Part shown: positions 1 through 64,000 of the stretch, in pieces
Layout of the letters: each line of letters opens with the position of its first letter
Position numbering within the stretch: the stretch's first letter is position 1
From: an uncultured Eubacteriales bacterium
GTDB taxonomy: Bacteria; Acidobacteriota; Aminicenantia; Aminicenantales; Aminicenantaceae
DNA length: 64,000 bases
Reading direction: 5' to 3'
Assembly (NCBI GenBank): GCA_964514305.1
Contig: CAZEQD010000001.1
Span: 27,181-91,180 of the forward strand
Program-made: the position numbers and the translations under genes
The notes under the pieces: generated by a model
What the model was told of the DNA's origin: nothing
Database searches by the model: none
Seen by the model: the letters and a program-made list of their open reading frames with translations, nothing else

Positions 1-1282
1 CATCACTAAAGTCGAGCTTAATGCCATCTATGGTCTCTACATTGATGACCTTTCTTCCGGCAAATTTAAGTGGAGGGTTCTTTATCAGCTTTTTTAGTTT
101 TGTTTCATTAGTGGGAGTCAAGCGTATGGTCTTTTGTTTGCCAACCCTTTTTCCATATTTTTGGAATAATTCTTTGATTTGCTGAGATAGGCTTTTTCCT
201 GTAGCTGCTATCATTTCAGCCACTAACAAACCAGCATAAATACCGTCTTTTTCGGGAAGATGATCTTTGATAGCTAAACAGGCACTTTCTTCTCCTCCAA
301 AAATTATCTTTTTCTTTAAAAAGAGATCAGCTAAATATTTAAATCCTACGGGAGTTTTATAAAGGGGGAGATCAAAGCGGCGGGCGATCCGATCGACTAG
401 GTGAGTGGTAGCCACTGAGCGGGCTATTCCTCCTCGCCATTTTTTATGGGTCATAATATAATCTAATAATAAAGAAAGAATTAAGTTTTGAATAATAAAA
501 TTTCCTTTTTCGTCAACCACTCCAAACCGATCTCCATCAGCGTCAGTAGCGATTCCCAGCTGACATTTTTTCTCCTGAATAATAGCTTTTAATTCTCTCA
601 GATTTTCCTCAGAACAAGAGGGGGTAATACCTCCGAAATAAGGGTCGATATAACCATGGATTTCTTCTACTGGCACTTGGTTTTCTTCAAGAATTTCGTC
701 CAGATATTCACGGCTCGTGCCGTAAAGCAAATCCACGGCAATCTTAATTTTTGATTTTCTTATTAAGCTAAAGTTGATTTTATTTTGAATGTAATTCAGA
801 TAGTCTAATTGAAGATCTATTTTTTCAATAAATTCTCCCTTTGGATAGTAAGGGCAAAAAGAACCTCCTTTGGCTAAAAGTTTTACTTCTTTTTCTATTT
901 TGTCAGTTATTTGGGGTAGAGCGGGAGCTCCTGTGGCTGTATTAAATTTGAGACCATTATATTCAGGCGGGTTAAAAGAGGCCGTAAAATTTATTCCGCC
1001 ATGAGTTTTTCTTTTTATTATTTGGTAAGCTTGTGCTTGGGAAGGGGCGTCTCTATCAGTCAGGTAGACATGAATTTGGTTATGAGATAATACTTTAGCT
1101 GCTTCATTTGCATATCTTTCTGATAAAAACCTGGTATCGTAATTGACAATGAGGGATAGTTTTTGCTCTGGATATTTTTTTTTAAGATAATTGGCGATTG
1201 CCTGAACTACCAATCTTACGTTCTGGAAAGTAAATTCTTCTCCCATCACCGCTCGCCAGCCAGAAGTACCAAATCTTATCAT
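1..1282 (-). CDS. Phosphoglucomutase/phosphomannomutase family protein (alpha-D-phosphohexomutase), 3' end beyond window start
   Basis: Reverse-strand translation from ATG at 1282 gives MIRFGTSGWRAVMGEEF..., then a TASFNP Ser-loop variant and a GGEESAC domain-III motif. No track ORF because it runs off the window edge. Confidence 0.8.
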   Translation of the reverse strand, partial: MIRFGTSGWRAVMGEEFTFQNVRLVVQAIANYLKKKYPEQKLSLIVNYDTRFLSERYANEAAKVLSHNQIHVYLTDRDAPSQAQAYQIIKRKTHGGINFTASFNPPEYNGLKFNTATGAPALPQITDKIEKEVKLLAKGGSFCPYYPKGEFIEKIDLQLDYLNYIQNKINFSLIRKSKIKIAVDLLYGTSREYLDEILEENQVPVEEIHGYIDPYFGGITPSCSEENLRELKAIIQEKKCQLGIATDADGDRFGVVDEKGNFIIQNLILSLLLDYIMTHKKWRGGIARSVATTHLVDRIARRFDLPLYKTPVGFKYLADLFLKKKIIFGGEESACLAIKDHLPEKDGIYAGLLVAEMIAATGKSLSQQIKELFQKYGKRVGKQKTIRLTPTNETKLKKLIKNPPLKFAGRKVINVETIDGIKLDFSD

Positions 1283-1339
1283 TTCTTTTTTCAAAATTAA
1301 CACAAGAAAAGTTGAAAAGCAACCTGTGGTTTTAACTAG

Positions 1340-1408
1340 GTGAAGAGTTAACGTTGAGAAGTAAAGGATTTAAAGTATAAAGTTTAAAGTTGAAAGTAAA
1401 GAAATGAA
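1340..1408. repeat. Phased 7-nt periodic repeat array (gtgaaga gttaacg ... gtttaaa gttgaaa gtaaaga), about 10 heptads
   Basis: Constant 7-nt phase of GT-initiated, A-rich heptamers. Same motif family as the array at 10166-10280. Confidence 0.6.
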
Positions 1409-1425
1409 ACGAATACAACGTGTAG

Positions 1426-1466
1426 GGCCCGCTGTCCTCAGCGGGCCGCTTTAATTATTTTTTATG
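1426..1466 (+). terminator. Rho-independent terminator-like hairpin (9-bp GC stem ggcccgctg/cagcgggcc, 4-nt loop) followed by a T-rich tract
   Basis: Perfect 9-bp GC-rich stem at 1426-1434/1439-1447, then gctttaattattttttatgtttattttttt. There is no upstream + strand CDS, so it may terminate a small transcript coming from the heptad region. Confidence 0.5.
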
Positions 1467-1575
1467 TTTATTTTTTTGCCGTTTCATTTTTACTTTTTTT
1501 TGGTTATTATTATTTTTTAAAAGGTTAATAAGAAATTAAATAATGAGATTTTGACTAAAATCAGGGAAAAAAAGG

Positions 1576-2505
1576 GTGGAAGAAATGAGAGCTCTTGAAG
1601 TAGAGAATGTTTCTAAGAAATTTGGCGACTTTTATGCTGTTAAAAATCTGACTTTCAACATTCAGCAAGGAGTTATCTACGGCTTACTGGGTCCCAATGG
1701 GGCAGGTAAAACTACGACCATCCGCATGGTCATGAATATTATTCTTCCTGATGAAGGCAGGATAAATGTTCTGGGCCACAAGATGGATGAGGCCATGAAG
1801 TCCAGAGTTGGATATCTTCCTGAAGATAGAGGGCTTTATCCTAAAATGAAGGTAGGAGAACTTCTCCTTTTCCTTGCCGAATTGAAAGGAATGAAAAGGA
1901 ATGAATCTCTAAAGAGGATTGATTATTGGCTAGAAAGATTTGATCTGGCTCCCTGGCATTCTAAAAAAGTAGAAGAACTTTCCAGGGGAATGCAGCAGAA
2001 ATTACAGTTTATTGTGACCGTTATTCATCAGCCTCAATTGATAATTTTAGATGAGCCTTTTGCTGGGTTAGACCCGGTTAATACCAAATTGTTGAAAGAT
2101 ATAATGCTGGAAATGAAAAAAGAAGGAAGAACAGTTATCTTTTCCACCCATCGGATGGAGCAGGTAGAGATGATCTGTGACAATATTTGTCTTATTAACA
2201 AGGCTGAAAAGATCTTGGAAGGTAGTCTAAATAGCATCAAAAAGCAGTACGGTAAAAATACTGTTATCGTTGATTATGAAGGAGAGATAAGCTTCATCAG
2301 GAACTACTCTTATATTGATAGGCTGGATGATTATGGGAAGTCAGTCGAAATCAGGCTGCAGGAAGAAGCTGATACTCAGCTTCTTCTTCAGGATTTAGCC
2401 AGCAAAGTTAGGATTAATAAATTTGAAGTAAGAGAACCAAGCCTGAATGCTATTTTTATCCAAATAGTTGGAGAGAAAGGTGAAAAAAGTCCTATCAGTC
2501 ATTAA
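1576..2505 (+). CDS. ABC transporter ATP-binding protein (ABC-2 type exporter ATPase)
   Basis: Walker A GPNGAGKTT, ABC signature LSRGMQQKL, Walker B LIILDEPFAGLD. GTG start; ATG at 1585 is an alternative. Confidence 0.9.
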   Translation: MEEMRALEVENVSKKFGDFYAVKNLTFNIQQGVIYGLLGPNGAGKTTTIRMVMNIILPDEGRINVLGHKMDEAMKSRVGYLPEDRGLYPKMKVGELLLFLAELKGMKRNESLKRIDYWLERFDLAPWHSKKVEELSRGMQQKLQFIVTVIHQPQLIILDEPFAGLDPVNTKLLKDIMLEMKKEGRTVIFSTHRMEQVEMICDNICLINKAEKILEGSLNSIKKQYGKNTVIVDYEGEISFIRNYSYIDRLDDYGKSVEIRLQEEADTQLLLQDLASKVRINKFEVREPSLNAIFIQIVGEKGEKSPISH

Positions 2506-3754
2506 AAGAGAATATTTGCAGATAGTAAGAACTAAAGGTTTCATCATTGCTACTATTCTTGGCCCTATCCTGATTGCTTCCTTTATTTTTATTCCTATTC
2601 TGGTCTCAGTAGTTTCTGTTGGCCAGCAGGAGCGAATTGGCATAGTTGATATGAGTCAAACTGTTTTTGAAGCTTTGGATAAAAAACTTGATTATAAATT
2701 GAAAGACGGCCGTCGCCGCTATCTTCTTCAAAAATTTCAGATTTCTCAGAATCCTCAATACTGGCGGTCAGAACTAAACCAGAAAGTTCTGGAAAAGGAA
2801 TTATCTGCTTATGTTTATATCCCTTTTGATATTCTGGAAGTAGGCGAAGCTGAGTATGTTTCCCAGCATGTTTCTGATTTTGATAAATTAAAAGACATTC
2901 ATCAGGCTTTGACCAATGTTGTGGTCGAGAAAAGACTGCTAAAGGAAGGCCTGGATCCAGCCAAAATAGCTCGCTATATTAAAGGGGTTAAATTAAAAAC
3001 TATTAAGATAACCAAAAGGGGGGAAGAGGAAGAGACTGGAGGCACATTTATTATTTCATATTTGCTGGTTATCATTCTTTACATGACTCTTTTCTTCTAT
3101 GGAGCAGCCATTATGCGAGGAGTTATTGAAGAAAAGAATTCTAGAGTAGTAGAGATTGTCCTCTCCTCTTTAAAACCTTTCCAACTCATGGTCGGAAAAA
3201 TTTTAGGGATTGGAGCTGTGGGCTTTACCCAATATGCCATCTGGGCTCTTTTCGGTTTCTTGGCTTCCCGTTACAGCCAATCCCTGATAGCTTCTTTTGT
3301 TCCGGCTGCTTCGAGTTTTAAACTGCCGAGTATTCCTGCTTACATTTTTATTTATTTTGTTATTTTCTTCATCCTGGGCTATTTCCTTTATGGCACTTTT
3401 TACGCTGCGATTGGTTCTATGGTTAATTCCGAAAAAGAGGCTCAGCAACTTCTTTTCCCAGTGACTATGTTTTTAGTTGTTCCTGTCCTTCTTATGATGT
3501 ATGTCATAAGAAGCCCTAACAGTCCGCTGGCTATAAGTTTATCTTTAGTTCCTTTTTTTGCTCCCATTTTAATGTTGCTCCGCATTTGTATATTGCTTCC
3601 TCCTTTCCTTCAGGTAGGCAGTTCTGTTTTAATCCTTGTTTTAACCATCTTTTTTATGGTTTGGCTTACTGCCAAAATTTACAGGGTAGGAATTCTTATG
3701 TATGGCAAGCGCCCCGGTTTTAGAGAGATTGTTAAATGGATTCGTTATAAATGA
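2468..3754 (+). CDS. ABC-2 family transporter permease
   Basis: Overlaps and is coupled to the upstream ATPase. N-terminal TM segment, a large extracytoplasmic loop, then a multi-span hydrophobic C-terminal half. TTG/GTG start is uncertain. Confidence 0.75.
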   Translation: MERKVKKVLSVIKREYLQIVRTKGFIIATILGPILIASFIFIPILVSVVSVGQQERIGIVDMSQTVFEALDKKLDYKLKDGRRRYLLQKFQISQNPQYWRSELNQKVLEKELSAYVYIPFDILEVGEAEYVSQHVSDFDKLKDIHQALTNVVVEKRLLKEGLDPAKIARYIKGVKLKTIKITKRGEEEETGGTFIISYLLVIILYMTLFFYGAAIMRGVIEEKNSRVVEIVLSSLKPFQLMVGKILGIGAVGFTQYAIWALFGFLASRYSQSLIASFVPAASSFKLPSIPAYIFIYFVIFFILGYFLYGTFYAAIGSMVNSEKEAQQLLFPVTMFLVVPVLLMMYVIRSPNSPLAISLSLVPFFAPILMLLRICILLPPFLQVGSSVLILVLTIFFMVWLTAKIYRVGILMYGKRPGFREIVKWIRYK

Positions 3755-3924
3755 AGGGCAGCTTCTTTCAAGGAGTGATTGATAGCTTTAGCAGATTTTA
3801 TTCATAGATTTTTAAACTTGAAAGCCAAGGAATGTAATTTGATTTGAAGACTTCTCTTAATATTTTTTTCATGGCCTGCTCGTAACCTAGAACAAGAAGG
3901 CTTTTTAAAAGAAAGGAGAGGGAA

Positions 3925-5583
3925 ATGAAAGCTACTCTGGCTCAACTCAATCCAACTATTGGTGACATTGAAGGTAACTTGGCCAAGATTGAAAAAGCCT
4001 TATCTTTGGCTCAAGCTGATTCACCGGACCTGGTAATTTTCCCGGAACTTTTTCTGGTTGGCTATCCTCCGCGAGACCTTCTGGAGAGAAGCTTTTTCAT
4101 TGAAAGAAGTCAACAAGCTGTTAGAAAGCTGACCAGAATTTCAACTAAGTATCCTCGGATAGGGATTTTAATGGGTGCTCCTTGGCCTACTGGCCAGAGG
4201 ACAGGCAAGGGTCTTTTTAATTCTGCCCTCCTAATTTATCAAGGCCAAATAATTGGGCATCAGTATAAATCTTTGCTGCCCAACTATGATGTTTTTGATG
4301 AAGAAAGATACTTTGATCCTGCTCCAGAGATTAATATTATCTCTTTCAAAGGTGAAAAACTGGGCCTTTCTATCTGCGAGGATGCCTGGAATGACCCTGA
4401 ATTGTGGCTTCACCGTTATTATCCTTTTAATCCAATGGAAATTTTAGCCAAGAAGGGGGCTACCGTTTTTATTAATATTTCAGCTTCTCCTTTTTGTATA
4501 GGAAAAGAAGAAATTCGATATCGTATTATCAAAACTCATGCCAGCAAACATAAAATTCCTTTTCTTTTTGTTAATCAAATAGGCGGCAACGATGAGTTAA
4601 TTTTTGATGGTCGGAGCATGAGTTGTGATAAGGCAGGAAATTTCATCAAGGTCTTTCCCTCATTCAGAGAGTACGTAGAAACAGTTGATTTGAGCCAAGA
4701 GGGCAGAACTGGGCATTATCATCCCCAAGAAAAAATTGAAAGTGTTTGTCAAGCTTTGATTCTGGGTGTTCGAGATTATATGAAAAAATGTGGATTTTCA
4801 AAGGCAGTTTTAGGCCTGTCAGGAGGGATTGATTCGGCCTTAACTTGCTGTTTGGTTACGGAAGCTATAGGCAGAGAAAATGTCCTGGGCGTTTCTATGC
4901 CCGGTCCTTATTCTTCTCCAGGGAGTATTGAAGATTCTAAGCAACTTGCTAAAAATCTGGGCATAAAGTTTAGGGTAATCCCCATTTCTGAAATATTTTA
5001 CTCTTATCTTGAAACTTTACGGAATCATTTCCGAGGACGGAAGGAAGACATTACTGAAGAAAATATCCAGGCCAGGATAAGAGGCAATATTTTAATGGCT
5101 CTTTCTAATAAATTTGGTTATCTGGTTCTCTCCAGCGGCAATAAAAGCGAACTGGCTGTTGGCTATTGTACTTTATATGGCGATATGAGCGGAGGCTTGG
5201 CTGTGATTTCTGATGTACCTAAAACAATGGTCTATGAGTTGGCTGCTTATATCAACAGAAAAAAGAAAATAATTCCTGAAATAATAATAAAGAAGCCGCC
5301 ATCAGCGGAGCTTAAGCCTGACCAAAAAGACCAAGATACTCTGCCTCCTTATGAAATCCTCGACCAGATCCTTTATTATTATGTCGACAAAGGCTATTCT
5401 CTTCAAGATTTACTCGATCTAAAATATGACCCGGAAACAGTTAAATGGGTTATCCAGTCTGTTGATAGAAACGAGTATAAAAGAAGGCAAGCTCCTCCTG
5501 GATTAAAAGTAACCAGTAAAGCTTTTGGTATGGGGAGGAGAATGGTTATTGCGGCCAAATACAATGCTGAGGCTAATTTATAA
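3925..5583 (+). CDS. nadE: Glutamine-dependent NAD+ synthetase (N-terminal CN-hydrolase domain + C-terminal NAD synthetase domain)
   Basis: 552 aa. Nitrilase-like N-terminus (KATLAQLNPTIGD..., catalytic LSICED). C-terminal PP-loop SGGIDS and a GYxxLSSGNKSE motif. RBS aggagagggaaATG. Confidence 0.9.
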   Translation: MKATLAQLNPTIGDIEGNLAKIEKALSLAQADSPDLVIFPELFLVGYPPRDLLERSFFIERSQQAVRKLTRISTKYPRIGILMGAPWPTGQRTGKGLFNSALLIYQGQIIGHQYKSLLPNYDVFDEERYFDPAPEINIISFKGEKLGLSICEDAWNDPELWLHRYYPFNPMEILAKKGATVFINISASPFCIGKEEIRYRIIKTHASKHKIPFLFVNQIGGNDELIFDGRSMSCDKAGNFIKVFPSFREYVETVDLSQEGRTGHYHPQEKIESVCQALILGVRDYMKKCGFSKAVLGLSGGIDSALTCCLVTEAIGRENVLGVSMPGPYSSPGSIEDSKQLAKNLGIKFRVIPISEIFYSYLETLRNHFRGRKEDITEENIQARIRGNILMALSNKFGYLVLSSGNKSELAVGYCTLYGDMSGGLAVISDVPKTMVYELAAYINRKKKIIPEIIIKKPPSAELKPDQKDQDTLPPYEILDQILYYYVDKGYSLQDLLDLKYDPETVKWVIQSVDRNEYKRRQAPPGLKVTSKAFGMGRRMVIAAKYNAEANL

Positions 5584-5720
5584 ATATCTTTGCCTAAAAT
5601 TAATTATTTGTCTAAAGTGAACCTTTTCTATGATTCTGCCGTAGAAAACTTTGAAGTTTAAATAGCAGGTAGAATCATGAAGAATATCATCTCTTTCTCA
5701 TTTGGCTTGGAAGAACGGAG

Positions 5721-6332
5721 TTGTTAAGCCAATTTGCAGGAAAGGAACTTCAAGAACTGAGAATGGGAAAAAAGACACCAGGCGAAAAAGTGGATACCTA
5801 TGTGCTTTTGGAAAAAATAAAACAAGGAGATAGAGAAGCTTTTATGACACTTACGGCTCTATATCAGAGGAAGGTCTTTTTATTAGCCTTTTCTTTTTTT
5901 CATAACAGAGAAGATGCCTTGGATGTTGTTCAAGAAACATTCCTTCGTTTATATCAGAAACTGGATATGTTTAAGCTAGGAAAAAATTTTCAAAATTGGC
6001 TGCTCCAGATCACTAAAAATATATGTATTGATTATTACAGGAGAAATTATGGAAAAAAGAACATATATGAGAAAAACAAGGAGTTAGAAGTATTGCCTTT
6101 GGTGAACAATGATAATGCTTTTACTTCTTTAGATTTGAAATCTATCTTTTCCCGCTGTTTGCAGAAGTTAACAGCCAAACAGCGGATGATTTTTGTCATG
6201 AAACATTACAATCAATTTAAATATAGGGAGATTGCCCAAATTTTAAATATTTCCTTAGGGACTGTAAAATCACTTCATTTCAAAGCTGTGCAAAACATGA
6301 AAAAGCAGATCAGTCCTTATTTGGAGAGATGA
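5721..6332 (+). CDS. RNA polymerase sigma-70 factor, ECF subfamily
   Basis: Region-2-like segment ETFLRLYQKL, region-4 HTH IAQILNISLGTVKSLHFKA. The real start may be the internal Met at 5763. Confidence 0.85.
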   Translation: MLSQFAGKELQELRMGKKTPGEKVDTYVLLEKIKQGDREAFMTLTALYQRKVFLLAFSFFHNREDALDVVQETFLRLYQKLDMFKLGKNFQNWLLQITKNICIDYYRRNYGKKNIYEKNKELEVLPLVNNDNAFTSLDLKSIFSRCLQKLTAKQRMIFVMKHYNQFKYREIAQILNISLGTVKSLHFKAVQNMKKQISPYLER

Positions 6333-7141
6333 AAATGAAGGGATGTAAAAAATATAAGAAAGAAATGGTGGATTTCCTCAGCCAAGAGCTTCCAGAGGAA
6401 AAGAGAAGGATGTTAGCTGCTCACCTTAATCAGTGCTCCCTTTGCCGGCAAGAATTTAATAGGTTAAAACAGTTTATGGAGGCAGCCAATTCCTTTCAGT
6501 CTGACATTGATCGGGTTATGGCTACGGTGGATTGGGAAAATCTGGCGCCAGAGATAACAGAGTTTGTTTATCAGAAAAAGGCATCCCTAGATAAAAAGAA
6601 AAGGGAGAAAAGGTGGTTTTCTTATCTTTTTCAGCCTGGATTGAGGCCAGTTTATGCTGGGGTGTTGATTGGTATCTTAATCGGCGCCTTGGCTACTTTG
6701 TTCATCTTCAGGCTTTCTTTGGTCAAGACTACAGGAAGAGGGGAAGTTTTAGTTTCTCCCAGGTTTTTGGAGAAAGCAGAATTGGAAATTGCTAGAAGGG
6801 AAACTCTTGATTATCTGGACAGAAGCCAATATCTGTTGTTAGATTTTGTCCAAACGCCGCCTGAAAAAGGACAGAAATTCTGGAAAAGTGAATATGTCTA
6901 TCAAAAAGCTAAAGACCTTCTTTCCCAGAAAAAATATATCAATCCTCAGTTGCGAAAGTTCAGGATGGCTAAAGCTAAAGAGATTTGTGACCAGATTGAA
7001 CTTCTTTTTTATGAACTGATGCAAATGAATGACCACCTCTCAGCCGAAGAGCTGCAAAGAATCCAGGGATTGATTGAAAAAAAACAGCTCCTGCTCAAAA
7101 TAAAATTATTGCAGAAAGAACTTAAAGAAAGTGAGGTTTAA
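6329..7141 (+). CDS. Putative anti-sigma factor (zf-HC2 zinc finger, single TM)
   Basis: ATGA overlap with the sigma factor gene. HLNQCSLCRQEF matches the H-x3-C-x2-C anti-sigma zinc-finger pattern. One TM segment (VYAGVLIGILIGALATLFIF). Confidence 0.6.
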   Translation: MKMKGCKKYKKEMVDFLSQELPEEKRRMLAAHLNQCSLCRQEFNRLKQFMEAANSFQSDIDRVMATVDWENLAPEITEFVYQKKASLDKKKREKRWFSYLFQPGLRPVYAGVLIGILIGALATLFIFRLSLVKTTGRGEVLVSPRFLEKAELEIARRETLDYLDRSQYLLLDFVQTPPEKGQKFWKSEYVYQKAKDLLSQKKYINPQLRKFRMAKAKEICDQIELLFYELMQMNDHLSAEELQRIQGLIEKKQLLLKIKLLQKELKESEV

Positions 7142-7988
7142 AGTGAAAAAAATAATAATTATCAATTTTATAATTTTGTTCCTAGCCTCATTCTCTCTTC
7201 AGGTTCATAGCCAGATCCGGCCAGATGAAAAGATTTTCCAGGATGCTAAGATTCTTATTTTTGATGAAAAATGGGAAAGTGCCCAGAAAAAGCTGGAAGA
7301 GTTAATTAGTAAATATCCTCAGAGTCCCTGGAGGGCTCAAGCCGTCTTTTATAAAGCTAAATGCTTGGAAGAGCAGGAAGGAAAAGAGGAGGGGGCTTTA
7401 GCCGCATATAAGGAGTTTCTTAAGCTTGAGTCTGATCAGCAGAGCCTGAGAGAAGATGCAGAAGTTTCTATTATTGACTTGGCCTCCGAGCTTTATCAAA
7501 AAGGGAAAAAGTCTTATCTAGGAGAAATCGAAAAGAGGTTAGCCAGCTCCAATAAAGTAGTAAGATATTATGCTGCTTTTGAATTAAGTTATGCAAAAGA
7601 CAAGAAAGTAGCGGTTGAGGGGATTCCGGTTCTAAAGGAGATTTTAGCTCAGGAGAAGGATCCTAGACTCAGAGATAGAGCCAAGATCGCTTTGCTCCGC
7701 ATTAATCCCGACACTCTTCAAGACATTGAAGAGGAAAGCTATCGAAATCAGGCTAGGATATTAAAAATCAGAGTTTACGAAAAGCCGCAAAAAAAACTGA
7801 AGCTTTCTTTAAATATCCCCTGGGCACTGGCTGATCTAGCTCTGGGAGCAATTCCTGCAGAAGAAAAGGCTTTGATGTGCCAAAAAGGCTATGATTTGGA
7901 TAAGATTATCCACGAATTAACCAGAATAAAAGGAAATATTATCGAAATTGAAGGTGAAGAGATAATTATTAAAATGTGGATAGATTAA
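7131..7988 (+). CDS. Secreted hypothetical protein with TPR-like/HEAT-like repeats
   Basis: Signal peptide (IIIINFIILFLASFSLQVHSQ), helical repeat composition, PRLRDRAKIAL HEAT-like motif. Coupled to the anti-sigma gene. Confidence 0.5.
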   Translation: MRFKVKKIIIINFIILFLASFSLQVHSQIRPDEKIFQDAKILIFDEKWESAQKKLEELISKYPQSPWRAQAVFYKAKCLEEQEGKEEGALAAYKEFLKLESDQQSLREDAEVSIIDLASELYQKGKKSYLGEIEKRLASSNKVVRYYAAFELSYAKDKKVAVEGIPVLKEILAQEKDPRLRDRAKIALLRINPDTLQDIEEESYRNQARILKIRVYEKPQKKLKLSLNIPWALADLALGAIPAEEKALMCQKGYDLDKIIHELTRIKGNIIEIEGEEIIIKMWID

Positions 7989-8000
7989 AGGAGGTAATAA

Positions 8001-8387
8001 ATGAAAAAAGCCGCATTTTTGATTGTCATCATTTTATCAGTAACTCTTATTTTAGCTGCTGTCCTTTTAGCTGAGAGAAATGTCGATCTTCAAACCATTA
8101 AAAAGGCTGTCAAGTCCAATCCTGCTTATGAAAAGGGCCGCGAAGTGAAGTGGATTAAGCTTTTGATTACTGATAATAAAACAAAAAAAGATAAAGTTAG
8201 AATTACTTTGCCTCTTTCTTTAGTAGAAACTTTTCTAAAATGTGCTAAAGATAAACCCCTGAGAATTCATAACGAGGAATGTGATCTTGATCTCAAAGCC
8301 CTTTTGGCTGAACTCAAGAAACTGGGGCCGACAGCCCTGATTGAAGTCTATGAAGAGGATGAGACAGTAAAAATCTGGTTGGAATAG
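8001..8387 (+). CDS. Hypothetical membrane-anchored/secreted small protein
   Basis: RBS aaaggaggtaataaATG. N-terminal hydrophobic segment. No recognisable domain. Confidence 0.4.
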   Translation: MKKAAFLIVIILSVTLILAAVLLAERNVDLQTIKKAVKSNPAYEKGREVKWIKLLITDNKTKKDKVRITLPLSLVETFLKCAKDKPLRIHNEECDLDLKALLAELKKLGPTALIEVYEEDETVKIWLE

Positions 8388-8411
8388 GGAAAAAAATTTA
8401 GCTGGAAATAA

Positions 8412-8446
8412 GGGGAAATGGAGGAATTTTCCATTTCCCCTTTTTA
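8412..8446 (+). terminator. Rho-independent terminator (11-bp stem ggggaaatgga/tccatttcccc + TTTTT)
   Basis: Perfect 11-bp stem, 7-nt loop, immediately followed by tttttat. Ends the ECF-sigma operon. Confidence 0.75.
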
Positions 8447-8548
8447 TATTGTCTTTATTTCCACGAAAGAGGCCATAACCTTACCTTGTTTGCCTGGATC
8501 AGCTCTCCTTTCCAGTCATTAAAATAAAGATACTTTATACTTTTGTAA

Positions 8549-8577
8549 TTGACAAATTATGTTGTTGCTTGAATAAT
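8549..8577 (+). promoter_or_regulatory. Sigma-70-like promoter (TTGACA-17 bp-AATAAT) upstream of the citrate-module operon
   Basis: TTGACA at 8549-8554, 17-nt spacer, AATAAT at 8572-8577. RBS aagga about 7 nt before ATG 8601. Confidence 0.4.
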
Positions 8578-8600
8578 ATTAGGGCTTAAGGAAACTTTAA

Positions 8601-10160
8601 ATGGCTAGGCTTTATGAGTACCAAGGCAAAAAACTTCTCAGGGAAGCTGGCTTGCCCGTACCCAAGGGAGAGGTAGTTTCTTCTGCGTCTGAAGGCCGTA
8701 AAATCGCTGAACAACTTGATAGGCCAGTGGCCTTGAAGATGCAGGTCTGGCTGACTGGTAGAGCTGGTTTTGGGGGCATTCAATTTGCCGAGAAACCTCA
8801 ACAGGCTGAGAAACTGGCTGATAAAATGCTGGACACGAAGATTAAAAATTTTGTGGTTGAAAAGCTTCTGGTGGAAGAAAAGCTGGCTATCAAGGCTGAA
8901 TATTTTGTTGGTTTAATAATTGATGATGCCCAAAAAAAACCTGTTCTTATATTCAGCACGGTAGGAGGCACCGGTCTTGAAGAGGTAATTCGTTCCCAGC
9001 CAGAGAGAGTTGCTTATCTATATGTTGATGTCCGGCGTGGTTTGCAGGAATATGAAGTTCGCAATTTTCTGCTTCAATTAGGAATATCCGCTCGGCTCCT
9101 CCATAAATTGTCTGATTTCATAACGAAATTTTATAAGATGGCCCGCAGATACGATGCCCGCTCAGCTGAGATAAATCCTTTGGTCTTAACTGAAGACGAT
9201 AAAATTTATGCTGCCGACTGCCATATAGTAGTGGATGATTATGCAGTCTATCGCCATCCTGAACTGCAAATAGAAGTGGCCAGAGAATTTGACCGTCCGC
9301 CTACTCTTCTGGAAAAAATTGCTTATTGGGTTGAGGAAAAAGATCATCGAGGCACTTTTTATTTTTTTCAGATGGTTGAGGATGTTTCTGGTAAAGAAAA
9401 TTATATAGGTTTTCATGGAGCTGGCGGCGGTGGTTCGATGATGTCTATGGATGCTGTCCTCAGCCGAGGCTTTAAACTGGCTAATTATTGTGATACGAGC
9501 GGTAATCCAGCTGCCAGTAAGGTCTATCGAGCCGCTAAAATTATCCTTTCCCAACCTAATATCAAAGGCTATTTTGCCTCTGGTTCTGGCGTTGCCAGCC
9601 AGGAACAATTTCATTCAGCCCGGGGATTGGTGAAAGCTTTCCATGAGGAAAAGATTGAAATTCCGGCTGTTATCCGCTTGGGTGGTAACTATGAAGAAAA
9701 GGCCATCGAAATTTTAGGTAATTACCTGCGTCATCTGGCGGCTAAAGTAGAAGGCTACGGCCGAGATGACTCGCCTGAGTTTTGCGCTCAAAGGTTAGAA
9801 GAGTTAATTGAGGAGAATAAGGCTAAAAAGCATAAAGTAAGACCTATAAAGGAGCCAGAGATTTCACCTGCGGCTTACTCTTTTGAGACTTTAACAGGGA
9901 AAGTTTATATCGACCACCAGAAGTGTGCTAGTTGCCAAAGCAAAGGCTGTATTCAAGCATGCAGTGCTCAGATATTAAGACTTAAGGAGGGAAAACCTAT
10001 CCTCTCCATTACTCAAGAAGAAGCCAAAAAAGGCAAATGTACAGAATGTTTAGCCTGTGAAATTTATTGCACTTTTCATGAGAAAGCAGCTCTTTACATC
10101 CATCTTCCTATTTTGGGCCTTAAGGAATACCGTAGTAGAATTATCAAGGATAAGAAATGA
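8601..10160 (+). CDS. Succinyl-CoA synthetase beta-like / ATP-citrate lyase beta-like ATP-grasp subunit (candidate citryl-CoA synthetase large subunit) with C-terminal ferredoxin-like Cys cluster
   Basis: MARLYEYQGKKLLREAGLPVP matches the SucC/AclB N-terminus. ATP-grasp and CoA-ligase domains (GGGSMMSMD, NYCDTSGNPA). Extra C-terminal ~110 aa with C-x2-C-x4-C-x3-C ... C-x2-C-x2-C-x3-C. Confidence 0.8.
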   Translation: MARLYEYQGKKLLREAGLPVPKGEVVSSASEGRKIAEQLDRPVALKMQVWLTGRAGFGGIQFAEKPQQAEKLADKMLDTKIKNFVVEKLLVEEKLAIKAEYFVGLIIDDAQKKPVLIFSTVGGTGLEEVIRSQPERVAYLYVDVRRGLQEYEVRNFLLQLGISARLLHKLSDFITKFYKMARRYDARSAEINPLVLTEDDKIYAADCHIVVDDYAVYRHPELQIEVAREFDRPPTLLEKIAYWVEEKDHRGTFYFFQMVEDVSGKENYIGFHGAGGGGSMMSMDAVLSRGFKLANYCDTSGNPAASKVYRAAKIILSQPNIKGYFASGSGVASQEQFHSARGLVKAFHEEKIEIPAVIRLGGNYEEKAIEILGNYLRHLAAKVEGYGRDDSPEFCAQRLEELIEENKAKKHKVRPIKEPEISPAAYSFETLTGKVYIDHQKCASCQSKGCIQACSAQILRLKEGKPILSITQEEAKKGKCTECLACEIYCTFHEKAALYIHLPILGLKEYRSRIIKDKK

Positions 10161-10165
10161 TTGAA

Positions 10166-10280
10166 GTTTAAGGTTTAAAGTGAAAAGTGAAAAGTAAGAA
10201 GTGAGAAGTGAAGAGTGGGAAGTTAGGAGTTGAAGGTTTAAGGTTAATTTCTTTAAACTTTCAACTTTAAACTTTAAACC
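10166..10280. repeat. Intergenic array of phased 7-nt repeats (12 heptads: gtttaag gtttaaa gtgaaaa gtgaaaa gtaagaa gtgagaa gtgaaga gtgggaa gttagga gttgaag gtttaag gttaatt) followed by inverted GTTTAAA heptads
   Basis: Strict 7-nt periodicity over about 84 nt on the + strand. Then tttaaactttcaactttaaactttaaacc, which is the same heptad on the opposite strand. Sits between the beta-like and alpha-like subunit genes. Confidence 0.7.
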
Positions 10281-10294
10281 AATAAGAGGTTTTA

Positions 10295-11191
10295 ATGTCC
10301 ATTCTGGTTAACAAAAAATCAAGAGTTTGTGTGCAGGGAATTACCGGAAGAGAAGGCATGGTCCGAACTAAATTGATGCTTGATTATGGTACTCAAGTAG
10401 TAGCTGGGGTGACTCCAGGGAAGGGAGGAAAAGAAGTTTATGGAGTTCCTGTTTTCGATTCTGTCCAGCAAGCTATGACTAAAGTTGGTCAGCTCGACAT
10501 CAGTGTTATTTTTGTTCCCGCTCCCTTAGTCAAAAACGCAGCCTTAGAGGCAATAGATGCCGGCATTAAACTTCTTGTTCTTATTCCCGACCGAGTGCCT
10601 ATTTATGATGTTCTGGAAATTATAAGTTTTGCCCAAGAGAGAGGAGCTCGATTTGTGGGACCTAATACTCTGGGTCTGATCAGTCCGGGGAAAGCAGTCT
10701 TAGGTATGATAGGAGGTCGAGCCGAAAGAGCCAGAGAATGGTTTCAACCTGGAACGATCGGGGTCAGTTCCCGAAGTGGAGGCATGACTTCAGCAATTTC
10801 CTATTATCTAACTCAGGTAGGCCTCGGTCAGAGTACCATCGTTCATGTGGGCGGGGATGCTGTTTTAGGCCTTTCTCATCCAGAAATTATGGAGCTTTTT
10901 GAAAAAGATGAGCAAACAGAAATGGTCGTTATGTTTGGGGAAATAGGGACAACACAAGAGGAAAGAGTAGCTGATTTAATTAAGGAAGGGAAATTTACTA
11001 AGCCTCTTATTGCCTTTATAGGTGGCAAAGCCGCTAAATCCGGGACAAGATTTTCCCATGCGGGGGCTATTGTTGAAGGTTCTAAAGGCTCCTATGAAAC
11101 TAAAGTCAAGAAATTGAGGGAGGTTGGAGTTCATATTGCTCATTCGATCTCTGATATTCCCAATTTAGCTCTGCGCTTAAAAATATCCTAA
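10295..11191 (+). CDS. Succinyl-CoA synthetase alpha-like / ATP-citrate lyase alpha N-terminal-like CoA-binding subunit (candidate citryl-CoA synthetase small subunit)
   Basis: Collinear match to SucD: ...VQGITGREG..., GVTPGKGG, SRSGGMTS, phosphohistidine loop SHAGAI. RBS aagaggttttaATG. Confidence 0.85.
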   Translation: MSILVNKKSRVCVQGITGREGMVRTKLMLDYGTQVVAGVTPGKGGKEVYGVPVFDSVQQAMTKVGQLDISVIFVPAPLVKNAALEAIDAGIKLLVLIPDRVPIYDVLEIISFAQERGARFVGPNTLGLISPGKAVLGMIGGRAERAREWFQPGTIGVSSRSGGMTSAISYYLTQVGLGQSTIVHVGGDAVLGLSHPEIMELFEKDEQTEMVVMFGEIGTTQEERVADLIKEGKFTKPLIAFIGGKAAKSGTRFSHAGAIVEGSKGSYETKVKKLREVGVHIAHSISDIPNLALRLKIS

Positions 11192-11202
11192 GGAGACAAA
11201 CC

Positions 11203-11979
11203 ATGAGTGAACTTCATTGGAAAACCTCAATAACCGATATTAAGCCCAATAAAATTTGTGTAAGGGGTTATGCTGTAGACAAGTTGATGGGCAAAGTGTC
11301 TTTTGCTCAAGCTATTTATCTGATTTTAAAGGGGGAACTTCCTCCAGTGGAAGTAGGTAAATTAATTGAGGCTATTCTCGTTTCTTCAATTGATCATGGA
11401 GCTAGTCCTCCTTCGGTTTTAACAGCTCGAACTGTAGCTTCAACCGGAGCCGAGCTAAATGCGGCCATTGCCGCCGGCATTCTGGCTATTTCCCATTACC
11501 ACGGAGGAGCAGTGGAAGAAGGGATGCAACTTTTTTTAGAGGTTGACAGGAGGGCAACCAGCAAGAATATTTCCATCAGGAAAGCAGTTGCTGAAATATT
11601 AAAGGAAATGAAAGATAAGAAAAAAAGGGCTTCCGGTTTTGGCCATCGATTTCATTCTCAGGATCCGAGAACTAAAAAGCTTTTTTCCCTGGCTGAGGAG
11701 CTTGGCCTGGCCGGCAAGTTTGTAAAAATTGCTTTAACTATAGAAGAAGAATTAGCTGATCTTGTGGGCCACCCTCTGCCCCTAAATGTCGATGGGGCCA
11801 TAGCTGCTCTTCTTTGCGAGCTAGACATACCTCCAGAAATAGGCAATGCTTTCTTTATTATGGCGCGAGTTCCTGGACTGGTAGCCCATATCCATGAAGA
11901 AAAGAGCAGAATGAAACCAATGAGGAAGATCCATCCCCAGGATTATGAATATGACGGTCCCCCGGAGAGAGATTTATGA
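11203..11979 (+). CDS. Citrate synthase-like small protein (candidate citryl-CoA lyase)
   Basis: 258 aa with the citrate-synthase catalytic-domain motifs HYHGGA, GFGHRFHSQDPR, NVDG, ARVPGLVAHIHEE, but no CS N-terminal domain. That size and content fit the citryl-CoA lyase / AclA C-terminal family. Confidence 0.7.
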   Translation: MSELHWKTSITDIKPNKICVRGYAVDKLMGKVSFAQAIYLILKGELPPVEVGKLIEAILVSSIDHGASPPSVLTARTVASTGAELNAAIAAGILAISHYHGGAVEEGMQLFLEVDRRATSKNISIRKAVAEILKEMKDKKKRASGFGHRFHSQDPRTKKLFSLAEELGLAGKFVKIALTIEEELADLVGHPLPLNVDGAIAALLCELDIPPEIGNAFFIMARVPGLVAHIHEEKSRMKPMRKIHPQDYEYDGPPERDL

Positions 11980-12512
11980 TGGCCAGTCGAATTACATCTT
12001 TAATTCCTGAGTTTAATCTTATTGAAGATAGCCAGCTTCGTCAGCAAACAATTAAGGTCTGGCAGGAGGCAATAAAAAGTAGAAGCTGGACCTTGGAGGA
12101 TCTGAAAGCCATGCCTTTCACATTGTTGATTGAGGAAGCTCAGGTTAACATAATCCAGCATACCCGAGCTGTTACTATCTGTGCGTATAAAATTGGCCAA
12201 GTTTTAAAGAAGGAATACAGGGATAAAATCAGTCTTAACCAAGATTATCTGGTAGCAGGTGCCCTCCTTCATGATGTGGGTAAGCTTTTTGAGTTTAAGA
12301 GAGAGGCTAAAAAATTTGTCAAAAGTGAGGAAGGCAAGTTAATCCGTCATCCCATATCTGGGGCTGCATTTGCTTCTAAATATGGGCTTCCCTCCGAAAT
12401 CATTCATATTATCGCTGCGCATTCTAAAGAAGGAGACGGGGCCAGAAGGACGTTGGAAGCGGTCATCGTCCATCATGCTGATTTTATTAACTTTGAAATT
12501 TTCTTAGAATAA
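11976..12512 (+). CDS. HD domain phosphohydrolase
   Basis: HDVGK motif plus a downstream HHADF-type metal ligand. 178 aa. Overlaps and is coupled to the upstream gene. Confidence 0.65.
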   Translation: MMASRITSLIPEFNLIEDSQLRQQTIKVWQEAIKSRSWTLEDLKAMPFTLLIEEAQVNIIQHTRAVTICAYKIGQVLKKEYRDKISLNQDYLVAGALLHDVGKLFEFKREAKKFVKSEEGKLIRHPISGAAFASKYGLPSEIIHIIAAHSKEGDGARRTLEAVIVHHADFINFEIFLE

Positions 12513-12533
12513 AAGTAAAAGAGGAGAAATTAT

Positions 12534-13787
12534 TTGGGTAAGACATTTACCGAAAAAATTCTAAGCCTTAAGGCGGGTCGAGATGTTAAAGCTGGTGATA
12601 TTGTTACCGTCTCTCCAGATTACATTCTTTCTCACGATAATTCAGCAGCTATTATCCAAGAGTTTAAGAAGCTGGGTCTGGCCAAGATGAGGTGGCCCCA
12701 AAAGGTGGTTATCGTTTTGGATCATGTGGTTCCCGCTTCCTCGGAAAAATACGCTCTCAATCATAAGATAATCAGGCAGTTTGTAGCAGCCCAGAAAATA
12801 AAAAATTTTTTTGACATTTCGCGGGGAATATGCCACCAGGTTTTTTTTGAAGAAGGATTTGCCTTGCCAGGGAAGTTGATCTTAGGAGCCGATTCCCATA
12901 CTACCTTGGCTGGAGCTTTGGGCGCTTTTGCCGCTGGCATCGGCCGTTCAGAAGTAGCCGCTCTATGGGCGACAGATGAGATCTGGCTAAAGGTTCCTCC
13001 TACTATAAAAATTGAAATAGAAGGCAAAATCCCTGATGGAGTTTATGCCAAAGATATTATTCTCCATATAATTGGTCAGGAAGGAGCTGATAGAGCTAAT
13101 TACAGATCAGTTGAATTTTGGGGGAAAACAGCAAAAGAAATGAGCCTTTCTTCTCGACTGGTTCTGGCCAATATGGCGGCAGAAATGGGGGCCAAAAATG
13201 CTTTCTTTGCACCTGACAATAAAACAGAACAATGGCTATCTGGAAGGGCGAGGAGCGATTTCCAGCCCATTATTCCCGATCCAGAGGCTGATTATGAAGA
13301 TATTCTTCGATATGATATTTCTCAACTGGACCCTCAAGTTGCCTGTCCCCACAGGGTAGATAATGTCTGCCCCATCTCAGAAGTGGAAGGGCTGAAGTTC
13401 GATCAGGCAGTGATAGGTACCTGCACCAATGGTCGGGCTGAAGACCTGGAAGTAGCTGCTAAACTTTTGAAAGGAAAAAACATCCATCCTGGAGTGAGAG
13501 TTATAATTATTCCCGCTTCCTGCCTGGTCTACCTCCAGGCACTGCAAGCAGGTTGGTTGGAAGATTTATCCAAGGCAGGCTGCTTAATTTTAAATCCAGG
13601 TTGTGGGCCTTGCCTTGGAGCCCATGAGGGAGTTTTGGCCCCAGGAGAAGTGGCTTTGTCTACAGCCAACCGTAATTTTCGGGGAAGGATGGGAAGCAGA
13701 GAGGCTGAAATTTACCTGGCTTCGCCGGCCACTGTGGCCGCTTCTTCTTTGGAAGGAAAAATCACAGACCCTAGGAAATATCTATGA
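12534..13787 (+). CDS. Aconitase-family dehydratase large subunit, archaeal-type (3-isopropylmalate/homoaconitate/aconitate hydratase LeuC/HacA-like)
   Basis: 417 aa, MGKTFTEKIL... N-terminus typical of archaeal-type LeuC. GICHQV and Fe-S Cys motifs (GTCTNGR, PGCGPCLG). Confidence 0.85.
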   Translation: MGKTFTEKILSLKAGRDVKAGDIVTVSPDYILSHDNSAAIIQEFKKLGLAKMRWPQKVVIVLDHVVPASSEKYALNHKIIRQFVAAQKIKNFFDISRGICHQVFFEEGFALPGKLILGADSHTTLAGALGAFAAGIGRSEVAALWATDEIWLKVPPTIKIEIEGKIPDGVYAKDIILHIIGQEGADRANYRSVEFWGKTAKEMSLSSRLVLANMAAEMGAKNAFFAPDNKTEQWLSGRARSDFQPIIPDPEADYEDILRYDISQLDPQVACPHRVDNVCPISEVEGLKFDQAVIGTCTNGRAEDLEVAAKLLKGKNIHPGVRVIIIPASCLVYLQALQAGWLEDLSKAGCLILNPGCGPCLGAHEGVLAPGEVALSTANRNFRGRMGSREAEIYLASPATVAASSLEGKITDPRKYL

Positions 13788-14293
13788 AAAAAGGAAGAGT
13801 CTGGAGATATGGAGATAGCGTCAATACAGATGTTATCTTTCCCGGAAAATATACTTATTCTATTCAAGAGCCTAAGGAAATGGCTGCTCATGCTCTGGAG
13901 GATCTTGACCCTCAGTTTTCAAAGAAAGTAAGGCCAGGTGATGTTATTGTAGCCGGCTCGAATTTTGGCTGTGGCAGTTCAAGGGAGCAGGCGGCCACCT
14001 GTCTTAAATATGCTGGTCTGCAGGCGGTTATTGCTAAATCTTTTGCCCGGATTTTCTTTCGGAATGCCATTAATCAGGGACTACCTGTTATTCAGTCCCC
14101 TCAAGCTGTGGAGAATATTGCCAATGGCGAAGAAATTGCCATCGATTTTACTCGGGGTAAAATCAAAACCAAAACTAAATCCTTTAACTTTGAGCCTCTG
14201 CCTGATTATATCTTAAAGATTCTTGAGGCTGGAGGTCTTATTGCCTACGTTAAGAAAAAGCTGAAAAATACAAACAGGAGTAGAACAAAATGA
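13784..14293 (+). CDS. Aconitase-family dehydratase small subunit (LeuD/HacB-like)
   Basis: 169 aa, [14 protein letters not shown] and [13 protein letters not shown] swivel-domain motifs. Coupled to the large subunit. Confidence 0.8.
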
Positions 14294-15405
14294 GTAAATA
14301 TAAAATTGCTCTTTTGCCTGGCGATGGAGTAGGTCAGGACATCATGGAGGCAGCCATGATAGTTCTGGAGAGGATTGGTCTTGAAGCGGACTATGTTTAT
14401 GGTGATATTGGCTGGAGATTCTGGTGTCAGGAAGGAAATCCGCTGCCCGAACGGACTATCAGCCTCCTTAAGGAAACAGATGTCTGTCTTTTCGGAGCTA
14501 TAACTTCCAAGCCCAAGGAGGATGCTCTAAAAGAACTTAACCCTGATTTAAGAGGAAGGGGTTATGTCTATTTCAGCCCTATAGTACGTCTCCGCCAGGA
14601 ATTTGATCTTTATACTAATTTAAGGCCCTGCAAAGCTTATGCGGGCAATCCCCTTAATTACAGAGATAATATAGATTTGGTTATCTTCAGAGAGAATACT
14701 GAAGGTATGTATGCTGGCGTTGAATTTTACCCTCTGCCTGATCAGGTAAGAGAAGCTTTGCTCATTCACCCTAAAATGAAAAAGTTCCAGGATGTTCCTG
14801 TCGAAGAAATTGCTCTTTCCACCCGGATAATGACCAAGAAAGCCTGTAGCAGAATCCTGCGAAGAGCTTTTAATTATGCCCGGAGATATAAGCGGAGATC
14901 CGTGACTCTTGTCGAAAAACCGAATGTGCTCAGAGAAACAGGAGGATTTATCCTGGAAATAGCCCGGCAAATGGCTAAAGAGTATCCTGAAATTGAGTTC
15001 AGAGAAGCTAATATCGATGCCATGGCCATGTGGTTGGTCAAAAATCCTCAAGATTATGATGTCTTAGTGGCTGAGAATTTGTTTGGAGATATTATCTCTG
15101 ATCTTTCAGCTCAATTGGTAGGTGGTTTAGGTTTTGCCTGCAGCGGGAATATAGGTGATGATTATGCTCTTTTTGAACCCACCCATGGTTCTGCTCCTAA
15201 ATATAGCGGCCTCTACAAGGTGAATCCCATAGCCATGCTCCTGGCCACAAAAATGATGCTTGATTGGTTAGGTGAGGAGGATTTAGCTAAAAACTTGGAA
15301 AGGGCAGTAGCCCAAGTTATTAAAGAAGGTAAAGTAAGGACCTATGATTTAGGGGGTAACTCTTCGACACTGGATGTTGCCCGAGAAGTTGCTTCAAAAC
15401 TTTAG
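14290..15405 (+). CDS. Isocitrate/isopropylmalate/homoisocitrate dehydrogenase family protein
   Basis: 371 aa. IALLPGDGVGQDI, LRQEFDLYTNLRP, NLFGDIISDL and FEPTHGSAPK motifs of the beta-decarboxylating dehydrogenase family. Substrate cannot be assigned from sequence. Confidence 0.85.
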   Translation: MSKYKIALLPGDGVGQDIMEAAMIVLERIGLEADYVYGDIGWRFWCQEGNPLPERTISLLKETDVCLFGAITSKPKEDALKELNPDLRGRGYVYFSPIVRLRQEFDLYTNLRPCKAYAGNPLNYRDNIDLVIFRENTEGMYAGVEFYPLPDQVREALLIHPKMKKFQDVPVEEIALSTRIMTKKACSRILRRAFNYARRYKRRSVTLVEKPNVLRETGGFILEIARQMAKEYPEIEFREANIDAMAMWLVKNPQDYDVLVAENLFGDIISDLSAQLVGGLGFACSGNIGDDYALFEPTHGSAPKYSGLYKVNPIAMLLATKMMLDWLGEEDLAKNLERAVAQVIKEGKVRTYDLGGNSSTLDVAREVASKL

Positions 15406-15419
15406 GAATATATAAAAAA

Positions 15420-16670
15420 ATGGGTCAGACTATTATCGAAAAAATCATTCAAAGCCATACCCAGGAAGAAGTCAGACCTGGTAAAATTGTCTGGCTGGAT
15501 CTGGATATCAGGTCGGCCAGGGATTTCGGCGGCCCCAATGTTGTCCGCAACTACGAGAGGGAATATGGGGATAAACCAGTGGCTGATAGCCGTAAAACCT
15601 TTTTCACTTTTGATCTTTGTGCTCCGGCCTGTTCTTTAAAATATGCCGATAACCAGCAGCTTTGTCGTTTATTTGCTCGCCGTCAGAATATAAAAGTTTT
15701 TGATGTTGATCAAGGTATAGGTTCCCATGTTATGATAGAAGAGGGCTTGGCTAAAGCCAGGACTACCGTTGTCGGTACTGACAGTCATTTCAACATTCTG
15801 GGAGCAGTAGGCAGCTTTGGTCAGGGCATGGGCGATGTCGATATTGCCTTTGCCTTTAGAACAGGCCGAACCTGGTTTGAGGTACCGGAAACAGTAAAAA
15901 TTATTCTTAAGGGCAAGTTTTCTTTTCCGACCACAGCTAAGGATGTGACTCTTTTTATCCTAAAAAACCTGGGGACTTCTAAAGCAGCCTTAAAGGCAAT
16001 TGAATTTTATGGGGAAGCGTTGAGGCAGTTTTCTTTAGCTGAACGGATCACTCTCTGTTCGATGGTTACTGAGATGGCCGGCATTATTGGTTTTATCCCT
16101 GAATTTAAGGCTCAGACAAAAGCTGAAATAGAAAAAGTTTCAGGAGTGGAATTTAATCCCTTTCAAGCTGATGAGGATGCTTACTATACTGAGACAATTG
16201 GGATTGACATTGATGGTCTCCAGCCTCAGGTAGCTGCTCCTTTTTCCCCAACCAACGTTAGACCGGTCTCTGACTTAAAAGGAGTGAGGATCGACTCTGG
16301 CTTTATTGGTTCCTGTACAAATGGACGAGTGGAAGATTTTGCTTTGGCCAGTCGTATTTTAGCCGGCAGAAAAATAAAGCCTGGGATAATGCTTAAAATA
16401 GCCCCGGCCACCAGGCTGGTCTATCAACAGATGCTGGAAAAGGGGCTGATTAAAGAACTTTTTCAGAGTGGAGCCATTATTGATAGTCCTGGCTGTGGAG
16501 GATGTGCTGAAGGGCATATCGGTCTTACCGGAGAAGGCGAAATTCAAATAAGCAGTGCCAACAGAAATTTCGCCGGTAAACAAGGTAAGGGTCAAACCTA
16601 CCTGGCCAGCCCTGCTGTGGTTGCTGCCTCTTGTGTTTTAGGTCATATTGCCAGCCCGGAGGATTTATAA
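15420..16670 (+). CDS. Second aconitase-family dehydratase large subunit (archaeal-type LeuC/HacA-like paralog)
   Basis: 416 aa, MGQTIIEKII..., GTDSHF, GSCTNGR, PGCGGCAEG. Paralogous to 12534-13787. Confidence 0.8.
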   Translation: MGQTIIEKIIQSHTQEEVRPGKIVWLDLDIRSARDFGGPNVVRNYEREYGDKPVADSRKTFFTFDLCAPACSLKYADNQQLCRLFARRQNIKVFDVDQGIGSHVMIEEGLAKARTTVVGTDSHFNILGAVGSFGQGMGDVDIAFAFRTGRTWFEVPETVKIILKGKFSFPTTAKDVTLFILKNLGTSKAALKAIEFYGEALRQFSLAERITLCSMVTEMAGIIGFIPEFKAQTKAEIEKVSGVEFNPFQADEDAYYTETIGIDIDGLQPQVAAPFSPTNVRPVSDLKGVRIDSGFIGSCTNGRVEDFALASRILAGRKIKPGIMLKIAPATRLVYQQMLEKGLIKELFQSGAIIDSPGCGGCAEGHIGLTGEGEIQISSANRNFAGKQGKGQTYLASPAVVAASCVLGHIASPEDL

Positions 16671-17211
16671 AGTGAAAAAAAGCAGATTAAAAGGAAGGCT
16701 GTGGGTCCTTTGTGATAGCCAAGGTCAGTTGCTGGAAGATATTGATACCGATCAAATTTATCATAATGCATACCTCTACATTACTGATGTAGCCCAAATG
16801 GGTCAATATGCTCTGGGAAGTCTGAAAGGCTGGAAAGATTTTTCCCGAAAAGCTTCGGCCGGGGATATTATTGTGGCCGGCCGCAATTTTGGAGCCGGAT
16901 CTTCCAGACAGCAGGCAGTGGATTGTTTTATTTCTCTGGGAATATCGATGATTATGGCTCCTTCTTTTGGGGCCATTTATTTTAGAAATGCTGTTAATTC
17001 TGGCTTTCCTGTGCTCAGGAGTGCTGAAATTGAGTCATTAGTCAGGAATAAAGAATTGGAAAGTGGAGATATAGTCAAGGTTGATTTCAGACAGGGCCAG
17101 GCTATAAACATAACTAAAAAGATCTCTTTTACTTTAGAGTCCATGAGTGATGTCCAATACCAAATATACTTGGCCGGGGGATTATTCAGATATGGACGGA
17201 AGTTAAGATAA
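16648..17211 (+). CDS. Second aconitase-family small subunit (divergent LeuD-like)
   Basis: 187 aa, DIDTDQIYH and GRNFGAGSSRQQA motifs. Overlaps and is coupled to the large subunit. Confidence 0.7.
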   Translation: MPARRIYKVKKSRLKGRLWVLCDSQGQLLEDIDTDQIYHNAYLYITDVAQMGQYALGSLKGWKDFSRKASAGDIIVAGRNFGAGSSRQQAVDCFISLGISMIMAPSFGAIYFRNAVNSGFPVLRSAEIESLVRNKELESGDIVKVDFRQGQAINITKKISFTLESMSDVQYQIYLAGGLFRYGRKLR

Positions 17212-17224
17212 AGTTCCATCAAAT

Positions 17225-17905
17225 ATGCTAATTCTTGCTGTTGATACTACTACCTGGTCAGGATCAGTGGCTCTGCTTAAAGGTGCTAAGCTGCTGGCTG
17301 AAGTTAATCTTGAATCTCCCTTAACTCATTCTGAAAAACTGCTTCCGGCCATAGATTTTGTCCTGAAAGCCCACGCTCTGGACATTAAACATGTGGAAGG
17401 CTTTGCTCTGGCTGTAGGACCGGGGTCTTTTACCGGCATCAGGATTGGCCTGAGCACTGTCAAATCTTTTGCTTTTGCTTCGGGAAAGCCAGTGGCTCCC
17501 ATTTCTTCTTTGCAGGCCCTAGCTTTTAAGATGCGCTCTTCTGCAGCCCGCCTTGTTTCACCTGTTGTTGACGCCAAGAAAGGGGAAATTTACGCTGCTC
17601 TTTTTGAACTGAAGGCTCAGCATCTGGAGGAAATAGTTGTCCAAGGAGCTTATAAACCTGATTTATTCTTTTCTCTTCTTCCTGCCCACCGGATTATTCA
17701 TTTTATCGGCAATGGACTGGAAAGCTACAAACAGAAGATTTTTCAATATCTTAAGGATAAAGCCCGCTTCTCACCCCGGACTTATTTTATAGCTTATGAA
17801 GTCGGACTTTTAGGTTATGAATTGTTTATTCATAATAGGGGATTGAGTTTTGAAGAAGTGGAGCCTCTCTATTTTAGAAAGTCTCAAGCGGAGGAGAAAG
17901 ATTAA
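17225..17905 (+). CDS. tsaB: tRNA threonylcarbamoyladenosine biosynthesis protein TsaB (YeaZ)
   Basis: MLILAVDTTTWSGSVALL... and the GPGSFTGIRIG motif. The classic tsaB-rimI pairing. Confidence 0.8.
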   Translation: MLILAVDTTTWSGSVALLKGAKLLAEVNLESPLTHSEKLLPAIDFVLKAHALDIKHVEGFALAVGPGSFTGIRIGLSTVKSFAFASGKPVAPISSLQALAFKMRSSAARLVSPVVDAKKGEIYAALFELKAQHLEEIVVQGAYKPDLFFSLLPAHRIIHFIGNGLESYKQKIFQYLKDKARFSPRTYFIAYEVGLLGYELFIHNRGLSFEEVEPLYFRKSQAEEKD

Positions 17906-17945
17906 AAAAGACAAACTCCTAACTCCTTTTTTTTACCTAAAAAAA

Positions 17946-18377
17946 ATGGAAGAAAAAGATGTAGCTTCAGTCTTAGCTATTGAGAAAGTGTCATTTACCA
18001 ATCCCTGGCAGGAAGCAACTTTTTTGGGAGAAATAAGTAACCGCTCCATTTCTTTTCCTTATGTGATTGTTCATAAAGATTTAGATAAAGTCATAGGTTA
18101 TATAATTTATTGGAAGATAAAAGGAGAGGTTCAAATCAGTAATATTGCCGTTCATCCAGATTTTAGGCAGAGAGGAATAGCTGAGGCTGTCCTCCGCCAG
18201 GTAATGAATGAATTAAAAAGAGAAGGAGCTGAATTTATTACTTTAGAAGTCAGGCCTTCCAATACAGCCGCTTTGCATCTTTACAGGAAATTAGGGTTTG
18301 AAATCTTAGGCATAAGAAAAAATTATTATACCCATCCTCAAGAACACGCTTTAGTCATGGGCAAATATCTCAGCTAA
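17946..18377 (+). CDS. rimI: Ribosomal-protein-alanine N-acetyltransferase (GNAT) RimI
   Basis: GNAT motifs (IAVHPDFRQRGIAEAVL, LEVRPSNTAALHLYRKLGF). Start moved to the internal Met at 17946 to avoid overlap with tsaB. Confidence 0.75.
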   Translation: MEEKDVASVLAIEKVSFTNPWQEATFLGEISNRSISFPYVIVHKDLDKVIGYIIYWKIKGEVQISNIAVHPDFRQRGIAEAVLRQVMNELKREGAEFITLEVRPSNTAALHLYRKLGFEILGIRKNYYTHPQEHALVMGKYLS

Positions 18378-19105
18378 TAATTTACTTTTATCAAACACAG
18401 CCCTTTGGCCGGAGCTGTGGGGCCGGCCAGAGAGCGGGATTTTGTATGGAAAATTTTATCTATTTCCAGGGGAGACATTTTCCCCTTGCCGATTTCCAAG
18501 AGAGTGCCGACAATAGTCCTGACCATGTATCTTAAGAATCCATTGGCTTCAATAGTATAAATGATTTCGGACTCTTTCTTGTTTATAATTGAAGCTGTCA
18601 CTTTACGGATTGGCCTGAGAAATCGATTGGAGGAGAATCCAGAAAAGTCGGCTTCTCTTACAAAAAGAGGAGCAGCTTCAGCCATTGATTGCCAGTCAAG
18701 CGGAGCTGGCCAGTGAAAGGCATATCTAAAAAGAAAGGGGGTTATCAAGGGAGAGTTGATAATTCGATATTGATAAATTTTAGATTTGGCCAAACGGCGG
18801 GCGTGAAAGTCTTTGTCAGCTTTTTCCAGCTCAATTACCCGTATGTCTCCAGGCAGAATGGCGTTAAAGGCCCGCCATAGTTCCTTTTCTTGAAGATGAG
18901 TGGACGCCTGGAAATGAGCCGCCTGGGCTAGAGCATGAACTCCAGCGTCAGTTCTTCCAGCTCCTATGACCGCCACCTTCTGGCCGATTATTTTAGCCAA
19001 GGCCTCTTCAAGCATGCCTTGAATTGTTTTTTTGTCAGGCTGTCGCTGCCAGCCGCAATAATCAGTACCATCGTAACTTAAGACAAGCTTATATTTTTCT
19101 TTCAT
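18374..19105 (-). CDS. truA: tRNA pseudouridine(38-40) synthase TruA
   Basis: MKEKYKLVLSYDGTDYCGWQRQ and GAGRTDAGVHA catalytic-Asp motif. The track ORF's N-terminal extension was trimmed. Confidence 0.85.
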   Translation of the reverse strand: MKEKYKLVLSYDGTDYCGWQRQPDKKTIQGMLEEALAKIIGQKVAVIGAGRTDAGVHALAQAAHFQASTHLQEKELWRAFNAILPGDIRVIELEKADKDFHARRLAKSKIYQYRIINSPLITPFLFRYAFHWPAPLDWQSMAEAAPLFVREADFSGFSSNRFLRPIRKVTASIINKKESEIIYTIEANGFLRYMVRTIVGTLLEIGKGKMSPLEIDKIFHTKSRSLAGPTAPAKGLCLIKVNY

Positions 19106-19175
19106 CTTTCCTTTTAGGAGTAAACTTTTATTATCCTCAATTGAGAAAGATTTAGAGATACCGATAGATTTATTT

Positions 19176-19646
19176 TCATTTACGACTGGCAAACTTAAAA
19201 GCCAACTCCACCGCATCTTGGGCCGAACCAGCCTTAAGGATGCCTTCTATAGGCCAAGTACCCAGGCCAATAACTTTTTTGCCGTAAATGTTCCCATAGG
19301 CAATTTCGCTTAGTGTCCCATAGCGGCCATTAATTGCAATCAGGACATCGGCATTCATAGCCACTAAGGAATTACGGGCATAGCCGAGGCCAGTAACTAC
19401 TGGGAAATCAATATAAGGATTAGCATCTGAAACTTGCATTCCTGGGAGGATGCCTACGGTTAAACCGCCTGCCTCTTTAGCCCCTCGAGCCGAAGCTTCC
19501 ATAATACCACCAAGCCCTCCGCAGACAAGAATTCCCCCTTTTTTGCCTATTAACTTACCTACTTGGAAGGCCAGCTGGTAAGAGGTCTTATCTGGTTTTG
19601 ATCCGCCGATTATGCCTATTCTCGTCTTTTTTTTCAAATCTTCCAT
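19176..19646 (-). CDS. LOG/TIGR00725-family Rossmann-fold protein (lysine-decarboxylase-like)
   Basis: IGIIGGSKPD...LVCGGLGGIMEASARGAKEAGGLTVGILP, typical of the TIGR00725/LOG family. Confidence 0.65.
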   Translation of the reverse strand: MEDLKKKTRIGIIGGSKPDKTSYQLAFQVGKLIGKKGGILVCGGLGGIMEASARGAKEAGGLTVGILPGMQVSDANPYIDFPVVTGLGYARNSLVAMNADVLIAINGRYGTLSEIAYGNIYGKKVIGLGTWPIEGILKAGSAQDAVELAFKFASRK

Positions 19647-19897
19647 TTTTTATCCTTTTGTCTGAGAACAGTCAATTAGCCTTCTAATTTAATCATATAG
19701 CCGCCTTCATTTCAATTGTGGATTTGAAGGGTATTTTTTCCATAATAAAGTAATTGATTATGGATTACGTTGGATGTTGAACAATGTGCTATTTATTAAA
19801 AAAAGGAGGCTTTTTCTTTCCTTTTTAATGTTGAACCTCTTGTTTAAATAGATTAAAATGCCAGACTGGAAGTAAAAAATTAAGTAAGAGGGAAAAA

Positions 19898-20116
19898 ATG
19901 GAAGACTTTCTGGAGATAAGGTGTTTGACTAAAGAGGAACAAACAAGACTCATGGAAGAAATCAAAAAAAGGATTGAAGAGAAAAAGAAAGAAGGCCTTT
20001 TAACTGAGAAAGAAATTAAAGAAATTGAGGTCATGAAGCTTCGTCCTTTGCCTGATATCCAAGATGTTCAGAGTGTTTATGAAGATTTTATGTTTAAAAG
20101 AGGAAAAAAACAATAG
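19898..20116 (+). CDS. Hypothetical small charged protein
   Basis: 72-aa K/E-rich ORF with a preceding RBS (aagagggaaaaaATG). No homology recognised. Confidence 0.3.
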   Translation: MEDFLEIRCLTKEEQTRLMEEIKKRIEEKKKEGLLTEKEIKEIEVMKLRPLPDIQDVQSVYEDFMFKRGKKQ

Positions 20117-20138
20117 TCTTCTTATGGAGGAATAATTT

Positions 20139-20678
20139 ATGGAAAAGGAAAAGAAAGAATTTGGAGAAAATAATCAGGAGATAAAGATAGATTATGATAA
20201 TATTGATGTAGCTCGAATTATGGATCAAATTAAACAAAAAATTGCTAAGGAAGGCCGCTCAGGAGAAGAAAGCAGGAAAAATTCAGGGGCAAGACTAATG
20301 TACCCTTCGTTTAGTCCGGAATTAGAAGAAACAGGAGGTCTCAAGAATAAATTAAAGAAAATACTGTTGACAGTAATGAAACCATTCTCTCCTCTAATAA
20401 AACTTCTAATTTTGCCTGTTTACGATGAATTTAGGCATACTGTTCGCATCCTGGACCAAACTAACAGGAAAATAGATGATCTTTATGAGCGTGAGAGAAA
20501 AATGGAAGGCTGGGAATATATTAAACTCCTCCATAATTTATCTCATAATATGGTAGTTGAATTAACTAAACTGAAAATAGAAGAAGAAGATTTAAAGCTT
20601 AAGCTGAGAATACTGGAAAAAGACTTTGAGTTTTTAAGAAAAAGAGAGAAAGCTTTAGAGAAGCACCTCTTCAGATGA
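20139..20678 (+). CDS. Hypothetical coiled-coil protein
   Basis: 179 aa, highly charged, heptad-rich C-terminus. Overlaps and is coupled to the first glycosyltransferase. Confidence 0.4.
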   Translation: MEKEKKEFGENNQEIKIDYDNIDVARIMDQIKQKIAKEGRSGEESRKNSGARLMYPSFSPELEETGGLKNKLKKILLTVMKPFSPLIKLLILPVYDEFRHTVRILDQTNRKIDDLYERERKMEGWEYIKLLHNLSHNMVVELTKLKIEEEDLKLKLRILEKDFEFLRKREKALEKHLFR

Positions 20679-21853
20679 AAATAGCTTTTGTCGTCCAGAG
20701 ATATGGCTTGGAGATTAGCGGTGGAGCTGAACTCCACTGCCGCTGGGTAGCTGAGCATATGAGTAAGCACTGGCAGGTGGAAGTTTTAACCACCCGAGCT
20801 TATGATTACATTACCTGGAAGAATCATTATCATCAAGGTCAGGAAGTAATAAATGGTCTTTCCATTAGAAGGTTTTCTGTAGCCAAAAAAAGAGAGCCGC
20901 GAAGATTCGGCCGTATCCAATCTTATATTTTAAATAACAGGCACAGCCGCCAAGAAGAGCTAAGATGGCTGGAAGAAGAAGGGCCTTATTCTCCTCAACT
21001 TATTCAATATATAGAAGATAACCGCCATAATTATGATTATTTTATTTTCTTCAGCTACCGTTATTATCATTCTTTTTGGGGGATAAAGGCTGTGCCTGAC
21101 AAAAGCATTCTGGTGCCTACAGCCGAACATGATCCTGTTATTTATCTCGACATTTTTAGAGAGTTATTCAACAAACCTCAGGCTATTATATATAACTCTG
21201 AAGAAGAGAGAAAAATAATAAATTCAGTGGCTGACAACAGTCATATATTGGGGGAAGTGGTTGGAGTAGGTACGGAAATCCCGCCTTCCTATTCTGCTCA
21301 AAAATTCCGTCAGGATTACCTGATAGATGGAGATTATATCCTTTATTTAGGTCGAATCGATGAGAACAAGGGCTGTGGTCAACTGTTTGATTATTTTTTA
21401 AGGTTTAAAAGGCAGACAGGTTCGGAGATTAAATTAGTCTTAATTGGCAGTACTGTCCTTAGAATCCCTTCTCATCCTGATATTCTCTTTTTTGGGTTTG
21501 TCTCGGATGAAGATAAATTTTCAGCTTTAGCTGGAGCCCTGCTTTTGGTTATGCCTTCATTTTATGAAAGCTTGTCTATGGTTACCTTGGAAGCCTGGGC
21601 AGCTGGCAAACCGGTTTTGGCTAACGGAAGATGTGAGGTTTTAAAAGGACAATGTTTAAGAAGCAATGCTGGTCTTTTTTATGAAAATTACGATGAATTC
21701 AGTCAAGCTCTCCAGCTTCTTTTGTCTTCTGATCAGCTACGGCAAGCCCTCGGCTCCAACGGCCGCAATTATTATCTTAAGCGTTATACCTGGGATATTA
21801 TAGAAAAGAAATATCTAACTGTAATAGCTCAGCTTGAAGAAAGGAAAAAGTGA
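20675..21853 (+). CDS. Glycosyltransferase family 4 (type A of a duplicated pair)
   Basis: 392 aa, N-terminal VQRYGLEISGGAELH and GRIDENKGCGQL (GT4 GRxxxEKG-like) motifs, C-terminal GT1-fold domain. Confidence 0.7.
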   Translation: MKIAFVVQRYGLEISGGAELHCRWVAEHMSKHWQVEVLTTRAYDYITWKNHYHQGQEVINGLSIRRFSVAKKREPRRFGRIQSYILNNRHSRQEELRWLEEEGPYSPQLIQYIEDNRHNYDYFIFFSYRYYHSFWGIKAVPDKSILVPTAEHDPVIYLDIFRELFNKPQAIIYNSEEERKIINSVADNSHILGEVVGVGTEIPPSYSAQKFRQDYLIDGDYILYLGRIDENKGCGQLFDYFLRFKRQTGSEIKLVLIGSTVLRIPSHPDILFFGFVSDEDKFSALAGALLLVMPSFYESLSMVTLEAWAAGKPVLANGRCEVLKGQCLRSNAGLFYENYDEFSQALQLLLSSDQLRQALGSNGRNYYLKRYTWDIIEKKYLTVIAQLEERKK

Positions 21854-22920
21854 TGGAGGTCCATCAATTAGCTACTTCTCTGAGCTATGGAGACGCCATT
21901 TCCGATGAAATGCTGGAAATTCAAAAGGTCCTAAGAGAGAAAGGCTACAAGTCTGAGATTTTTGTTAAATTCTTTGATCCCAGGATGGCTTCCTCCGTCA
22001 AAGATTACAGAGAATATCATCGATTCAGTTCACCCCAAAATGTGGTCATTTTTCATTTCTCTATTGGCTCCCCTGTTTCTAAATTATTCTTCCGTCTCCC
22101 AGATAAAAAAATAATGATCTACCATAATATAACTCCCTCTGATTATTTTATAGATTATCATCGCATCCTGGCCCGAGAATGCTACAAAGGCCGCCTGGAA
22201 ATAAAACTTTTTGTCGATAAAGTTGATCTAGCTCTGGGAGATTCAGAATTCAACCGCCAGGAATTGGAAAGGGTAGGTTATACTCAGACAGGAGTCCTGC
22301 CGCTGGTCTTGAATTTTTCCAAATTTGAGGGGAAAGAGGATTTAGTGACCAAGGAGATTTTCGCCAATAGTAAAACAACTATCCTTTATGTGGGCCGCTT
22401 AATACCTAATAAAAAGTTTGAAGATATTATAAAGACTTTTTATTTTTATCAGCGTTATTTCAATCCTCAATCTCAGCTCATCCTGGTAGGCGATTACAGA
22501 GGAATGGAGCGCTACTACGGCTGCCTTCGGCACCTGGTCAACAAATTGGGCCTAAATGATGTTCACTTTAGCGGCCATGTCGAATTTCCAGAATTGTTAT
22601 CCTTTTACCGGCTGGCTCATCTCTACTTAAGCTTGAGCGAACATGAAGGATTTGGCGTTCCTCTTGTTGAAGCCTTTTACCTAAAGCTGCCTGTTATTGC
22701 TTTTGCAGCCGGAGCTGTGGAAGAAACAATGAATGGAGGGGGAATCTTGCTCCGCCATAAGGATTTTCTTATGACAGCAGCTTTAATTGACACCATTTTG
22801 ACCGAAGAAAATATAAAAAAAAGAATAATTGAAGCCCAGCTTCAAGCTTTAAAAAGATATGATAGAGGAAAAATATCAGGAATTTTATTCAATTATATTG
22901 AAAATATAGGCCAAAAATGA
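21850..22920 (+). CDS. Glycosyltransferase family 4-like (type B)
   Basis: 356 aa. EHEGFGVPLVEA E-x7-E motif characteristic of retaining GT4 enzymes. ATGA overlap with the upstream gene. Confidence 0.7.
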   Translation: MMEVHQLATSLSYGDAISDEMLEIQKVLREKGYKSEIFVKFFDPRMASSVKDYREYHRFSSPQNVVIFHFSIGSPVSKLFFRLPDKKIMIYHNITPSDYFIDYHRILARECYKGRLEIKLFVDKVDLALGDSEFNRQELERVGYTQTGVLPLVLNFSKFEGKEDLVTKEIFANSKTTILYVGRLIPNKKFEDIIKTFYFYQRYFNPQSQLILVGDYRGMERYYGCLRHLVNKLGLNDVHFSGHVEFPELLSFYRLAHLYLSLSEHEGFGVPLVEAFYLKLPVIAFAAGAVEETMNGGGILLRHKDFLMTAALIDTILTEENIKKRIIEAQLQALKRYDRGKISGILFNYIENIGQK

Positions 22921-23984
22921 GAGTTGATCAATTTATTCCAGCTTATCACCGCGGAGATGCCATTGGTGATACAGCTACTCATCTCAAGAAGTTTTTTCTT
23001 TCTCAGGGTTTTCAATCGCAGATATACTGTTTGTCTCGAGATTCTGGACTGGAACTTGAATCCAGCCTGTTCAGTTCATTTCCTCAGCCAGCAGCCTCTG
23101 ATATTACTATTCTTCATTTTGCCCTGCCTTCTCCTCTTACCAAGCCTTTCATAAATTTGCCCACTAGGAAACTAATTATCTATCACAATATTACTCCTCC
23201 CCAATTTTTTATAGAGTTCGATCAGGAACTGGCCAGATTGGCCCATCTTGGCCGCCAGGAACTAAAATCATTAATTTCCAATGTTTCACTAGCTCTGGCC
23301 GATTCAGATTATAACCGCCAGGAGCTTCTTGACCTTGGCTTTAAAAGGGCTGAAGTTTTTCCTCTCTTTGTTGATTTTGAAAAATATAAAAAGCCCCCTA
23401 GCCCTTTAATGTATGAGCTTATACGGGATGAGCGACTTAATATTCTTTTTGTCGGCAGAATTGCTCCCAATAAAAAAATAGAGGATTTGATTAAAGTCAC
23501 ATTTTACTATAAAAAATACATTTCCCCCCTGGTAAGGTTAATAGTAATCGGGAAAACCTCGAGTGTTCCTAAATATTATGAGAGCCTTATTCGTCTGGCA
23601 GATGAGTTTTATCTCCAGCCAGAAGAAATTTCTTTTACTGGCCACATTGCCGATGAAGAAATGTTTGCTCTTTACCAAGCTTCGGATGTTTTTTTATCCT
23701 TGAGTGAACATGAAGGCTTTTGTTTGCCTTTGGTGGAGAGTATGATTTTCGATCTGCCTATTGTTGCCTATGACTCGACAGCTGTTCCTTTTACTCTGGC
23801 GGGAGCAGGCATCCTGATTAAAAAGAAGAGAGTAGATTATGTGGCCGAACTTTTGGCGGAACTGTTTCATAATCAATCCTTAAGGAAAAAGGTCATCACC
23901 AGCCAGCGCCAGAGGTTAAGCCAGTTCAAGCAGATGGAGCAGGGAAAATTTCTTCTACAAACATTAAAAAGCTTGATGAAATGA
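22917..23984 (+). CDS. Glycosyltransferase family 4-like (type B', paralog of 21850-22920)
   Basis: 355 aa, [12 protein letters not shown]. Collinear similarity to the preceding protein (shared YHRGDAIGD / YHNITP... blocks). Confidence 0.7.
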
Positions 23985-23991
23985 GACAAAT

Positions 23992-25170
23992 ATGAGGCTG
24001 GCCTTTATTGTTCAGAGATACGGTTCGGAAGTGATGGGTGGCTCAGAACTTCATTGTCGGCAGGTAGCCGAGCGGCTGGCTGCTTCGGGTTTTGGCTGCA
24101 CAGTTTATACGACTACGGCTAAAGATTATATTTCTTGGAAAAATGAGTATACCCCTGGCACTGTTACCTCCCAGGGAGTAATTATCAAACGTTACCCGGT
24201 GGAAAAAGAAAGAGATATCGATTCTTTTAATCGATTTTCTGATTGGCTATTCCATAACAAGCATACTTACCAGGATGAAGTAAAGTGGCTGGAAGATCAG
24301 GGGCCCTATTCGCCTCCTTTAATTGAAGCTTTAAGGAAGGAGTCAGCTGATCACGATTTTTTTATTTTTTTTACTTATCTCTATTACAATACTTTTTGGG
24401 GACTAAAGAAAGTAAAAGGCAAGAAAGTTCTGGTGCCCACTGCCCATGATGAACCAGCTTTAGATTTGGAGATTATGAAAGATGTTTTTACCCTTCCTCA
24501 GGCTATCCTTTTTAACACTGAATCAGAGAAGAAAATGCTTGCCCGAAAATTTTCTTTCCAGGATAAATATCTAGATACGGTAGGAGTGGGCGTAGACATT
24601 CCCAGTGGCCTTGAAGAACATACTTTTTTAAAAAAACATAAAATAAAGAAGCCATTTATTCTCTATGCTGGTCGCATAGAAGCGGGCAAAGGTTGTCAGG
24701 AGCTGATTGATTATTTCCTTAGGTTTAGCCCTCAATATCCTGATCTTATCCTGATTTTAATAGGAAAGCTGTTAATGGAACTTCCTTCCCATCCAAAGAT
24801 AAGATATCTTGGTTTTCTTCCCTCTAAGGAAAAAAATGCAGCTATGTCTGCAGCCTTAGTTACCCTCCATCCTTCACCCTTCGAAAGCCTATGCATGGCT
24901 GCTTTGGAGTCGATGGCCGTTAAAACCCCTATCCTCGTTCAAGGTAAAACTGAACCCCTTAAAGATCACTGCCTTCAGGGGCGAAGCGGTCTTTTTTATA
25001 CCAATTATGAAGAATTTAAAGAAAGCTTAAATCTTCTTATTAGAGATTCAAAATTAAGAAAGTCTTTGGGGGAGAATGGACTTAAATATGTGATTAGCCG
25101 CTATTCCTGGCCACAGATAATTGCCAAATATAGAAAGTTGTTTTCTTATATGTCAGATGTAAAATTATGA
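23992..25170 (+). CDS. Glycosyltransferase family 4 (type A', paralog of 20675-21853)
   Basis: 392 aa, [27 protein letters not shown]... Collinear with 20675-21853 at roughly 40-45% identity by eye. Confidence 0.7.
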
Positions 25171-25303
25171 AGCAGTAGGTAGCCCTATTAATGAATTATT
25201 TCTCCATGCCCGAGAGCCATTTGTGTTCTTATTGTCACTCAAATTTGACTCGATCACTTTATTGTGTTAAGAGATAGCTAAAGGAAGCGGTAATAGGAAG
25301 GAA

Positions 25304-26110
25304 ATGGCATTTGTAAATTTTGTTACCAAGAATTTAGCCATCAAGATTGTCTATTATGGACCTGGGTTGAGCGGCAAAACCACCAATCTCCGCTATATTT
25401 ATTCCAAATTAGATCCTGACTCTCGCGCCGATTTAATTTGTTTGGAAACTGATACCGAAAGGACAATTTTTTTTGATTTACTACCTGTTAAGGCAGGGCT
25501 TATTGGCGATTTTAAAGTTCATTTTCAGTTAATGACCGTACCTGGACAGGTATTTTATGAGGCTTCCAGGAAGAGTGTTCTTAAAGGAGCCGATGGAATT
25601 GTTTTTGTAGCTGATTCCCAAGTGCCTCTCCTCGATGCCAATCTTGAGAACTTTGATAGTCTCAGGAGAAACTTGCTGGAACACAATATTGATTTGAATT
25701 TTATTCCTCTTGTTTTCCAGTATAATAAAAGAGATTTAGATAATTTAATTCCGGTAGAAACATTTAACAATCTTCTTAATCCTCGGAATTTTCCCTATGT
25801 TGAATCTGCGGCAATTTATGGGCAGGGAGTTATTGAGACCTTAAAAGAGATTTCTAAACTAACTGTGCCTGCAGTTAGAGAGAAAATATTTGGCAAGAAA
25901 AAGGAAGAAGTAAAGCCCAAAGAAAAAGTAAAGATGGAAGAAGAAAAAATCGAAGTTATGGAGCCAGCCTCTAAGAAAGAAGTTGAATTGGCCGCAGCCC
26001 AGAAGACTGCGCCTCTGCGGATGACGAAGATAAAATTTAAATCTCAGAAGGATATTGAGGAAGAATTAGAAAAACTGGCCAAAGAATTTATAGCTAAGGA
26101 TAAAAATTAA
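25304..26110 (+). CDS. mglA: MglA-family Ras-like small GTPase with ~70-aa Lys/Glu-rich C-terminal extension
   Basis: KIVYYGPGLSGKTTNLRYIY...TERTIFFDLLP...QLMTVPGQVFYEASRK..GADGIVFVADSQ...QYNKRDL is a near collinear match to Myxococcus MglA (P-loop, switch regions, NKxD). A C-terminal KEEVKPKEKVKMEEEKIEV... tail is appended. Confidence 0.85.
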   Translation: MAFVNFVTKNLAIKIVYYGPGLSGKTTNLRYIYSKLDPDSRADLICLETDTERTIFFDLLPVKAGLIGDFKVHFQLMTVPGQVFYEASRKSVLKGADGIVFVADSQVPLLDANLENFDSLRRNLLEHNIDLNFIPLVFQYNKRDLDNLIPVETFNNLLNPRNFPYVESAAIYGQGVIETLKEISKLTVPAVREKIFGKKKEEVKPKEKVKMEEEKIEVMEPASKKEVELAAAQKTAPLRMTKIKFKSQKDIEEELEKLAKEFIAKDKN

Positions 26111-26157
26111 AGCTTAAATTTTTCTCTAAGCTAAGAAGGAGGCTCTGTTACTGAATT

Positions 26158-26324
26158 GCCGGTGGGGTCAGACCTTCATAAGTTTCATAACTTTAATTTT
26201 TACAATAACTGTAATAATTTTTGTCCCCTACAAACCGACGAGATATATCAATAGAGAAGCATAATTTATGAAACTTATGAAGGTCTGACCCCGTGTATAT
26301 TACCCCACTTTTCGTTATAGAGCC
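26158..26324. repeat. Dispersed repeat element, copy 1 (perfect 27-bp inverted repeats 26164-26190 / 26266-26292 flanking a ~75-bp core, plus ~35-bp conserved tail)
   Basis: Roughly 90% identical (by eye) to 52115-52307 in the same orientation. Arms ggggtcagaccttcataagtttcataa / ttatgaaacttatgaaggtctgacccc. Confidence 0.85.
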
Positions 26325-26376
26325 AAGAAGGGGTTGACATAATTCAGCCAGATGTTCGTCTTTAAAGTAGACGAAC

Positions 26377-27897
26377 ATGCTCTTTAAAATCGCCAGTGCT
26401 TCTTTAATGGGCATCGAGGCTTATATTGTAGAGGTTGAAGTAGATATATCTTTTGGGTTGCCCAATTACATTACAGTCGGACTGCCTGATCCCTCAGTCC
26501 GGGAAGGCAGAGAAAGGGTTAAAGCGGCCTTAAAAAATTGTGGCTATGAGCTTCCCTCACGCAAAATACTCATCAATTTAGCTCCAGCTGATAGAAGGAA
26601 AGAAGGCCCGGCTTTTGATCTGCCAATTTCCCTGGGCTTTCTGGCAGGCCTTGATCTTTTTCCCTCGGCTAGATTAGGCGACTTTTTATTTCTGGGAGAA
26701 TTGGCCCTGGATGGCAGTTTGAAGCCAGTCAAAGGGGTTTTGGCGGCTACTGTTCTGGCCAAAAAAAAGGGATTTAAGGGGGTGGTCATTCCCAAAGCCA
26801 ACGAAAAGGAAGCAGCCCTGGTTGGTGGTCTTGAAATTTATGGATTAGAAAATCTAGTCCAGGTGGTTAAACTTCTTCAGCATCCAGAAGAGATGACTCC
26901 AGCCAAATATTCTCTCCGAGAACTTCTGCCAGCACCTCATTATGAAGTTGATTTTCAGGAAATAAAAGGTCAACAGCATGTAAAGCGGGCTCTGGAAGTG
27001 GCTGCGGCTGGAGCCCATAATGTCCTTCTAATTGGTCCACCTGGGGCAGGCAAGACTATGTTGGCCCGCCGCCTGCCCACTATTTTACCGCCGATGACTT
27101 TCGAGGAAATAATAGAAGTGACTCAAATTTATAGTGCTGCTGGTTTTCTGAAAGACAAATGGGCCTGGGGTGAAAGACCATTTCGGGCACCCCATCACAC
27201 CATATCTGATGCTGGCCTTATTGGTGGAGGGTTGGTTCCAAAACCAGGAGAAGTAAGTCTGGCTCATCACGGAGTTTTGTTTTTAGATGAGTTACCTGAA
27301 TTTAAAAGGCAGGTGCTTGAAGATTTACGTCAGCCGCTGGAAGATGGCCAAGTGACTGTTTCCCGGGCTCTGCTGTCAGTTACATTTCCCTGTGCATTTA
27401 TGATGATAGCCGCTATGAATCCTTATCAGGATGTTTTTGGAGGCTTTCCCTCTTCTGCAACGGATTTTCCGGAAAGCCAAAAAAGGCGTTATTATTCAAA
27501 GATTTCAGCTCCGCTCCTGGATAGAATAGATATCCAAATAGAAGTACCCAGGGTGGAATTTAGAGACATTATGGCCAGAGATGAAGGGGAGCCATCAGCT
27601 ATCATAAGAGAAAGAGTGGTTAAGGCAAGAAAAAAGCAGCTGGAAAGATTCAGAGGAAGGAAAATTTACTGTAATTCTAAAATGAGCAATCGGGATATTA
27701 AAAAATTTTGCAGGGTCGAAGAGAAAGCTAAGGACCTTTTAGCCATGGCTATTGATCGGTTGGGCTTCAGCGCTCGGGCTTACACCCGGGTACTAAAAGT
27801 GGCCAGGACTATTGCTGATTTAGAAGGCCAAGACCAGATAAGTGTGGTCCATCTTTCTGAAGCCATTCAGTATCGGATGATGGATAAGTATTTTTGA
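26377..27897 (+). CDS. yifB: YifB/ComM-family Mg-chelatase-like AAA+ ATPase
   Basis: MLFKIASASLMGIEAYIVEVEVDIS N-terminus, Lon-like domain, Walker A GPPGAGKT, MIAAMNP, C-terminal ChlI-like domain. Confidence 0.9.
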   Translation: MLFKIASASLMGIEAYIVEVEVDISFGLPNYITVGLPDPSVREGRERVKAALKNCGYELPSRKILINLAPADRRKEGPAFDLPISLGFLAGLDLFPSARLGDFLFLGELALDGSLKPVKGVLAATVLAKKKGFKGVVIPKANEKEAALVGGLEIYGLENLVQVVKLLQHPEEMTPAKYSLRELLPAPHYEVDFQEIKGQQHVKRALEVAAAGAHNVLLIGPPGAGKTMLARRLPTILPPMTFEEIIEVTQIYSAAGFLKDKWAWGERPFRAPHHTISDAGLIGGGLVPKPGEVSLAHHGVLFLDELPEFKRQVLEDLRQPLEDGQVTVSRALLSVTFPCAFMMIAAMNPYQDVFGGFPSSATDFPESQKRRYYSKISAPLLDRIDIQIEVPRVEFRDIMARDEGEPSAIIRERVVKARKKQLERFRGRKIYCNSKMSNRDIKKFCRVEEKAKDLLAMAIDRLGFSARAYTRVLKVARTIADLEGQDQISVVHLSEAIQYRMMDKYF

Positions 27898-28007
27898 GAT
27901 TCCAACCTTTTTCTTGACTTTATCCTTGGTTTGTCATTTTAATAATTATTCAGGTAGATCTAAAAAATATGGATTCTATTTGAAAAAAAGTAAAAAAGGA
28001 GGGAGCA

Positions 28008-29492
28008 ATGAAAAAGCATCTAAAGGTGTTTTTGATTTTCTTTTTGCTTGTGGCTTGTCTTAGCTGGTCTAAAACAGACAAGAAGGATCCTTTTTTGATT
28101 GAGGTTAAACCGGCTAAGATTACACCTTTAAAAAGTGAAGCCTTTAACTGGCTTGAAACTAACAAAGCGGAACTTTCTGATATCTGCCATAAGATATGGA
28201 GCTATGCTGAACTGGCCATGGAGGAATATAAATCTTCGGAGCTTTTAGCCTCCTATCTGGAAAAGATGGGATTTACAGTCGCCAGAGGTGTGGCCGGAAT
28301 GCCAACTGCTTTTGTGGCTGTTTATGGTTCGGGCCAGCCGGTGATTGGTATCCTGGCCGAATATGATGCTCTTCCCGGTCTCTCTCAGGATACTGTTCCC
28401 TATAAAAAACCTTTAAAAGAAGGAGCTCCAGGTCATGGTTGTGGTCATAATGTTTTTGGCACTGCCAGTACAGCTGCGGCTGTAGCCCTTAAGGAAGTCA
28501 TGGCCAAGCATAAAATTCCAGGCACTATTAAACTCTTTGGCTGTCCGGCCGAAGAGACTGTGGTCGGCAAGGTGTTCATGGCTCGAGATGGAGTTTTTAA
28601 TGGCCTCTCCTGCTGCATCCAGTGGCATCCCAGTACTGAAAATGCTGTTTCTTTAGGGTCAAGTAATGCCATGAATCAGTTTGAGGTGGAATTTTTTGGT
28701 AAGGCAGCTCATGCAGCTGGAGATCCCTGGCATGGGCGCAGTGCTCTTGATGCTGTAGAGCTCACAGATGTTGGCTTGAATTATCTTCGTGAACACCTCA
28801 AGCCCACAGCCCGAATTCATTATGTTATTGTTGATGGAGGTGGGGCTCCAAATGTTGTCCCTGACTATGCTAAGGCCTGGTACTATGTGCGGGATGTTGA
28901 TCGGAAAAGTGTTGAAGAGGATTATAAGAGAGTACTAAAGATAATCGAGGGAGCCGCTCAAATGACAGAAACAACTTATAAGATACATTTTATCAGTGGC
29001 GTTCATGCTACCCTTCCCAACAGGGCTGGTGATGAAGTTGTCTATAGCAACCTGCTCTTGGTAGGGCCACCTCGGTTTGATGAGGAAGAACAGCAGTATG
29101 CCAAAACTATTCAAAAAAATCTGGGAATTGAAGAAAGGGGATTGAGGAACAAGATAGAACCTTTCAAACTCCCCCAGAGGAGCTGGGGAGGAGGCTCTAC
29201 TGACGTAGCTGAAGTAAGCTGGCTTACTCCCACCACTGCTTTGGGGGTGGCTATGGCTCCTGACGGTGCGCCCTGGCATCATTGGGCAGAAGTAGCCTGT
29301 GGGGGAATGTCCATTGGTTATAAAGCCATGTTAACTGCAGCTAAAGTGATGGCGGCTACCGGCCTTGATTTTTTTACTCACCCCGAAATAATAAAAAAAA
29401 TGAGAGAGGAGTGGGTGAAAAAGAAAGGAGGAAAAGAATATAAATCACCTTTACCTCCGGATCTAAAACCTCCAGTTAAGCCTAAAAAATAA
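28008..29492 (+). CDS. M20D-family amidohydrolase (AbgB/hippurate-hydrolase-like), lipoprotein
   Basis: Signal peptide with lipobox LVAC. HGCGHN metal-binding motif. 494 aa. RBS aaaggagggagcaATG. Confidence 0.8.
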   Translation: MKKHLKVFLIFFLLVACLSWSKTDKKDPFLIEVKPAKITPLKSEAFNWLETNKAELSDICHKIWSYAELAMEEYKSSELLASYLEKMGFTVARGVAGMPTAFVAVYGSGQPVIGILAEYDALPGLSQDTVPYKKPLKEGAPGHGCGHNVFGTASTAAAVALKEVMAKHKIPGTIKLFGCPAEETVVGKVFMARDGVFNGLSCCIQWHPSTENAVSLGSSNAMNQFEVEFFGKAAHAAGDPWHGRSALDAVELTDVGLNYLREHLKPTARIHYVIVDGGGAPNVVPDYAKAWYYVRDVDRKSVEEDYKRVLKIIEGAAQMTETTYKIHFISGVHATLPNRAGDEVVYSNLLLVGPPRFDEEEQQYAKTIQKNLGIEERGLRNKIEPFKLPQRSWGGGSTDVAEVSWLTPTTALGVAMAPDGAPWHHWAEVACGGMSIGYKAMLTAAKVMAATGLDFFTHPEIIKKMREEWVKKKGGKEYKSPLPPDLKPPVKPKK

Positions 29493-29605
29493 AATTTTGT
29501 ACGGATAATACTTCTTACGTAAGTTCAATTAAAGGATGTAGATAGGAATTTTCCTCTAAGCAAAGAATTCTTCACAAAGGCTATTGATTCTGTTGAAAGT
29601 TATCT

Positions 29606-29989
29606 TTACCCTTGTTCATTTACCTTGTTACCTGCCAAAAGAAGCACCTTGATCGTTCTTGAAAGATCATCATCTTTTACCAGCAGGTAGTCTGTATCAT
29701 AGGTAGATAGAGCGAAAATGCTTACACCTGCCTTGGCTAGAGGTTCGGCAAGTGATGAAAGTACTCCTGTCTGGTCAAAAGGGAGAGGACCATGTACTTT
29801 TAAACATCGCCATTCTCTTTCAAAGGTTGTTCCCTGTGGAATCAAGGCTGAGGGACATACTATGGATAATTCCTCCGTCGTCTTGGTGATAGAGAAGAAA
29901 GGGCCAACCGTTGCCCAGGCCGGGATTCCGGCTGAACTCTCAAGACGGCAAATGCCAAATTCTTCAGGAAGAATCGATAATGTCAGCAT
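29606..29989 (-). CDS. ACT-domain-containing small protein
   Basis: 127 aa, beta-alpha-beta-beta-alpha-beta-like pattern. Convergent with the amidohydrolase. Weak call. Confidence 0.45.
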   Translation of the reverse strand: MLTLSILPEEFGICRLESSAGIPAWATVGPFFSITKTTEELSIVCPSALIPQGTTFEREWRCLKVHGPLPFDQTGVLSSLAEPLAKAGVSIFALSTYDTDYLLVKDDDLSRTIKVLLLAGNKVNEQG

Positions 29990-30278
29990 TGGTTTATCCT
30001 CCTCATGGCTAGGCTTTTTCTTAACCTTAAGTCTAAAATATATTGCTTGTCACCAAGGGGAGCTATGAGTTTCTATCTTAGAATTATTTATATATAGGTT
30101 GCAACTCTTTTATTTGACGAAGTAACTTCAAATTCAAAAAGAAATGGAATCCTGACAGTATTTTTGCTAATATTTACGAGGTTTATCCTTTATTGCTGTG
30201 GTTTTTAAGTAGTTAAAGGATTTCAACCCCAGCAAAAAATTTGTCATGTATAAAAAAAATATTAAGGAGAAACACAGT

Positions 30279-32432
30279 ATGAAATCTTTGAAGATTTTAT
30301 TTATTACAATCTTTATTGTCAGTCTGAGTATTTTTGGCCTGGCTGATGAGGGCATGTGGCTTCCTCATCAAATGAAAAATCTGAACCTGAAGACCTTAGG
30401 CTTGAAGATGAATCCAGCCGACCTTTACCGAAAAGATGGCACTGGTTTGATGAGTGCGGTAGTTCATCTGGGGGGCGGAACGGGTGAATTTGTGAGTTCT
30501 GAGGGACTGATTCTGACCAATCACCATGTAGCTTTTGGCGCTCTGCAGCGAGCTTCGACTAAGGAGAAAGATTACATTGAAAAAGGTTTTATTGCCTGGA
30601 CAAGAAAGGACGAAATTCCAGCCAAAGGTTATATAGCTGATGTCCTCCTTGGCTATGAAGAGGTTACTGAGCAGGTTTTGGCTGCAGTCAAGCCTCGAAT
30701 GAGTTATAAACAAAAGTATTATGCCTTGGATAAAATAAAAAAAGAATTAATAGCCCAGGCTGAGAAAAAAGGAAAAGATATCCGGGCTTCAGTAGCTTCT
30801 ATTTACAATGGCAACAAATACTATCTTTTCCGCTTCAAAAGAATAAAGGATATCCGTCTTGTCTATGCACCTCCTCGCGACCTGGGGAATTTTGGAGGAG
30901 ATATCGATAACTGGATGTGGCCACGCCATACCTGTGACTTTTCTTTCCTGCGAGCTTATGTTTCCAAAGACAATGTTGGAGTAGAATATAGCCCAGATAA
31001 CATTCCTTACAGGCCTAAATCCATGCTCAAGATTTCTCTGGAAGGGTTTAAAGACAAGGATTTTACTTTTATTATGGGCTATCCAGGCAGGACTTACCGC
31101 AATTATACTCTGGCTGAAGTTGAGTTTGACCTGGAAGTCATGTCCGGAAGAATGAAAAACTTCAAGGATATTATATCTTTTTATGAAGAAGCCGGGAAAA
31201 GTTCGAAGGAAATTCAGATAAAATACGCCAGCAAAATAAAAGGCCTCAACAATTCTTTAAAAAATTACCAGGGAAAGCTGGAAGGAATGAGAAAGATATC
31301 CCTGCTGGAGAGGAAAGAAGCCAGGGAGAAAGAGTTTTTAAAGTGGGTTAATAGTCTTAGCCCCAGGAATTCAGCTTATGAGAAAATTTTAAGTGAGATA
31401 AAAGATTACATGGCTAAATATTCGCAATTCTACTGGAAAAATTCACTTCTTTCCGAACTTGTCAGCTCCTATTTTGGCTCTAGCCTTCTGGCTCAGGGAT
31501 ATTTAGTTTACAGAATTGCAGAAGAAAGACAGAAGCCGGATTTAGAGAGAGAACCTGGCTATCAGAAAAGGGATTGGCCTTATCTAAAGATGAGCATTAA
31601 GCTGGCTGAAAGAGGCTATGATTTAGAGACAGACAAAGCTTTTTTTAAACACCAGCTTAAGAAACTTTTGAAGGTTCCTTCTGATAGAATACCGATGGCT
31701 TTAAAAGAGCTCATGGCTAAACAATCTCATCAAGCTATAGACAGCTTTGTTGACAATCTTTATGCTAAGACTACTCTGGCTGATCCTAAGAAGCGTTTAG
31801 AATATATAGAATTTAAGCCTGAAGAACTTTTAAAGCTCAATGATCCGATCATAAATCTGGCTTCGGAGCTGGAAAAAGAGATGAAAATCCTGCGGGAAGA
31901 GGCCAAAGTGCTGGCTCAGGAAAGACAGGATTCAAAAAAGATTTATTTGGAAGCCTTACTTAAGTGGAAGAAAGGGAGGTTAGCACCTGATGCCAATTCC
32001 ACCATTCGTTTTACTTATGGCTTGGTTGAAGGCTATTCTCCTCGAGATGCAGTCTATTACCTGCCTCAGACGACTCTTAAAGGTGTTATCGAGAAAGATA
32101 CCGGTCACTTTCCTTTTCATGTGCCTGAGAAAATGAAAGAGCTTTATAAGAAAAGAGACTTTGGGCCCTATGTAGATAAGAAGCTGGGCGATATTCCCGT
32201 TTGCTTATTGACTACAGCTAGTGTTACCGGCGGTAATTCTGGCTCACCCACCCTCAATGCTAAAGGAGAGCAGATTGGCATTGTTTTTGATATGACTTAT
32301 GAGAGCGTAACAGGCGATTATTATGTCATTCCTGAATTGCAGAGGACGATAAGTGTTGATATTCGCTATGTGCTTTTTGTAACTGATAAATTTTCAGGTG
32401 CCACCCATATTCTTAATGAACTGGGCTTTTAA
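30279..32432 (+). CDS. Family S46 serine peptidase (dipeptidyl-peptidase DPP7/DPP11-like), secreted
   Basis: Signal peptide. Catalytic His in LTNHHV. Ser motif TGGNSGSP near the C-terminus with a large helical insert between them, the S46 hallmark. Start set at the ATG 30279 that has an aaggag RBS. Confidence 0.8.
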   Translation: MKSLKILFITIFIVSLSIFGLADEGMWLPHQMKNLNLKTLGLKMNPADLYRKDGTGLMSAVVHLGGGTGEFVSSEGLILTNHHVAFGALQRASTKEKDYIEKGFIAWTRKDEIPAKGYIADVLLGYEEVTEQVLAAVKPRMSYKQKYYALDKIKKELIAQAEKKGKDIRASVASIYNGNKYYLFRFKRIKDIRLVYAPPRDLGNFGGDIDNWMWPRHTCDFSFLRAYVSKDNVGVEYSPDNIPYRPKSMLKISLEGFKDKDFTFIMGYPGRTYRNYTLAEVEFDLEVMSGRMKNFKDIISFYEEAGKSSKEIQIKYASKIKGLNNSLKNYQGKLEGMRKISLLERKEAREKEFLKWVNSLSPRNSAYEKILSEIKDYMAKYSQFYWKNSLLSELVSSYFGSSLLAQGYLVYRIAEERQKPDLEREPGYQKRDWPYLKMSIKLAERGYDLETDKAFFKHQLKKLLKVPSDRIPMALKELMAKQSHQAIDSFVDNLYAKTTLADPKKRLEYIEFKPEELLKLNDPIINLASELEKEMKILREEAKVLAQERQDSKKIYLEALLKWKKGRLAPDANSTIRFTYGLVEGYSPRDAVYYLPQTTLKGVIEKDTGHFPFHVPEKMKELYKKRDFGPYVDKKLGDIPVCLLTTASVTGGNSGSPTLNAKGEQIGIVFDMTYESVTGDYYVIPELQRTISVDIRYVLFVTDKFSGATHILNELGF

Positions 32433-32514
32433 TTTTTTCTTAATTAAGGGGGCAGGTAACCTATCGGATTTGCCCATATTTGTCAAGAAGAGCTTGACTG
32501 AAATTAATTGATGG

Positions 32515-33795
32515 TTAAGAGGGTCTAACTATCTTCCCTTCTTTAACTACCACCTTACCGTTTTTGATGACGTATTTGATGGGGTTGACTCCCAGGTGGT
32601 AAAAAAGGAAGGCATAATTGGGTATTTCAGCCAGGATGAGATCCATCTTTTTGCCGACTTCCAGGCTGCCAACTTCTTTGTCGCGGCCCAGAGCATAAGA
32701 GGCATTGGCTGTGGCCGCATTGAGGGCCTCTTCAACGCTCATTTTCATGGTAAAGACAGCTAGCTGGAGGACAAAAAGCATGGATTCAGTCATTGAACTT
32801 CCTGGATTAAAATCGGTAGCCAGAGCCACAATTGCTCCCTCATCAATAAGTTGGCGGGCTGGAGCTTGCTTCTTCTGCCTCAGAAAAAAAGGTACGGCTG
32901 GCAGTAGGGTGGCTGCTGTTTTACTAGCAGCTAATTTTTTAATACCTGTCTCAGTCACGGCCAGTAGATGGTCAGCTGAAAAAGCTCCCTCCTCTACGGC
33001 CAATTCGGCTCCACCCAGGGCTGAGAATTCATCCGCGTGAATTCTGATTTTAAAGCTTTCCTTTTTAGCTGCCCGGATGAGCTTTCTGCTTTCGGCTACT
33101 GAGTAGACGCTTTCCTCACAGAAAACATCAAAAAATTCGGCCAGATTTCTTTTCCTTACTTCAGGCATAATTTCATGAATAAGAAGCTCAATATAACCAT
33201 TTTTATGCTTTTTATACTCAGGCGGAACTTCATGAGCTCCCATGAAGGTAGCGACCACATCCACTGGATGAATTTGGTTTGCTTCTTTTATAGCCTGGAG
33301 CTGTTTAATTTCGTCCTGGAGGTTAAGGCCATAGCCGCTTTTAGCTTCAACCATGGTCGTACCCATACGAAGCATACTGTCCAGCCTTTCCAGGCAAAGA
33401 AAGACAAGTTCTTCTCTGGATGCTTTCCTGGTAGCTTTGACTGTGGTTTGAATGCCCAGACCTTTTTCGGCAAGTTGCTGGTAGCTATAGCCTTTAAGGC
33501 GCAAGAGAAATTCTTCTTCTCTAGTGCCGGCAAAGGGGAGATGAGTGTGGCTGTCAACAAAGCCAGGTAGAGCTACTAATTTGCGGCCATCAATAATCTC
33601 AGCATTCTGTTCTACTTTGACTCCTTTTTCGAATTCTTGTTGGCTACCGATAAAAACTATTTTTCCCCGGTGAGAAGCGATCCAGACCTGTTTTCGAAGG
33701 CCAACATCCTGGAGGGCCTCCTTCCTCTTGGGCAGAGGCCCTTCACAGGTCAGGAGCTGATGACAGTTGCTAACAATAAGATCAGCTGATCTCAT
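32515..33795 (-). CDS. hutI: Imidazolonepropionase-like amidohydrolase (HutI family)
   Basis: [38 protein letters not shown] and HADEFS..GGAELA are a collinear match to HutI motifs. Start trimmed to Met80 of the track ORF; it overlaps the ftsZ 3' end by 14 nt. Confidence 0.8.
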
Positions 33796-35035
33796 GAGTG
33801 TTTTTTCGCAGCGGAGTATGTTTGTTTTTGCGGATAAAGGACGGTGTCTCATAAGGTTCCCAGCGCTTTTCCCAGGCAGGCTTATTCCAGAGAACTTCAC
33901 TTCCTTTGGGTTCAAAAACATAAGGAGGCGTTTCTTTTTGGACTTCGAAGGGAGGAGGAGTTTCTGAATGTGAAGAAGCATACTCTTCGCTACCCATGAC
34001 TTCTCGGGCCGAGGTCTCAAACCCGGTAGCAATTACAGTCACTTTGACCATTTCTTTCATGTTTTCATCAATGACTGTTCCGAAAATGATATTAGCTTCA
34101 GGATGGGCCAGGCTATGGATTAGCTCAGAAGCTTTGGATACTTCATGAAGGGTTATGTCTTTGCCACCAGTGATGTTAATCAGCACTCCTTGAGCCCCTT
34201 CAATGGAGGTGTCGACCAGAAGGGGACTTGAGATAGCTTTTTGGGCAGCATCAACGGCTCTGTTGTCTCCTGAAGCTATGCCTGTTCCCATAAAGGCCAT
34301 GCCCATGCCCTTCATAATAGACTTGACATCAGCAAAATCAAGATTAATCAGTCCCGGTCTTGTTATAAGATCAGAAATACCCTGGACTGCCTGGCGTAAA
34401 ATATCATCAGCCATTTTGAAAGCATCCTGAATGGAGGTATCCAGGTTGACTGTCTGGAGAAGCCTTTCATTGGGTATTGAGATGACCGTATCTACCACAG
34501 ATTTTAGTTCAGTTAAGCCGTCTTCGGCCTGTTTGGCTCTTATTTTGCCTTCGAATTCAAAAGGAAGGGTAACAATAGCAATAGCTAAAATATCCATTTC
34601 TGAGGCCAATTTGGCCAAAACAGGTGTTGTTCCGGTGCCTGTTCCTCCACCTAAGCCAGCGGTCAGAAAAACCATATCAGCACCTTGGATGAGTTCGCTG
34701 AGTTTTTCGGTATCTTCCATGGCTGCTTGTTTGCCGATGTCAGGCCTACCTCCTGAGCCCAGCCCCTTAGTAAGTTCAGCTCCAATTTGAACCTTAGTGC
34801 CTGCTCTATTGGTGCTCAGCGCTTGAAGATCAGTATTGACAGCTATAAATTCTACTCCTTCAATCCTGGTTTCGATCATCCTGTTTACGGCGTTGCCTCC
34901 TCCTCCTCCGATGCCTATTACTTTGATTTTAGCTCCAAAACGCTCCTCAACTAGATGAAATTTTAATTTCCCTTTTATTGATTCATTCATTTTTCCTCCT
35001 ATGCTTCTTTGAGCCAGTCTTTGACTTTGGCCCAA
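33782..35035 (-). CDS. ftsZ: Cell division GTPase FtsZ
   Basis: [18 protein letters not shown], tubulin signature GGGTGTG. The true start is probably Met16 (34990). Confidence 0.95.
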
Positions 35036-36222
35036 AAACCTTTTTTTCTATCTTTAGAGAAACCTTTCTCTTTCAATTGATTATATCCATAAAGGACGAG
35101 CCCGACCGCTGTGGCATAGTCAGGTGTGCTTACTCTATCGACCAGACCGCCGACGCCACTGGGGTCGCCTCGTCTTACCGGTAAATCAAAGATTTCCTCA
35201 GCAATCTCTTCCAGACCATCAAGAAGAGCTGTACCCCCAGTGAGAACAATCCCTGAATTAAGAGATTTTTCATACCCCATGCGCTTGACGTCGTTATCGA
35301 CCAGACGAAAAATTTCTTCAGCTCGCGGTTGGATGATGTCAGCCAAGAGCTGGCGGGAAACAATCCGCGGCTTTTTGCCCCGTCCAACTGAAGGCACATC
35401 TATTGTTTCCTGTTCATCTTCAAGAGGCGAAGTCACACAGCCAAATTTCTTTTTGATTTTTTCAGCTTCAGGGATGGGAGTCCTGAGACCGACAGCAATG
35501 TCGTTGGTGAAGTTATCACCGCCAATAGGAATAATGGAGGTATACCAGAGACTTCCACGTTCAAAAATAGCGATTTCAGTGGTGCCGCCGCCGATATCAA
35601 TCAGACCTACCCCCAATTCCATTTCATCATGGGTTAGAGTAGAATTACTGGTGGCGATCTGATTGAGGACGACCTGTTTGATTTCAATCCCGGCCCGGGC
35701 CACACAGGTTCTTAAGTTCTGGACAGAAGTAATAGCTCCGGTGACAATGTGGACATTAACTTCCAGCTTGATGCCGCTCATACCCAGAGGGTCTTTAATT
35801 CCATCCTGCTCATCAACCACAAATTCCTGAGGAATAATATGAATAATTTCTCTATCAGGAGGAATAGAGACAGCTTTTGACTGGTCGATTACTCGCCTGA
35901 TATCTTCACGGCTGATTTCTTTATTCTTGCCGGAGACAGCAATCACTCCCCGAGAATTAAAACTTTTTATGTGAGCCCCTGAAATGCCGATAAAAGCTGA
36001 ATCAATTTCCACTCCAGCCATCAACTCCGCTTCTTCTTGAGCTTTTTTGATGGCCTCTACTGTAGCTTCCAAGTTAACAACCACTCCTTTTCTCAGGCCT
36101 TTGGAATCGGCTGAGCCAATACCTATAATTTCTATTTTTTTCTCTTCGGTAATTTCGCCAATAATAGCTGCTACTTTTTTGGTCCCGATGTCAAAGCCGA
36201 CAATATAAGAATTTTTTGGCAT
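34999..36222 (-). CDS. ftsA: Cell division protein FtsA
   Basis: Actin-fold, [24 protein letters not shown]. Confidence 0.9.
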
Positions 36223-37091
36223 TATTTTTCCTCCTTTTCTGAATTGGAATTAAGACTGGCCAGCTGGGGCAGTAGTGGTTTAAGGTAGAGACGGTCCTCA
36301 AAACGAAGATCTACATATTCGAGCGGTCTAAATTTCTCCAGCTTGGAAAGATAATCTTGAAAAAAACTCAGCTTTTCAGAGAAATGGTCACAGCCCAGCT
36401 TGAGCTTCATTTCTAATCCCTTAAGCCTAACCGATACATTTTCATAATCTGAGAGGTCTAAAGCTTCAACTCTATTTCTTTGAGAGGGTAGCAAACTGTC
36501 CAGACAAACCCAGGCCAAACAGAGCTTATCTTTGAAATCTTGCTGAAAATTATTAGAGTCGACCAGAAGAGGCAGGTCACTATAATCTTGTCTGTTGATT
36601 TTTTCCAGGAAAACCCCATCTCTATCTATGAGATAAAAATTATCTTGCTTAATGACGGCCAGCGGCTTTCTGGTTTCAATATTTATCTTCAACGAAGCCG
36701 GAAATATTTTTCTGATATAAACACTTTTTACCCAACTGTTTCTTTCCAGTTGATTTTGGAGCCGTTCTATGTTGAGAAGAAAGATATTTCCCATCTCTTT
36801 TCCCTGTAAAGATTCCTTTATTTGTTGTTGGAGTTCAGTCTTTTGGCAGACAACTTCGATGTTTTTGACCTCGAAGTAGTTCCAGGAAATGAGAAAGAGA
36901 TATATTTGCTGGATAAGGACGAATATTCCAACCAGGAAGAAGAAGGCCAATACGAGGTGTCCAAATTTCACTTTGATTTTTCTCTGAATCTTTTTAGTTT
37001 TTATTTTTCCCTGCTGGCGCCTGAAGCTGAAAGAGTTAGAAAGCAAAGATTGAGGGCGGTATTTAACAGTTGAGTTAAGATTAACAGCCAT
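36222..37091 (-). CDS. ftsQ: Cell division protein FtsQ/DivIB-like (POTRA)
   Basis: Position between murC and ftsA. Single N-terminal TM. POTRA-like region. Confidence 0.6.
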   Translation of the reverse strand: MAVNLNSTVKYRPQSLLSNSFSFRRQQGKIKTKKIQRKIKVKFGHLVLAFFFLVGIFVLIQQIYLFLISWNYFEVKNIEVVCQKTELQQQIKESLQGKEMGNIFLLNIERLQNQLERNSWVKSVYIRKIFPASLKINIETRKPLAVIKQDNFYLIDRDGVFLEKINRQDYSDLPLLVDSNNFQQDFKDKLCLAWVCLDSLLPSQRNRVEALDLSDYENVSVRLKGLEMKLKLGCDHFSEKLSFFQDYLSKLEKFRPLEYVDLRFEDRLYLKPLLPQLASLNSNSEKEEK

Positions 37092-38491
37092 TATTTTTTT
37101 ATTCCTTTCTCAGTTTCCAGGGCTTTAATAATTTCAGGAATAATACGATAAATACTTCCTGCCCCCATGACAATCACCATATCCTGGGGTTTGACGATTT
37201 TTTTAACTAAAGCCGGAATTTTGACCATGTCTGGCTCAAAAAAGATATCTCTATGGCCAAAATTTTTTATTTCTTGATAAAGAGCTTCACCTGTTACCCC
37301 TGGAATAGGGTTTTCTCCAGCCGGGTAGATTTCAGTTACAAGCAGGATGTCTGCCTGGTTAAAGGAAGTGGCAAAGTTTTTCATAAGCAAAGAGAGACGG
37401 CTGTAGCGATGGGGTTGAAAAATGCCGACAATTCTGCGTCCCCAACCGTTTTTGGCTGCTTCCAGAGTCGCTTTTATTTCAGTTGGATGATGAGCATAAT
37501 CTTCGATAATCATTATATCATCCACTATCTTCTTTAACTCAAAGCGGCGGCCTATGCCTTTATAATTTTCCAGTCCTTTAAATATTTTGGGAACCGGTAT
37601 TTCCAGATCCAGACCAACCCCTACCGCAGCCATGGCGTTAAAAACGCTGTGTTTTCCGGGAACATTAAGTCTTAGTTCTCCCAGCTCTTTTCCTTTCCAA
37701 AAGAGGATAGAAGAACTTGAGAAATTTTTAAATTTTAACTGGCTGATAAAAATATCTGCTTGAGATGATGAGCCATAAGTGATTAGCCTGCGGTCAAGGG
37801 AAGGGATTAGACTTTGGAGATTGGGGTCATCCAGGCAGAGAATCACAGGGCAGTAGAAGGGGACTTTGTTAGCGAAATGAACAAATGTCCGCTTCAACTC
37901 CTCAACGTTTTGGTACTGATCCAGATGTTCCTCATCCAGGTTGGTCAGGACTGCTATAAAGGGAGAGAGGTAAAGGAAGGAGCGGTCACTTTCATCTGCT
38001 TCGGCCACAATAAAATCTCCGGCGCCCAGCTTGGCGTGGGCACCGACAGTATTCAGGCGGCCGCCGACGATGATGGTGGGATCAAAACCGCCAGCTTCTA
38101 AGACGTGAGCAATCATCGACGTAGTAGAAGTTTTACCATGGGAGCCGGCCACAGCTACTCCATATTTCATTCTCATCAGCTCAGCCAGCATCTCTGCTCT
38201 GGGAATGACAGGTATTTTCCGCCTCCTGGCTTCTTCAACTTCCACATTGCCATCTTTGATAGCTGAGGAAATAACCACCACATCAGCTCCTTCTACTCTT
38301 TCAGCTTTATGGCCGATATATACTTTGGCCCCTAAGATAGACAATCTTTGAGTGGCCTGGTTGGCAGTGATATCCGAGCCGGAAACTTGGTAGCCGAGGT
38401 TAAGGAGGACTTCAGCGATGCCGCTCATTCCTGTCCCGCCGATTCCGATCATGTGAATGTGTTTCAGCTTATTGTAAATTTTCTTTACCAA
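37091..38491 (-). CDS. murC: UDP-N-acetylmuramate--L-alanine ligase MurC
   Basis: IHMIGIGGTGMSGIAEVL, GSHGKTST. Confidence 0.9.
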   Translation of the reverse strand: MVKKIYNKLKHIHMIGIGGTGMSGIAEVLLNLGYQVSGSDITANQATQRLSILGAKVYIGHKAERVEGADVVVISSAIKDGNVEVEEARRRKIPVIPRAEMLAELMRMKYGVAVAGSHGKTSTTSMIAHVLEAGGFDPTIIVGGRLNTVGAHAKLGAGDFIVAEADESDRSFLYLSPFIAVLTNLDEEHLDQYQNVEELKRTFVHFANKVPFYCPVILCLDDPNLQSLIPSLDRRLITYGSSSQADIFISQLKFKNFSSSSILFWKGKELGELRLNVPGKHSVFNAMAAVGVGLDLEIPVPKIFKGLENYKGIGRRFELKKIVDDIMIIEDYAHHPTEIKATLEAAKNGWGRRIVGIFQPHRYSRLSLLMKNFATSFNQADILLVTEIYPAGENPIPGVTGEALYQEIKNFGHRDIFFEPDMVKIPALVKKIVKPQDMVIVMGAGSIYRIIPEIIKALETEKGIKK

Positions 38492-38504
38492 TTGTCACTC
38501 CTTG

Positions 38505-39590
38505 TCATCCAGCCTCCATCATTTCCAGACAGAGGCAAGCAATTTTTTCGGTTACATTTTCTGTGCTTAAAGCCTCCAGGTTTTTCTCCATTTGATTTAT
38601 CTTGGCTCTATTCTTTAGAAAATCTATTATTTTCTCGGCCAGAAGGGGTGGTCTTAATTCCTCTTCGACCATAATTTCAGCCGCTTTCATTCTTTCTAAA
38701 TATCTGGCATTGAGAAGCTGATGGTTATCAGTCGCTTTTGAAAAGGGGATAAGAAGCGAGGCCTTGCGTGCGGCTATTAATTCAGCGATGGTGGTGGCTC
38801 CGGCACGGCTTATAATTAAATCAGATTTTTGAAAATATTGATCTATGTTATAAAAATAAGGAGCTACGACAACATCTTTAAATCCGTGTTGTTGATAGCT
38901 TTGTTTAACCCATTCTAAATCATTTTTTCCTGTTTGGTGGAGGATTATTAAGTTTTTTTTGACTTGGCTTAAATAGGGAAGAGCCTCGACCACTGCCTTA
39001 TTTAAAAAATTGCTGCCCTGGCTGCCTCCAAAAATAAGGACAGTCAGTTTATGGCTATCTTTTTCTTTGGGTTGAAGATTATAAAACTCTTCTCTAACAG
39101 GATTGCCTATGAAAATGCCTTTTCCTTTGAAGGCCGGTAAACTTTCCTTAAAGGCCACTACTGCTTTTCTGATCCAGGGGATAAGAAGACGGTTGGTAAA
39201 ACCTGGCTTTAGGTTTTGCTCAAGGATCAGGGTTGGGATTTTCAGCCAAGAGGCCAGGAGGACAATTGGGCCTGAACTGTAACCTCCTACACCAATCACC
39301 AAATCAGGTTTAAAACGCTTCAACAAAATCCAGGATTTTAAAAGAGAAAAAGGAATGAGGAAGAGAGATTTAATGATTTTCAGTCCTTTTCCTTTTAAGC
39401 CTTCAATTTTCATGGGAATAAAATCAACTTGATAATGGTTCATTATCTTTTTCTCAAGCCCTCGACTGCTGCCTACATATACAAGATCTAAGTTGGGATT
39501 TTTTTCCTTTAGCTTCTGGCCTACAGCCAGTCCTGGGTAGAGATGGCCAGCCGTACCACCGCCGCTTATGATAATTCTCTTTTTATTCAT
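38505..39590 (-). CDS. murG: UDP-GlcNAc:lipid I GlcNAc transferase MurG
   Basis: IIISGGGTAGHLYPGLAV. Start trimmed to Met18 to remove the overlap with ftsW. Confidence 0.9.
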   Translation of the reverse strand: MNKKRIIISGGGTAGHLYPGLAVGQKLKEKNPNLDLVYVGSSRGLEKKIMNHYQVDFIPMKIEGLKGKGLKIIKSLFLIPFSLLKSWILLKRFKPDLVIGVGGYSSGPIVLLASWLKIPTLILEQNLKPGFTNRLLIPWIRKAVVAFKESLPAFKGKGIFIGNPVREEFYNLQPKEKDSHKLTVLIFGGSQGSNFLNKAVVEALPYLSQVKKNLIILHQTGKNDLEWVKQSYQQHGFKDVVVAPYFYNIDQYFQKSDLIISRAGATTIAELIAARKASLLIPFSKATDNHQLLNARYLERMKAAEIMVEEELRPPLLAEKIIDFLKNRAKINQMEKNLEALSTENVTEKIACLCLEMMEAG

Positions 39591-40698
39591 TTTTACTTCG
39601 TCGGTAGCTCCTTCTCTGGGAAATATGAAGGAGAATGCCAATACTTAGCAAGGTGCAGAGAAGAGAAGAACGACCAAAGCTGATTAAAGGCAGGGGAAGA
39701 CCGGTGGGTGGACCTAATCCTAGGACAACGCTTATATTTAATAAGGCCTGAGTAAAGATAGCCAGAGTGAGTCCAGCTGCAATTAGCTGGCTGACGAGGG
39801 TTGGTGCTCGCAGGGAAATAACTATTCCTCTCCATAAAAAAATGATAAATAAAGTCAGAATAGCCAGAGTGCCAATAAGCCCAAATTCTTCGCCAACAAT
39901 GGCAAAAATATAGTCAGTATGAGCGCAGGGTAAAAAGAATAACTTTTGCGTGCTTTTCCCTAGGCTTACCCCGAATAGTCCTCCCGCGCCGACCGCCAGC
40001 TTGGATTGGATGACCTGAAAGCCAGTACCTTGAGGATCTTTAGTCGGAGAAAGGAAGGCGAAAATTCTGTTTAATCTGTAGCTTGCATGAAAGAGGTAAA
40101 AGGTAAAAAGTAAGAGTGAGCTCGTTCCCAAAATAAGAAAGTGTTTAAGTCTAACTCCCCCTATAAAAAGGAGTACTGAACAGATAACACAGATTAAAAG
40201 GGCTGTTCCATAATCCGGCTCCTTGATTATCAATAAGATAAAAAGGAAAAGAATAGTCAAAGGAAAAATAAGAGCACGAAATTCTTGCAGCTTATCTTTT
40301 TTTTGCCCTAGATAACAGCTTAGAAAGAGAATCAAGCTTAGCTTGGCCAGTTCCGAGGGCTGAAATCTAAGGCCAAAAAATTGAATCCAGCGGTTGGTAT
40401 TGCCTACGGCAGGCATAAAAAAACAGAGAGCTAAGAGGAAGATGGAAAGAAATAAAAGCCCATAGATAACATAAGAGTTTTGATATAGAGGTTTTCTTAC
40501 AGAAATTATAAAGGCAATTAGAATAATACCTAGGCCAGCCACTATGATTTGGTTTATAAAGAAATAAAACGGCTGATGATATTTTTCGCTGGCCAGAATT
40601 CCGGAGGAACTGAAAACCATCAGCAGGCCAATTGCAATCATACTGAGGATGGTCAGTAAAAGAATCTTGTCAAAACCGTAGGGTCGAAAAATTTCCAT
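39583..40698 (-). CDS. ftsW: Peptidoglycan glycosyltransferase FtsW (SEDS family)
   Basis: Polytopic SEDS protein in the conserved dcw position. Confidence 0.85.
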   Translation of the reverse strand: MEIFRPYGFDKILLLTILSMIAIGLLMVFSSSGILASEKYHQPFYFFINQIIVAGLGIILIAFIISVRKPLYQNSYVIYGLLFLSIFLLALCFFMPAVGNTNRWIQFFGLRFQPSELAKLSLILFLSCYLGQKKDKLQEFRALIFPLTILFLFILLIIKEPDYGTALLICVICSVLLFIGGVRLKHFLILGTSSLLLFTFYLFHASYRLNRIFAFLSPTKDPQGTGFQVIQSKLAVGAGGLFGVSLGKSTQKLFFLPCAHTDYIFAIVGEEFGLIGTLAILTLFIIFLWRGIVISLRAPTLVSQLIAAGLTLAIFTQALLNISVVLGLGPPTGLPLPLISFGRSSLLCTLLSIGILLHISQRRSYRRSKNE

Positions 40699-40700
40699 TT

Positions 40701-42068
40701 TTAAGTTTCCCCTTTTTTGGCTGTTCTTTTGAGAGATAATACTTCTTGCTTAAAGACTCGGCCTCTTTCTTCGAAATTGTTAAACATGTCAAAACTAGTG
40801 CAAGCTGGAGCCAGGAGGACAACTTCTCCTGAACGGGCAGTTTCAAAACCAGCCTTAACCGCTTCTTTTAAAGATGAGACCTCTTTCATGGGGACTATGT
40901 TTTTTAAAGACATTTTTATTTTTTGGGCAGCTTCCCCCAACAAGATGATGTTTTTTACTCGTTCCTGGATGGATTTAGCCAGTTTTGTAAAATCACCTCC
41001 TTTGTCTCTTCCTCCTAAAATAAGAATAATATTTGCCTTAAAACTCTGAATTGATTTTAGTGCAGCCTCGACATTGGTTGCCTTAGAATCATTATAAAAA
41101 TCCACTCCTCTTATTGAGGTTACCCATTCTAAACGATGTTCGAGCCCCTTGAAACTTTTAATTGAGTTGCTTATTGTCTGGGGCGAGATGGAAAGAAGGT
41201 GGCCGACTAAGGCCGAGGCCATGACATTTTCTAAGTTATGACTTCCTAAGAGAGGAATTTGATAAGTTTCTAAAAGTGGCTGCTGGCCGCCGTTGCTAAT
41301 TATTAGCTGTTGGCCCTGGAGAAAGCAGCCAGGATTTACCTTTTTCTTTTGGCTGAACGCATAAATTTTTGATTTTAGCTGTGAATGTAAATTCCAGACA
41401 AGAGGATCGTCTCGATTGAGAATAGCTCTTTCTTCTCCGTTCTGAAAAGTTAAAAGTTTTGTTTTGGCTTGATAATAGTCAGAAAAACTGGGGTGCCAAT
41501 CAAGATGGTCAGGCGAAACATTAAGGAAAACGGCTATATCTGCTTTGAATTGCTCAATATATTGAAGCTGAAAGCTAGAGACTTCTGTGACGTATATATC
41601 CTCTTGCTTACTATTTTGGACAAAGCTGATAAGAGGGGTGCCGATATTTCCCGCTAAATAGGCTGGCAGCCCTCCCTCTTTAAGGATTTTAAAAGTAAGG
41701 GCGGCCGTGGTTGATTTTCCATTAGAGCCGGTTATACCGACTATTTTTCCTTTTAAAAATCTGGAAGCAAGCTCTATTTCAGATATGATTTTTACACCAT
41801 TACTGGCTGCCCTTTGGAGGGGAGCGATCGGAGGCACTCCAGGACTGGGTACAATTAAATCTGCTTTTAGAAAAGATTGGAGTCTGTGCTCTCCTGTTTC
41901 AATGGTAATTCCTTTCTCTTCCCAGAAAGAAATTTTAGCCCCTAATTCTTGGGCACTTTTTTTATCACTTACTTTAACAATGGCTTCCTTTGAAAGCAGA
42001 AAACGGCAGAGCGCCTCGCCTGTTTTTCCCAAGCCGACAACCAATACTTTTTTACCTTTGAGGTTCAT
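40701..42068 (-). CDS. murD: UDP-N-acetylmuramoylalanine--D-glutamate ligase MurD
   Basis: GSNGKSTT, GGRDKGGDF. dcw position. Confidence 0.9.
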   Translation of the reverse strand: MNLKGKKVLVVGLGKTGEALCRFLLSKEAIVKVSDKKSAQELGAKISFWEEKGITIETGEHRLQSFLKADLIVPSPGVPPIAPLQRAASNGVKIISEIELASRFLKGKIVGITGSNGKSTTAALTFKILKEGGLPAYLAGNIGTPLISFVQNSKQEDIYVTEVSSFQLQYIEQFKADIAVFLNVSPDHLDWHPSFSDYYQAKTKLLTFQNGEERAILNRDDPLVWNLHSQLKSKIYAFSQKKKVNPGCFLQGQQLIISNGGQQPLLETYQIPLLGSHNLENVMASALVGHLLSISPQTISNSIKSFKGLEHRLEWVTSIRGVDFYNDSKATNVEAALKSIQSFKANIILILGGRDKGGDFTKLAKSIQERVKNIILLGEAAQKIKMSLKNIVPMKEVSSLKEAVKAGFETARSGEVVLLAPACTSFDMFNNFEERGRVFKQEVLSLKRTAKKGET

Positions 42069-42069
42069 T

Positions 42070-43155
42070 TTATCTCAACTTTAAAGTGGTCAGACTAAAA
42101 AGAGCGAAGATGACAGCCGCAATCCAGAAACGAACCACGATCTTTTCTTCTGACCAGCCTAAAAGCTCAAAGTGATGATGGAGAGGAGCCATTTTAAATA
42201 TCCTTTTGCCTCCTGTTATCTTAAAATAAGCTATTTGAAGAAGAACTGACAGCGCTTCCAGGATGAAAACACCAGCTACCATAAAAAGCAAGAATTCCTG
42301 TTTGATTAAAATAGAAACAATGCCGATAGTGGCTCCAAGGGACAGAGCTCCAACATCACCCATAAAGAGCTGGGCGGGATGACAGTTATACCAAAGAAAA
42401 CCAAGACAGGCTCCTGACATAGCGCCTACAAAAATAGTTAATTCGGCTGCCCGGGGGACCCGGGCAATATTTAAATACTGAGACCAGAGCGCATGGCCTG
42501 CAATATAGGAAAGAGCAGTGAAGGCACTGGCGCTGATAAGAGTCAAGCCAATGGCCAGGCCGTCCAGACCGTCAGCCAGGTTAACAGAATTGGAGGAGCC
42601 AACAACTATGAACATAATCCAGGGAAGGTAAAACCAGCCTAGATAAGGGGCCCATTTTTTGAAAAAGGGAAGCTGCCAGCGCAGGCTGAATTCTCCTTGA
42701 AATCCTAAATAAACAAGGACAGCGGCCACGAGGGTTGCTAATATTATTTGGAAAATTAATTTACGGCGGATGATAAGGCCTGAGTTCTTTTTCTTTATTT
42801 TAAGATAATCATCCCAAAAGCCTAAAAGGCCGAAGCAGATCATAGTGCCCATGGCTATCCAGAGATAGACATCGCTTAAATTAGCCCAAAGGAGAGTGGG
42901 GATAATGGTTGAGCCTATGATGAGCAATCCTCCCATAGAAGGAGTGCCTTTTTTTTGCAAATGAGATTGAGGGCCCTCGGCTCTTATTTCTTCACCAAGA
43001 TGATATTTTTTGAGGAACTTAATAGCCAGGGGTCCAAGGATAAAGCTCATCAATAGAGCAGTGATGCCGGCCAGAGCAGTTCTGACGGTTATGTAGCGGA
43101 AGACATTAAAGAAAATGTAGTATTGTTTGAGCGGTACCAGGAGGTAATATAACAT
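42070..43155 (-). CDS. mraY: Phospho-N-acetylmuramoyl-pentapeptide transferase MraY
   Basis: Polytopic, PSMGGLLI, NSVNLADGLDGLA. Confidence 0.9.
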   Translation of the reverse strand: MLYYLLVPLKQYYIFFNVFRYITVRTALAGITALLMSFILGPLAIKFLKKYHLGEEIRAEGPQSHLQKKGTPSMGGLLIIGSTIIPTLLWANLSDVYLWIAMGTMICFGLLGFWDDYLKIKKKNSGLIIRRKLIFQIILATLVAAVLVYLGFQGEFSLRWQLPFFKKWAPYLGWFYLPWIMFIVVGSSNSVNLADGLDGLAIGLTLISASAFTALSYIAGHALWSQYLNIARVPRAAELTIFVGAMSGACLGFLWYNCHPAQLFMGDVGALSLGATIGIVSILIKQEFLLFMVAGVFILEALSVLLQIAYFKITGGKRIFKMAPLHHHFELLGWSEEKIVVRFWIAAVIFALFSLTTLKLR

Positions 43156-43156
43156 T

Positions 43157-44539
43157 CTAATTCTCTCCTGATTTCAATTTCTCGATGATCTTTTCTGTCT
43201 CCATTTTTCTTGAACCTTTAACTAGGATAAAATCTCCCTCCTCAACCAGAGACCATATTTGAGCGGCCACCTCCTCTGAATTTTGGAAAATATGGATCTG
43301 ATTTTTTCTCAAACCGGCGGCCATAGCTCCTTCGGCCAAGTGAATACTTAAAGGGCCTATAGCTATCAACCTATCCCATCCCCATTTGCTCACCTGTTTT
43401 CCAGCCTGGCGATGAAATTCAACCTCTTTTGCTCCCAACTCCAACATATCTGCTAAGACAGCTACTTTTCTGCGGCCGGGCAAACTGGATAGCCCCCTTA
43501 GGGCTGCCTCCAGAGCCTTAGGATTGGAATTATAAGATTCATCAAAGATTTTAATGTTTTTTTTAAGGCGAATAAGAACACCTCTACCTGGAAGAGGCTT
43601 TAATTTTTTTATTTGACTAAGGAGAGCCTCAAAAGGCACCTTCAGCTTAAATGCAATAGCCGCGGCCGCTAGGAAGTTGTAAAGGAAGCTTTCATAAAAA
43701 AATGGAAAATCAACTTGTTTATGAAAGTGGCCGTAAACAAAATCAAATTTCATTCCTTTAAAGCCACATTTCTTTACTTGTTCTGCTCTTATCTGGCATT
43801 GAGATGAGAGGCCGAAAAATATTTTTTCTCCCTTCCAATCTTTGGAGATATTTTTTACCCGAGAGTCGTCTCCATTGAGAACGGCTGCTCCTTCTGGCTT
43901 TGTTCCTTCCAGTATTTCTTTTTTAGTTGCTCCAATTTCCTCAATATTTTTAAAAAATTGGAGATGGACAGGGTTGATATTGGTAATGACAGCTATATCT
44001 GGTGGGGCAATTTTAGTCAGATCCATGATCTCCCCGGGAGCACTCATGGCCATTTCCAGCACAGCCACTTCATGCTTGTCGTTCAGGCTAAGCAGAGATA
44101 GAGGAAGGCCGATTTGGTTGTTGAAATTTCCCTTGGATTTAAGAACATTAAAAACTGGTTTCAACAACTGGGCTGCAAATTCTTTGGTGGTTGTTTTGCC
44201 AGAACTACCAGTTATGCCTACTACCTTCACTCGATGCTCGGAAAGAACATGAGCAGCCAACTGTTGGAGAGCCGAAAGAGTATCTTTGACTTTGATCAGA
44301 CCCACCTGGCTGGGTAGGGAATCGATTTTTCTTGAAATTACGGCGGCTGCGGCTCCCTTGCGGATAGCCTCTACTACAAAATCATGTCCATCTCGGTTGG
44401 CTATTAAAGCAAAGAAAAGTTCCCCTGGTTCTGTCTTCCGGGAATCTATGTTGAATCTGGTGAAAATAAGGGAAGGAGAACCTTGAAGGATAACTCCCCC
44501 AGTTTTAACAGCAATTTGCTCTAAACTTAGATTAACCAA
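43157..44539 (-). CDS. murF: UDP-MurNAc-tripeptide--D-Ala-D-Ala ligase MurF
   Basis: GITGSSGKTTTKE Mur ligase fold. dcw position. Confidence 0.85.
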   Translation of the reverse strand: MVNLSLEQIAVKTGGVILQGSPSLIFTRFNIDSRKTEPGELFFALIANRDGHDFVVEAIRKGAAAAVISRKIDSLPSQVGLIKVKDTLSALQQLAAHVLSEHRVKVVGITGSSGKTTTKEFAAQLLKPVFNVLKSKGNFNNQIGLPLSLLSLNDKHEVAVLEMAMSAPGEIMDLTKIAPPDIAVITNINPVHLQFFKNIEEIGATKKEILEGTKPEGAAVLNGDDSRVKNISKDWKGEKIFFGLSSQCQIRAEQVKKCGFKGMKFDFVYGHFHKQVDFPFFYESFLYNFLAAAAIAFKLKVPFEALLSQIKKLKPLPGRGVLIRLKKNIKIFDESYNSNPKALEAALRGLSSLPGRRKVAVLADMLELGAKEVEFHRQAGKQVSKWGWDRLIAIGPLSIHLAEGAMAAGLRKNQIHIFQNSEEVAAQIWSLVEEGDFILVKGSRKMETEKIIEKLKSGEN

Positions 44540-46007
44540 TGTCTTTGGACTCCATCTCTTTGAGAATTTCTTTTATGACGCAGCCATCATCAAAGGGAAT
44601 AACTCTGCGGCCGATTATTTGATAATCTTCATGGCCCTTGCCGGCCACTAAGATATAATCTCCTTTTTTCCCCATAAGAAGAGCTTTGTGGATAGCAGCT
44701 CTTCGATCAGGTTCGATTTCATATTTCTTTGAACCCTCTGTCATGAAACCCTGTTCGATCTCGGCAATAATGGCCAGAGGATCTTCTGAGCGGGGATTGT
44801 CTGTGGTGATGATCGTCCAATCTGCCAACTGGCTGGCTACTTTTCCCATTCTCTTTCTTTTGCTTTTATCGCGGTCGCCTCCAGCCCCGAAAACTAAGAT
44901 AATACGGGGAGGATTAAATTTGCGGACTGTTTCCAGCAAATTTCGGAGGGCATCATCGGTATGGGCGTAATCGACAAAGATATTTAAACCTTGAGAATTT
45001 TTTATTTTTTCGAATCGTCCTGGTACACCCTGAAGAGAAGATATACCTTGTTGAATAGCTGGCAAGGGGAGGCTGAGGGTTAAAGCGGTGGCCACTGCTG
45101 CTAAGATGTTGTAAATATTTGGAAGCCCGAGCAGGGGAGAGGAGAGGTTTACTATTCCCCCAGGGTATTTAACTTGGAGTTTGAGGCCACGATCATTAAG
45201 GCTGTATTTTTGAGCTTGGATGATGGCTTTCTTTTCCAACCCATAAGATATGACACTTGTTGGTACTTCTTCTATTAGCTTTTTCCCCCACCAGTCATCT
45301 ATATTGATGACAGCCATTCGCTTTTTCTTATTAAGAAAGAAAAGTTTTTTTTTGGCTGCAAAGTAGTTGTCCATAGAGTGATGATAATCAAGGTGTTCGC
45401 CGCTTAAATTAGTAAAAACAGCTACATCAAAACCGATGCACGCCACTCGTTTTAACTCTAGGGCATGGGAGGAAACTTCTATCAGGCAATGAGTGGCTCC
45501 TCCGGTTGCCATTTGGCTTAGAATCTTCTGGAGATCAGGAGCTTCTGGAGTGGTTCTTTGGGCTTTTATTTTTATCCCCGGCCCTCGATAGGATATGGTG
45601 CCAATAACGCCAGGGGCGTAGCCAGCTTTGTTTAAGATAGCTTCCAGCAAATAAGTCACCGTAGTCTTTCCCTTGGTTCCAGTTATACCCACAACTTTCA
45701 TTTTTTGGGAAGGATGAGCGTAGAAATTAGCCGAGCAAAGAGCCAGTGCTAGACGAGCATCAGCAGTTTGGATCCAGCTTTTATTAAAGTTTTGGGGGCT
45801 TTCTCTTTCGCTTAAAAAAGCCACAGCTCCTTTCTGATTGGCTTCATGGATAAAGAGGTAGCCATCTGTTTTCTCTCCCTTTAAAGCAGCAAACAGGAAT
45901 CCAGGTTTTATTTCTTTGGAAGAGTAGGCTAGTCCTTTAATTTCTTGGTCTTGGTTGCCGGCAAAATCCAAAATGGAGACTCCGGCTAACAAATCTTTAA
46001 GTTTCAT
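44532..46007 (-). CDS. murE: UDP-MurNAc-L-Ala-D-Glu--2,6-diaminopimelate (or L-Lys) ligase MurE
   Basis: GITGTKGKTTV. Start trimmed to MKLKDLL. The track ORF's N-terminal extension overlaps ftsI. Confidence 0.85.
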   Translation of the reverse strand: MKLKDLLAGVSILDFAGNQDQEIKGLAYSSKEIKPGFLFAALKGEKTDGYLFIHEANQKGAVAFLSERESPQNFNKSWIQTADARLALALCSANFYAHPSQKMKVVGITGTKGKTTVTYLLEAILNKAGYAPGVIGTISYRGPGIKIKAQRTTPEAPDLQKILSQMATGGATHCLIEVSSHALELKRVACIGFDVAVFTNLSGEHLDYHHSMDNYFAAKKKLFFLNKKKRMAVINIDDWWGKKLIEEVPTSVISYGLEKKAIIQAQKYSLNDRGLKLQVKYPGGIVNLSSPLLGLPNIYNILAAVATALTLSLPLPAIQQGISSLQGVPGRFEKIKNSQGLNIFVDYAHTDDALRNLLETVRKFNPPRIILVFGAGGDRDKSKRKRMGKVASQLADWTIITTDNPRSEDPLAIIAEIEQGFMTEGSKKYEIEPDRRAAIHKALLMGKKGDYILVAGKGHEDYQIIGRRVIPFDDGCVIKEILKEMESKDIG

Positions 46008-47755
46008 CAGTTTTCTAATCTCCAGGGATTGGCGGCGATTATTGTCTTTGTTCCTTCGAGTTGAGGTGGTATTCCCAGGTAGCGGAGAATCTGGCTGGCA
46101 ATGCGCCGCCAAATTGGGGCTGAGACCTGACCTCCGTAGTACTGTCCCTGAGGATCATCAATGACCACAATCATCGAGAAAATGGGCTTTTTATCCCAGA
46201 CAAAACCTACAAAAGAAGCTGTATGAGAAGATGAAGAATAGCGACCTGTGACGGGATTAAATTTTTGGGCAGTTCCTGTCTTGCCAGCAATGTTGTAGCC
46301 TTTAATTTGGGCGGCCTGACCTGTGCCTCCCTCTACTGCTTTTTTTAAGATTGAGATCAAGGTATTGGCCGTTGATTCAGAGATAACCCTTCGGTAATAG
46401 GCTGGTTCACCCGTCGTCTGCTTATTGGAGGAGAGCATAGCTTTGACAATTTTAGGCTTGGCTACTACTCCTTTATTAGCAACAGTGTTGATGGCTTGGA
46501 GAACTTGAAGGGCAGTTACAGAAATTTCATAGCCAATAGAAAGGGAAGCCTTTGATATTTTTGACCATTGGTTGGGAGGCCTAAGAAGTCCTTTTTCTTC
46601 GGCCGGCAGGTCAATTCCAGTTTTTTGGCCAAATCCGAAAGATTTTATTGTCTGATAAAGAACTTTGGAGTCTATCTGCTGACCAATTTGAATGGTGCCT
46701 ACGTTGGAAGAATGAATAATGACTTCAGGAAAGGAAAGCAAGCCAAATTTATGGTAATCTCTGAAAGTCTTGCCAGCTAGGGAAATAACCTGGCTGCTGC
46801 AATCAAAAACCTGATCTAAAGCTACCGATTTAGATTCCATGGCTGCGGCTGCTGTAACTATCTTGAAAGTTGAGCCAGGATCAAAAATGTTATGGATAGC
46901 CTGGATCCTGTCTATAAGTAATGGATTGGAAGGGAGATGGTTGAGGTCATAAGTGGGATAATTGGCCATAGCCAGGATTTCTCCAGAGACAGGATTGCTA
47001 ATGATAACAGTTCCCCACTTAGCTTTTTTTTCTCTTACAGTTTTGGCTAATTCAGTCTCGGCAATGTATTCAATGGTGCTGTTAATGGTTAAAACGAGAT
47101 CATTTCCTGGAACAGGCTCCTCGAGGGTTTCAAAGTGGTATTTTCTTTGCTTGGCGTCTCTTAAGATAAGCCTTTTACCCTTCTTGCCTGCTAGCTGAGA
47201 ATTATATTTAAGTTCTACTCCTGATGCTCCCGAGTCGTCGATATCCACTCTTCCCAAGATTTGAGCAGCCAGTCTTCCTTGGGGATAAAATCTTTTTGTT
47301 TCTTCAGTAAAGTGAATCCCTTTTAAATGAAGTTTTTTTACCTTTTGGGCTTGGGCTGGGGTAATTTTCCTTTTTACCCAGATGAAAGGGACGTCAGCTT
47401 TTATTCTTTTTTTGATTTTTTGTAAATCTTGATTGGAGAGGCTGATGACTGTTTTTAATTTCTTAATCTTTAATATTTGCTTTTCTGGCGATTCATCTTT
47501 TAAAGGTGTGTAATAGATAGAAGGGGTGGGGATACTTCGGGCCAAAATTTCTCCTTGGCAGTCATAGATGGTTCCCCTCTTGGGCTGAATGGTATGAATA
47601 CTTCTGTTCTGGACATTAACTTCAGCTTTTAGCTGATTATGTTTCAAAACTTGAAGTTGAACAAGACGGAAAATGATAACAGTAACCCATAGTAAAGAAA
47701 AGACAGTAAAAATAATTGTCCTTTTTTTTATCTTTTTTTGATAGAGACTACTCAT
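46007..47755 (-). CDS. ftsI: Peptidoglycan D,D-transpeptidase FtsI (class B PBP)
   Basis: N-terminal TM. STFK, SSN and KTGT motifs. Confidence 0.85.
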   Translation of the reverse strand: MSSLYQKKIKKRTIIFTVFSLLWVTVIIFRLVQLQVLKHNQLKAEVNVQNRSIHTIQPKRGTIYDCQGEILARSIPTPSIYYTPLKDESPEKQILKIKKLKTVISLSNQDLQKIKKRIKADVPFIWVKRKITPAQAQKVKKLHLKGIHFTEETKRFYPQGRLAAQILGRVDIDDSGASGVELKYNSQLAGKKGKRLILRDAKQRKYHFETLEEPVPGNDLVLTINSTIEYIAETELAKTVREKKAKWGTVIISNPVSGEILAMANYPTYDLNHLPSNPLLIDRIQAIHNIFDPGSTFKIVTAAAAMESKSVALDQVFDCSSQVISLAGKTFRDYHKFGLLSFPEVIIHSSNVGTIQIGQQIDSKVLYQTIKSFGFGQKTGIDLPAEEKGLLRPPNQWSKISKASLSIGYEISVTALQVLQAINTVANKGVVAKPKIVKAMLSSNKQTTGEPAYYRRVISESTANTLISILKKAVEGGTGQAAQIKGYNIAGKTGTAQKFNPVTGRYSSSSHTASFVGFVWDKKPIFSMIVVIDDPQGQYYGGQVSAPIWRRIASQILRYLGIPPQLEGTKTIIAANPWRLEN

Positions 47756-47822
47756 TAGATATTATTTGTTTCTTATTGTCATGTAATCATTTCCAAATTC
47801 GCAATGATTACTATTGAACAAA

Positions 47823-48122
47823 TCATGGGCAAGGTTTAAATTCATCATAAATAATTTGTTCTTTTTTGACCTTGTCCATTTTTAATTTCTGTTTAGCAAT
47901 TTTTTCTATTTTTTCTAAAGCCAAGAGTGAGGATTTTTCAGCCTCTAACTTTTCTACTTCTTTCCTAAGGGTAAGAAGTCTTTCTTCAAGCTGGCCTATC
48001 TTGTAACCCAATCTGACCGATTCAATTTGGTTCCAGACGTAAAAAATAAGAACAAGCATGGCCAGAACAGTCAAAACCAGGCCCATCAATATTTCTTTTT
48101 TGTTAAGTTTTTTCCTAACCAT
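47823..48122 (-). CDS. ftsL: Cell division protein FtsL-like
   Basis: 99 aa: single TM plus coiled coil, between rsmH and ftsI. Confidence 0.5.
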   Translation of the reverse strand: MVRKKLNKKEILMGLVLTVLAMLVLIFYVWNQIESVRLGYKIGQLEERLLTLRKEVEKLEAEKSSLLALEKIEKIAKQKLKMDKVKKEQIIYDEFKPCP

Positions 48123-49018
48123 TAGATTCTTTCGGCTGCCCTTAGTTTGGCTGACCTGGCTCTAAAATTGAGAGAAATTTCTTCCGTTGTAGGGACTACC
48201 GGCTTTTTGGTTAAAATTTTGAGCAAAGGCTGAGTATTTACTCCAGAGGCTAGCTCGGCCAGGGTATGTTTAATTATTCTGTCTTCTAAGGAGTGAAAAG
48301 AAATAGCTACTAATCGTGCTGAGGGAGGTAGCTTGTTGATTATTTTTATCAAAAAGTTATCAAGACCCTTCAACTCATGATTAACCTCGATACGCAAGGC
48401 TTGAAAGACTTTAGCGGCCGGATGGATTTTACCTTTTTGGGGTCTTGAAGGACATATTTTTTCCACAAGGCGACGTAGCTCGGTGGTTGTTTCTATTTTT
48501 TTGATTTTTCGCTGGCGGACGATTTCTTTAGCCAGTTTTTTTGCCTGTCTGAATTCGCCATATTCTAAAAAAAGCTGGGCAAGCTTATGTTCTGGATATT
48601 TATTTATTAATTTTGAAGCGGTGACTTTGTGACGTAAATCCATTCTCATATCGAGTGGTCCTTCTTGATTGAAGCTGAATCCCCTTTGGGGAGAATCAAG
48701 TTGGAAAGAAGAAAGCCCCAGATCAAGGAGTACTCCTCTAATATGGGAGAAATCAATATTAAGATCAGGCAGATACCTGAAATCTGAATGATAGAGTTCA
48801 ACTCTATTGGCATAAGGCTTGAGTTTTTTTTTAGCTAAGAGAAGGGAACTTTTATCGATATCAAAACCAATAAGGAATGCTTTTGGATTCCTTTTTACGA
48901 TTTGTAAGGCATGGCCAGCAAGCCCCAGAGTACAATCGACATAAATTCCCTCTCTGGCTACAGCCAAATAGTCCATTACTTCTTCTAAAAGGACAGGAGT
49001 ATGAACGCCTGTAGTCAT
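48122..49018 (-). CDS. rsmH: 16S rRNA (cytosine1402-N4)-methyltransferase RsmH (MraW)
   Basis: MTTGVHTPVLLEEV..., GVYVDCTLGLAGH, LLDLGLSSFQLD. Confidence 0.9.
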   Translation of the reverse strand: MTTGVHTPVLLEEVMDYLAVAREGIYVDCTLGLAGHALQIVKRNPKAFLIGFDIDKSSLLLAKKKLKPYANRVELYHSDFRYLPDLNIDFSHIRGVLLDLGLSSFQLDSPQRGFSFNQEGPLDMRMDLRHKVTASKLINKYPEHKLAQLFLEYGEFRQAKKLAKEIVRQRKIKKIETTTELRRLVEKICPSRPQKGKIHPAAKVFQALRIEVNHELKGLDNFLIKIINKLPPSARLVAISFHSLEDRIIKHTLAELASGVNTQPLLKILTKKPVVPTTEEISLNFRARSAKLRAAERI

Positions 49019-49482
49019 TTATTTTTTTCCTGAGGGAGGAGCTCGGCCATATTTTCAAAATCTTCATTGGTCAGAGGCTTTTCTTCTAGGGCTTCATCAA
49101 GAATGTCTTTGTTCCAGATTTCCAGATGATTGGAAAGACCAATAACTTCGACTTCGTCCTCCAATTTAGCTTTTTCTCTCAGTGATTGATTAATTAAGAT
49201 CCGGCCTTTAGAATCTATATTGTATTTCATTCCCTTTCTGTTGACTCTAAGCATGAATTTCCTGACCGTGGGCTTAAGATGAAGGGCTCCTTCATTGGCA
49301 ATGCCCGTTAACTCTTCCCAGACAGAAAGGGGATAAACTTGGACTGCTTCATCAGTTAGAGAAGTTATAAAAAGTTCTTTTCCGTATTCCTCTTCAATGG
49401 CTGCTCGAAATTTTTCCGGAATTTTAATGCGGCCGCTCTTATCAAACCTGGCTGAATAACTTCCAATTAACGAATTTCCCAC
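49015..49482 (-). CDS. mraZ: Transcriptional regulator MraZ
   Basis: Two DxxGR repeats (FDKSGRIKIP / IDSKGRILIN). First gene of the dcw operon. Confidence 0.85.
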   Translation of the reverse strand: MGNSLIGSYSARFDKSGRIKIPEKFRAAIEEEYGKELFITSLTDEAVQVYPLSVWEELTGIANEGALHLKPTVRKFMLRVNRKGMKYNIDSKGRILINQSLREKAKLEDEVEVIGLSNHLEIWNKDILDEALEEKPLTNEDFENMAELLPQEKNK

Positions 49483-49680
49483 TTTGTCCCGTTTCGTCCC
49501 GTTTTTTCCTAAAATATATGGAAGAAATAAACCAATGTCAAGAAAAAAATATAAAAAAAATCCATTTATTTTTTTTATTTTCTATATTTTTCCATATATA
49601 GTAGAGACCTAGGCTTAAGCACTATATTTGGCACGAGAAAAAGCGGGAAGATTAATAAGGGAAGGGAAAAAGATTTTTAT

Positions 49681-49941
49681 TCAGAGCTTTTCTTTTTGGG
49701 TCAGGAGTTTTTTGGCTAAGGAATAGTTTTTTTCAGTAACCAATATCTTTATTTCCCCTAGTCCATCAGCTGAAAAAGGATGTACAGATTGGACCACCTG
49801 TCCCCGGAAAAGGCAGGAAATACCATGACTTTCCAAAAAACTTTTTATGACCTCAGCCTCTGCTGGTCCCCAAACCTTGCAAATTTCTCTCAGCTGGGTC
49901 TCCGGTTCTGACTTTTGCTTTTGTTCTTTTTTTCTCTTCAT
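49681..49941 (-). CDS. DUF2007-like small protein (putative signal-transducing protein)
   Basis: 86 aa. ...AEAEVIKSFLESHGI..FRGQ..SVHP pattern resembles DUF2007. Confidence 0.45.
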   Translation of the reverse strand: MKRKKEQKQKSEPETQLREICKVWGPAEAEVIKSFLESHGISCLFRGQVVQSVHPFSADGLGEIKILVTEKNYSLAKKLLTQKEKL

Positions 49942-50038
49942 CCCTATCTATCTAATTTATGGCCAGTAATAATATAATTTCTGCTCTTATAATTCAACCT
50001 TAATCTGCTTGGAGAAAAGCCCTTTTTATGCTCTTTCC

Positions 50039-50344
50039 TCAGTCATTTTCCTCTTCTTCTAAGTCAGTAATGTTTCCTGACTGAAAAAGATAAGTTTTTA
50101 ATTCTTTAGCCATAGCTTGATCATTTCGTCTAATCCATTCCAGAATCATGGCCGCATGTTCTTTTTCTTCATCTCTGTTATGGGCTAATATTTCTTTTAA
50201 CTCTTTATTGTCTGTAGCATCTACTCGCTGTTGATACCAGTTGATGGCTTCTAATTCTTCAATCAGAGAATTTAAAGCTCGATGGAGATCTACTGTTTCC
50301 GGGCTGAGTTTATCAATTGATTCGTGATAGATACCTCCTCCCAT
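50039..50344 (-). CDS. Encapsulated-ferritin-like (EncFtn/Flp family) mini-ferritin, without recognisable encapsulin targeting peptide
   Basis: 101 aa. ELEAINWYQQRVDAT...ILAHNRDEEKEHAAMILEWIRRND matches the EncFtn E..Y / E..H di-iron motifs as I recall the family. Acidic C-terminus LEEEEND. Confidence 0.55.
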   Translation of the reverse strand: MGGGIYHESIDKLSPETVDLHRALNSLIEELEAINWYQQRVDATDNKELKEILAHNRDEEKEHAAMILEWIRRNDQAMAKELKTYLFQSGNITDLEEEEND

Positions 50345-50785
50345 TTATTCCTCCTTATTTTTTATATTTTTGTTTCTTTTTTGTTGGAAATAGTCTTTTA
50401 AAATTTGCTGGTGGTCAAAGGCAAGGGGAAAGTTGATTTCTTCAGGGGCAAAAATACCAATTTGTTGAGCATCGTCTGCAGCTTTGGGTTGGCCTTGAGC
50501 TTTGGCTACATAAACGGTCGAGATTGTATGCTGGCGAGGATCCCGCTGCGGATCAGAGTAAGTATGGAGCTGGTATAAAAGCTTCACATCAAGAGATGTT
50601 TCTTCTTTTGCTTCCCTTACCGCAGCTTGTTCTAAGGATTCTCCATAGTCAACAAATCCTCCCGGGAGGGCCCACCCGTAAGGAGGGTTTTTCCTTTTAA
50701 TGAGAACAATTCCCTCCTTTCCCTCTTCTCTTTCCATCTCAATTATAATATCCACTGTGGGGATTGGATTTTTATATTTTTTCAT
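50345..50785 (-). CDS. Nudix hydrolase
   Basis: Nudix box [24 protein letters not shown]. Confidence 0.8.
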
Positions 50786-50922
50786 TTTTGATGGCTTATA
50801 ATCAACTTAGAAAAAGACTTCGATTAAGGCCTTTATATTTGAGGTTCGAGTTTAAAATTTTATTTAAAAGTCTTAGTTCAAAGCCAGCCTATAATTTCCA
50901 ATTTATTTTGTGATAGCTGGTT

Positions 50923-52029
50923 TTAATCTCTTAGTTTAAATTTTTTATCCAGTTTTTCGAGTGTTTGGACAATACCGCCATACTCCAGCTCACTATAAGG
51001 AAGCATAGCTGCTCCTGAAAATCCTTGTCTCCTGATGGCCGTGGCCTTTTCAGAAATTTTAGTACGGACATAATCCCAGTAGGGGTGGTCGAAAACATCA
51101 GCCGGTTCAGTTAATTTACCATCTTTGACACAAAAGGCAGCTCCAGTAACTACAGGCGGACCATCGAAGAAGGAAATGGTAGTGTTCAGCTTACAAGGCA
51201 TCAGAGGTCCATTATGGCTTCCTCTCATAAACCCGGCCACAAAATGTCCGATATGAAAAGGAGCCAGAACTTCTCCTGTAGCGGGAAATTCACCCTGGAC
51301 CCGGACTAAAGCCACCGGATCGTCTTTGCCTGTATATTTACCAGCAATATTGTGTAAACGAGTGGTCGAAATAGCTACCGCTTTATTGCCAGTCCGGCGG
51401 GAATAAATGCTTTCAATGACGTATCTTTCATTGTCCCGGAGAAGGGCAGCAATGTCATACAGATCTTCAGGCGCATTAAGTTCGATTATTTTATCTTTTT
51501 CTGTGTAGGCCACATCTATGATGTGAAAGCTGAAGCCATCACTCATTTTTGGGCTTAAAATTAAGCCGGCACAGTACATAGGATCAGCAAAAGCCAGGTA
51601 GAAGGGTAAATTATAAGCACCTGGATCAGTTTTATCAGCCGCAAAAAAGACAAAGGGCTCATTGGGACGCTCTTCAAATTCCATTTCAGCTACAGCAGGG
51701 CCCATGCCTTTTATGTTGCCGCTGAAGGCGTCTTTCAATAGATCCTGGCCAGCTCCATAAAGGCCTTGTTTTTTGGCCATAGCTGTCCCAGCCAGGAAAG
51801 CATCCCAGGCCAATTTATGAATCTTTTCGTCCAGTCGACCTCTTTCATGAGTGCATAAAATAGCGATGTCGTCACCAGTATGACTGAGATAGAAATCGAT
51901 TAATAAATTTTTGCCATTTTCCTGGATGAAATTCCTAACTTCATTGATCAATGCTTGGCTGGGAGTTATATGACCTCCAATGCTTCCAACATCAGCTTTT
52001 AAGACACTAAGTGTTATTTTCATAAACAC
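50923..52029 (-). CDS. fbp: Bifunctional fructose-1,6-bisphosphate aldolase/phosphatase (class V FBPase)
   Basis: KITLSVLKADVGSIGGH and AFLAGTAMAKKQGLYGAGQDLLKDAFSGNIKGMGPAVAEME closely parallel the archaeal FBP aldolase/phosphatase family. About 368 aa, as expected. Confidence 0.85.
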   Translation of the reverse strand: MFMKITLSVLKADVGSIGGHITPSQALINEVRNFIQENGKNLLIDFYLSHTGDDIAILCTHERGRLDEKIHKLAWDAFLAGTAMAKKQGLYGAGQDLLKDAFSGNIKGMGPAVAEMEFEERPNEPFVFFAADKTDPGAYNLPFYLAFADPMYCAGLILSPKMSDGFSFHIIDVAYTEKDKIIELNAPEDLYDIAALLRDNERYVIESIYSRRTGNKAVAISTTRLHNIAGKYTGKDDPVALVRVQGEFPATGEVLAPFHIGHFVAGFMRGSHNGPLMPCKLNTTISFFDGPPVVTGAAFCVKDGKLTEPADVFDHPYWDYVRTKISEKATAIRRQGFSGAAMLPYSELEYGGIVQTLEKLDKKFKLRD

Positions 52030-52114
52030 CTCCCCTTAAATTATTAAATTTTTTTTTAAGATATCTTATTCTAATTTGTTTTTCGTCTGAAAGTCAACCT
52101 TTGTCTGTGAATTC

Positions 52115-52307
52115 CAGGTGGGGTCAGACCTTCATAAGTTTCATAACTTTAATTTTTACAATAATTGTAATAACTTTTGTCCCCTACAGACCGACGAAAT
52201 ATATCAATAGAGAAGCATAATTTATGAAACTTATGAAGGTCTGACCCCGTCTGCTGACTATTATATGTGTATATTACCCACTTTTCGTCAAAGAGCCCCT
52301 TTGTCTT
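52115..52307. repeat. Dispersed repeat element, copy 2 (27-bp perfect inverted repeats 52120-52146 / 52222-52248)
   Basis: Same element as 26158-26324, with an ~18-bp insertion in the tail. Same orientation. Confidence 0.85.
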
Positions 52308-52378
52308 CTTTAGGATACAATTGCTAAAAAAGAGAGGACAAAAATTGAGATAAAACCGCAATTTTTACTATAGAAATT

Positions 52379-52395
52379 TGGCATATATATTGCAT
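52379..52395 (+). promoter_or_regulatory. Candidate sigma-54 (-24/-12) promoter TGGCAT-N5-TTGCAT
   Basis: tTGGCATatataTTGCAt has GG and GC separated by exactly 10 nt and matches the TGGCAC-N5-TTGCW consensus. It lies 48 nt upstream of ATG 52443. Confidence 0.45.
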
Positions 52396-52442
52396 ATATA
52401 TTTGTATATTTTGAAAGAATAATATAAAATAATTATCAAGAA

Positions 52443-54518
52443 ATGCAGATGAACTTAAAAAGGACAAGCTTCATAGTTTTGTTGGCTGTTTTTTCTTTGC
52501 TGCCAGCTCTCCTTTTGGCTAATTCCAATTATGACTATGTTTATTCTCCCAAGACTGAAATATATTTTGGCCACATAAGCTACAGCGAAGTTATGAATGA
52601 TGGTCAAGACCCCGTCGTTTTAAGAGAAGGGAAAAAAATACCTGAAGTAGCGGTTTTAAACCTCCCCTTAACAACAGGAGATGTCATTATAACTCCGGCC
52701 AAGCGGAGATGTGAAATTCAGTTTGATACAGGGACTATAATCAGGCTTGATCACAATACTGAATTAAAGATTGAAACTATTCTGGCTCAGAGCCTTAGTT
52801 CACGAAAGAAGTTAACTAACCTTATTCTTAAGAAAGGACAAATTTATGTTATGTACAAGAAGTACAATTCTCGAGAGCTATTCCAGGTGATAACAACTAA
52901 GGCAGCAGTCAAAATGGACCATAAAACAGTAGCGATTGTCCAGGCCGGTTTGGATGGTCAAACAGATATCCAGGTTAAGCTGGGAAAAGCTGAAGTCTTA
53001 TATGGAGCTGACGAAGAGCATCTTCATAAAAAAAAGATTAAAAAACTGCAGAGACTGACTGTTTCCCCCAGTGACCAGATTACTTTGGGTAAGTATGAAC
53101 CTGAGATTGATTTTGAACTCTGGAATAAGGTTATAAATGAAAAATTTAAGACACTTCATCAAGGACAAAGTTTTCTACCCCAACCTATCCAGAAATTGCC
53201 CCCAGCAGTTTTTTATTTTGCTCAGAAATACTCTAATGTTTATGGTGAATGGGTCTGGAACAGTCTCTACGGTTATGTCTGGCGTCCTAACTATAATGAT
53301 TATTATCCTTGGGGGAGATGGCAGCCTTATTTTTATGGTCAGTGGAGAGAGATTCAAGGGCAGCTCTTCTGGGTGCCTGAGGAAAGCTGGGGTTGGGTTC
53401 CCTATCATTTGGGCCTCTGGCTCTGGGACAAAAAATACGGCTGGATATGGCTGCCGGGCTCTGCTTTTGCTCCAGCTTGGGTAGCTTGGAATTTTTACAT
53501 GGGCTACTATACCTGGAGACCTTGGACGCTCTGGGATTGGTGTGGCTATTATTACCCAGATTATTATTTAAGCAGTGCTTATGATTATTACTATTATGCT
53601 TATCCTTATGATTACTGGCAGTCAGCATATTACAGGCAACCTGAAAATCAGAAAGGCCAGAAAATTCTTCATGTAATCCGCAAAGATCAATTGCAAAGAA
53701 AAGAAAACCCTCCCTATCCTCTTCCCAAAAGTTTTAAAAAGGCCTACCAGAATTTTGCTAATGCTTTAAAGAAAAATGATGAAAGGGCAATTTCCCTATT
53801 GAAAAAGATACCTGAAGGCATAATTGTGGTCAAAACTAAAGACCTAAATACTCCTCACCTTCAGAAGGTATCTCTGGGATTAGAGCAAATTTCAGGAGAT
53901 GTAAAAAACCTGAAGATTTCTACCAGGCCCAAGTTAAAAGGTTGTGATTTGACTCCTTATAGAAAAGCAGTTGGTGACTTCAAAAGGAATGCCATTATCT
54001 CAAAATTAAGGAAATATGTGTTTTCCTCCTTTTCAAATAAGAAAAAAACTGCATTCTCTAAAACAAAAATTTCTTCAGCTAAGCCTGAAGCAAGCTTTGA
54101 ATGGAGGACAATTCCTTTTAGCAGCAGTAAATTCATGCCTCAAACTGCAGGAAAAGAATTTCCAGCCAAAGTTGGTTCTTTATCTCAGAGACCCATTCAT
54201 AGAGCTCCATCGATTCGCCTCAGGGATTGGAATCCTGATGTGAAAGTAGCCCAGAAGATAGGGGTAACCATAAATTATGACAGTCCCTCTAACGAAATAA
54301 GATGCCCTTCCTTGGGCCTTTCTTCCAAAAATGTAGCTGTATCCAGATCTGGCGTCAGCCTGAGAAGTGGATTTTATTCTGCTGGAGGAGGTTTTTATTC
54401 ATCTTCTGGGGGTGCAGGAGGAAGTCAAGCTTTACCTGGTTCTCATAGAGGTTCTTCGGGTTCGCATTTCAGCTCCGGTAGCAGTGCCAAAAGTGGGAGC
54501 AGACCCAAGAAAAATTAA
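52443..54518 (+). CDS. Secreted FecR-like protein with Trp/Tyr-rich low-complexity region and Ser/Gly-rich C-terminal tail
   Basis: Signal peptide. FecR-like beta region (VIITPAKRRCEIQFDTGTIIRLDHNTELKIE). Residues ~270-400 are 35-40% W+Y. C-terminus GGFYSSSGGAGGSQ...SGSS. Confidence 0.6.
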   Translation: MQMNLKRTSFIVLLAVFSLLPALLLANSNYDYVYSPKTEIYFGHISYSEVMNDGQDPVVLREGKKIPEVAVLNLPLTTGDVIITPAKRRCEIQFDTGTIIRLDHNTELKIETILAQSLSSRKKLTNLILKKGQIYVMYKKYNSRELFQVITTKAAVKMDHKTVAIVQAGLDGQTDIQVKLGKAEVLYGADEEHLHKKKIKKLQRLTVSPSDQITLGKYEPEIDFELWNKVINEKFKTLHQGQSFLPQPIQKLPPAVFYFAQKYSNVYGEWVWNSLYGYVWRPNYNDYYPWGRWQPYFYGQWREIQGQLFWVPEESWGWVPYHLGLWLWDKKYGWIWLPGSAFAPAWVAWNFYMGYYTWRPWTLWDWCGYYYPDYYLSSAYDYYYYAYPYDYWQSAYYRQPENQKGQKILHVIRKDQLQRKENPPYPLPKSFKKAYQNFANALKKNDERAISLLKKIPEGIIVVKTKDLNTPHLQKVSLGLEQISGDVKNLKISTRPKLKGCDLTPYRKAVGDFKRNAIISKLRKYVFSSFSNKKKTAFSKTKISSAKPEASFEWRTIPFSSSKFMPQTAGKEFPAKVGSLSQRPIHRAPSIRLRDWNPDVKVAQKIGVTINYDSPSNEIRCPSLGLSSKNVAVSRSGVSLRSGFYSAGGGFYSSSGGAGGSQALPGSHRGSSGSHFSSGSSAKSGSRPKKN

Positions 54519-54667
54519 AAACGTAAATTCCAAAAAGCTAAATTTCTCAGCTTGGCTCGAACCGTCTAAAATTTTCATAGAAAGGAAAAATTTTCAGCTA
54601 TAAATAACAGTATTTCCAAAATTCCTGTAGTTAATATTTAGCAGTGAGTTTTATAAGCTTTTGCTTC

Positions 54668-55969
54668 TCACGGTTTTGGAAATGATTCCATTCTGAATAA
54701 GGCTAAAGGTGTTTGGAGAAAAAAGCGGTAGAGATTAGCTTTGGCCTTAAACTCTTGAAAATATTCTCGTCTTAAAGGATTAACTGGTTTGAATCTCCAA
54801 GCTAAAGGATTGATATATTTCCCTCTGTATCTAATCCGATAATCAAGATGAGGACCAGTCGATTCTCCAGATGAACCGACAAAGCCAATAATTTGCCCAC
54901 CTTTGACTTTGGCTCCTTTTCTTATACCCTTGGCATAATTTCTAAGGTGGAGATAAAGAGTTTCATAAGCCTGGCTATGACGGATTTTAATCATTCGGCC
55001 TGAAGCTCCATTCCAACCGACAAAAGTGACTATTCCATCAGCAGTTGCCTGGACAGGAGTCCCTACTTTAGCTGCATAGTCAACCCCATAATGGGGTCTG
55101 TAAATTTTGAAGATAGGATGGAGCCTTCTGAAGCTGAAACAGGAAGTGATGCGGGCAAATTTTATAGGTGACTTAAGAAATTCTTTCCTTAAAGAATTTC
55201 CTTCTAAGTCAAAATAGTCTGACTCTCCACTGTCAGGATAAGTATAGCGGTAAGCCTCAAATGTTTTTCCTTGATTAGTGAAAGATGCTGCTAAGATGTG
55301 ACCGTAACCGACAGATTCACCCTTTAAATATTTTTTTTCAAAAATAATTTTGAAGGAGTCACCTGAGCGAAGATCTGTGTAAAAGTCGATATCCCAGGCG
55401 AAGATCTCAGCCACAGAAAGAGCCAAATAATCCTTTTCCCATTTTTGATTCACGGCCTCAATTAGATTATCATTAATTGTCCCCCAGATCATTCTTGGTT
55501 TTGTAACCACCGGAAACTTCTTTATGTCCGCCTGATAACCATCTTTTTTGGTTTGAATAAGAAGATAGTGTTCAGGATCAATATCGTATTCTAAGGAGAT
55601 AAATTCTTTCTGGGGAGAAAAATAAAGACGGACTTCATGTCCAGCTTTTATTTTAGCCAGATCGTAAACAGGTTTCGCCTTTTTGCTTAAAATACCAATT
55701 GCTACCGGAGTAAAATTATAAGAGCTGAGGATGTCAGTCAAAGTCATTCCATTTTTTATGATTATTTTTTCTTCTTGGAGAGGATTTGAGGGCACCTCTT
55801 TAGGAATATTTAACTCAGTTGGCTTGGCCTTTATTGTCTGGCAAGAGTGCTTTTTATAAAAAAAGCTCAACCATAAAAAAATAATGAAGAGAGCAATTAT
55901 AAAGAACAATAAAAAAATTAATTGGGCCTCTTTTCTTTTTTTGGCCACTTTTATTTTTATTTTTCTCAT
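54668..55969 (-). CDS. M23-family peptidase (LytM-like), membrane-anchored
   Basis: N-terminal TM. HYGVDYAAKVGTPVQATADG and YLHL motifs of the M23 peptidase family. Confidence 0.8.
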   Translation of the reverse strand: MRKIKIKVAKKRKEAQLIFLLFFIIALFIIFLWLSFFYKKHSCQTIKAKPTELNIPKEVPSNPLQEEKIIIKNGMTLTDILSSYNFTPVAIGILSKKAKPVYDLAKIKAGHEVRLYFSPQKEFISLEYDIDPEHYLLIQTKKDGYQADIKKFPVVTKPRMIWGTINDNLIEAVNQKWEKDYLALSVAEIFAWDIDFYTDLRSGDSFKIIFEKKYLKGESVGYGHILAASFTNQGKTFEAYRYTYPDSGESDYFDLEGNSLRKEFLKSPIKFARITSCFSFRRLHPIFKIYRPHYGVDYAAKVGTPVQATADGIVTFVGWNGASGRMIKIRHSQAYETLYLHLRNYAKGIRKGAKVKGGQIIGFVGSSGESTGPHLDYRIRYRGKYINPLAWRFKPVNPLRREYFQEFKAKANLYRFFLQTPLALFRMESFPKP

Positions 55970-56031
55970 TTTTAATTCGGGTAATTATTGAACCAGAGCC
56001 TATCTTAAAATGCAACCCTGAGATTGTTATT

Positions 56032-57411
56032 TTATGGAGAAGAAAGTTTTTTTCTGTTTTTCAAATTATCTAACTTTTGGAGATAAATGTTAATTGAGGA
56101 AATGGCCAACCCAGCCAGACCAACCAGGCCGATAAGGTTGGTAAAAGCCATCATGCCGTTAAAAACATCGCCAATTGACCAGGCAACTTCAACTTTTAAA
56201 ACAGCCCCGATGAAGATAACCAAGCAGAAGATCCAGCGAAAAGGTTTTTTTATCCAAATACCTAAGAGATAACTGAAGGATATTTCGCCATAATAAGGTA
56301 CAGCAATCAAGCTTGAATAGCCAAAGAGAAAAGAGCTTAAAGCGACAATCAAGCCCCCATATCGAGGCAGAGCAGAGTTGAAGGCGGCTGCGGTCATCTG
56401 GGTACTGGTACCTTCTGTCCAGACTCCAGTAACTAGTACGGTCAGAGCAGTGAGAGTGCAGATAACTAAGGTGTCTATAAAGACATCAAGCGAAGCAATC
56501 AACCCCTGCCGTACTGGTTCACTTGTTTGAGCCGAAGCATGGAAAACGGCGGCTGTTCCAGTTCCGGCCTCATTAGAGTAAGCTCCCCTGGCCAGGCCAT
56601 AGCGAATAGCTCGAGCTACAGTCATGCCCACTACCCCTCCCTTAATAGCAGAAGGTTTAAAGGCACCGGTAATGATTAGAGAGAAAGCGTGAGGGAGCTG
56701 AGAAGCGAAGATAATAATAGCTAGGAATGCCCCGGCTATATAAAGGAAAACCATGACGGGACTTAAAAATTCGGTGACTTTAGCTATCGATTTAATGCCA
56801 CCAATGATTACCAGCCAGGTCAGGACAGCCAGGCCTAAGCCTGACAGCCAGGGTTCAATCCCTAGCTGTGTTTTGAGGGCCAAGGCGATAGAATTAGATT
56901 GAATGGTCGTGGTTGAAAATAGGGGTTTGCAGCCCATAAAAAAGGCAAAAATTCCGGCCAGCCAGGGAAGACCCAAGCCTTCTCTAATATAGTACATTGG
57001 TCCGCCGGCTACAGAGCCATCAGCGGTTATTTTTTTATATTTCTGACCCAAAACAGCCTCCACCAATCTGGTGGCCATTCCCAAAAAAGCAGACACCCAC
57101 ATCCAGAAAACTGACCCCGGACCCCCCATGGCAATGGCCGTGCAAACTCCTGCTATATTTCCATTGCCAATGACTGCAGCTAAAGAAGTGGCCAAGGCTT
57201 GGAAAGGAGTTATATCGCCGCGCCGTTCCTTTTGGCTTTCACCAAAATCTTTGCTTCCCAAAAGAAGGCGGAAAGAAAGCCCTAAGCGCTTAACCTGGAT
57301 AAACCGGAGGCGAAAGGTAAAGAAGAGTCCTAAGCCTAAGAGGAGAACAACCATCTGAGGCCCCCAGACAAGAGAGCCTAAAAAACGGATTGCTCGCTCA
57401 AAAGAGTCCAT
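56032..57411 (-). CDS. Alanine/glycine:cation symporter (AGCS family)
   Basis: MDSFERAIRFLGSLVWGPQMVVLLLGLGLFFTFRL... N-terminus and polytopic topology typical of the AGCS family. Confidence 0.85.
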   Translation of the reverse strand: MDSFERAIRFLGSLVWGPQMVVLLLGLGLFFTFRLRFIQVKRLGLSFRLLLGSKDFGESQKERRGDITPFQALATSLAAVIGNGNIAGVCTAIAMGGPGSVFWMWVSAFLGMATRLVEAVLGQKYKKITADGSVAGGPMYYIREGLGLPWLAGIFAFFMGCKPLFSTTTIQSNSIALALKTQLGIEPWLSGLGLAVLTWLVIIGGIKSIAKVTEFLSPVMVFLYIAGAFLAIIIFASQLPHAFSLIITGAFKPSAIKGGVVGMTVARAIRYGLARGAYSNEAGTGTAAVFHASAQTSEPVRQGLIASLDVFIDTLVICTLTALTVLVTGVWTEGTSTQMTAAAFNSALPRYGGLIVALSSFLFGYSSLIAVPYYGEISFSYLLGIWIKKPFRWIFCLVIFIGAVLKVEVAWSIGDVFNGMMAFTNLIGLVGLAGLAISSINIYLQKLDNLKNRKKLSSP

Positions 57412-57527
57412 ATCTGCTGCTGAATTTCAAATTTTCTATGCTGAATGGCTTAGTATCTATCAAGTCACCAGGAGTAAAACAGCATTATTCCATACTCTTA
57501 TTTTAGATTTATAAAACTAAAAAAGCA

Positions 57528-57722
57528 TTAAGAATGTTTTTTTTGTTTCCTTTTGATTTCTTTTTTGACAGCTTTATGAAGAACAAGAAAGTAATATCCC
57601 ACCAGGCAGATTATGATAAGCGTAAATCTAAGGCTGTTTCCTTGGCTTAGAGAATAGAAAGCATAGCCCAGAACTCCTGCTAACAGGAGGAGATGAAAGA
57701 AAGCGAATATCCAATCGAACAT
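57528..57722 (-). CDS. Hypothetical small two-TM membrane protein
   Basis: 64 aa, two hydrophobic helices, basic C-terminus. Unsupported beyond composition. Confidence 0.3.
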   Translation of the reverse strand: MFDWIFAFFHLLLLAGVLGYAFYSLSQGNSLRFTLIIICLVGYYFLVLHKAVKKEIKRKQKKHS

Positions 57723-57772
57723 AAGCTTCTAGAACGAATTAATCTATTAACAGATAAGTTGAAGGAAAAAGT

Positions 57773-58357
57773 TCATTCTTCAAGGCGGCGAATGGAAATA
57801 ATGGTTATTGTTTCTCGAGGGACATCTCTGCGGCCATGCTTTGTCATAGTTTTGACATTAGCGATAGCATCAACCACATCCATGCCTTCGATTACCTTAC
57901 CGAAGACAGCATAGCCGTAGCCTTCTGGGGTATTATTCCTGTGATCCAGGAAGGGATTGTCGGCGTGGTTGATAAAGAACTGGCAGGTAGCGCTATTAAT
58001 AGCCGGCATACGGGCCATGGCTATAGTTCCTCTTTTGTTTTTAAGACCGTTGTTTGCTTCGTTTTTTATGGAAGATTTGGTCGGCTTGGAGTGAAAATCA
58101 GCTGTTAAGCCGCCCCCCTGAATCATAAAACCTTTGATTACCCGATGGAAAATAGTACCATCATAAAACTGCTCATCCACATAAGAGAGAAAATTCTTGA
58201 CAGTGATAGGGGCTTTGTCAGCATAAAGCTCTAAGGTTATGTTGCCCATGCTCGTTTTCATAATAATCTTAGGATTTGCCGCCAGAGCTGGGGAAACAAG
58301 CCAGAAAGAAATAAAAGAAATAAACGCTATTAGAAAAAAGCCAGATTTTTTCTTCAT
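57773..58357 (-). CDS. Peptidyl-prolyl cis-trans isomerase, cyclophilin type, secreted
   Basis: Signal peptide. FHRVIKGFMIQGGG and MARMPAINSATCQFFI cyclophilin motifs. Confidence 0.85.
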   Translation of the reverse strand: MKKKSGFFLIAFISFISFWLVSPALAANPKIIMKTSMGNITLELYADKAPITVKNFLSYVDEQFYDGTIFHRVIKGFMIQGGGLTADFHSKPTKSSIKNEANNGLKNKRGTIAMARMPAINSATCQFFINHADNPFLDHRNNTPEGYGYAVFGKVIEGMDVVDAIANVKTMTKHGRRDVPRETITIISIRRLEE

Positions 58358-58527
58358 AAAAGCCTCCTTTTCTGGTTTATTTTAATAAGCCAAGAAAACA
58401 AAATAACAGAAACAAAGGTTCAAATCAATTTAAAATCACCCCTTAATTCACCGTCATAGGCTATATAAAAGCTTGCAATTTTTGTTATAAAAATATAAAT
58501 AGAGAGGAGTTCTTTTAGGAGAAAAGA

Positions 58528-59361
58528 ATGAAAAGTCTAAAAATTTTAAAAATTATTCCAGGATTTCTATTACTCCTTGCTTTATTTACCCCTCCAGCTA
58601 CAGCTCAGGGACATTTTGAATTCAGCTTTCATTATTCCCGCTGGAGTATTGACCTTCTTCGAGGGATGATTGAAGAAGGTATAAGCGATGCTCTTAAAAC
58701 AGACTTGAAGGATAAATTCTTAGAAGATATCAGAGAAGATCACAACGTAGAGGAGACAAGCTACAGTCAGAATGTTTCCTTTGATTCCAGTGGTGATAAC
58801 TATGGAGTTGAGGTCCGCTGGTATCCAGGGGGAGCGAACGGTTCTTTCAGTCTTGGTTTGGCTGTGGAGAAGACAACCATGAAGATTTCTCTGCCCGATG
58901 TCTCAGGTGACTTGGCCCTGACCGATCTTGATACCCAGGAGACAGCCAGTTTTAAAGCCAAAGCTAACGGCGAGTTTTTAATCAAACCCCTCTCTTTTCA
59001 TTTAAGCTTCCGTTGGGATATTGTTCCTTCATCGCCTATCCATCCTTATATAACCTTCGGAGTGGGAATGGCTGGGGGGACAGCCCTTGAGGAGGCGACA
59101 GTGACTTACTCTTATACAGGTGACCTGACCATTGGAGAAGAAGAGCCTGAACATTATGAAGGCGGAGAAACTAAATCTATTAAACAGCTTAAGGACGATC
59201 TTGAAGCTGAGGGAGAAGACTTCTTTATACCTGGATTTTTTCCGTTTATTCAATTAAATCTGGGGATAAAGGGAGAGATAACCAATAATCTTCATCTTTT
59301 AGTTGACGCTGGCATTTGGGATGGATTTCTGATCAGAGGAGCGGTTGCTTTTCGTTTTTAA
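58528..59361 (+). CDS. Putative outer-membrane beta-barrel protein
   Basis: Signal peptide ending ATAQG. Alternating hydrophobic pattern. C-terminal ...GAVAFRF with terminal Phe (OMP beta-signal). Confidence 0.5.
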   Translation: MKSLKILKIIPGFLLLLALFTPPATAQGHFEFSFHYSRWSIDLLRGMIEEGISDALKTDLKDKFLEDIREDHNVEETSYSQNVSFDSSGDNYGVEVRWYPGGANGSFSLGLAVEKTTMKISLPDVSGDLALTDLDTQETASFKAKANGEFLIKPLSFHLSFRWDIVPSSPIHPYITFGVGMAGGTALEEATVTYSYTGDLTIGEEEPEHYEGGETKSIKQLKDDLEAEGEDFFIPGFFPFIQLNLGIKGEITNNLHLLVDAGIWDGFLIRGAVAFRF

Positions 59362-59788
59362 CATAAGATTAAAATAGCCTGGAAGTTTCTTCTTATTATT
59401 TAAAAATAACGGCCATCCAGAAGATGCCAGAGCAAAAATCTGCCCTTTTTCTGAAATGAATTCCTATGCCGACTTTTTTATGTCTGGCCAGATCGCCATT
59501 TACCAATTGAAATAGATTTTCTTCAATAATAGCTGGAGCTGGCCTTTGGAGCTTGTCTTTTTTCAGGAAAGAAGGACTGCTCTTAGGGTGCAGAATTAAT
59601 GGCCAAAATAAAAGTACCCCCTAAAATAGTCATCTAGACAAGGATATTTTTTTTCATTCGACTGTAAATTTTTCTTTACTTTTTACTTTTATATCCTAAC
59701 ATAAAAAGAAGAAAAGTGATGTTTGGGCAAGCTTATTTTTGATAGCCTTTGGAGTCCATATGATTTTAATTTTTAAAAGGAGGTCATA

Positions 59789-61312
59789 ATGAAAAATAGA
59801 AAGGTTTGGGTTATATCCGCAGTTTTTCTTTTATTGTTTTTATATGTATCCTCTTTCCTCCCAGCCCAGGCACCAGCGGTCAAACCCACTGCCCAAGAAA
59901 AATTCCTCCAGAGCTTCCACTCCATTTCCAGTCATAAGCTTTTGGCTTATGTCCAGCAACTGTCTTCGGAAAAGTATGGTGGCCGGCTGACTGGAACCGA
60001 GCAGTTTAATGCTTGTGCCCGCTGGGTAGCTTCTCTTTTAAAAGAGTGGGGGATAGCTCCGGCCGGAGATGATGATTCATATCTTCAATCTTTTCCCAAT
60101 CCATATACCCTAGTTTTTAAAGGCTGCCAAGTTTGTCTTAATCTTCCCTACAAAGGTGAGGTCGTCAAGAAATATTATCATTATTTTGATGAATTTATTC
60201 CCGGCTCTACTTCTGGCTCTGGGGAAGTGACGGCTGAGGTCATTTATGTTGGTTATGGAATCACCGCTTCTAAGCTCGGTTACGATGACTATAAAGGGGT
60301 AGATGTTGAGGGAAAAATCGTGCTGATGGAAAGAGAAGTTCCTGTTTCTCCCGATAAAAATCCTGAGCTTTTCAAAAAATGGCGGCCCTATTCGTTCCAT
60401 CAGTATAAATTGAAGAATGCTGTGGCTCATGGAGCCAGAGGTATGCTTTACAACTATGGGCCAATTGGCAACCCGAATAATGCTTATGATAAAAATTTCA
60501 TCTACTCTCATGTGGGTCAGGTGATAGTTAATGATGTTTTTGCGGGCACCGGGAAGAAGCACAGCCAGGTAGTGGAGAAAATTAAGCAGACTTTAAAGCC
60601 TCAGTCTTTTGACACCGGCAAAATTTTTACCATAAAAAATATAACCGAACATCATCCTGAGGGGATCGGTTACAATGTTGTCGGCCTTCTTGAAGGATCT
60701 GATCCCCAGCTTAAAAAGGAAGTGATTATTCTGGGTGCCCATCTCGATCATCTTGGCCACTGTTACGATATGATGCCTGGAGCCAATGATAATGCTTCTG
60801 GAGTGGCTGTTGTCCTGGGTGTAGCTGAAGCTCTGGCTAAGTATCCATTCCGACCAAAGCGCTCTGTCATATTTTTACTTTTTGGAGCAGAGGAGCAGGG
60901 AGTGAGGGGATCTGAATATTATCTTGAGCATCCTCCAATTCCTTTGGAGAAGACCAAGGCTTTTATCAATCTGGATGGCGTCGGCTGTGGAGATAAGGTT
61001 AGTGTTTTGGCTGCTAAAAATTATCCTTCCTTCTGGAAATTTATTGACGAGGCCAATAAAAAATATACACACCGCCTTGTACATCCCAGCTATTTTGCCA
61101 ATATCGCCCGTCCGCGGTTAGATGCAGCTCGCTTCCTCTGGAAAGGAGTTCCTTCTCTATCTTTTAGTGTCTACGGGGCTCCTTCCTTTTATCATGTTCC
61201 TAAGGACAATGTGGAGACCATTACACCTGAGATAATGGAAGATCTGGCCCAAATGCTTTTGGCAGCTATTGTGGATATGGCCAACCAGGAAGAGATTGAG
61301 TTTGGCAAGTAA
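59789..61312 (+). CDS. M28-family zinc aminopeptidase with PA domain, secreted
   Basis: Signal peptide. GAHLDHLGH, NDNASGVAVVLG, GAEEQG, NLDGVG metal-ligand motifs. Confidence 0.8.
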   Translation: MKNRKVWVISAVFLLLFLYVSSFLPAQAPAVKPTAQEKFLQSFHSISSHKLLAYVQQLSSEKYGGRLTGTEQFNACARWVASLLKEWGIAPAGDDDSYLQSFPNPYTLVFKGCQVCLNLPYKGEVVKKYYHYFDEFIPGSTSGSGEVTAEVIYVGYGITASKLGYDDYKGVDVEGKIVLMEREVPVSPDKNPELFKKWRPYSFHQYKLKNAVAHGARGMLYNYGPIGNPNNAYDKNFIYSHVGQVIVNDVFAGTGKKHSQVVEKIKQTLKPQSFDTGKIFTIKNITEHHPEGIGYNVVGLLEGSDPQLKKEVIILGAHLDHLGHCYDMMPGANDNASGVAVVLGVAEALAKYPFRPKRSVIFLLFGAEEQGVRGSEYYLEHPPIPLEKTKAFINLDGVGCGDKVSVLAAKNYPSFWKFIDEANKKYTHRLVHPSYFANIARPRLDAARFLWKGVPSLSFSVYGAPSFYHVPKDNVETITPEIMEDLAQMLLAAIVDMANQEEIEFGK

Positions 61313-61886
61313 TGAGCCTTGCTTTTACCGATTTTCGATGAGAATTTGAAGTATTTCCAGTTCATCGGTATCGAACCATATTTTACGGCAGGCAAGACAT
61401 TTGTCTGCTGGCACTGGATATGAATAACTGTAAGGGCGGGGTAGCATTTTAGAGCCGCAATTGGGACAGAAAATAGAAAGTGATTTAGTTGAGTTGATTT
61501 TTTAGTCCGAAGAGGATAAAGCATAAATTTTTGTTTGAATTCAGCCAGGCAAATCAAACAGCGGGGACAGCGGTTGGAGCGAGTAGGGTTAATGATTTGG
61601 CTGTGGCCCATACGGTGCAGGGCTTGACGGATCTGGGGGAATTCTCTGGCCTGGGCTTCTACTTCTTCCTGGAGGTTTTTGACTCTGATTAAGGGAGAAA
61701 AAAAGCGAATACTGAAGAGTTATTCCAAAGGATAAGGTCCTTGCCATTTGCCTTGGGTATCTCTAATAAGCCATATTCTGGCATCAGGGTTAAATGGTTC
61801 TGGGGATGAAGCTGAGGTGATTTCTGAAGCTCAGCGTCAGCCAGAATTTCCCTTTGCCGGCTGATGAGAGTGCTCAAGAGATGCAT
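61192..61886 (-). pseudogene. Possible frameshifted gene (two adjacent minus-strand ORFs in different frames joined at an A7/T7 homopolymer), unknown function with C-terminal CxxC
   Basis: ORF 61886-61689 (MHLLST...FAFFLP*) and ORF 61611-61192 are in different frames. The downstream frame is open back to ~61672, overlapping frame A across the A7 run at 61690-61696. The 3' portion overlaps the M28 gene by about 120 nt. Confidence 0.25.
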
Positions 61887-62230
61887 GACTACTGCTTATA
61901 GTTTCTTTGCTGGCGCGCCTGGATTTCATAAGAGTCAGGGATAAGATTTTTTCTCATAACTTCTTGGACTTAAGTTTTATCTTGTATGTGGCCTATATTA
62001 AAAAAGTCATGAATATCAGCAAGTATGAATTTATCTTTAGAAGCTATTTGTTTGACTCCGATTTAACTATGAGAAATAATATCTTTTTTAATTGAATTTT
62101 GGTTGCTAGTGAGAATGGAGGATGTTTTTTAAAAAGATAAACGTTGGGAAAAAGTGAAATTATAATCGTGCTACTTTTTATAAAAAGTGTTACTTTCTGA
62201 TTAATAAAAAATTATTCAGGGGAGGAATAG

Positions 62231-64000
62231 ATGAAGACAACAAAAGCTTTAAGGCTGGGATTGGCCGTCATATTTTTAGTCAGTTCCCTTCTGGCTAAAG
62301 TTCCTCAGCCAGAGGAATTTTTAGGTTTTAAAGTCGGAGCTGACCGGAAATTAGCTGACATGCACCAAATAATTGAATATTACCGTCTTCTTGATGGCAC
62401 CAAAGGCAGAGTGAAAGTTGAAGAGGTGGGCCTGACCACTATGGGCAATCCTTTCTTAGTAGCTGTCATTTCTTCGCCTGAAAATCAAAAGAACCTCGAA
62501 AAATACCAGCACTATCAACAGCTTTTGGCTGACCCCAGGAGAATCACGGACAAAGAGGCGGCTAAGATAATAAAAGAGGGCAAGACAGTGGTCATGATTA
62601 ACTGTTCAATTCATGCCTCAGAGATTGGAGCCTCCCAGATGTCAATGAAGCTGGCCTATGAGCTGGCTACCTCTGAGGATAGAAAAATAAGAGAAATTCT
62701 GAATAATGTTATTTTGCTGCTGGTGCCCATGCACAATCCTGATGGTATCCAGATGGTAGTTGATTGGTATAAAAAGAATCTGGGTACCAAATATGAAGGA
62801 GGACGGATGCCCTGGCTTTACAATAAATATGTAGGTCATGATAACAATCGTGATTGGTACATGTTGACTCAGGTCGAATCGCGACTGACCATAAAAGTCC
62901 ATAATGCCTGGCATCCTCAGATTGTACTTGATATGCATCAGATGGGAAGCCGCGGGCCTAGAATGTTTGTCCCTCCTTATGTTGATCCCTTTGAGTCTAA
63001 CATCGATCACATTCTTGAGCAGGAAGTAGCCATGATGGGAACTTTTATAGCAGCTGAGCTAACAGCTGAAGGAAAAGCAGGCGTTATTCACAGTACTATT
63101 TTTGATGCCTGGACTCCGGCTCGAGCCTATCATCATTATCATGGTGGGATCAGGATTTTAACTGAGGTGGCCAGCGTTAAAATAGCCACTCCCATCGAGG
63201 TTAAATTTGAAGAATTACCGGAGGCTTTGAGGAAGTCATCGGTGAAAATGCCGCTTCCCTGGAAAGGAGGAAAATGGAGGCTTAAAGATATAATTGATTA
63301 TGATTATACAGCGGCTATGGCCGTTCTCACCAACGCAGCCAGACTCAGGGAATGCTGGCTTCAAAATTTTTACCGTATTCACCAAAAAGCAGTTTCCCGA
63401 AAGAAGCCTCCTTATGCTTTTTTAATCCCGTCTGAGCAGGATAATATAGTTGGGGTTTTTAAAATGATGAAAGTCCTGAGGCTGGGTGGAGTGGAGATTC
63501 AGAGAGCTGAGGAACCATTTATGGCTGATGGCTGCCAGTATCCAGCCGGGACTTTTATTATTTATTTAGCCCAGCCTTATGGAGGTTACGCCAAAGTCCT
63601 GCTGGAAAGACAACGCTATCCTGAGATCAGGGAATATCCTGGAGGGCCGCTCAAAAGACCCTATGATGTGGTTGCTCATAATATTGCCCTTTTGATGGGA
63701 GTTAAAGTCCGTAAAATTGAGAGACCGTTTAAAGTTAATTCCGAATTATTAACAAAAATCGAGAAGCCGTTAGGTAGAGTAGAGGAGGTTAATCATCCCT
63801 TCGGTTATTTATGGAGATACGATAGTAATGATGATATGGTCGCCTTAAATAGATTAGTTAAAAAAGGATATAGAGTTTTTTGGGCAGCCGAAGAGCTTGA
63901 GATAGCTGGCCAGCAGTATCCTGCGGGGACAATGATCGTAGTCAATAAAGAAGGCTTAAAGGATGAGCTTAAATCTTTAAGTCACAATTTAGCTGTTGTT
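62231..64000 (+). CDS. M14-family zinc carboxypeptidase, secreted; 3' end beyond window
   Basis: RBS ggaggaatagATG. Signal peptide. Zn ligands in IHASEIGASQ (HxxE), HNPDG, later H. Open to the window end; not in the track because it is truncated. Confidence 0.75.
   Translation, partial: MKTTKALRLGLAVIFLVSSLLAKVPQPEEFLGFKVGADRKLADMHQIIEYYRLLDGTKGRVKVEEVGLTTMGNPFLVAVISSPENQKNLEKYQHYQQLLADPRRITDKEAAKIIKEGKTVVMINCSIHASEIGASQMSMKLAYELATSEDRKIREILNNVILLLVPMHNPDGIQMVVDWYKKNLGTKYEGGRMPWLYNKYVGHDNNRDWYMLTQVESRLTIKVHNAWHPQIVLDMHQMGSRGPRMFVPPYVDPFESNIDHILEQEVAMMGTFIAAELTAEGKAGVIHSTIFDAWTPARAYHHYHGGIRILTEVASVKIATPIEVKFEELPEALRKSSVKMPLPWKGGKWRLKDIIDYDYTAAMAVLTNAARLRECWLQNFYRIHQKAVSRKKPPYAFLIPSEQDNIVGVFKMMKVLRLGGVEIQRAEEPFMADGCQYPAGTFIIYLAQPYGGYAKVLLERQRYPEIREYPGGPLKRPYDVVAHNIALLMGVKVRKIERPFKVNSELLTKIEKPLGRVEEVNHPFGYLWRYDSNDDMVALNRLVKKGYRVFWAAEELEIAGQQYPAGTMIVVNKEGLKDELKSLSHNLAVV

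Follow-up and report, generated by a model that had tools for sequence, protein, structure and literature searches.

The 64-kb window analysed here (the whole stretch of DNA under study) carries genes for an FBP aldolase/phosphatase (FBPA/P), a Nudix hydrolase, an EncFtn-like ferroxidase and a DUF2007 protein, and raises the question of whether these genes form a functional unit headed by a bifunctional gluconeogenic enzyme and whether that enzyme signals a CO2-fixing host. The host is a Candidatus Aminicenantes bacterium, as the best FBPA/P matches are 85–96% identical and named Aminicenantes. These homologs, from Aminicenantes or Aminicenantales metagenome-assembled genomes (MAGs; for example P0001, P0023, P0059, and P0062 in CP070825.1), have equal length and the same locus architecture. 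Public contigs were 99.94% identical to the window across 20 kb (99.94–99.98% for loci L087–L090), and loci that are identical or nearly so already stand in public databases with automatic annotation. The features of the cluster are as follows.

52068–52097, minus strand: predicted sigma-70-type promoter of the FBPA/P gene, TTGACT-N18-TAGAAT, 10/12 consensus positions
52029–52035, minus strand: Shine-Dalgarno sequence GGGGAGG, 5 nt upstream of the ATG at 52023, read from the sequence
50923–52023, minus strand: FBP aldolase/phosphatase (class V FBPase), 366 aa, from a corrected ATG at 52023, assigned by PF01950, NF041126, PDB matches and residues
50345–50785, minus strand: Nudix hydrolase, 146 aa, of an NrtR/ADP-ribose-pyrophosphatase-like clade (Pfam NUDIX PF00293; Nudix box at residues 43–65)
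50039–50344, minus strand: EncFtn-like ferroxidase of the short s-FLP class, 101 aa, beginning right after the Nudix stop codon (PF22277, TIGR04535)
49681–49941, minus strand: DUF2007 small protein, 86 aa, predicted beta-alpha-beta-loop-beta-alpha ferredoxin-like fold (PF09413)
49513–49541, minus strand: strong predicted promoter of mraZ and the dcw cluster, TTGACA-N17-TATATT, 11/12 consensus positions, the downstream boundary of the unit
49015–49482, minus strand: mraZ, first gene of the dcw cluster (Pfam MraZ, E = 1.3e-20; gene order in public contigs)

Identity and spread of the aldolase/phosphatase

The open reading frame at 50923–52029 on the minus strand is real, and the GTG start listed earlier for it is probably two codons upstream of the true one. 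The ATG that follows the Shine-Dalgarno sequence, the length of 364–366 aa in all close homologs and the 366 aa given by gene callers in 99.9%-identical public contigs together place the coding sequence at 50923–52023. Because of the wrong GTG start, an exact-sequence search with the 368-aa frame returned no match, and the identical public locus was reached through EncFtn.

The family match is far beyond chance. FBPA/P covered Pfam PF01950 (FBPase_3/FBP_aldo_phos) from position 1 to 361 of 361 (E = 7.6e-163, 542.3 bits against a cut-off of 25), scored 555.7 bits against a cut-off of 520 for the NCBIfam equivalog NF041126, and matched PDB structures 3r1m from S. tokodaii (E = 2.2e-104) and 3t2b (E = 5.4e-98). 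It is colinear over its full length with, and of the same length class as, the enzymes of S. tokodaii (ST0318; ~48% identity, E = 2e-104) and Thermoproteus neutrophilus (3R1M/1UMG and 3T2B–3T2G, respectively), and differs from them in its host, an uncultured bacterium of the Aminicenantes with about 40% GC.

All 12 catalytic and Mg-binding positions examined were the same as in S. tokodaii and were invariant in 81/81 aligned family sequences. They comprise the Mg cluster D11, H18, D51, D52, Q93, D130, D234 and D235 (D12, H19, D53, D54, Q95, D132, D233 and D234 in S. tokodaii), K131 (K133), the Schiff-base lysine K233 (Lys232) and the catalytic tyrosines Y230 and Y348 (Tyr229 and Tyr348). We take the catalytic roles of Lys232, Tyr229, Tyr348 and the Mg-site residues to be those given by Fushinobu et al. 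and Du et al. 2011, and the residue numbers agree exactly with our alignment. The original prediction of a bifunctional FBPA/P was thus borne out at the level of family, with profile, equivalog and structure matches all full-length and the catalytic Lys, Tyr and Asp residues all present; the gene is genuine and intact, and its product is predicted to have both activities.

The accompanying premise, which limits class V enzymes among bacteria to a small number of deep-branching and mostly autotrophic ones, is out of date, since relatives of FBPA/P at 69–89% identity were found in more than 580 GTDB species genomes over many bacterial phyla. Carriers included Thermodesulfobacteriota, Syntrophia, Zixibacteria, Ignavibacteria, Bacteroidales, Gemmatimonadota, Spirochaetota and Planctomycetota, and the nearest sequences outside Aminicenantes were other bacterial ones (69–76% identity). 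FBPA/P is common in Aminicenantes and many other bacteria, and its neighbours, upstream of the cell-division genes, are an evolutionary patchwork and no dedicated pathway, which makes the finding for the most part an ordinary one.

Promoters, gene order and read-through

The predicted promoter motif lay 60–77 nt upstream of the ATG in 23/30 Aminicenantes loci, compared with 3/57 loci from other phyla, and AGGAGG-type sites occurred at the equivalent place in 30 relatives. These patterns indicate that FBPA/P has its own conserved predicted promoter and a strong ribosome-binding site. The region upstream of the promoter holds the following.

52098–52106, unstranded: promoter-proximal copy of the 9-bp target-site duplication, reading AGACAAAGG on the minus strand
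52107–52297, unstranded: MITE-like palindromic element, 191 bp, with 27-nt perfect inverted arms, directly upstream of the −35 hexamer
52298–52306, unstranded: distal copy of the 9-bp target-site duplication, repeating 52098–52106
52443–54518, plus strand: FecR and DUF6600 protein, 691 aa, divergent, an upstream neighbour kept in relatives

As a separate observation, a high-copy palindromic MITE-like element with a 9-bp duplication landed right at the FBPA/P promoter. The site was empty of the element in 96%-identical relatives (L003 and L005), in which the 9-bp sequence is single-copy, and the family was found in at least 117 metagenome stretches. An Rfam scan of the whole window returned no matches, so the inverted repeat does not correspond to any RNA family already known. 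The population represented by the window differs from most Aminicenantes relatives both in this insertion and in having EncFtn between the Nudix and DUF2007 genes.

The order FBPA/P-Nudix-EncFtn-DUF2007-mraZ on a shared strand was confirmed, and the four family assignments were confirmed by profile, in line with what had been proposed. The EncFtn start codon directly adjoins the Nudix stop codon and is preceded by an AGGAGG site, and gaps of 137 bp and 97 bp lie inside the FBPA/P-Nudix-EncFtn-DUF2007 set of the window. Across relatives, FBPA/P-Nudix gaps ranged from −3 to 208 bp, with −3 to 11 bp in some; the median of 84 bp is long for a tight operon and counts against co-transcription. Within the FBPA/P-Nudix spacer of the window we found no terminator, and RNA structure there was no better than in shuffled sequences (z = −0.53). 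By simple consensus scans, a promoter motif, even a loose one, was present in 0/33 FBPA/P-Nudix spacers, while 4/4 loci without FBPA/P had one upstream of Nudix.

The proposed co-transcription of FBPA/P with the downstream genes is therefore plausible, given a spacer with no terminator, structure or promoter motif, and we infer that it would start from the conserved FBPA/P promoter. Transcription most likely continues into Nudix, EncFtn and possibly DUF2007, which has a weak promoter-like motif upstream (TTGAAT-N17-TATTAT, 9/12). From the independent mraZ promoter on, such read-through would no longer be relevant. MraZ-box-like repeats occur at mraZ, which is followed by rsmH, ftsL, ftsI, murE and other genes of the dcw cell-division/cell-wall cluster.

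The neighbouring genes and the make-up of the cluster

The Nudix protein matched Pfam NUDIX (E = 4.9e-25, 88.5 bits against a cut-off of 21.1) and has the Nudix box (GX5EX7REUXEEXGU) with its catalytic Glu, the sole change being the penultimate G to S. It scored far below every NCBIfam equivalog cut-off. The best structure match was the uncharacterised 2YYH of A. aeolicus (E = 2e-37), followed by NrtR-type Nudix domains. The likeness to 2YYH and to NrtR/NadM-type domains (3GZ5, 2QJO) consists of a full-length 2YYH match, the YSDPxRDPR motif region and the RE..EE residues; unlike NrtR, the protein is without a DNA-binding domain, and unlike all of these it has DUF2007 as a partner or as a fused domain. 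Homologs carry the JGI label 'ADP-ribose pyrophosphatase YjhB (NUDIX family)', and by similarity the protein is probably a nucleotide-diphosphate-X hydrolase of ADP-ribose type.

The DUF2007 protein scored 31.1 bits against a cut-off of 25.7 for Pfam PF09413, and 32 bits against a cut-off of 55 for NCBIfam DUF2007_rel. A search of its profile against PDB sequences gave nothing significant, and an AF2 model (pLDDT 70) gave weak fold matches (E ≥ 0.02) that included the family founder 2HFV, ACT and PII-like folds. It is probably a small ACT/PII-like regulatory partner of Nudix. The Nudix-DUF2007 fusion is itself an observation apart: fused open reading frames occurred in many lineages (at least 60 protein clusters), and a model of the fusion had a disordered linker and no sign of a fixed domain interface. 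In L215–L218 the fusion gene lay directly upstream of mraZ at loci from which FBPA/P is absent.

EncFtn was assigned by PF22277 (E = 8.8e-40, 134.8 bits against a cut-off of 27) and by TIGR04535 (135.5 bits against a cut-off of 125, covering profile positions 1–95 of 114), and matched the structures of R. rubrum 5da5 (E = 3.8e-32) and N. europaea NE0167, 3K6C (E = 1.4e-30). Its E30, E60, H63 and Y37 aligned to the ferroxidase-centre residues Glu32, Glu62, His65 and Tyr39 of R. rubrum (PMC11202242). The protein ends in DLEEEEND at residue 101 with no C-terminal targeting peptide, and its closest 120 homolog clusters were mostly 98–101 aa, with a few up to 128 aa. It thus resembles s-FLPs such as NE0167 in its fold family, its length of about 100 aa and its lack of a targeting peptide, features of the s-FLP class (short, without targeting peptide; PMC11202242). 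It differs from NE0167 and R. rubrum EncFtn in its acidic tail and its place between Nudix and DUF2007 genes. Unlike cargo EncFtn of encapsulins, it has no encapsulin (Linocin_M18) shell gene among the scanned open reading frames of the window or the called genes within 10 kb in L087–L093. EncFtn occupies the slot between Nudix and DUF2007 in some lineages only and is absent from most relatives, which points to a sporadically inserted member of the short s-FLP class already described. A Nudix-EncFtn fusion in L016 was dropped as unproven, as its junction codon contains an ambiguous base (X).

The string FBPA/P-Nudix-DUF2007-mraZ was kept in Aminicenantes loci and absent from 59/59 FBPA/P loci of other phyla, among which the only such neighbour was a Nudix gene 1.3 kb away in L059. 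With EncFtn patchy and Nudix-DUF2007 staying by mraZ where FBPA/P is absent, the idea of the cluster as a functional unit around FBPA/P did not hold up. The slot upstream of the dcw cluster would instead be permissive and the cluster an evolutionary composite, in which Nudix and DUF2007 may be an older, functionally coupled pair, with FBPA/P and a short EncFtn ferroxidase that lacks a shell as candidate lineage-specific additions.

Competing readings and carbon metabolism

The four genes could still be a module in which FBPA/P, placed ahead of the dcw cluster, provides the fructose-6-phosphate that goes into UDP-GlcNAc and peptidoglycan precursors, Nudix and DUF2007 adjust the level of nucleotide sugars or ADP-ribose, and EncFtn shields metal-dependent enzymes from Fe(II) or oxidant damage. 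Fructose-6-phosphate is the entry point of amino-sugar synthesis, the same-strand order directly upstream of mraZ is invariant in Aminicenantes with FBPA/P 75–100% identical to that of the window, and read-through from FBPA/P is likely; the Nudix-DUF2007 fusion, a Rosetta-stone case, implies that at least those two proteins work together. We nevertheless regard the module as improbable, as the association holds in one clade, the other-phyla FBPA/P loci are without these neighbours bar the one Nudix gene, Nudix-DUF2007 keeps with mraZ regardless of FBPA/P, most relatives do without EncFtn, mraZ carries a strong promoter of its own together with MraZ-box-like repeats, and the Nudix subfamily has no known substrate. 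A related proposal is equally doubtful. It takes Nudix-DUF2007, split or fused, and not FBPA/P as the conserved element directly upstream of mraZ across Aminicenantia, in which a ligand-gated Nudix hydrolase would link cell-wall synthesis and division to a nucleotide signal or a pool of nucleotide sugars. The Aminicenantales branch would have brought FBPA/P under one promoter with this pair, so that hexose phosphate for peptidoglycan precursors is co-expressed in gluconeogenic (peptide-fermenting) growth. Little more can be said for FBPA/P as a redundant or shifted paralog, for example phosphatase-only, beside canonical Fba and Fbp/GlpX elsewhere, which we consider a shade less probable again. 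Glycolysis requires a reversible aldolase and PFK, for which the unidirectional FBPA/P is no substitute. Aminicenantes have been described as glycolytic (PMC4897734), so the genome would be expected to encode a canonical Fba at least. A glycolytic Fba alongside, however, would not render a dedicated gluconeogenic enzyme redundant; the invariant aldolase-specific residues (the Schiff-base Lys, Tyr230 and Tyr348) make loss of aldolase function unlikely, and FBPA/P is strongly conserved over many MAGs (85–96% identity). Using tblastn, E. coli FbaA, FbaB, GatY, Fbp, GlpX and PfkA had no match in an incomplete, mixed 0.8-Mb sample (the window and related MITE-bearing contigs) in which the controls Pgk and TpiA were found.

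Very unlikely, in our judgement, is an autotrophic, reverse TCA (rTCA) lifestyle in which FBPA/P channels fixed carbon to sugars. Known autotrophs reportedly use FBPA/P (Say and Fuchs 2010), and the window does contain, 40 kb away, the putative citrate module that had been read as support for CO2 fixation. A citryl-CoA-lyase-type protein of 258 aa, truncated and citrate-synthase-like, exceeded two NCBIfam subfamily cut-offs (268.3 bits against 212; 263.6 against 245), and one of the adjoining synthetase-like subunits has the Citrate_bind domain of ATP-citrate lyase (32 bits against 26.8). Three adjacent genes with a matching domain set (an ATP-grasp and citrate-binding large subunit, a CoA-binding small subunit and the lyase-type protein) recall the citryl-CoA synthetase/lyase of Hydrogenobacter thermophilus, which performs two-step rTCA citrate cleavage. 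Unlike in H. thermophilus, the synthetase subunits fell below the cut-offs of succinyl-CoA synthetase models, and the downstream neighbours are two homoaconitase/IPM-isomerase-type pairs and a homoisocitrate/IPM-dehydrogenase-type gene, which fit 2-oxoglutarate or 2-oxoacid biosynthesis at least equally well. The 64-kb window itself contained no 2-oxoglutarate:ferredoxin oxidoreductase, fumarate reductase or PFOR; it is rich in peptidases (S46, M28, M20 and M23) and has a Na/alanine symporter. FBPA/P is also widespread among heterotrophic anaerobe phyla, Aminicenantes-PK28 was reconstructed as a glycolytic heterotroph that breaks down polysaccharides and peptides (PMC4897734), and a carbon-fixation survey paper mentions Aminicenantes only as a fermenter reference. 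The citryl-CoA synthetase/lyase-like genes exist, then, but do not establish autotrophy.

We therefore favour a functional FBPA/P of Candidatus Aminicenantes, predicted to be bifunctional, with its own promoter and likely read-through, in a composite cluster upstream of dcw, a reading that we consider highly probable. By homology to S. tokodaii (Lys232), the enzyme would condense DHAP and glyceraldehyde-3-phosphate through a Schiff base on Lys233 and then hydrolyse FBP at the Mg cluster to fructose-6-phosphate, a one-enzyme irreversible gluconeogenic step. It would feed hexose phosphate to an anaerobic heterotroph fermenting peptides and sugars. The strongly gluconeogenic metabolism originally proposed is reasonable given the identity of the enzyme.

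These results offer three modest leads, namely the association with mraZ of an uncharacterised Nudix-DUF2007 pair (or fusion), the occurrence in anaerobes of short EncFtn proteins that lack a shell, and a high-copy MITE family inserting beside promoters. They also show how misleading a string of conserved genes can be, as synteny within one clade hinted at an operon-level link and wider sampling pointed to independent modules stacked upstream of dcw. For the family, they bring a correction: class V FBPA/P is no rare marker of deep-branching autotrophs and, being routine in Aminicenantes and in hundreds of other anaerobic bacterial species, is not readable as a sign of CO2 fixation.

Identity of the aldolase/phosphatase and its metabolic setting

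The gene under study, for a fructose-1,6-bisphosphate aldolase/phosphatase (FBPA/P), was delimited by a mechanical ORF call:

50923-52029, minus strand, FBPA/P ORF from a GTG start

This start, two codons upstream of a better ATG at 52023, is too early, given the GGGGAGG at 52029-52035 that precedes the ATG, the length of close homologs among database matches (364-366 aa) and the 366 aa called on near-identical public contigs. The protein matched Pfam FBPase_3 across the entire profile (E = 7.6e-163), scored 555.7 bits against a cut-off of 520 for the NCBIfam equivalog 'fructose-1,6-bisphosphate aldolase/phosphatase', and aligned end to end with the enzyme structures from S. tokodaii (E = 2e-104) and T. 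neutrophilus (E = 5e-98), which bears out the identity given in the original prediction. We take the catalytic and Mg-binding positions of the S. tokodaii enzyme to be D12, H19, D53, D54, Q95, D132, K133, Y229, K232, D233, D234 and Y348, with K232 as the Schiff base. All 12 were identical in the aligned window protein (D11, H18, D51, D52, Q93, D130, K131, Y230, K233, D234, D235 and Y348) and invariant in 81 of 81 aligned family members, so that the Lys, Tyr and Asp residues singled out for checking are present. The gene is intact and the enzyme assignment correct.

The best database matches, 85-96% identical, are named as FBP aldolase/phosphatase of Candidatus Aminicenantes or Aminicenantales, and public metagenome contigs (L087-L090) share 99.94-99.98% identity with the window over 12-20 kb; the locus is thus already public and automatically annotated. 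The proposal that the enzyme is confined to Archaea and to a handful of deep-branching, mostly autotrophic bacteria did not hold, as a scan in which each GTDB species was represented by one genome returned confirmed relatives in at least 580 species of many phyla, and the best 80 of these (69-89% identity) include Thermodesulfobacteriota, Syntrophia, Zixibacteria, Ignavibacteria, Bacteroidales, Gemmatimonadota, Spirochaetota and Planctomycetota. FBPA/P is a routine, already annotated member of a known family and common in its lineage.

Canonical counterparts were sought by tblastn in 0.8 Mb of partial and mixed sequence, comprising the window and contigs sharing its MITE family (see below); E. 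coli PfkA, FbaA, FbaB, GatY, Fbp and GlpX were not found there, and the controls Pgk and TpiA were. A citryl-CoA-lyase-type protein in the window passed subfamily cut-offs in a profile search, and its gene adjoins genes (8.6-12 kb) for two subunits similar to those of succinyl-CoA synthetase, of which one has a citrate-binding domain; all are part of a longer string:

8601-17211, plus strand, citryl-CoA-synthetase-like large and small subunits, citryl-CoA-lyase-type protein, HDIG-domain protein, two homoaconitase/IPM-isomerase-type pairs (large and small), and a homoisocitrate/IPM-dehydrogenase-type gene

Instead of an rTCA cycle, this string may constitute an ATP-yielding branch for citrate synthesis or for 2-oxoglutarate. 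The window also has many peptidase and transporter genes. Because the citrate module lies 40 kb from FBPA/P, the 64-kb window holds no further rTCA marker, and a published Aminicenantes reconstruction (PMC4897734) is of a heterotroph that has both glycolysis and the TCA cycle, the inference of rTCA-type CO2 fixation, and with it autotrophy, is not supported.

Transcription and an element at the promoter

Profile matches and a motif scan located the following features:

52097-52068, minus strand, FBPA/P promoter, sigma-70-type TTGACT-N18-TAGAAT
50345-50785, minus strand, Nudix protein
50039-50344, minus strand, EncFtn-like protein
49681-49941, minus strand, DUF2007 protein

The gene order FBPA/P, Nudix, EncFtn-like, DUF2007 was as predicted, and mraZ and then the dcw (cell-division/cell-wall) cluster lie downstream. 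A promoter motif of this type occurred 60-77 nt upstream of the FBPA/P ATG in 23 of 30 Aminicenantes loci, and at that position in only 3 of 57 loci of other phyla. The FBPA/P-Nudix spacer, −3 to 208 bp across loci (median 84), measures 137 nt in the window, where it holds no terminator-like site and shows no folding beyond that of shuffled sequence (z = −0.53). Even under a loose pattern, this spacer yielded no promoter-like motif in 33 of 33 loci; each of the four loci without FBPA/P has one upstream of Nudix. The EncFtn start, with an AGGAGG site, directly adjoins the Nudix stop. A spacer without terminator or promoter motif and the abutting Nudix and EncFtn genes point to read-through, such that transcription from the FBPA/P promoter likely continues into both; the predicted co-transcription is plausible to this extent, and a weak promoter-like site ahead of DUF2007 counts against it. 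Since mraZ has a strong promoter of its own (TTGACA-N17-TATATT, 49513-49541, minus strand), the dcw cluster forms a distinct unit. The cluster is probably a transcriptional operon, not a dedicated pathway.

Three direct repeats, AACGGGAC, AACGGGAC and AGTGGGAA, stand with a 10-bp period at 49476-49503 (minus strand), just downstream of the mraZ promoter and overlapping the mraZ GTG start at 49482. They fit (A/G)(C/T)GGGA and resemble MraZ boxes, the MraZ operator repeats of other bacteria.

The FBPA/P promoter is bordered by an insertion:

52107-52297, palindromic MITE-like element of 191 bp with 27-nt perfect inverted arms GGGGTCAGACCTTCATAAGTTTCATAA
52098-52106 and 52298-52306, flanking 9-bp target-site duplications

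The element is inserted exactly upstream of the −35 hexamer, and 96%-identical relatives have an empty site, with the 9-bp target single-copy. A second window copy lies at about 26152-26324, and each of the two has its end just ahead of a TTGAC(A/T) hexamer. At least 117 metagenome stretches carry the arm GGGGTCAGACCTTCATAAGTTTCATAA, L105 having as many as 3 complete copies within 14.5 kb, and the family is MITE-like. In a different Aminicenantes species (L001, CP070825.1), the FBPA/P promoter is directly preceded by a related inverted repeat (9824-9926) whose 31-nt arms are 97% complementary, a placement that reflects either independent insertion at a like site or a promoter-proximal preference or role of the element.

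Adjoining the window's FBPA/P promoter is a divergent gene for a 691-aa FecR + DUF6600 protein (52443-54518, plus strand) with a Tyr/Trp-rich middle and a Gly/Ser-rich C-terminus. In the relatives L001 and L092 it has genes for an ECF sigma factor and, putatively, an anti-sigma factor close by, which suggests a cell-surface signalling module.

Neighbouring proteins and the slot before mraZ

The Nudix protein has an intact Nudix box (residues 43-65), and its nearest match is 2YYH of A. aeolicus, itself uncharacterised (E = 2e-37), followed by NrtR/NadM-type ADP-ribose-binding Nudix domains; ADP-ribose-type hydrolysis would be a reasonable guess. The DUF2007 model (beta-alpha-beta-loop-beta-alpha, pLDDT 70) gave weak fold matches to 2HFV, the founder of the family, to ACT domains and to c-di-AMP receptors of the PII-like type, as would suit a small regulatory domain. 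The EncFtn-like protein keeps the ferroxidase residues E30, E60, H63 and Y37, aligned with Glu32, Glu62, His65 and Tyr39 of R. rubrum EncFtn (PMC11202242). The chain stops at residue 101 and lacks a targeting peptide, no encapsulin shell gene was found among scanned window ORFs or within 10 kb in relatives, and it fits the short ferritin-like protein class (s-FLP, type NE0167/3K6C) described in PMC11202242. Elsewhere in the window, a 277-aa ORF (58528-59361, plus strand) matched no Pfam or NCBIfam family; genes of 273-277 aa without Pfam matches hold the same position beside a cyclophilin gene in L087, L088, L092, L215 and L217.

The order FBPA/P-Nudix-DUF2007-mraZ-rsmH was kept in every Aminicenantes locus with sufficient flank, and no such neighbours were found in any of 59 FBPA/P loci of other phyla, the sole exception being a Nudix gene 1.3 kb off in L059. 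EncFtn occupies the slot between Nudix and DUF2007 only in the window population and in L003-L005, L010, L016 and L092/L093. Nudix and DUF2007 are fused in one ORF of ~240 aa in five GTDB genomes (L024-L027 and L066; for example L026, 11145-11861), and such fusions, at ~235-260 aa, form at least 60 protein clusters (P0121-P0182) from many Aminicenantes lineages, a Rosetta-stone signal that the two proteins act together. A Nudix-EncFtn fusion in L016 (~11229-11984) was set aside, as an ambiguous base falls in the codon at the junction (X in the translation) and the fusion may be an assembly artefact.

In divergent lineages (L215-L218) the Nudix-DUF2007 fusion gene immediately precedes mraZ and has no FBPA/P within 6 kb of it, which indicates that the lasting link is that of Nudix/DUF2007 with the dcw cluster. 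FBPA/P and EncFtn appear to be lineage-specific occupants of one slot, and the comparative evidence argues largely against the FBPA/P cluster as a functional module. As modest leads, the locus offers the link between Nudix-DUF2007 and mraZ, and the MITE family.

Follow-up and report, generated by a model that had tools for sequence, protein, structure and literature searches.

FecR/PupR anti-sigma factors have a periplasmic beta-sandwich domain (PF04773; PDB structures 6ovk and 4m0n). The Aminicenantes protein described here, which is encoded within a 64-kb stretch of DNA (the window), has the same fold and matches the same Pfam family. Unlike those anti-sigma factors, this protein has neither a cytoplasmic anti-sigma domain nor a transmembrane helix beyond its signal-peptide-like N-terminus, as judged from its sequence and its AlphaFold2 model, and the window has neither an ECF sigma gene nor a TonB-dependent transducer gene beside its own gene. 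Leptospira LipL45 and Lsa33 are exported FecR-domain proteins that are also without the anti-sigma module. They are lipoproteins, whereas the Aminicenantes protein has no lipobox, and against their models (NF033165 and NF047849) it scores 25.1 and 28.5 bits, in the FecR region only, compared with cutoffs of 350 and 420.

The second domain of the protein is DUF6600 (PF20245). Our literature search found no paper on DUF6600 or PF20245, and none on tryptophan-rich FecR-domain proteins; papers on LipL45/FecR shed no light on the protein. The core Y-G-x-W ... W-G-W-x-P-x-H-x-G-x-W ... G-W-x-W-x-P-G of the Aminicenantes protein recurs in family members of other phyla, Verrucomicrobiota and Proteobacteria among them. 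Only the Aminicenantes version continues after DUF6600 into a Tyr-rich linker, a helical region, an R-F-R-D-W-N-P-D motif and a Ser/Gly tail, whereas DUF6600 proteins of other lineages have Pro-rich, Gln-rich or Ala-rich tails instead. Designed tryptophan-zipper hairpins, which are synthetic peptides of 12-16 residues such as S-W-T-W-E-N-G-K-W-T-W-K, have in common with DUF6600 the arrangement W-x-W ... W-x-W around a tight turn (hairpin 3 reads L-W-L-W-D-K-K-Y-G-W-I-W-L); this likeness is one of pattern only, the Trp stacking in DUF6600 being deduced from strand register and not from coordinates. Finally, an element upstream of the gene shares with sigma-54 (RpoN) promoters the -24 TGGCAY and -12 TTGCW boxes and their canonical spacing. 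The features of the locus are collected in Table 1.

Table 1. Features of the FecR/DUF6600 gene and its product (positions within the window).
Feature	Position	Strand	Basis
Sigma-54-type element TTGGCAT-ATATA-TTGCA (-24 GG / -12 GC), TTGGCATATATATTGCA	52378..52394	+	Motif scan, ortholog conservation
Gene, 691-residue FecR/DUF6600 protein, probably exported	52443..54518	+	ORF list, identical protein, >860 homologs
Signal-peptide-like N-terminus, residues 1-26	52443..52520	+	Sequence by eye, AlphaFold2 lone helix
FecR domain, residues 80-183	52680..52991	+	PF04773, Foldseek, AlphaFold2
DUF6600 domain, residues 265-361	53235..53525	+	PF20245 match, AlphaFold2 hairpins, invariant Trp
Four DUF6600 beta-hairpins	53244-53288, 53337-53378, 53412-53456, 53481-53522	+	AlphaFold2
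Tyr-rich low-complexity linker, residues 362-409	53526..53669	+	Outside Pfam match, low pLDDT
Conserved mostly helical region, residues 410-536	53670..54050	+	Ortholog alignments, AlphaFold2
Conserved C-terminal motif R-F-R-D-W-N-P-D ... Y-S-S-R-x-N-E-I-x-C-P-x-L-G-L-S-S, residues 590-636	54210..54350	+	Alignment, AlphaFold2
Ser/Gly-rich tail with terminal Lys cluster (...SRPKKN), residues 637-691	54351..54515	+	AlphaFold2, ortholog composition

A first-pass annotation had singled out a Trp/Tyr-rich segment of about 130 residues, more than one-third aromatic, at positions 53250-53636 (+). This segment corresponds to residues 270-398 of the gene product, with a translation identical to the peptide given there. 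Its 129 residues include 27 Tyr, 20 Trp and 4 Phe (39.5% aromatic, 36.4% Trp plus Tyr) and contain the W-x-W, GW and YY motifs that had been noted. The remainder of the protein is 8.2% aromatic, and across the 49 other long ORFs of the 64-kb window, 11,149 stretches of the same 129-residue length have a mean of 9.9% (s.d. 3.5%) and a maximum of 20.2%, so that the composition originally described is borne out. Trp makes up 15.5% of the segment and 0.95% of those 49 ORFs. Frameshifted or non-coding DNA might by chance read as Trp and Tyr codons, a caveat raised at the outset, and three alternative-frame ORFs of 63-115 residues do overlap the gene. However, the frame is kept in more than 860 homologs, an identical protein is present in the database, Trp residues are invariant and the Pfam match given below is significant. 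Moreover, nucleotide differences between DUF6600 and its closest ortholog (81% identical) number 6, 0 and 25 at codon positions 1, 2 and 3. An artefact is therefore ruled out for practical purposes, and the aromatic stretch is real and strongly conserved. In the same comparison, 25 codons differ synonymously and 5 non-synonymously; DUF6600 is shown to be the segment of the protein under the strongest purifying selection.

The aromatic stretch consists of two parts, DUF6600 and the Tyr-rich linker, with DUF6600 accounting for two thirds of the stretch and of its aromatic residues. The Pfam search that the annotation had proposed returned PF20245 at 59.3 bits (E 4.4e-16; profile positions 5-98 of 102) against a curated gathering cutoff of 27 bits. 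When the aromatic segment was cut out and rescanned, the family scored 63.4 bits; up to an E value of 10 nothing else in Pfam matched, including any choline- or cell-wall-binding repeat family. PHROGs and Rfam searches gave no matches. Most of the aromatic segment is thus not a new module but a widespread family whose label relatives already carry in public annotation. The family has no assigned function, and is not the well-characterised repeat family against which the annotation had cautioned.

Structure prediction, also proposed there, yielded four beta-hairpins in residues 265-361. In the AlphaFold2 full-length model (pTM 0.72; disordered at 370-406 and 637-691), strands 268-273/277-282, 299-304/307-312, 324-329/333-338 and 347-352/355-360 have pLDDT values of 83-94. 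The hairpins repeat the motif G-x-W-x-W-(turn)-G-x-x-W-x-P, and hairpins 1 and 3 are recognisable as an internal repeat (hhalign E 2e-5). Sixteen Trp are invariant among 27 aligned orthologs and 11 still among 117, and a WGW-P-H-G-W-W-G-W-W-P core is retained in distant members of the family. From the modelled strand register, we infer that invariant Trp pair across strands (W270/W280, W301/W310, W326/W336 together with W328/W334, and W349/W358). A model of DUF6600 by itself, built from a shallower alignment than the full-length one, was weak (pLDDT 63), and Foldseek found no fold match for it in the PDB (best E 1.6, probability at most 0.12). The only sequence or profile matches in the PDB were artificial tandem-RecA fusions, which we rejected because they sum sub-threshold matches, a single RecA having an E value of about 1. 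As no solved structure resembles DUF6600, the hairpin fold is taken from AlphaFold2 alone. Fixed Trp positions, high model confidence and purifying selection are typical of a globular fold and not of a compositional tract.

The predicted hairpins and near-invariant Trp speak against residues 265-361 being nothing more than low-complexity or amyloid sequence. Only residues 362-409 of the aromatic stretch behave as low complexity. This linker is unalignable between orthologs and varies from 21 to 51 residues in length with its composition kept (Y 21%, G 12%), and it is predicted to be disordered (pLDDT 35-40).

The N-terminal 26 residues combine basic K5 and R7, a 17-residue hydrophobic core and a site between LLA and NS, with no lipobox Cys. 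In the AlphaFold2 model, residues 5-24 form a helix that stands alone and is the sole hydrophobic helix of the protein, and the same signal-peptide-like pattern is common to the orthologs in the 27-ortholog alignment. Recognised by eye, it suggests that the protein is Sec-exported, in agreement with its earlier description as secreted. The FecR-like domain, likewise proposed in the first-pass annotation, is well supported: PF04773 matches at 36.4 bits (E 7.2e-9) against a gathering cutoff of 24 bits, and Foldseek matches 4m0n, 4m0h (BDI_1681) and 6ovk (PupR C-terminal domain) at E values of about 1e-6 (8e-7 to 6e-6). The beta-sandwich spans approximately residues 40-217 with pLDDT values of 86-98, beginning about 15 residues past the signal-peptide-like N-terminus.

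Beyond the linker, the helical region starts with the motif (V/I)-I-R-K-D-Q-L-K-K; it matches no Pfam family, forms conserved blocks in the 27- and 117-ortholog alignments and contains helices with pLDDT up to 95. In the conserved C-terminal motif, D595, N597, D599, Y612, N617 and P622 show no variation among 117 orthologs, pLDDT is 91-93 and the codon pattern indicates constraint. The Ser/Gly-rich tail is predicted to be disordered (pLDDT 32-37; S 41%, G 21% over orthologs), and Lys occurs within its final four residues in 116 of 117 orthologs, being the last residue in 72. Such a tail had been reported as following the aromatic segment; it does exist, but some 230 mostly conserved residues separate the two. 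We also considered a disulfide between the two conserved cysteines, C90 and C621, and set it aside as weak because some orthologs retain just one of them.

Sigma-54 control, mentioned as a possibility by the annotation, receives strong comparative support. The putative promoter element begins 65 nt and ends 48 nt upstream of the ATG, and a scan of both strands of the window for TGGCAY-N5-TTGCW matched nowhere else. TTGGCAT-N5-TTGC is invariant across a four-locus alignment, and TGGCAY-N6-TGC occurs upstream of the gene in 75 of 78 orthologous loci, against four sites in 1.07 Mb of background (0.004 per kb). In most orthologs the element lies 29-67 nt before the start codon with canonical spacing. 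The window contains no rpoN or enhancer-binding protein gene (GAFTGA-type and RpoN-box ORFs), and we found no paper on sigma-54 in Aminicenantes. Because the candidate promoter is conserved, expression is probably conditional and a regulator can be sought.

A search for similar proteins, as had been suggested, found more than 860 full-length relatives, every named one from Aminicenantes, where the gene is near-universal and single. In the window it is monocistronic, divergent from an FBPase gene and convergent with an M23 peptidase gene, and it adjoins the dcw cell-wall cluster; its neighbours by Pfam are FBPase, NUDIX, EncFtn, M23 peptidase and a Na/Ala symporter. Of 64 orthologous loci, 50 have the gene for the M23 enzyme, a peptidoglycan peptidase, downstream in convergent orientation. 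The two genes are not co-transcribed, and this synteny may reflect only phylum-wide gene order. Some orthologous loci have genes for an ECF sigma factor, a zinc-finger anti-sigma-like protein and Secretin_N on the far side of the M23 gene; because this ECF cluster occurs in only 15-17 of 80 loci and is missing from the 64-kb window, we rejected it as a core partner. In about 17 orthologous loci, a small Tyr-rich lipoprotein gene is co-transcribed from the same sigma-54 promoter. Its product has the 'I-x-K-x-Q-L' motif in common with the FecR/DUF6600 protein and a Ser-rich tail that ends in KKK; the gene was not found in the window.

We consider it somewhat more likely than not that the main task of the aromatic residues is to build the fold of a flexible-tailed envelope protein. 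The aromatic stretch consists of the DUF6600 domain and a Tyr-rich linker that is predicted to be disordered; the protein would be Sec-exported and its gene transcribed from a sigma-54 promoter. On this reading the extreme Trp/Tyr content would chiefly form and stabilise the hairpins, as opposed to making an amyloid or low-complexity tract. Together with DUF6600, the FecR-like beta-sandwich would make up a globular head for interactions, located in the periplasm or cell envelope, while flexible tethers or attachment segments may be provided by the linker and by the Ser/Gly tail, whose terminal Lys cluster is conserved. We infer the envelope role from the signal-peptide-like N-terminus and from what is generally known of FecR domains and sigma-54 regulons.

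Alternatively, exposed Trp/Tyr platforms could bind peptidoglycan or another polysaccharide, so that the protein would be anchored to the wall or organise it. Carbohydrate-binding modules and choline- or cell-wall-binding hairpin repeats bind through aromatic platforms, and the predicted DUF6600 repeats are aromatic-rich beta-hairpins. The adjoining dcw cluster and the downstream M23 gene also point in this direction, as does Legionella adelaidensis, in which a DUF6600 gene is preceded on its own strand by two alpha-amylase-family genes. Conversely, neither Pfam nor Foldseek against the PDB gave a sequence or fold match to carbohydrate- or cell-wall-binding families, and the Legionella arrangement is a single instance; neighbourhoods of distant stand-alone DUF6600 genes show no common partner and no consistent glycan genes. 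Strand register further indicates that the non-Trp face of hairpin 3 is hydrophobic too (L/I), which suggests burial and not an open platform. Glycan binding is in our judgement rather unlikely.

An envelope-associated sensor was one suggestion of the first-pass annotation. In a version patterned on FecR/PupR signalling, the FecR domain would detect what an outer-membrane partner signals and relay it to an ECF sigma factor, with DUF6600 as an added sensing module. This reading draws on the FecR domain and fold and on the ECF, anti-sigma-like and Secretin_N genes of some orthologous loci. Yet that cluster is confined to a minority of loci, there is no adjacent TonB-dependent transducer gene, the protein has a putative signal peptide but no anti-sigma domain, membrane helix or output domain, and its own candidate promoter is of sigma-54 and not ECF type, all of which makes this reading weak and, to us, improbable. 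A self-assembling or adhesive matrix protein, with folded domains secondary, seems to us just as doubtful. Here the Tyr-rich and Ser/Gly-rich low-complexity parts, with perhaps the Trp hairpins as well, would bind at membrane interfaces or assemble in an amyloid-like, phase-separating or Tyr-cross-linked manner. The linker does conserve composition and not sequence, and the lipoprotein of some loci, with its like motif and tail, is consistent with such a role, but two thirds of the aromatic residues sit at fixed positions in a confidently modelled domain under strong purifying selection and the linker is short.

More speculatively, and with only a slim chance of being right, DUF6600 could be a natural tryptophan-zipper fold that forms, in Aminicenantes, the head of a sigma-54-controlled envelope module, and the protein together with the Tyr-rich lipoprotein of some genomes could tether or cross-link envelope layers. 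The Tyr-rich segment and the Ser-rich, Lys-ended tail would do the tethering or cross-linking. One possible mode is attachment by the terminal Lys, as in Braun's lipoprotein, which attaches to peptidoglycan through its terminal Lys. If true, this idea would bear on how the envelope is built in the uncultured Aminicenantes phylum.

DUF6600 is a large, widespread and already named family without assigned function, and the Aminicenantes protein is a well-described member of it and not a new kind of system. With residues 246-366 as query, phmmer retrieved the DUF6600 domain in 6,703 clusters at 50% identity from many phyla; in a sample of distant matches, PF20245 was found in 79 of 79 and FecR in 47 of 79. 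Several handles on the family emerge: the repeated Trp-hairpin motif, which accounts for the odd composition; the conserved sigma-54 promoter, for conditional expression; and a recurring architecture, plus the Tyr-rich lipoprotein in some genomes. This architecture of signal peptide, FecR, DUF6600 and a long low-complexity, disordered tail recurs in Proteobacteria, for example in Cupriavidus metallidurans CH34 and Legionella adelaidensis. Methylorubrum extorquens AM1 is another culturable species with a homolog. Among the 79 distant DUF6600 proteins, 37-41 also give LipL45/Lsa33 NCBIfam matches.

The aromatic segment (53250-53636) lies in frame within the open reading frame of the putatively exported FecR/DUF6600 protein (52443-54518, +; 691 residues) and encodes residues 270-398, its translation reproducing exactly the peptide quoted in the first-pass annotation. 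With 27 Tyr, 20 Trp and 4 Phe per 129 residues, the segment is 39.5% aromatic, compared with 8.2% for the remainder of the protein and a mean of 9.9% (sd 3.5%, maximum 20.2%) for 11,149 other 129-residue windows taken from the 49 other long ORFs. Trp reaches 15.5%, versus 0.95% in the proteins of those ORFs. The aromatic richness is genuine and well beyond the local range.

The same annotation had allowed that the aromatic richness might be a frameshift artefact. This is refuted by more than 860 homologs, by the record of an identical protein and by codon comparison; the best listed homologs are full-length, 45-82% identical and have the same domain content. Threaded against the closest ortholog (L089, one of the orthologous loci from other genomes; 81% identical), residues 246-366 show 6, 0 and 25 nucleotide differences at codon positions 1, 2 and 3; of the codon changes, 25 are synonymous and 5 non-synonymous, and this is the most strongly constrained part of the protein. 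The three alternative-frame ORFs of 63-115 residues found within 53137-53628 on both strands are best explained as by-products of stop-poor TGG/TAT/GGN codon content; among the overlapping frames, the annotated one alone is backed by the codon-position pattern.

Positions of features (nucleotides of the window unless residues or another locus are indicated)
Feature	Position	Strand	Remark
Beta-hairpin 1	residues 268-273/277-282		AlphaFold2
Beta-hairpin 2	residues 299-304/307-312		AlphaFold2
Beta-hairpin 3	residues 324-329/333-338		AlphaFold2
Beta-hairpin 4	residues 347-352/355-360		AlphaFold2
Alternative-frame ORF	53137-53484	+	overlaps aromatic region
Alternative-frame ORF	53287-53628	-	overlaps aromatic region
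Alternative-frame ORF	53393-53584	+	overlaps aromatic region
Cys90	52710-52712		FecR strand
Cys621	54303-54305		C-terminal motif
Lys-bearing C-terminus	54495-54515		
Sigma-54 element	52378-52394		
Small lipoprotein gene	L002:5367-5933		
ECF sigma factor gene cluster	L001:9581-11360		beyond M23 gene
ECF sigma factor gene cluster	L002:9555-11372		beyond M23 gene
EncFtn-like gene	50039-50344	-	between NUDIX gene and 86-residue ORF
~135-bp element, copy	26162-26294		
~135-bp element, copy	52118-52250		

The segment consists of two parts, a DUF6600 domain followed by a Tyr-rich linker. The Pfam search that had been recommended assigns residues 265-361 to DUF6600 (PF20245; E 4.4e-16, 59.3 bits, cutoff 27), and no other family appeared when the segment was scanned by itself with a lax threshold. 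Sixteen Trp (W270, 272, 280, 293, 301, 310, 316, 318, 326, 328, 334, 336, 346, 349, 358 and 361) are invariant in a 27-ortholog alignment, as are several Gly and Pro; 11 of these Trp remain invariant among 117 orthologs, with conservation of at least 90% for the remaining 5. The full-length AlphaFold2 model built on the 117-sequence alignment (mean pLDDT 74.6, pTM 0.72) predicts the domain as four beta-hairpins (pLDDT 83-94). Hairpin 1 (GEWVWNSLYGYVWRP) aligns with hairpin 3 (GLWLWDKKYGWIWLP) at E 2e-5 (hhalign), and the domain therefore represents an internal repeat, G-x-W-x-W-turn-G-x-x-W-x-P. Judging from strand register, the invariant Trp of each hairpin would face each other across the strands. 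Designed tryptophan-zipper peptides place Trp residues opposite each other across hairpin strands, a pattern that the DUF6600 hairpins, as read from register only, would share. A model of the domain alone is weaker (pLDDT 63, 30-sequence alignment), which may reflect lost contacts or simply the shallower alignment. No solved structure matched the domain in sequence, profile or fold searches; matches to RecA structures were rejected as an artefact of tandem-fusion chains. The linker, residues 362-409, is unalignable among orthologs and varies from 21 to 51 residues, with its composition preserved (Y 21%, G 12%), and is predicted to be disordered (pLDDT 35-40).

By eye, the N-terminus resembles a Sec signal peptide, with basic residues followed by a hydrophobic core of 17 residues and LLA|NS, and it carries no lipobox Cys. 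The call of a FecR-like protein held: residues 80-183 match FecR (PF04773; E 7e-9), and the sole Foldseek matches of the full model, with E about 1e-6, are FecR-domain structures: BDI_1681 (4m0n, 4m0h) and the C-terminal domain of PupR (6ovk). Downstream of the linker come a conserved helical region starting with I-R-K-D-Q-L-K-K, a variable disordered stretch, a strongly conserved motif (R-F-R-D-W-N-P-D ... N-E-I-x-C-P-x-L-G-L-S-S) and a tail rich in Ser (41%) and Gly (21%); no part of this C-terminal region matched a Pfam family. All 117 orthologs have Cys90 (R-R-C-E-I-Q-F-D), and Cys621 (N-E-I-x-C-P) is at least 90% conserved. A disulfide between them could join the FecR and C-terminal parts, but is doubtful because some orthologs retain just one Cys. 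The extreme C-terminus is conserved despite the low-complexity tail: 116 of 117 orthologs have Lys among their final four residues and 72 have it as the very last one, most others finishing K-K-N/D/R/H. The terminal Lys of Braun's lipoprotein is its attachment point, and by analogy, as pure speculation, the Lys cluster might be a sorting or attachment signal.

Upstream of the gene, TTGGCATATATATTGCA agrees with the sigma-54 -24/-12 consensus, and nothing else in the window, on either strand, matches it strictly. Upstream sequence was usable at 78 orthologous loci, and TGGCAY-N6-TGC is found at 75 of them, lying 29-67 nt upstream of the start codon in 58 and 489-946 nt upstream in 17, against a background of 4 sites in 1.07 Mb. 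These counts give good support to sigma-54 control, initially only suggested. Neither rpoN nor a gene for an enhancer-binding protein was found within the 64-kb window. At least 15 of the 17 loci with a distant element carry an extra small gene downstream of it. This gene, seen between element and FecR/DUF6600 gene at L002 and also at L009, L024, L028, L029, L036-L040, L044, L045, L054, L056, L062, L063 and L082 (about 17 orthologous loci altogether), is the first driven by the promoter; it has no copy in the 64-kb window. Its product, a lipoprotein of 157-281 residues without a Pfam family, has a lipobox Cys, a Tyr/Trp-rich core (W-N-P-F-W-x-Y-G; 10-19% Tyr), K-T-x-I-T-K-R-Q-L-K and a Ser/Thr/Arg-rich tail finishing VKKK, an end resembling the Lys-bearing one of the large protein. 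In hhalign it aligns with residues ~350-422 of the large protein (96% probability, E 4e-9; composition bias likely) and with its Ser-rich tail.

The protein is thus a genuine and well-conserved member of a family that is known but has not been characterised; our literature search found no mention of DUF6600 or PF20245. It has a conserved, constrained domain that is predicted to fold and an N-terminus of the export type, and the sigma-54 promoter of its gene is conserved. The aromatic segment is neither a new kind of module nor a characterised one. We infer that the aromatic load is chiefly architectural, with cross-strand Trp pairs stabilising short hairpins. FecR and DUF6600 would together make up a globular interaction head located in the periplasm or envelope, and the disordered Tyr-rich and Ser/Gly-rich parts would act as flexible tethers. 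Rival readings are a glycan-binding platform and a self-assembling or adhesive matrix protein. The FecR-style sensor of the first-pass annotation fails on two defining features: the protein shares the FecR beta-sandwich fold with PupR but lacks the anti-sigma domain and transmembrane helix, and it has no ECF or transducer neighbour. New here are the hairpin-repeat explanation of the composition, the folded/disordered split of the aromatic part, the conservation of the sigma-54 promoter and the recognition of lineage-specific C-terminal modules.

The best 80 genomic loci all come from Aminicenantes-type metagenome bins, some bearing other automatic labels. Searched alone against 1.84 billion representative proteins, DUF6600 returned 6,703 clusters at E <=0.001 and 679 at <=1e-10. 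In a sample of 79 distant matches, all contain DUF6600 and 47 also FecR. The architecture of a signal peptide followed by FecR, DUF6600 and a long low-complexity tail extends outside Aminicenantes, to Cupriavidus metallidurans CH34 (847 residues, Gln-rich tail) and Legionella adelaidensis (800 residues, Pro-rich tail); Verrucomicrobiota commonly have stand-alone DUF6600 proteins with a disordered tail. On the L. adelaidensis plasmid (NZ_LR134438.1; L091:1-6749) the gene directly follows two same-strand alpha-amylase-family genes, the sole glycan-related context seen for the family.

In the window the gene is monocistronic. It is divergent from FBPase_3, NUDIX, EncFtn and an mraZ-led cell-wall (dcw) cluster on one side, and on the other it converges on a Csd3-like M23 peptidase gene. 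A convergent M23 gene follows it in 50 of 64 loci, and a divergent FBPase gene precedes it in 37 of 67; we give this synteny little functional weight because all the genomes come from a single phylum and these neighbours are transcribed separately. A cluster of three genes is present in 15-17 of 80 orthologous loci but not in the window: an ECF sigma factor gene, a 160-residue gene whose product has an anti-sigma-like N-terminus with Cys/His, and a gene for a 242-residue protein with a Secretin_N domain. The EncFtn-like (encapsulated-ferritin-type) gene, arranged likewise in L002 and L089, has no adjoining encapsulin shell gene; the 86-residue ORF beside it occupies the place of a DUF2007 gene in other loci. 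A ~135-bp element is present in two copies that are ~97% identical; with its terminal inverted repeats, perfect over 27 nt (GGGGTCAGACCTTCATAAGTTTCATAA), and with flanks that are unrelated, it looks like a MITE. The copy at 52118-52250, which had no Rfam match, is intergenic and lies 128 nt upstream of the sigma-54 element.
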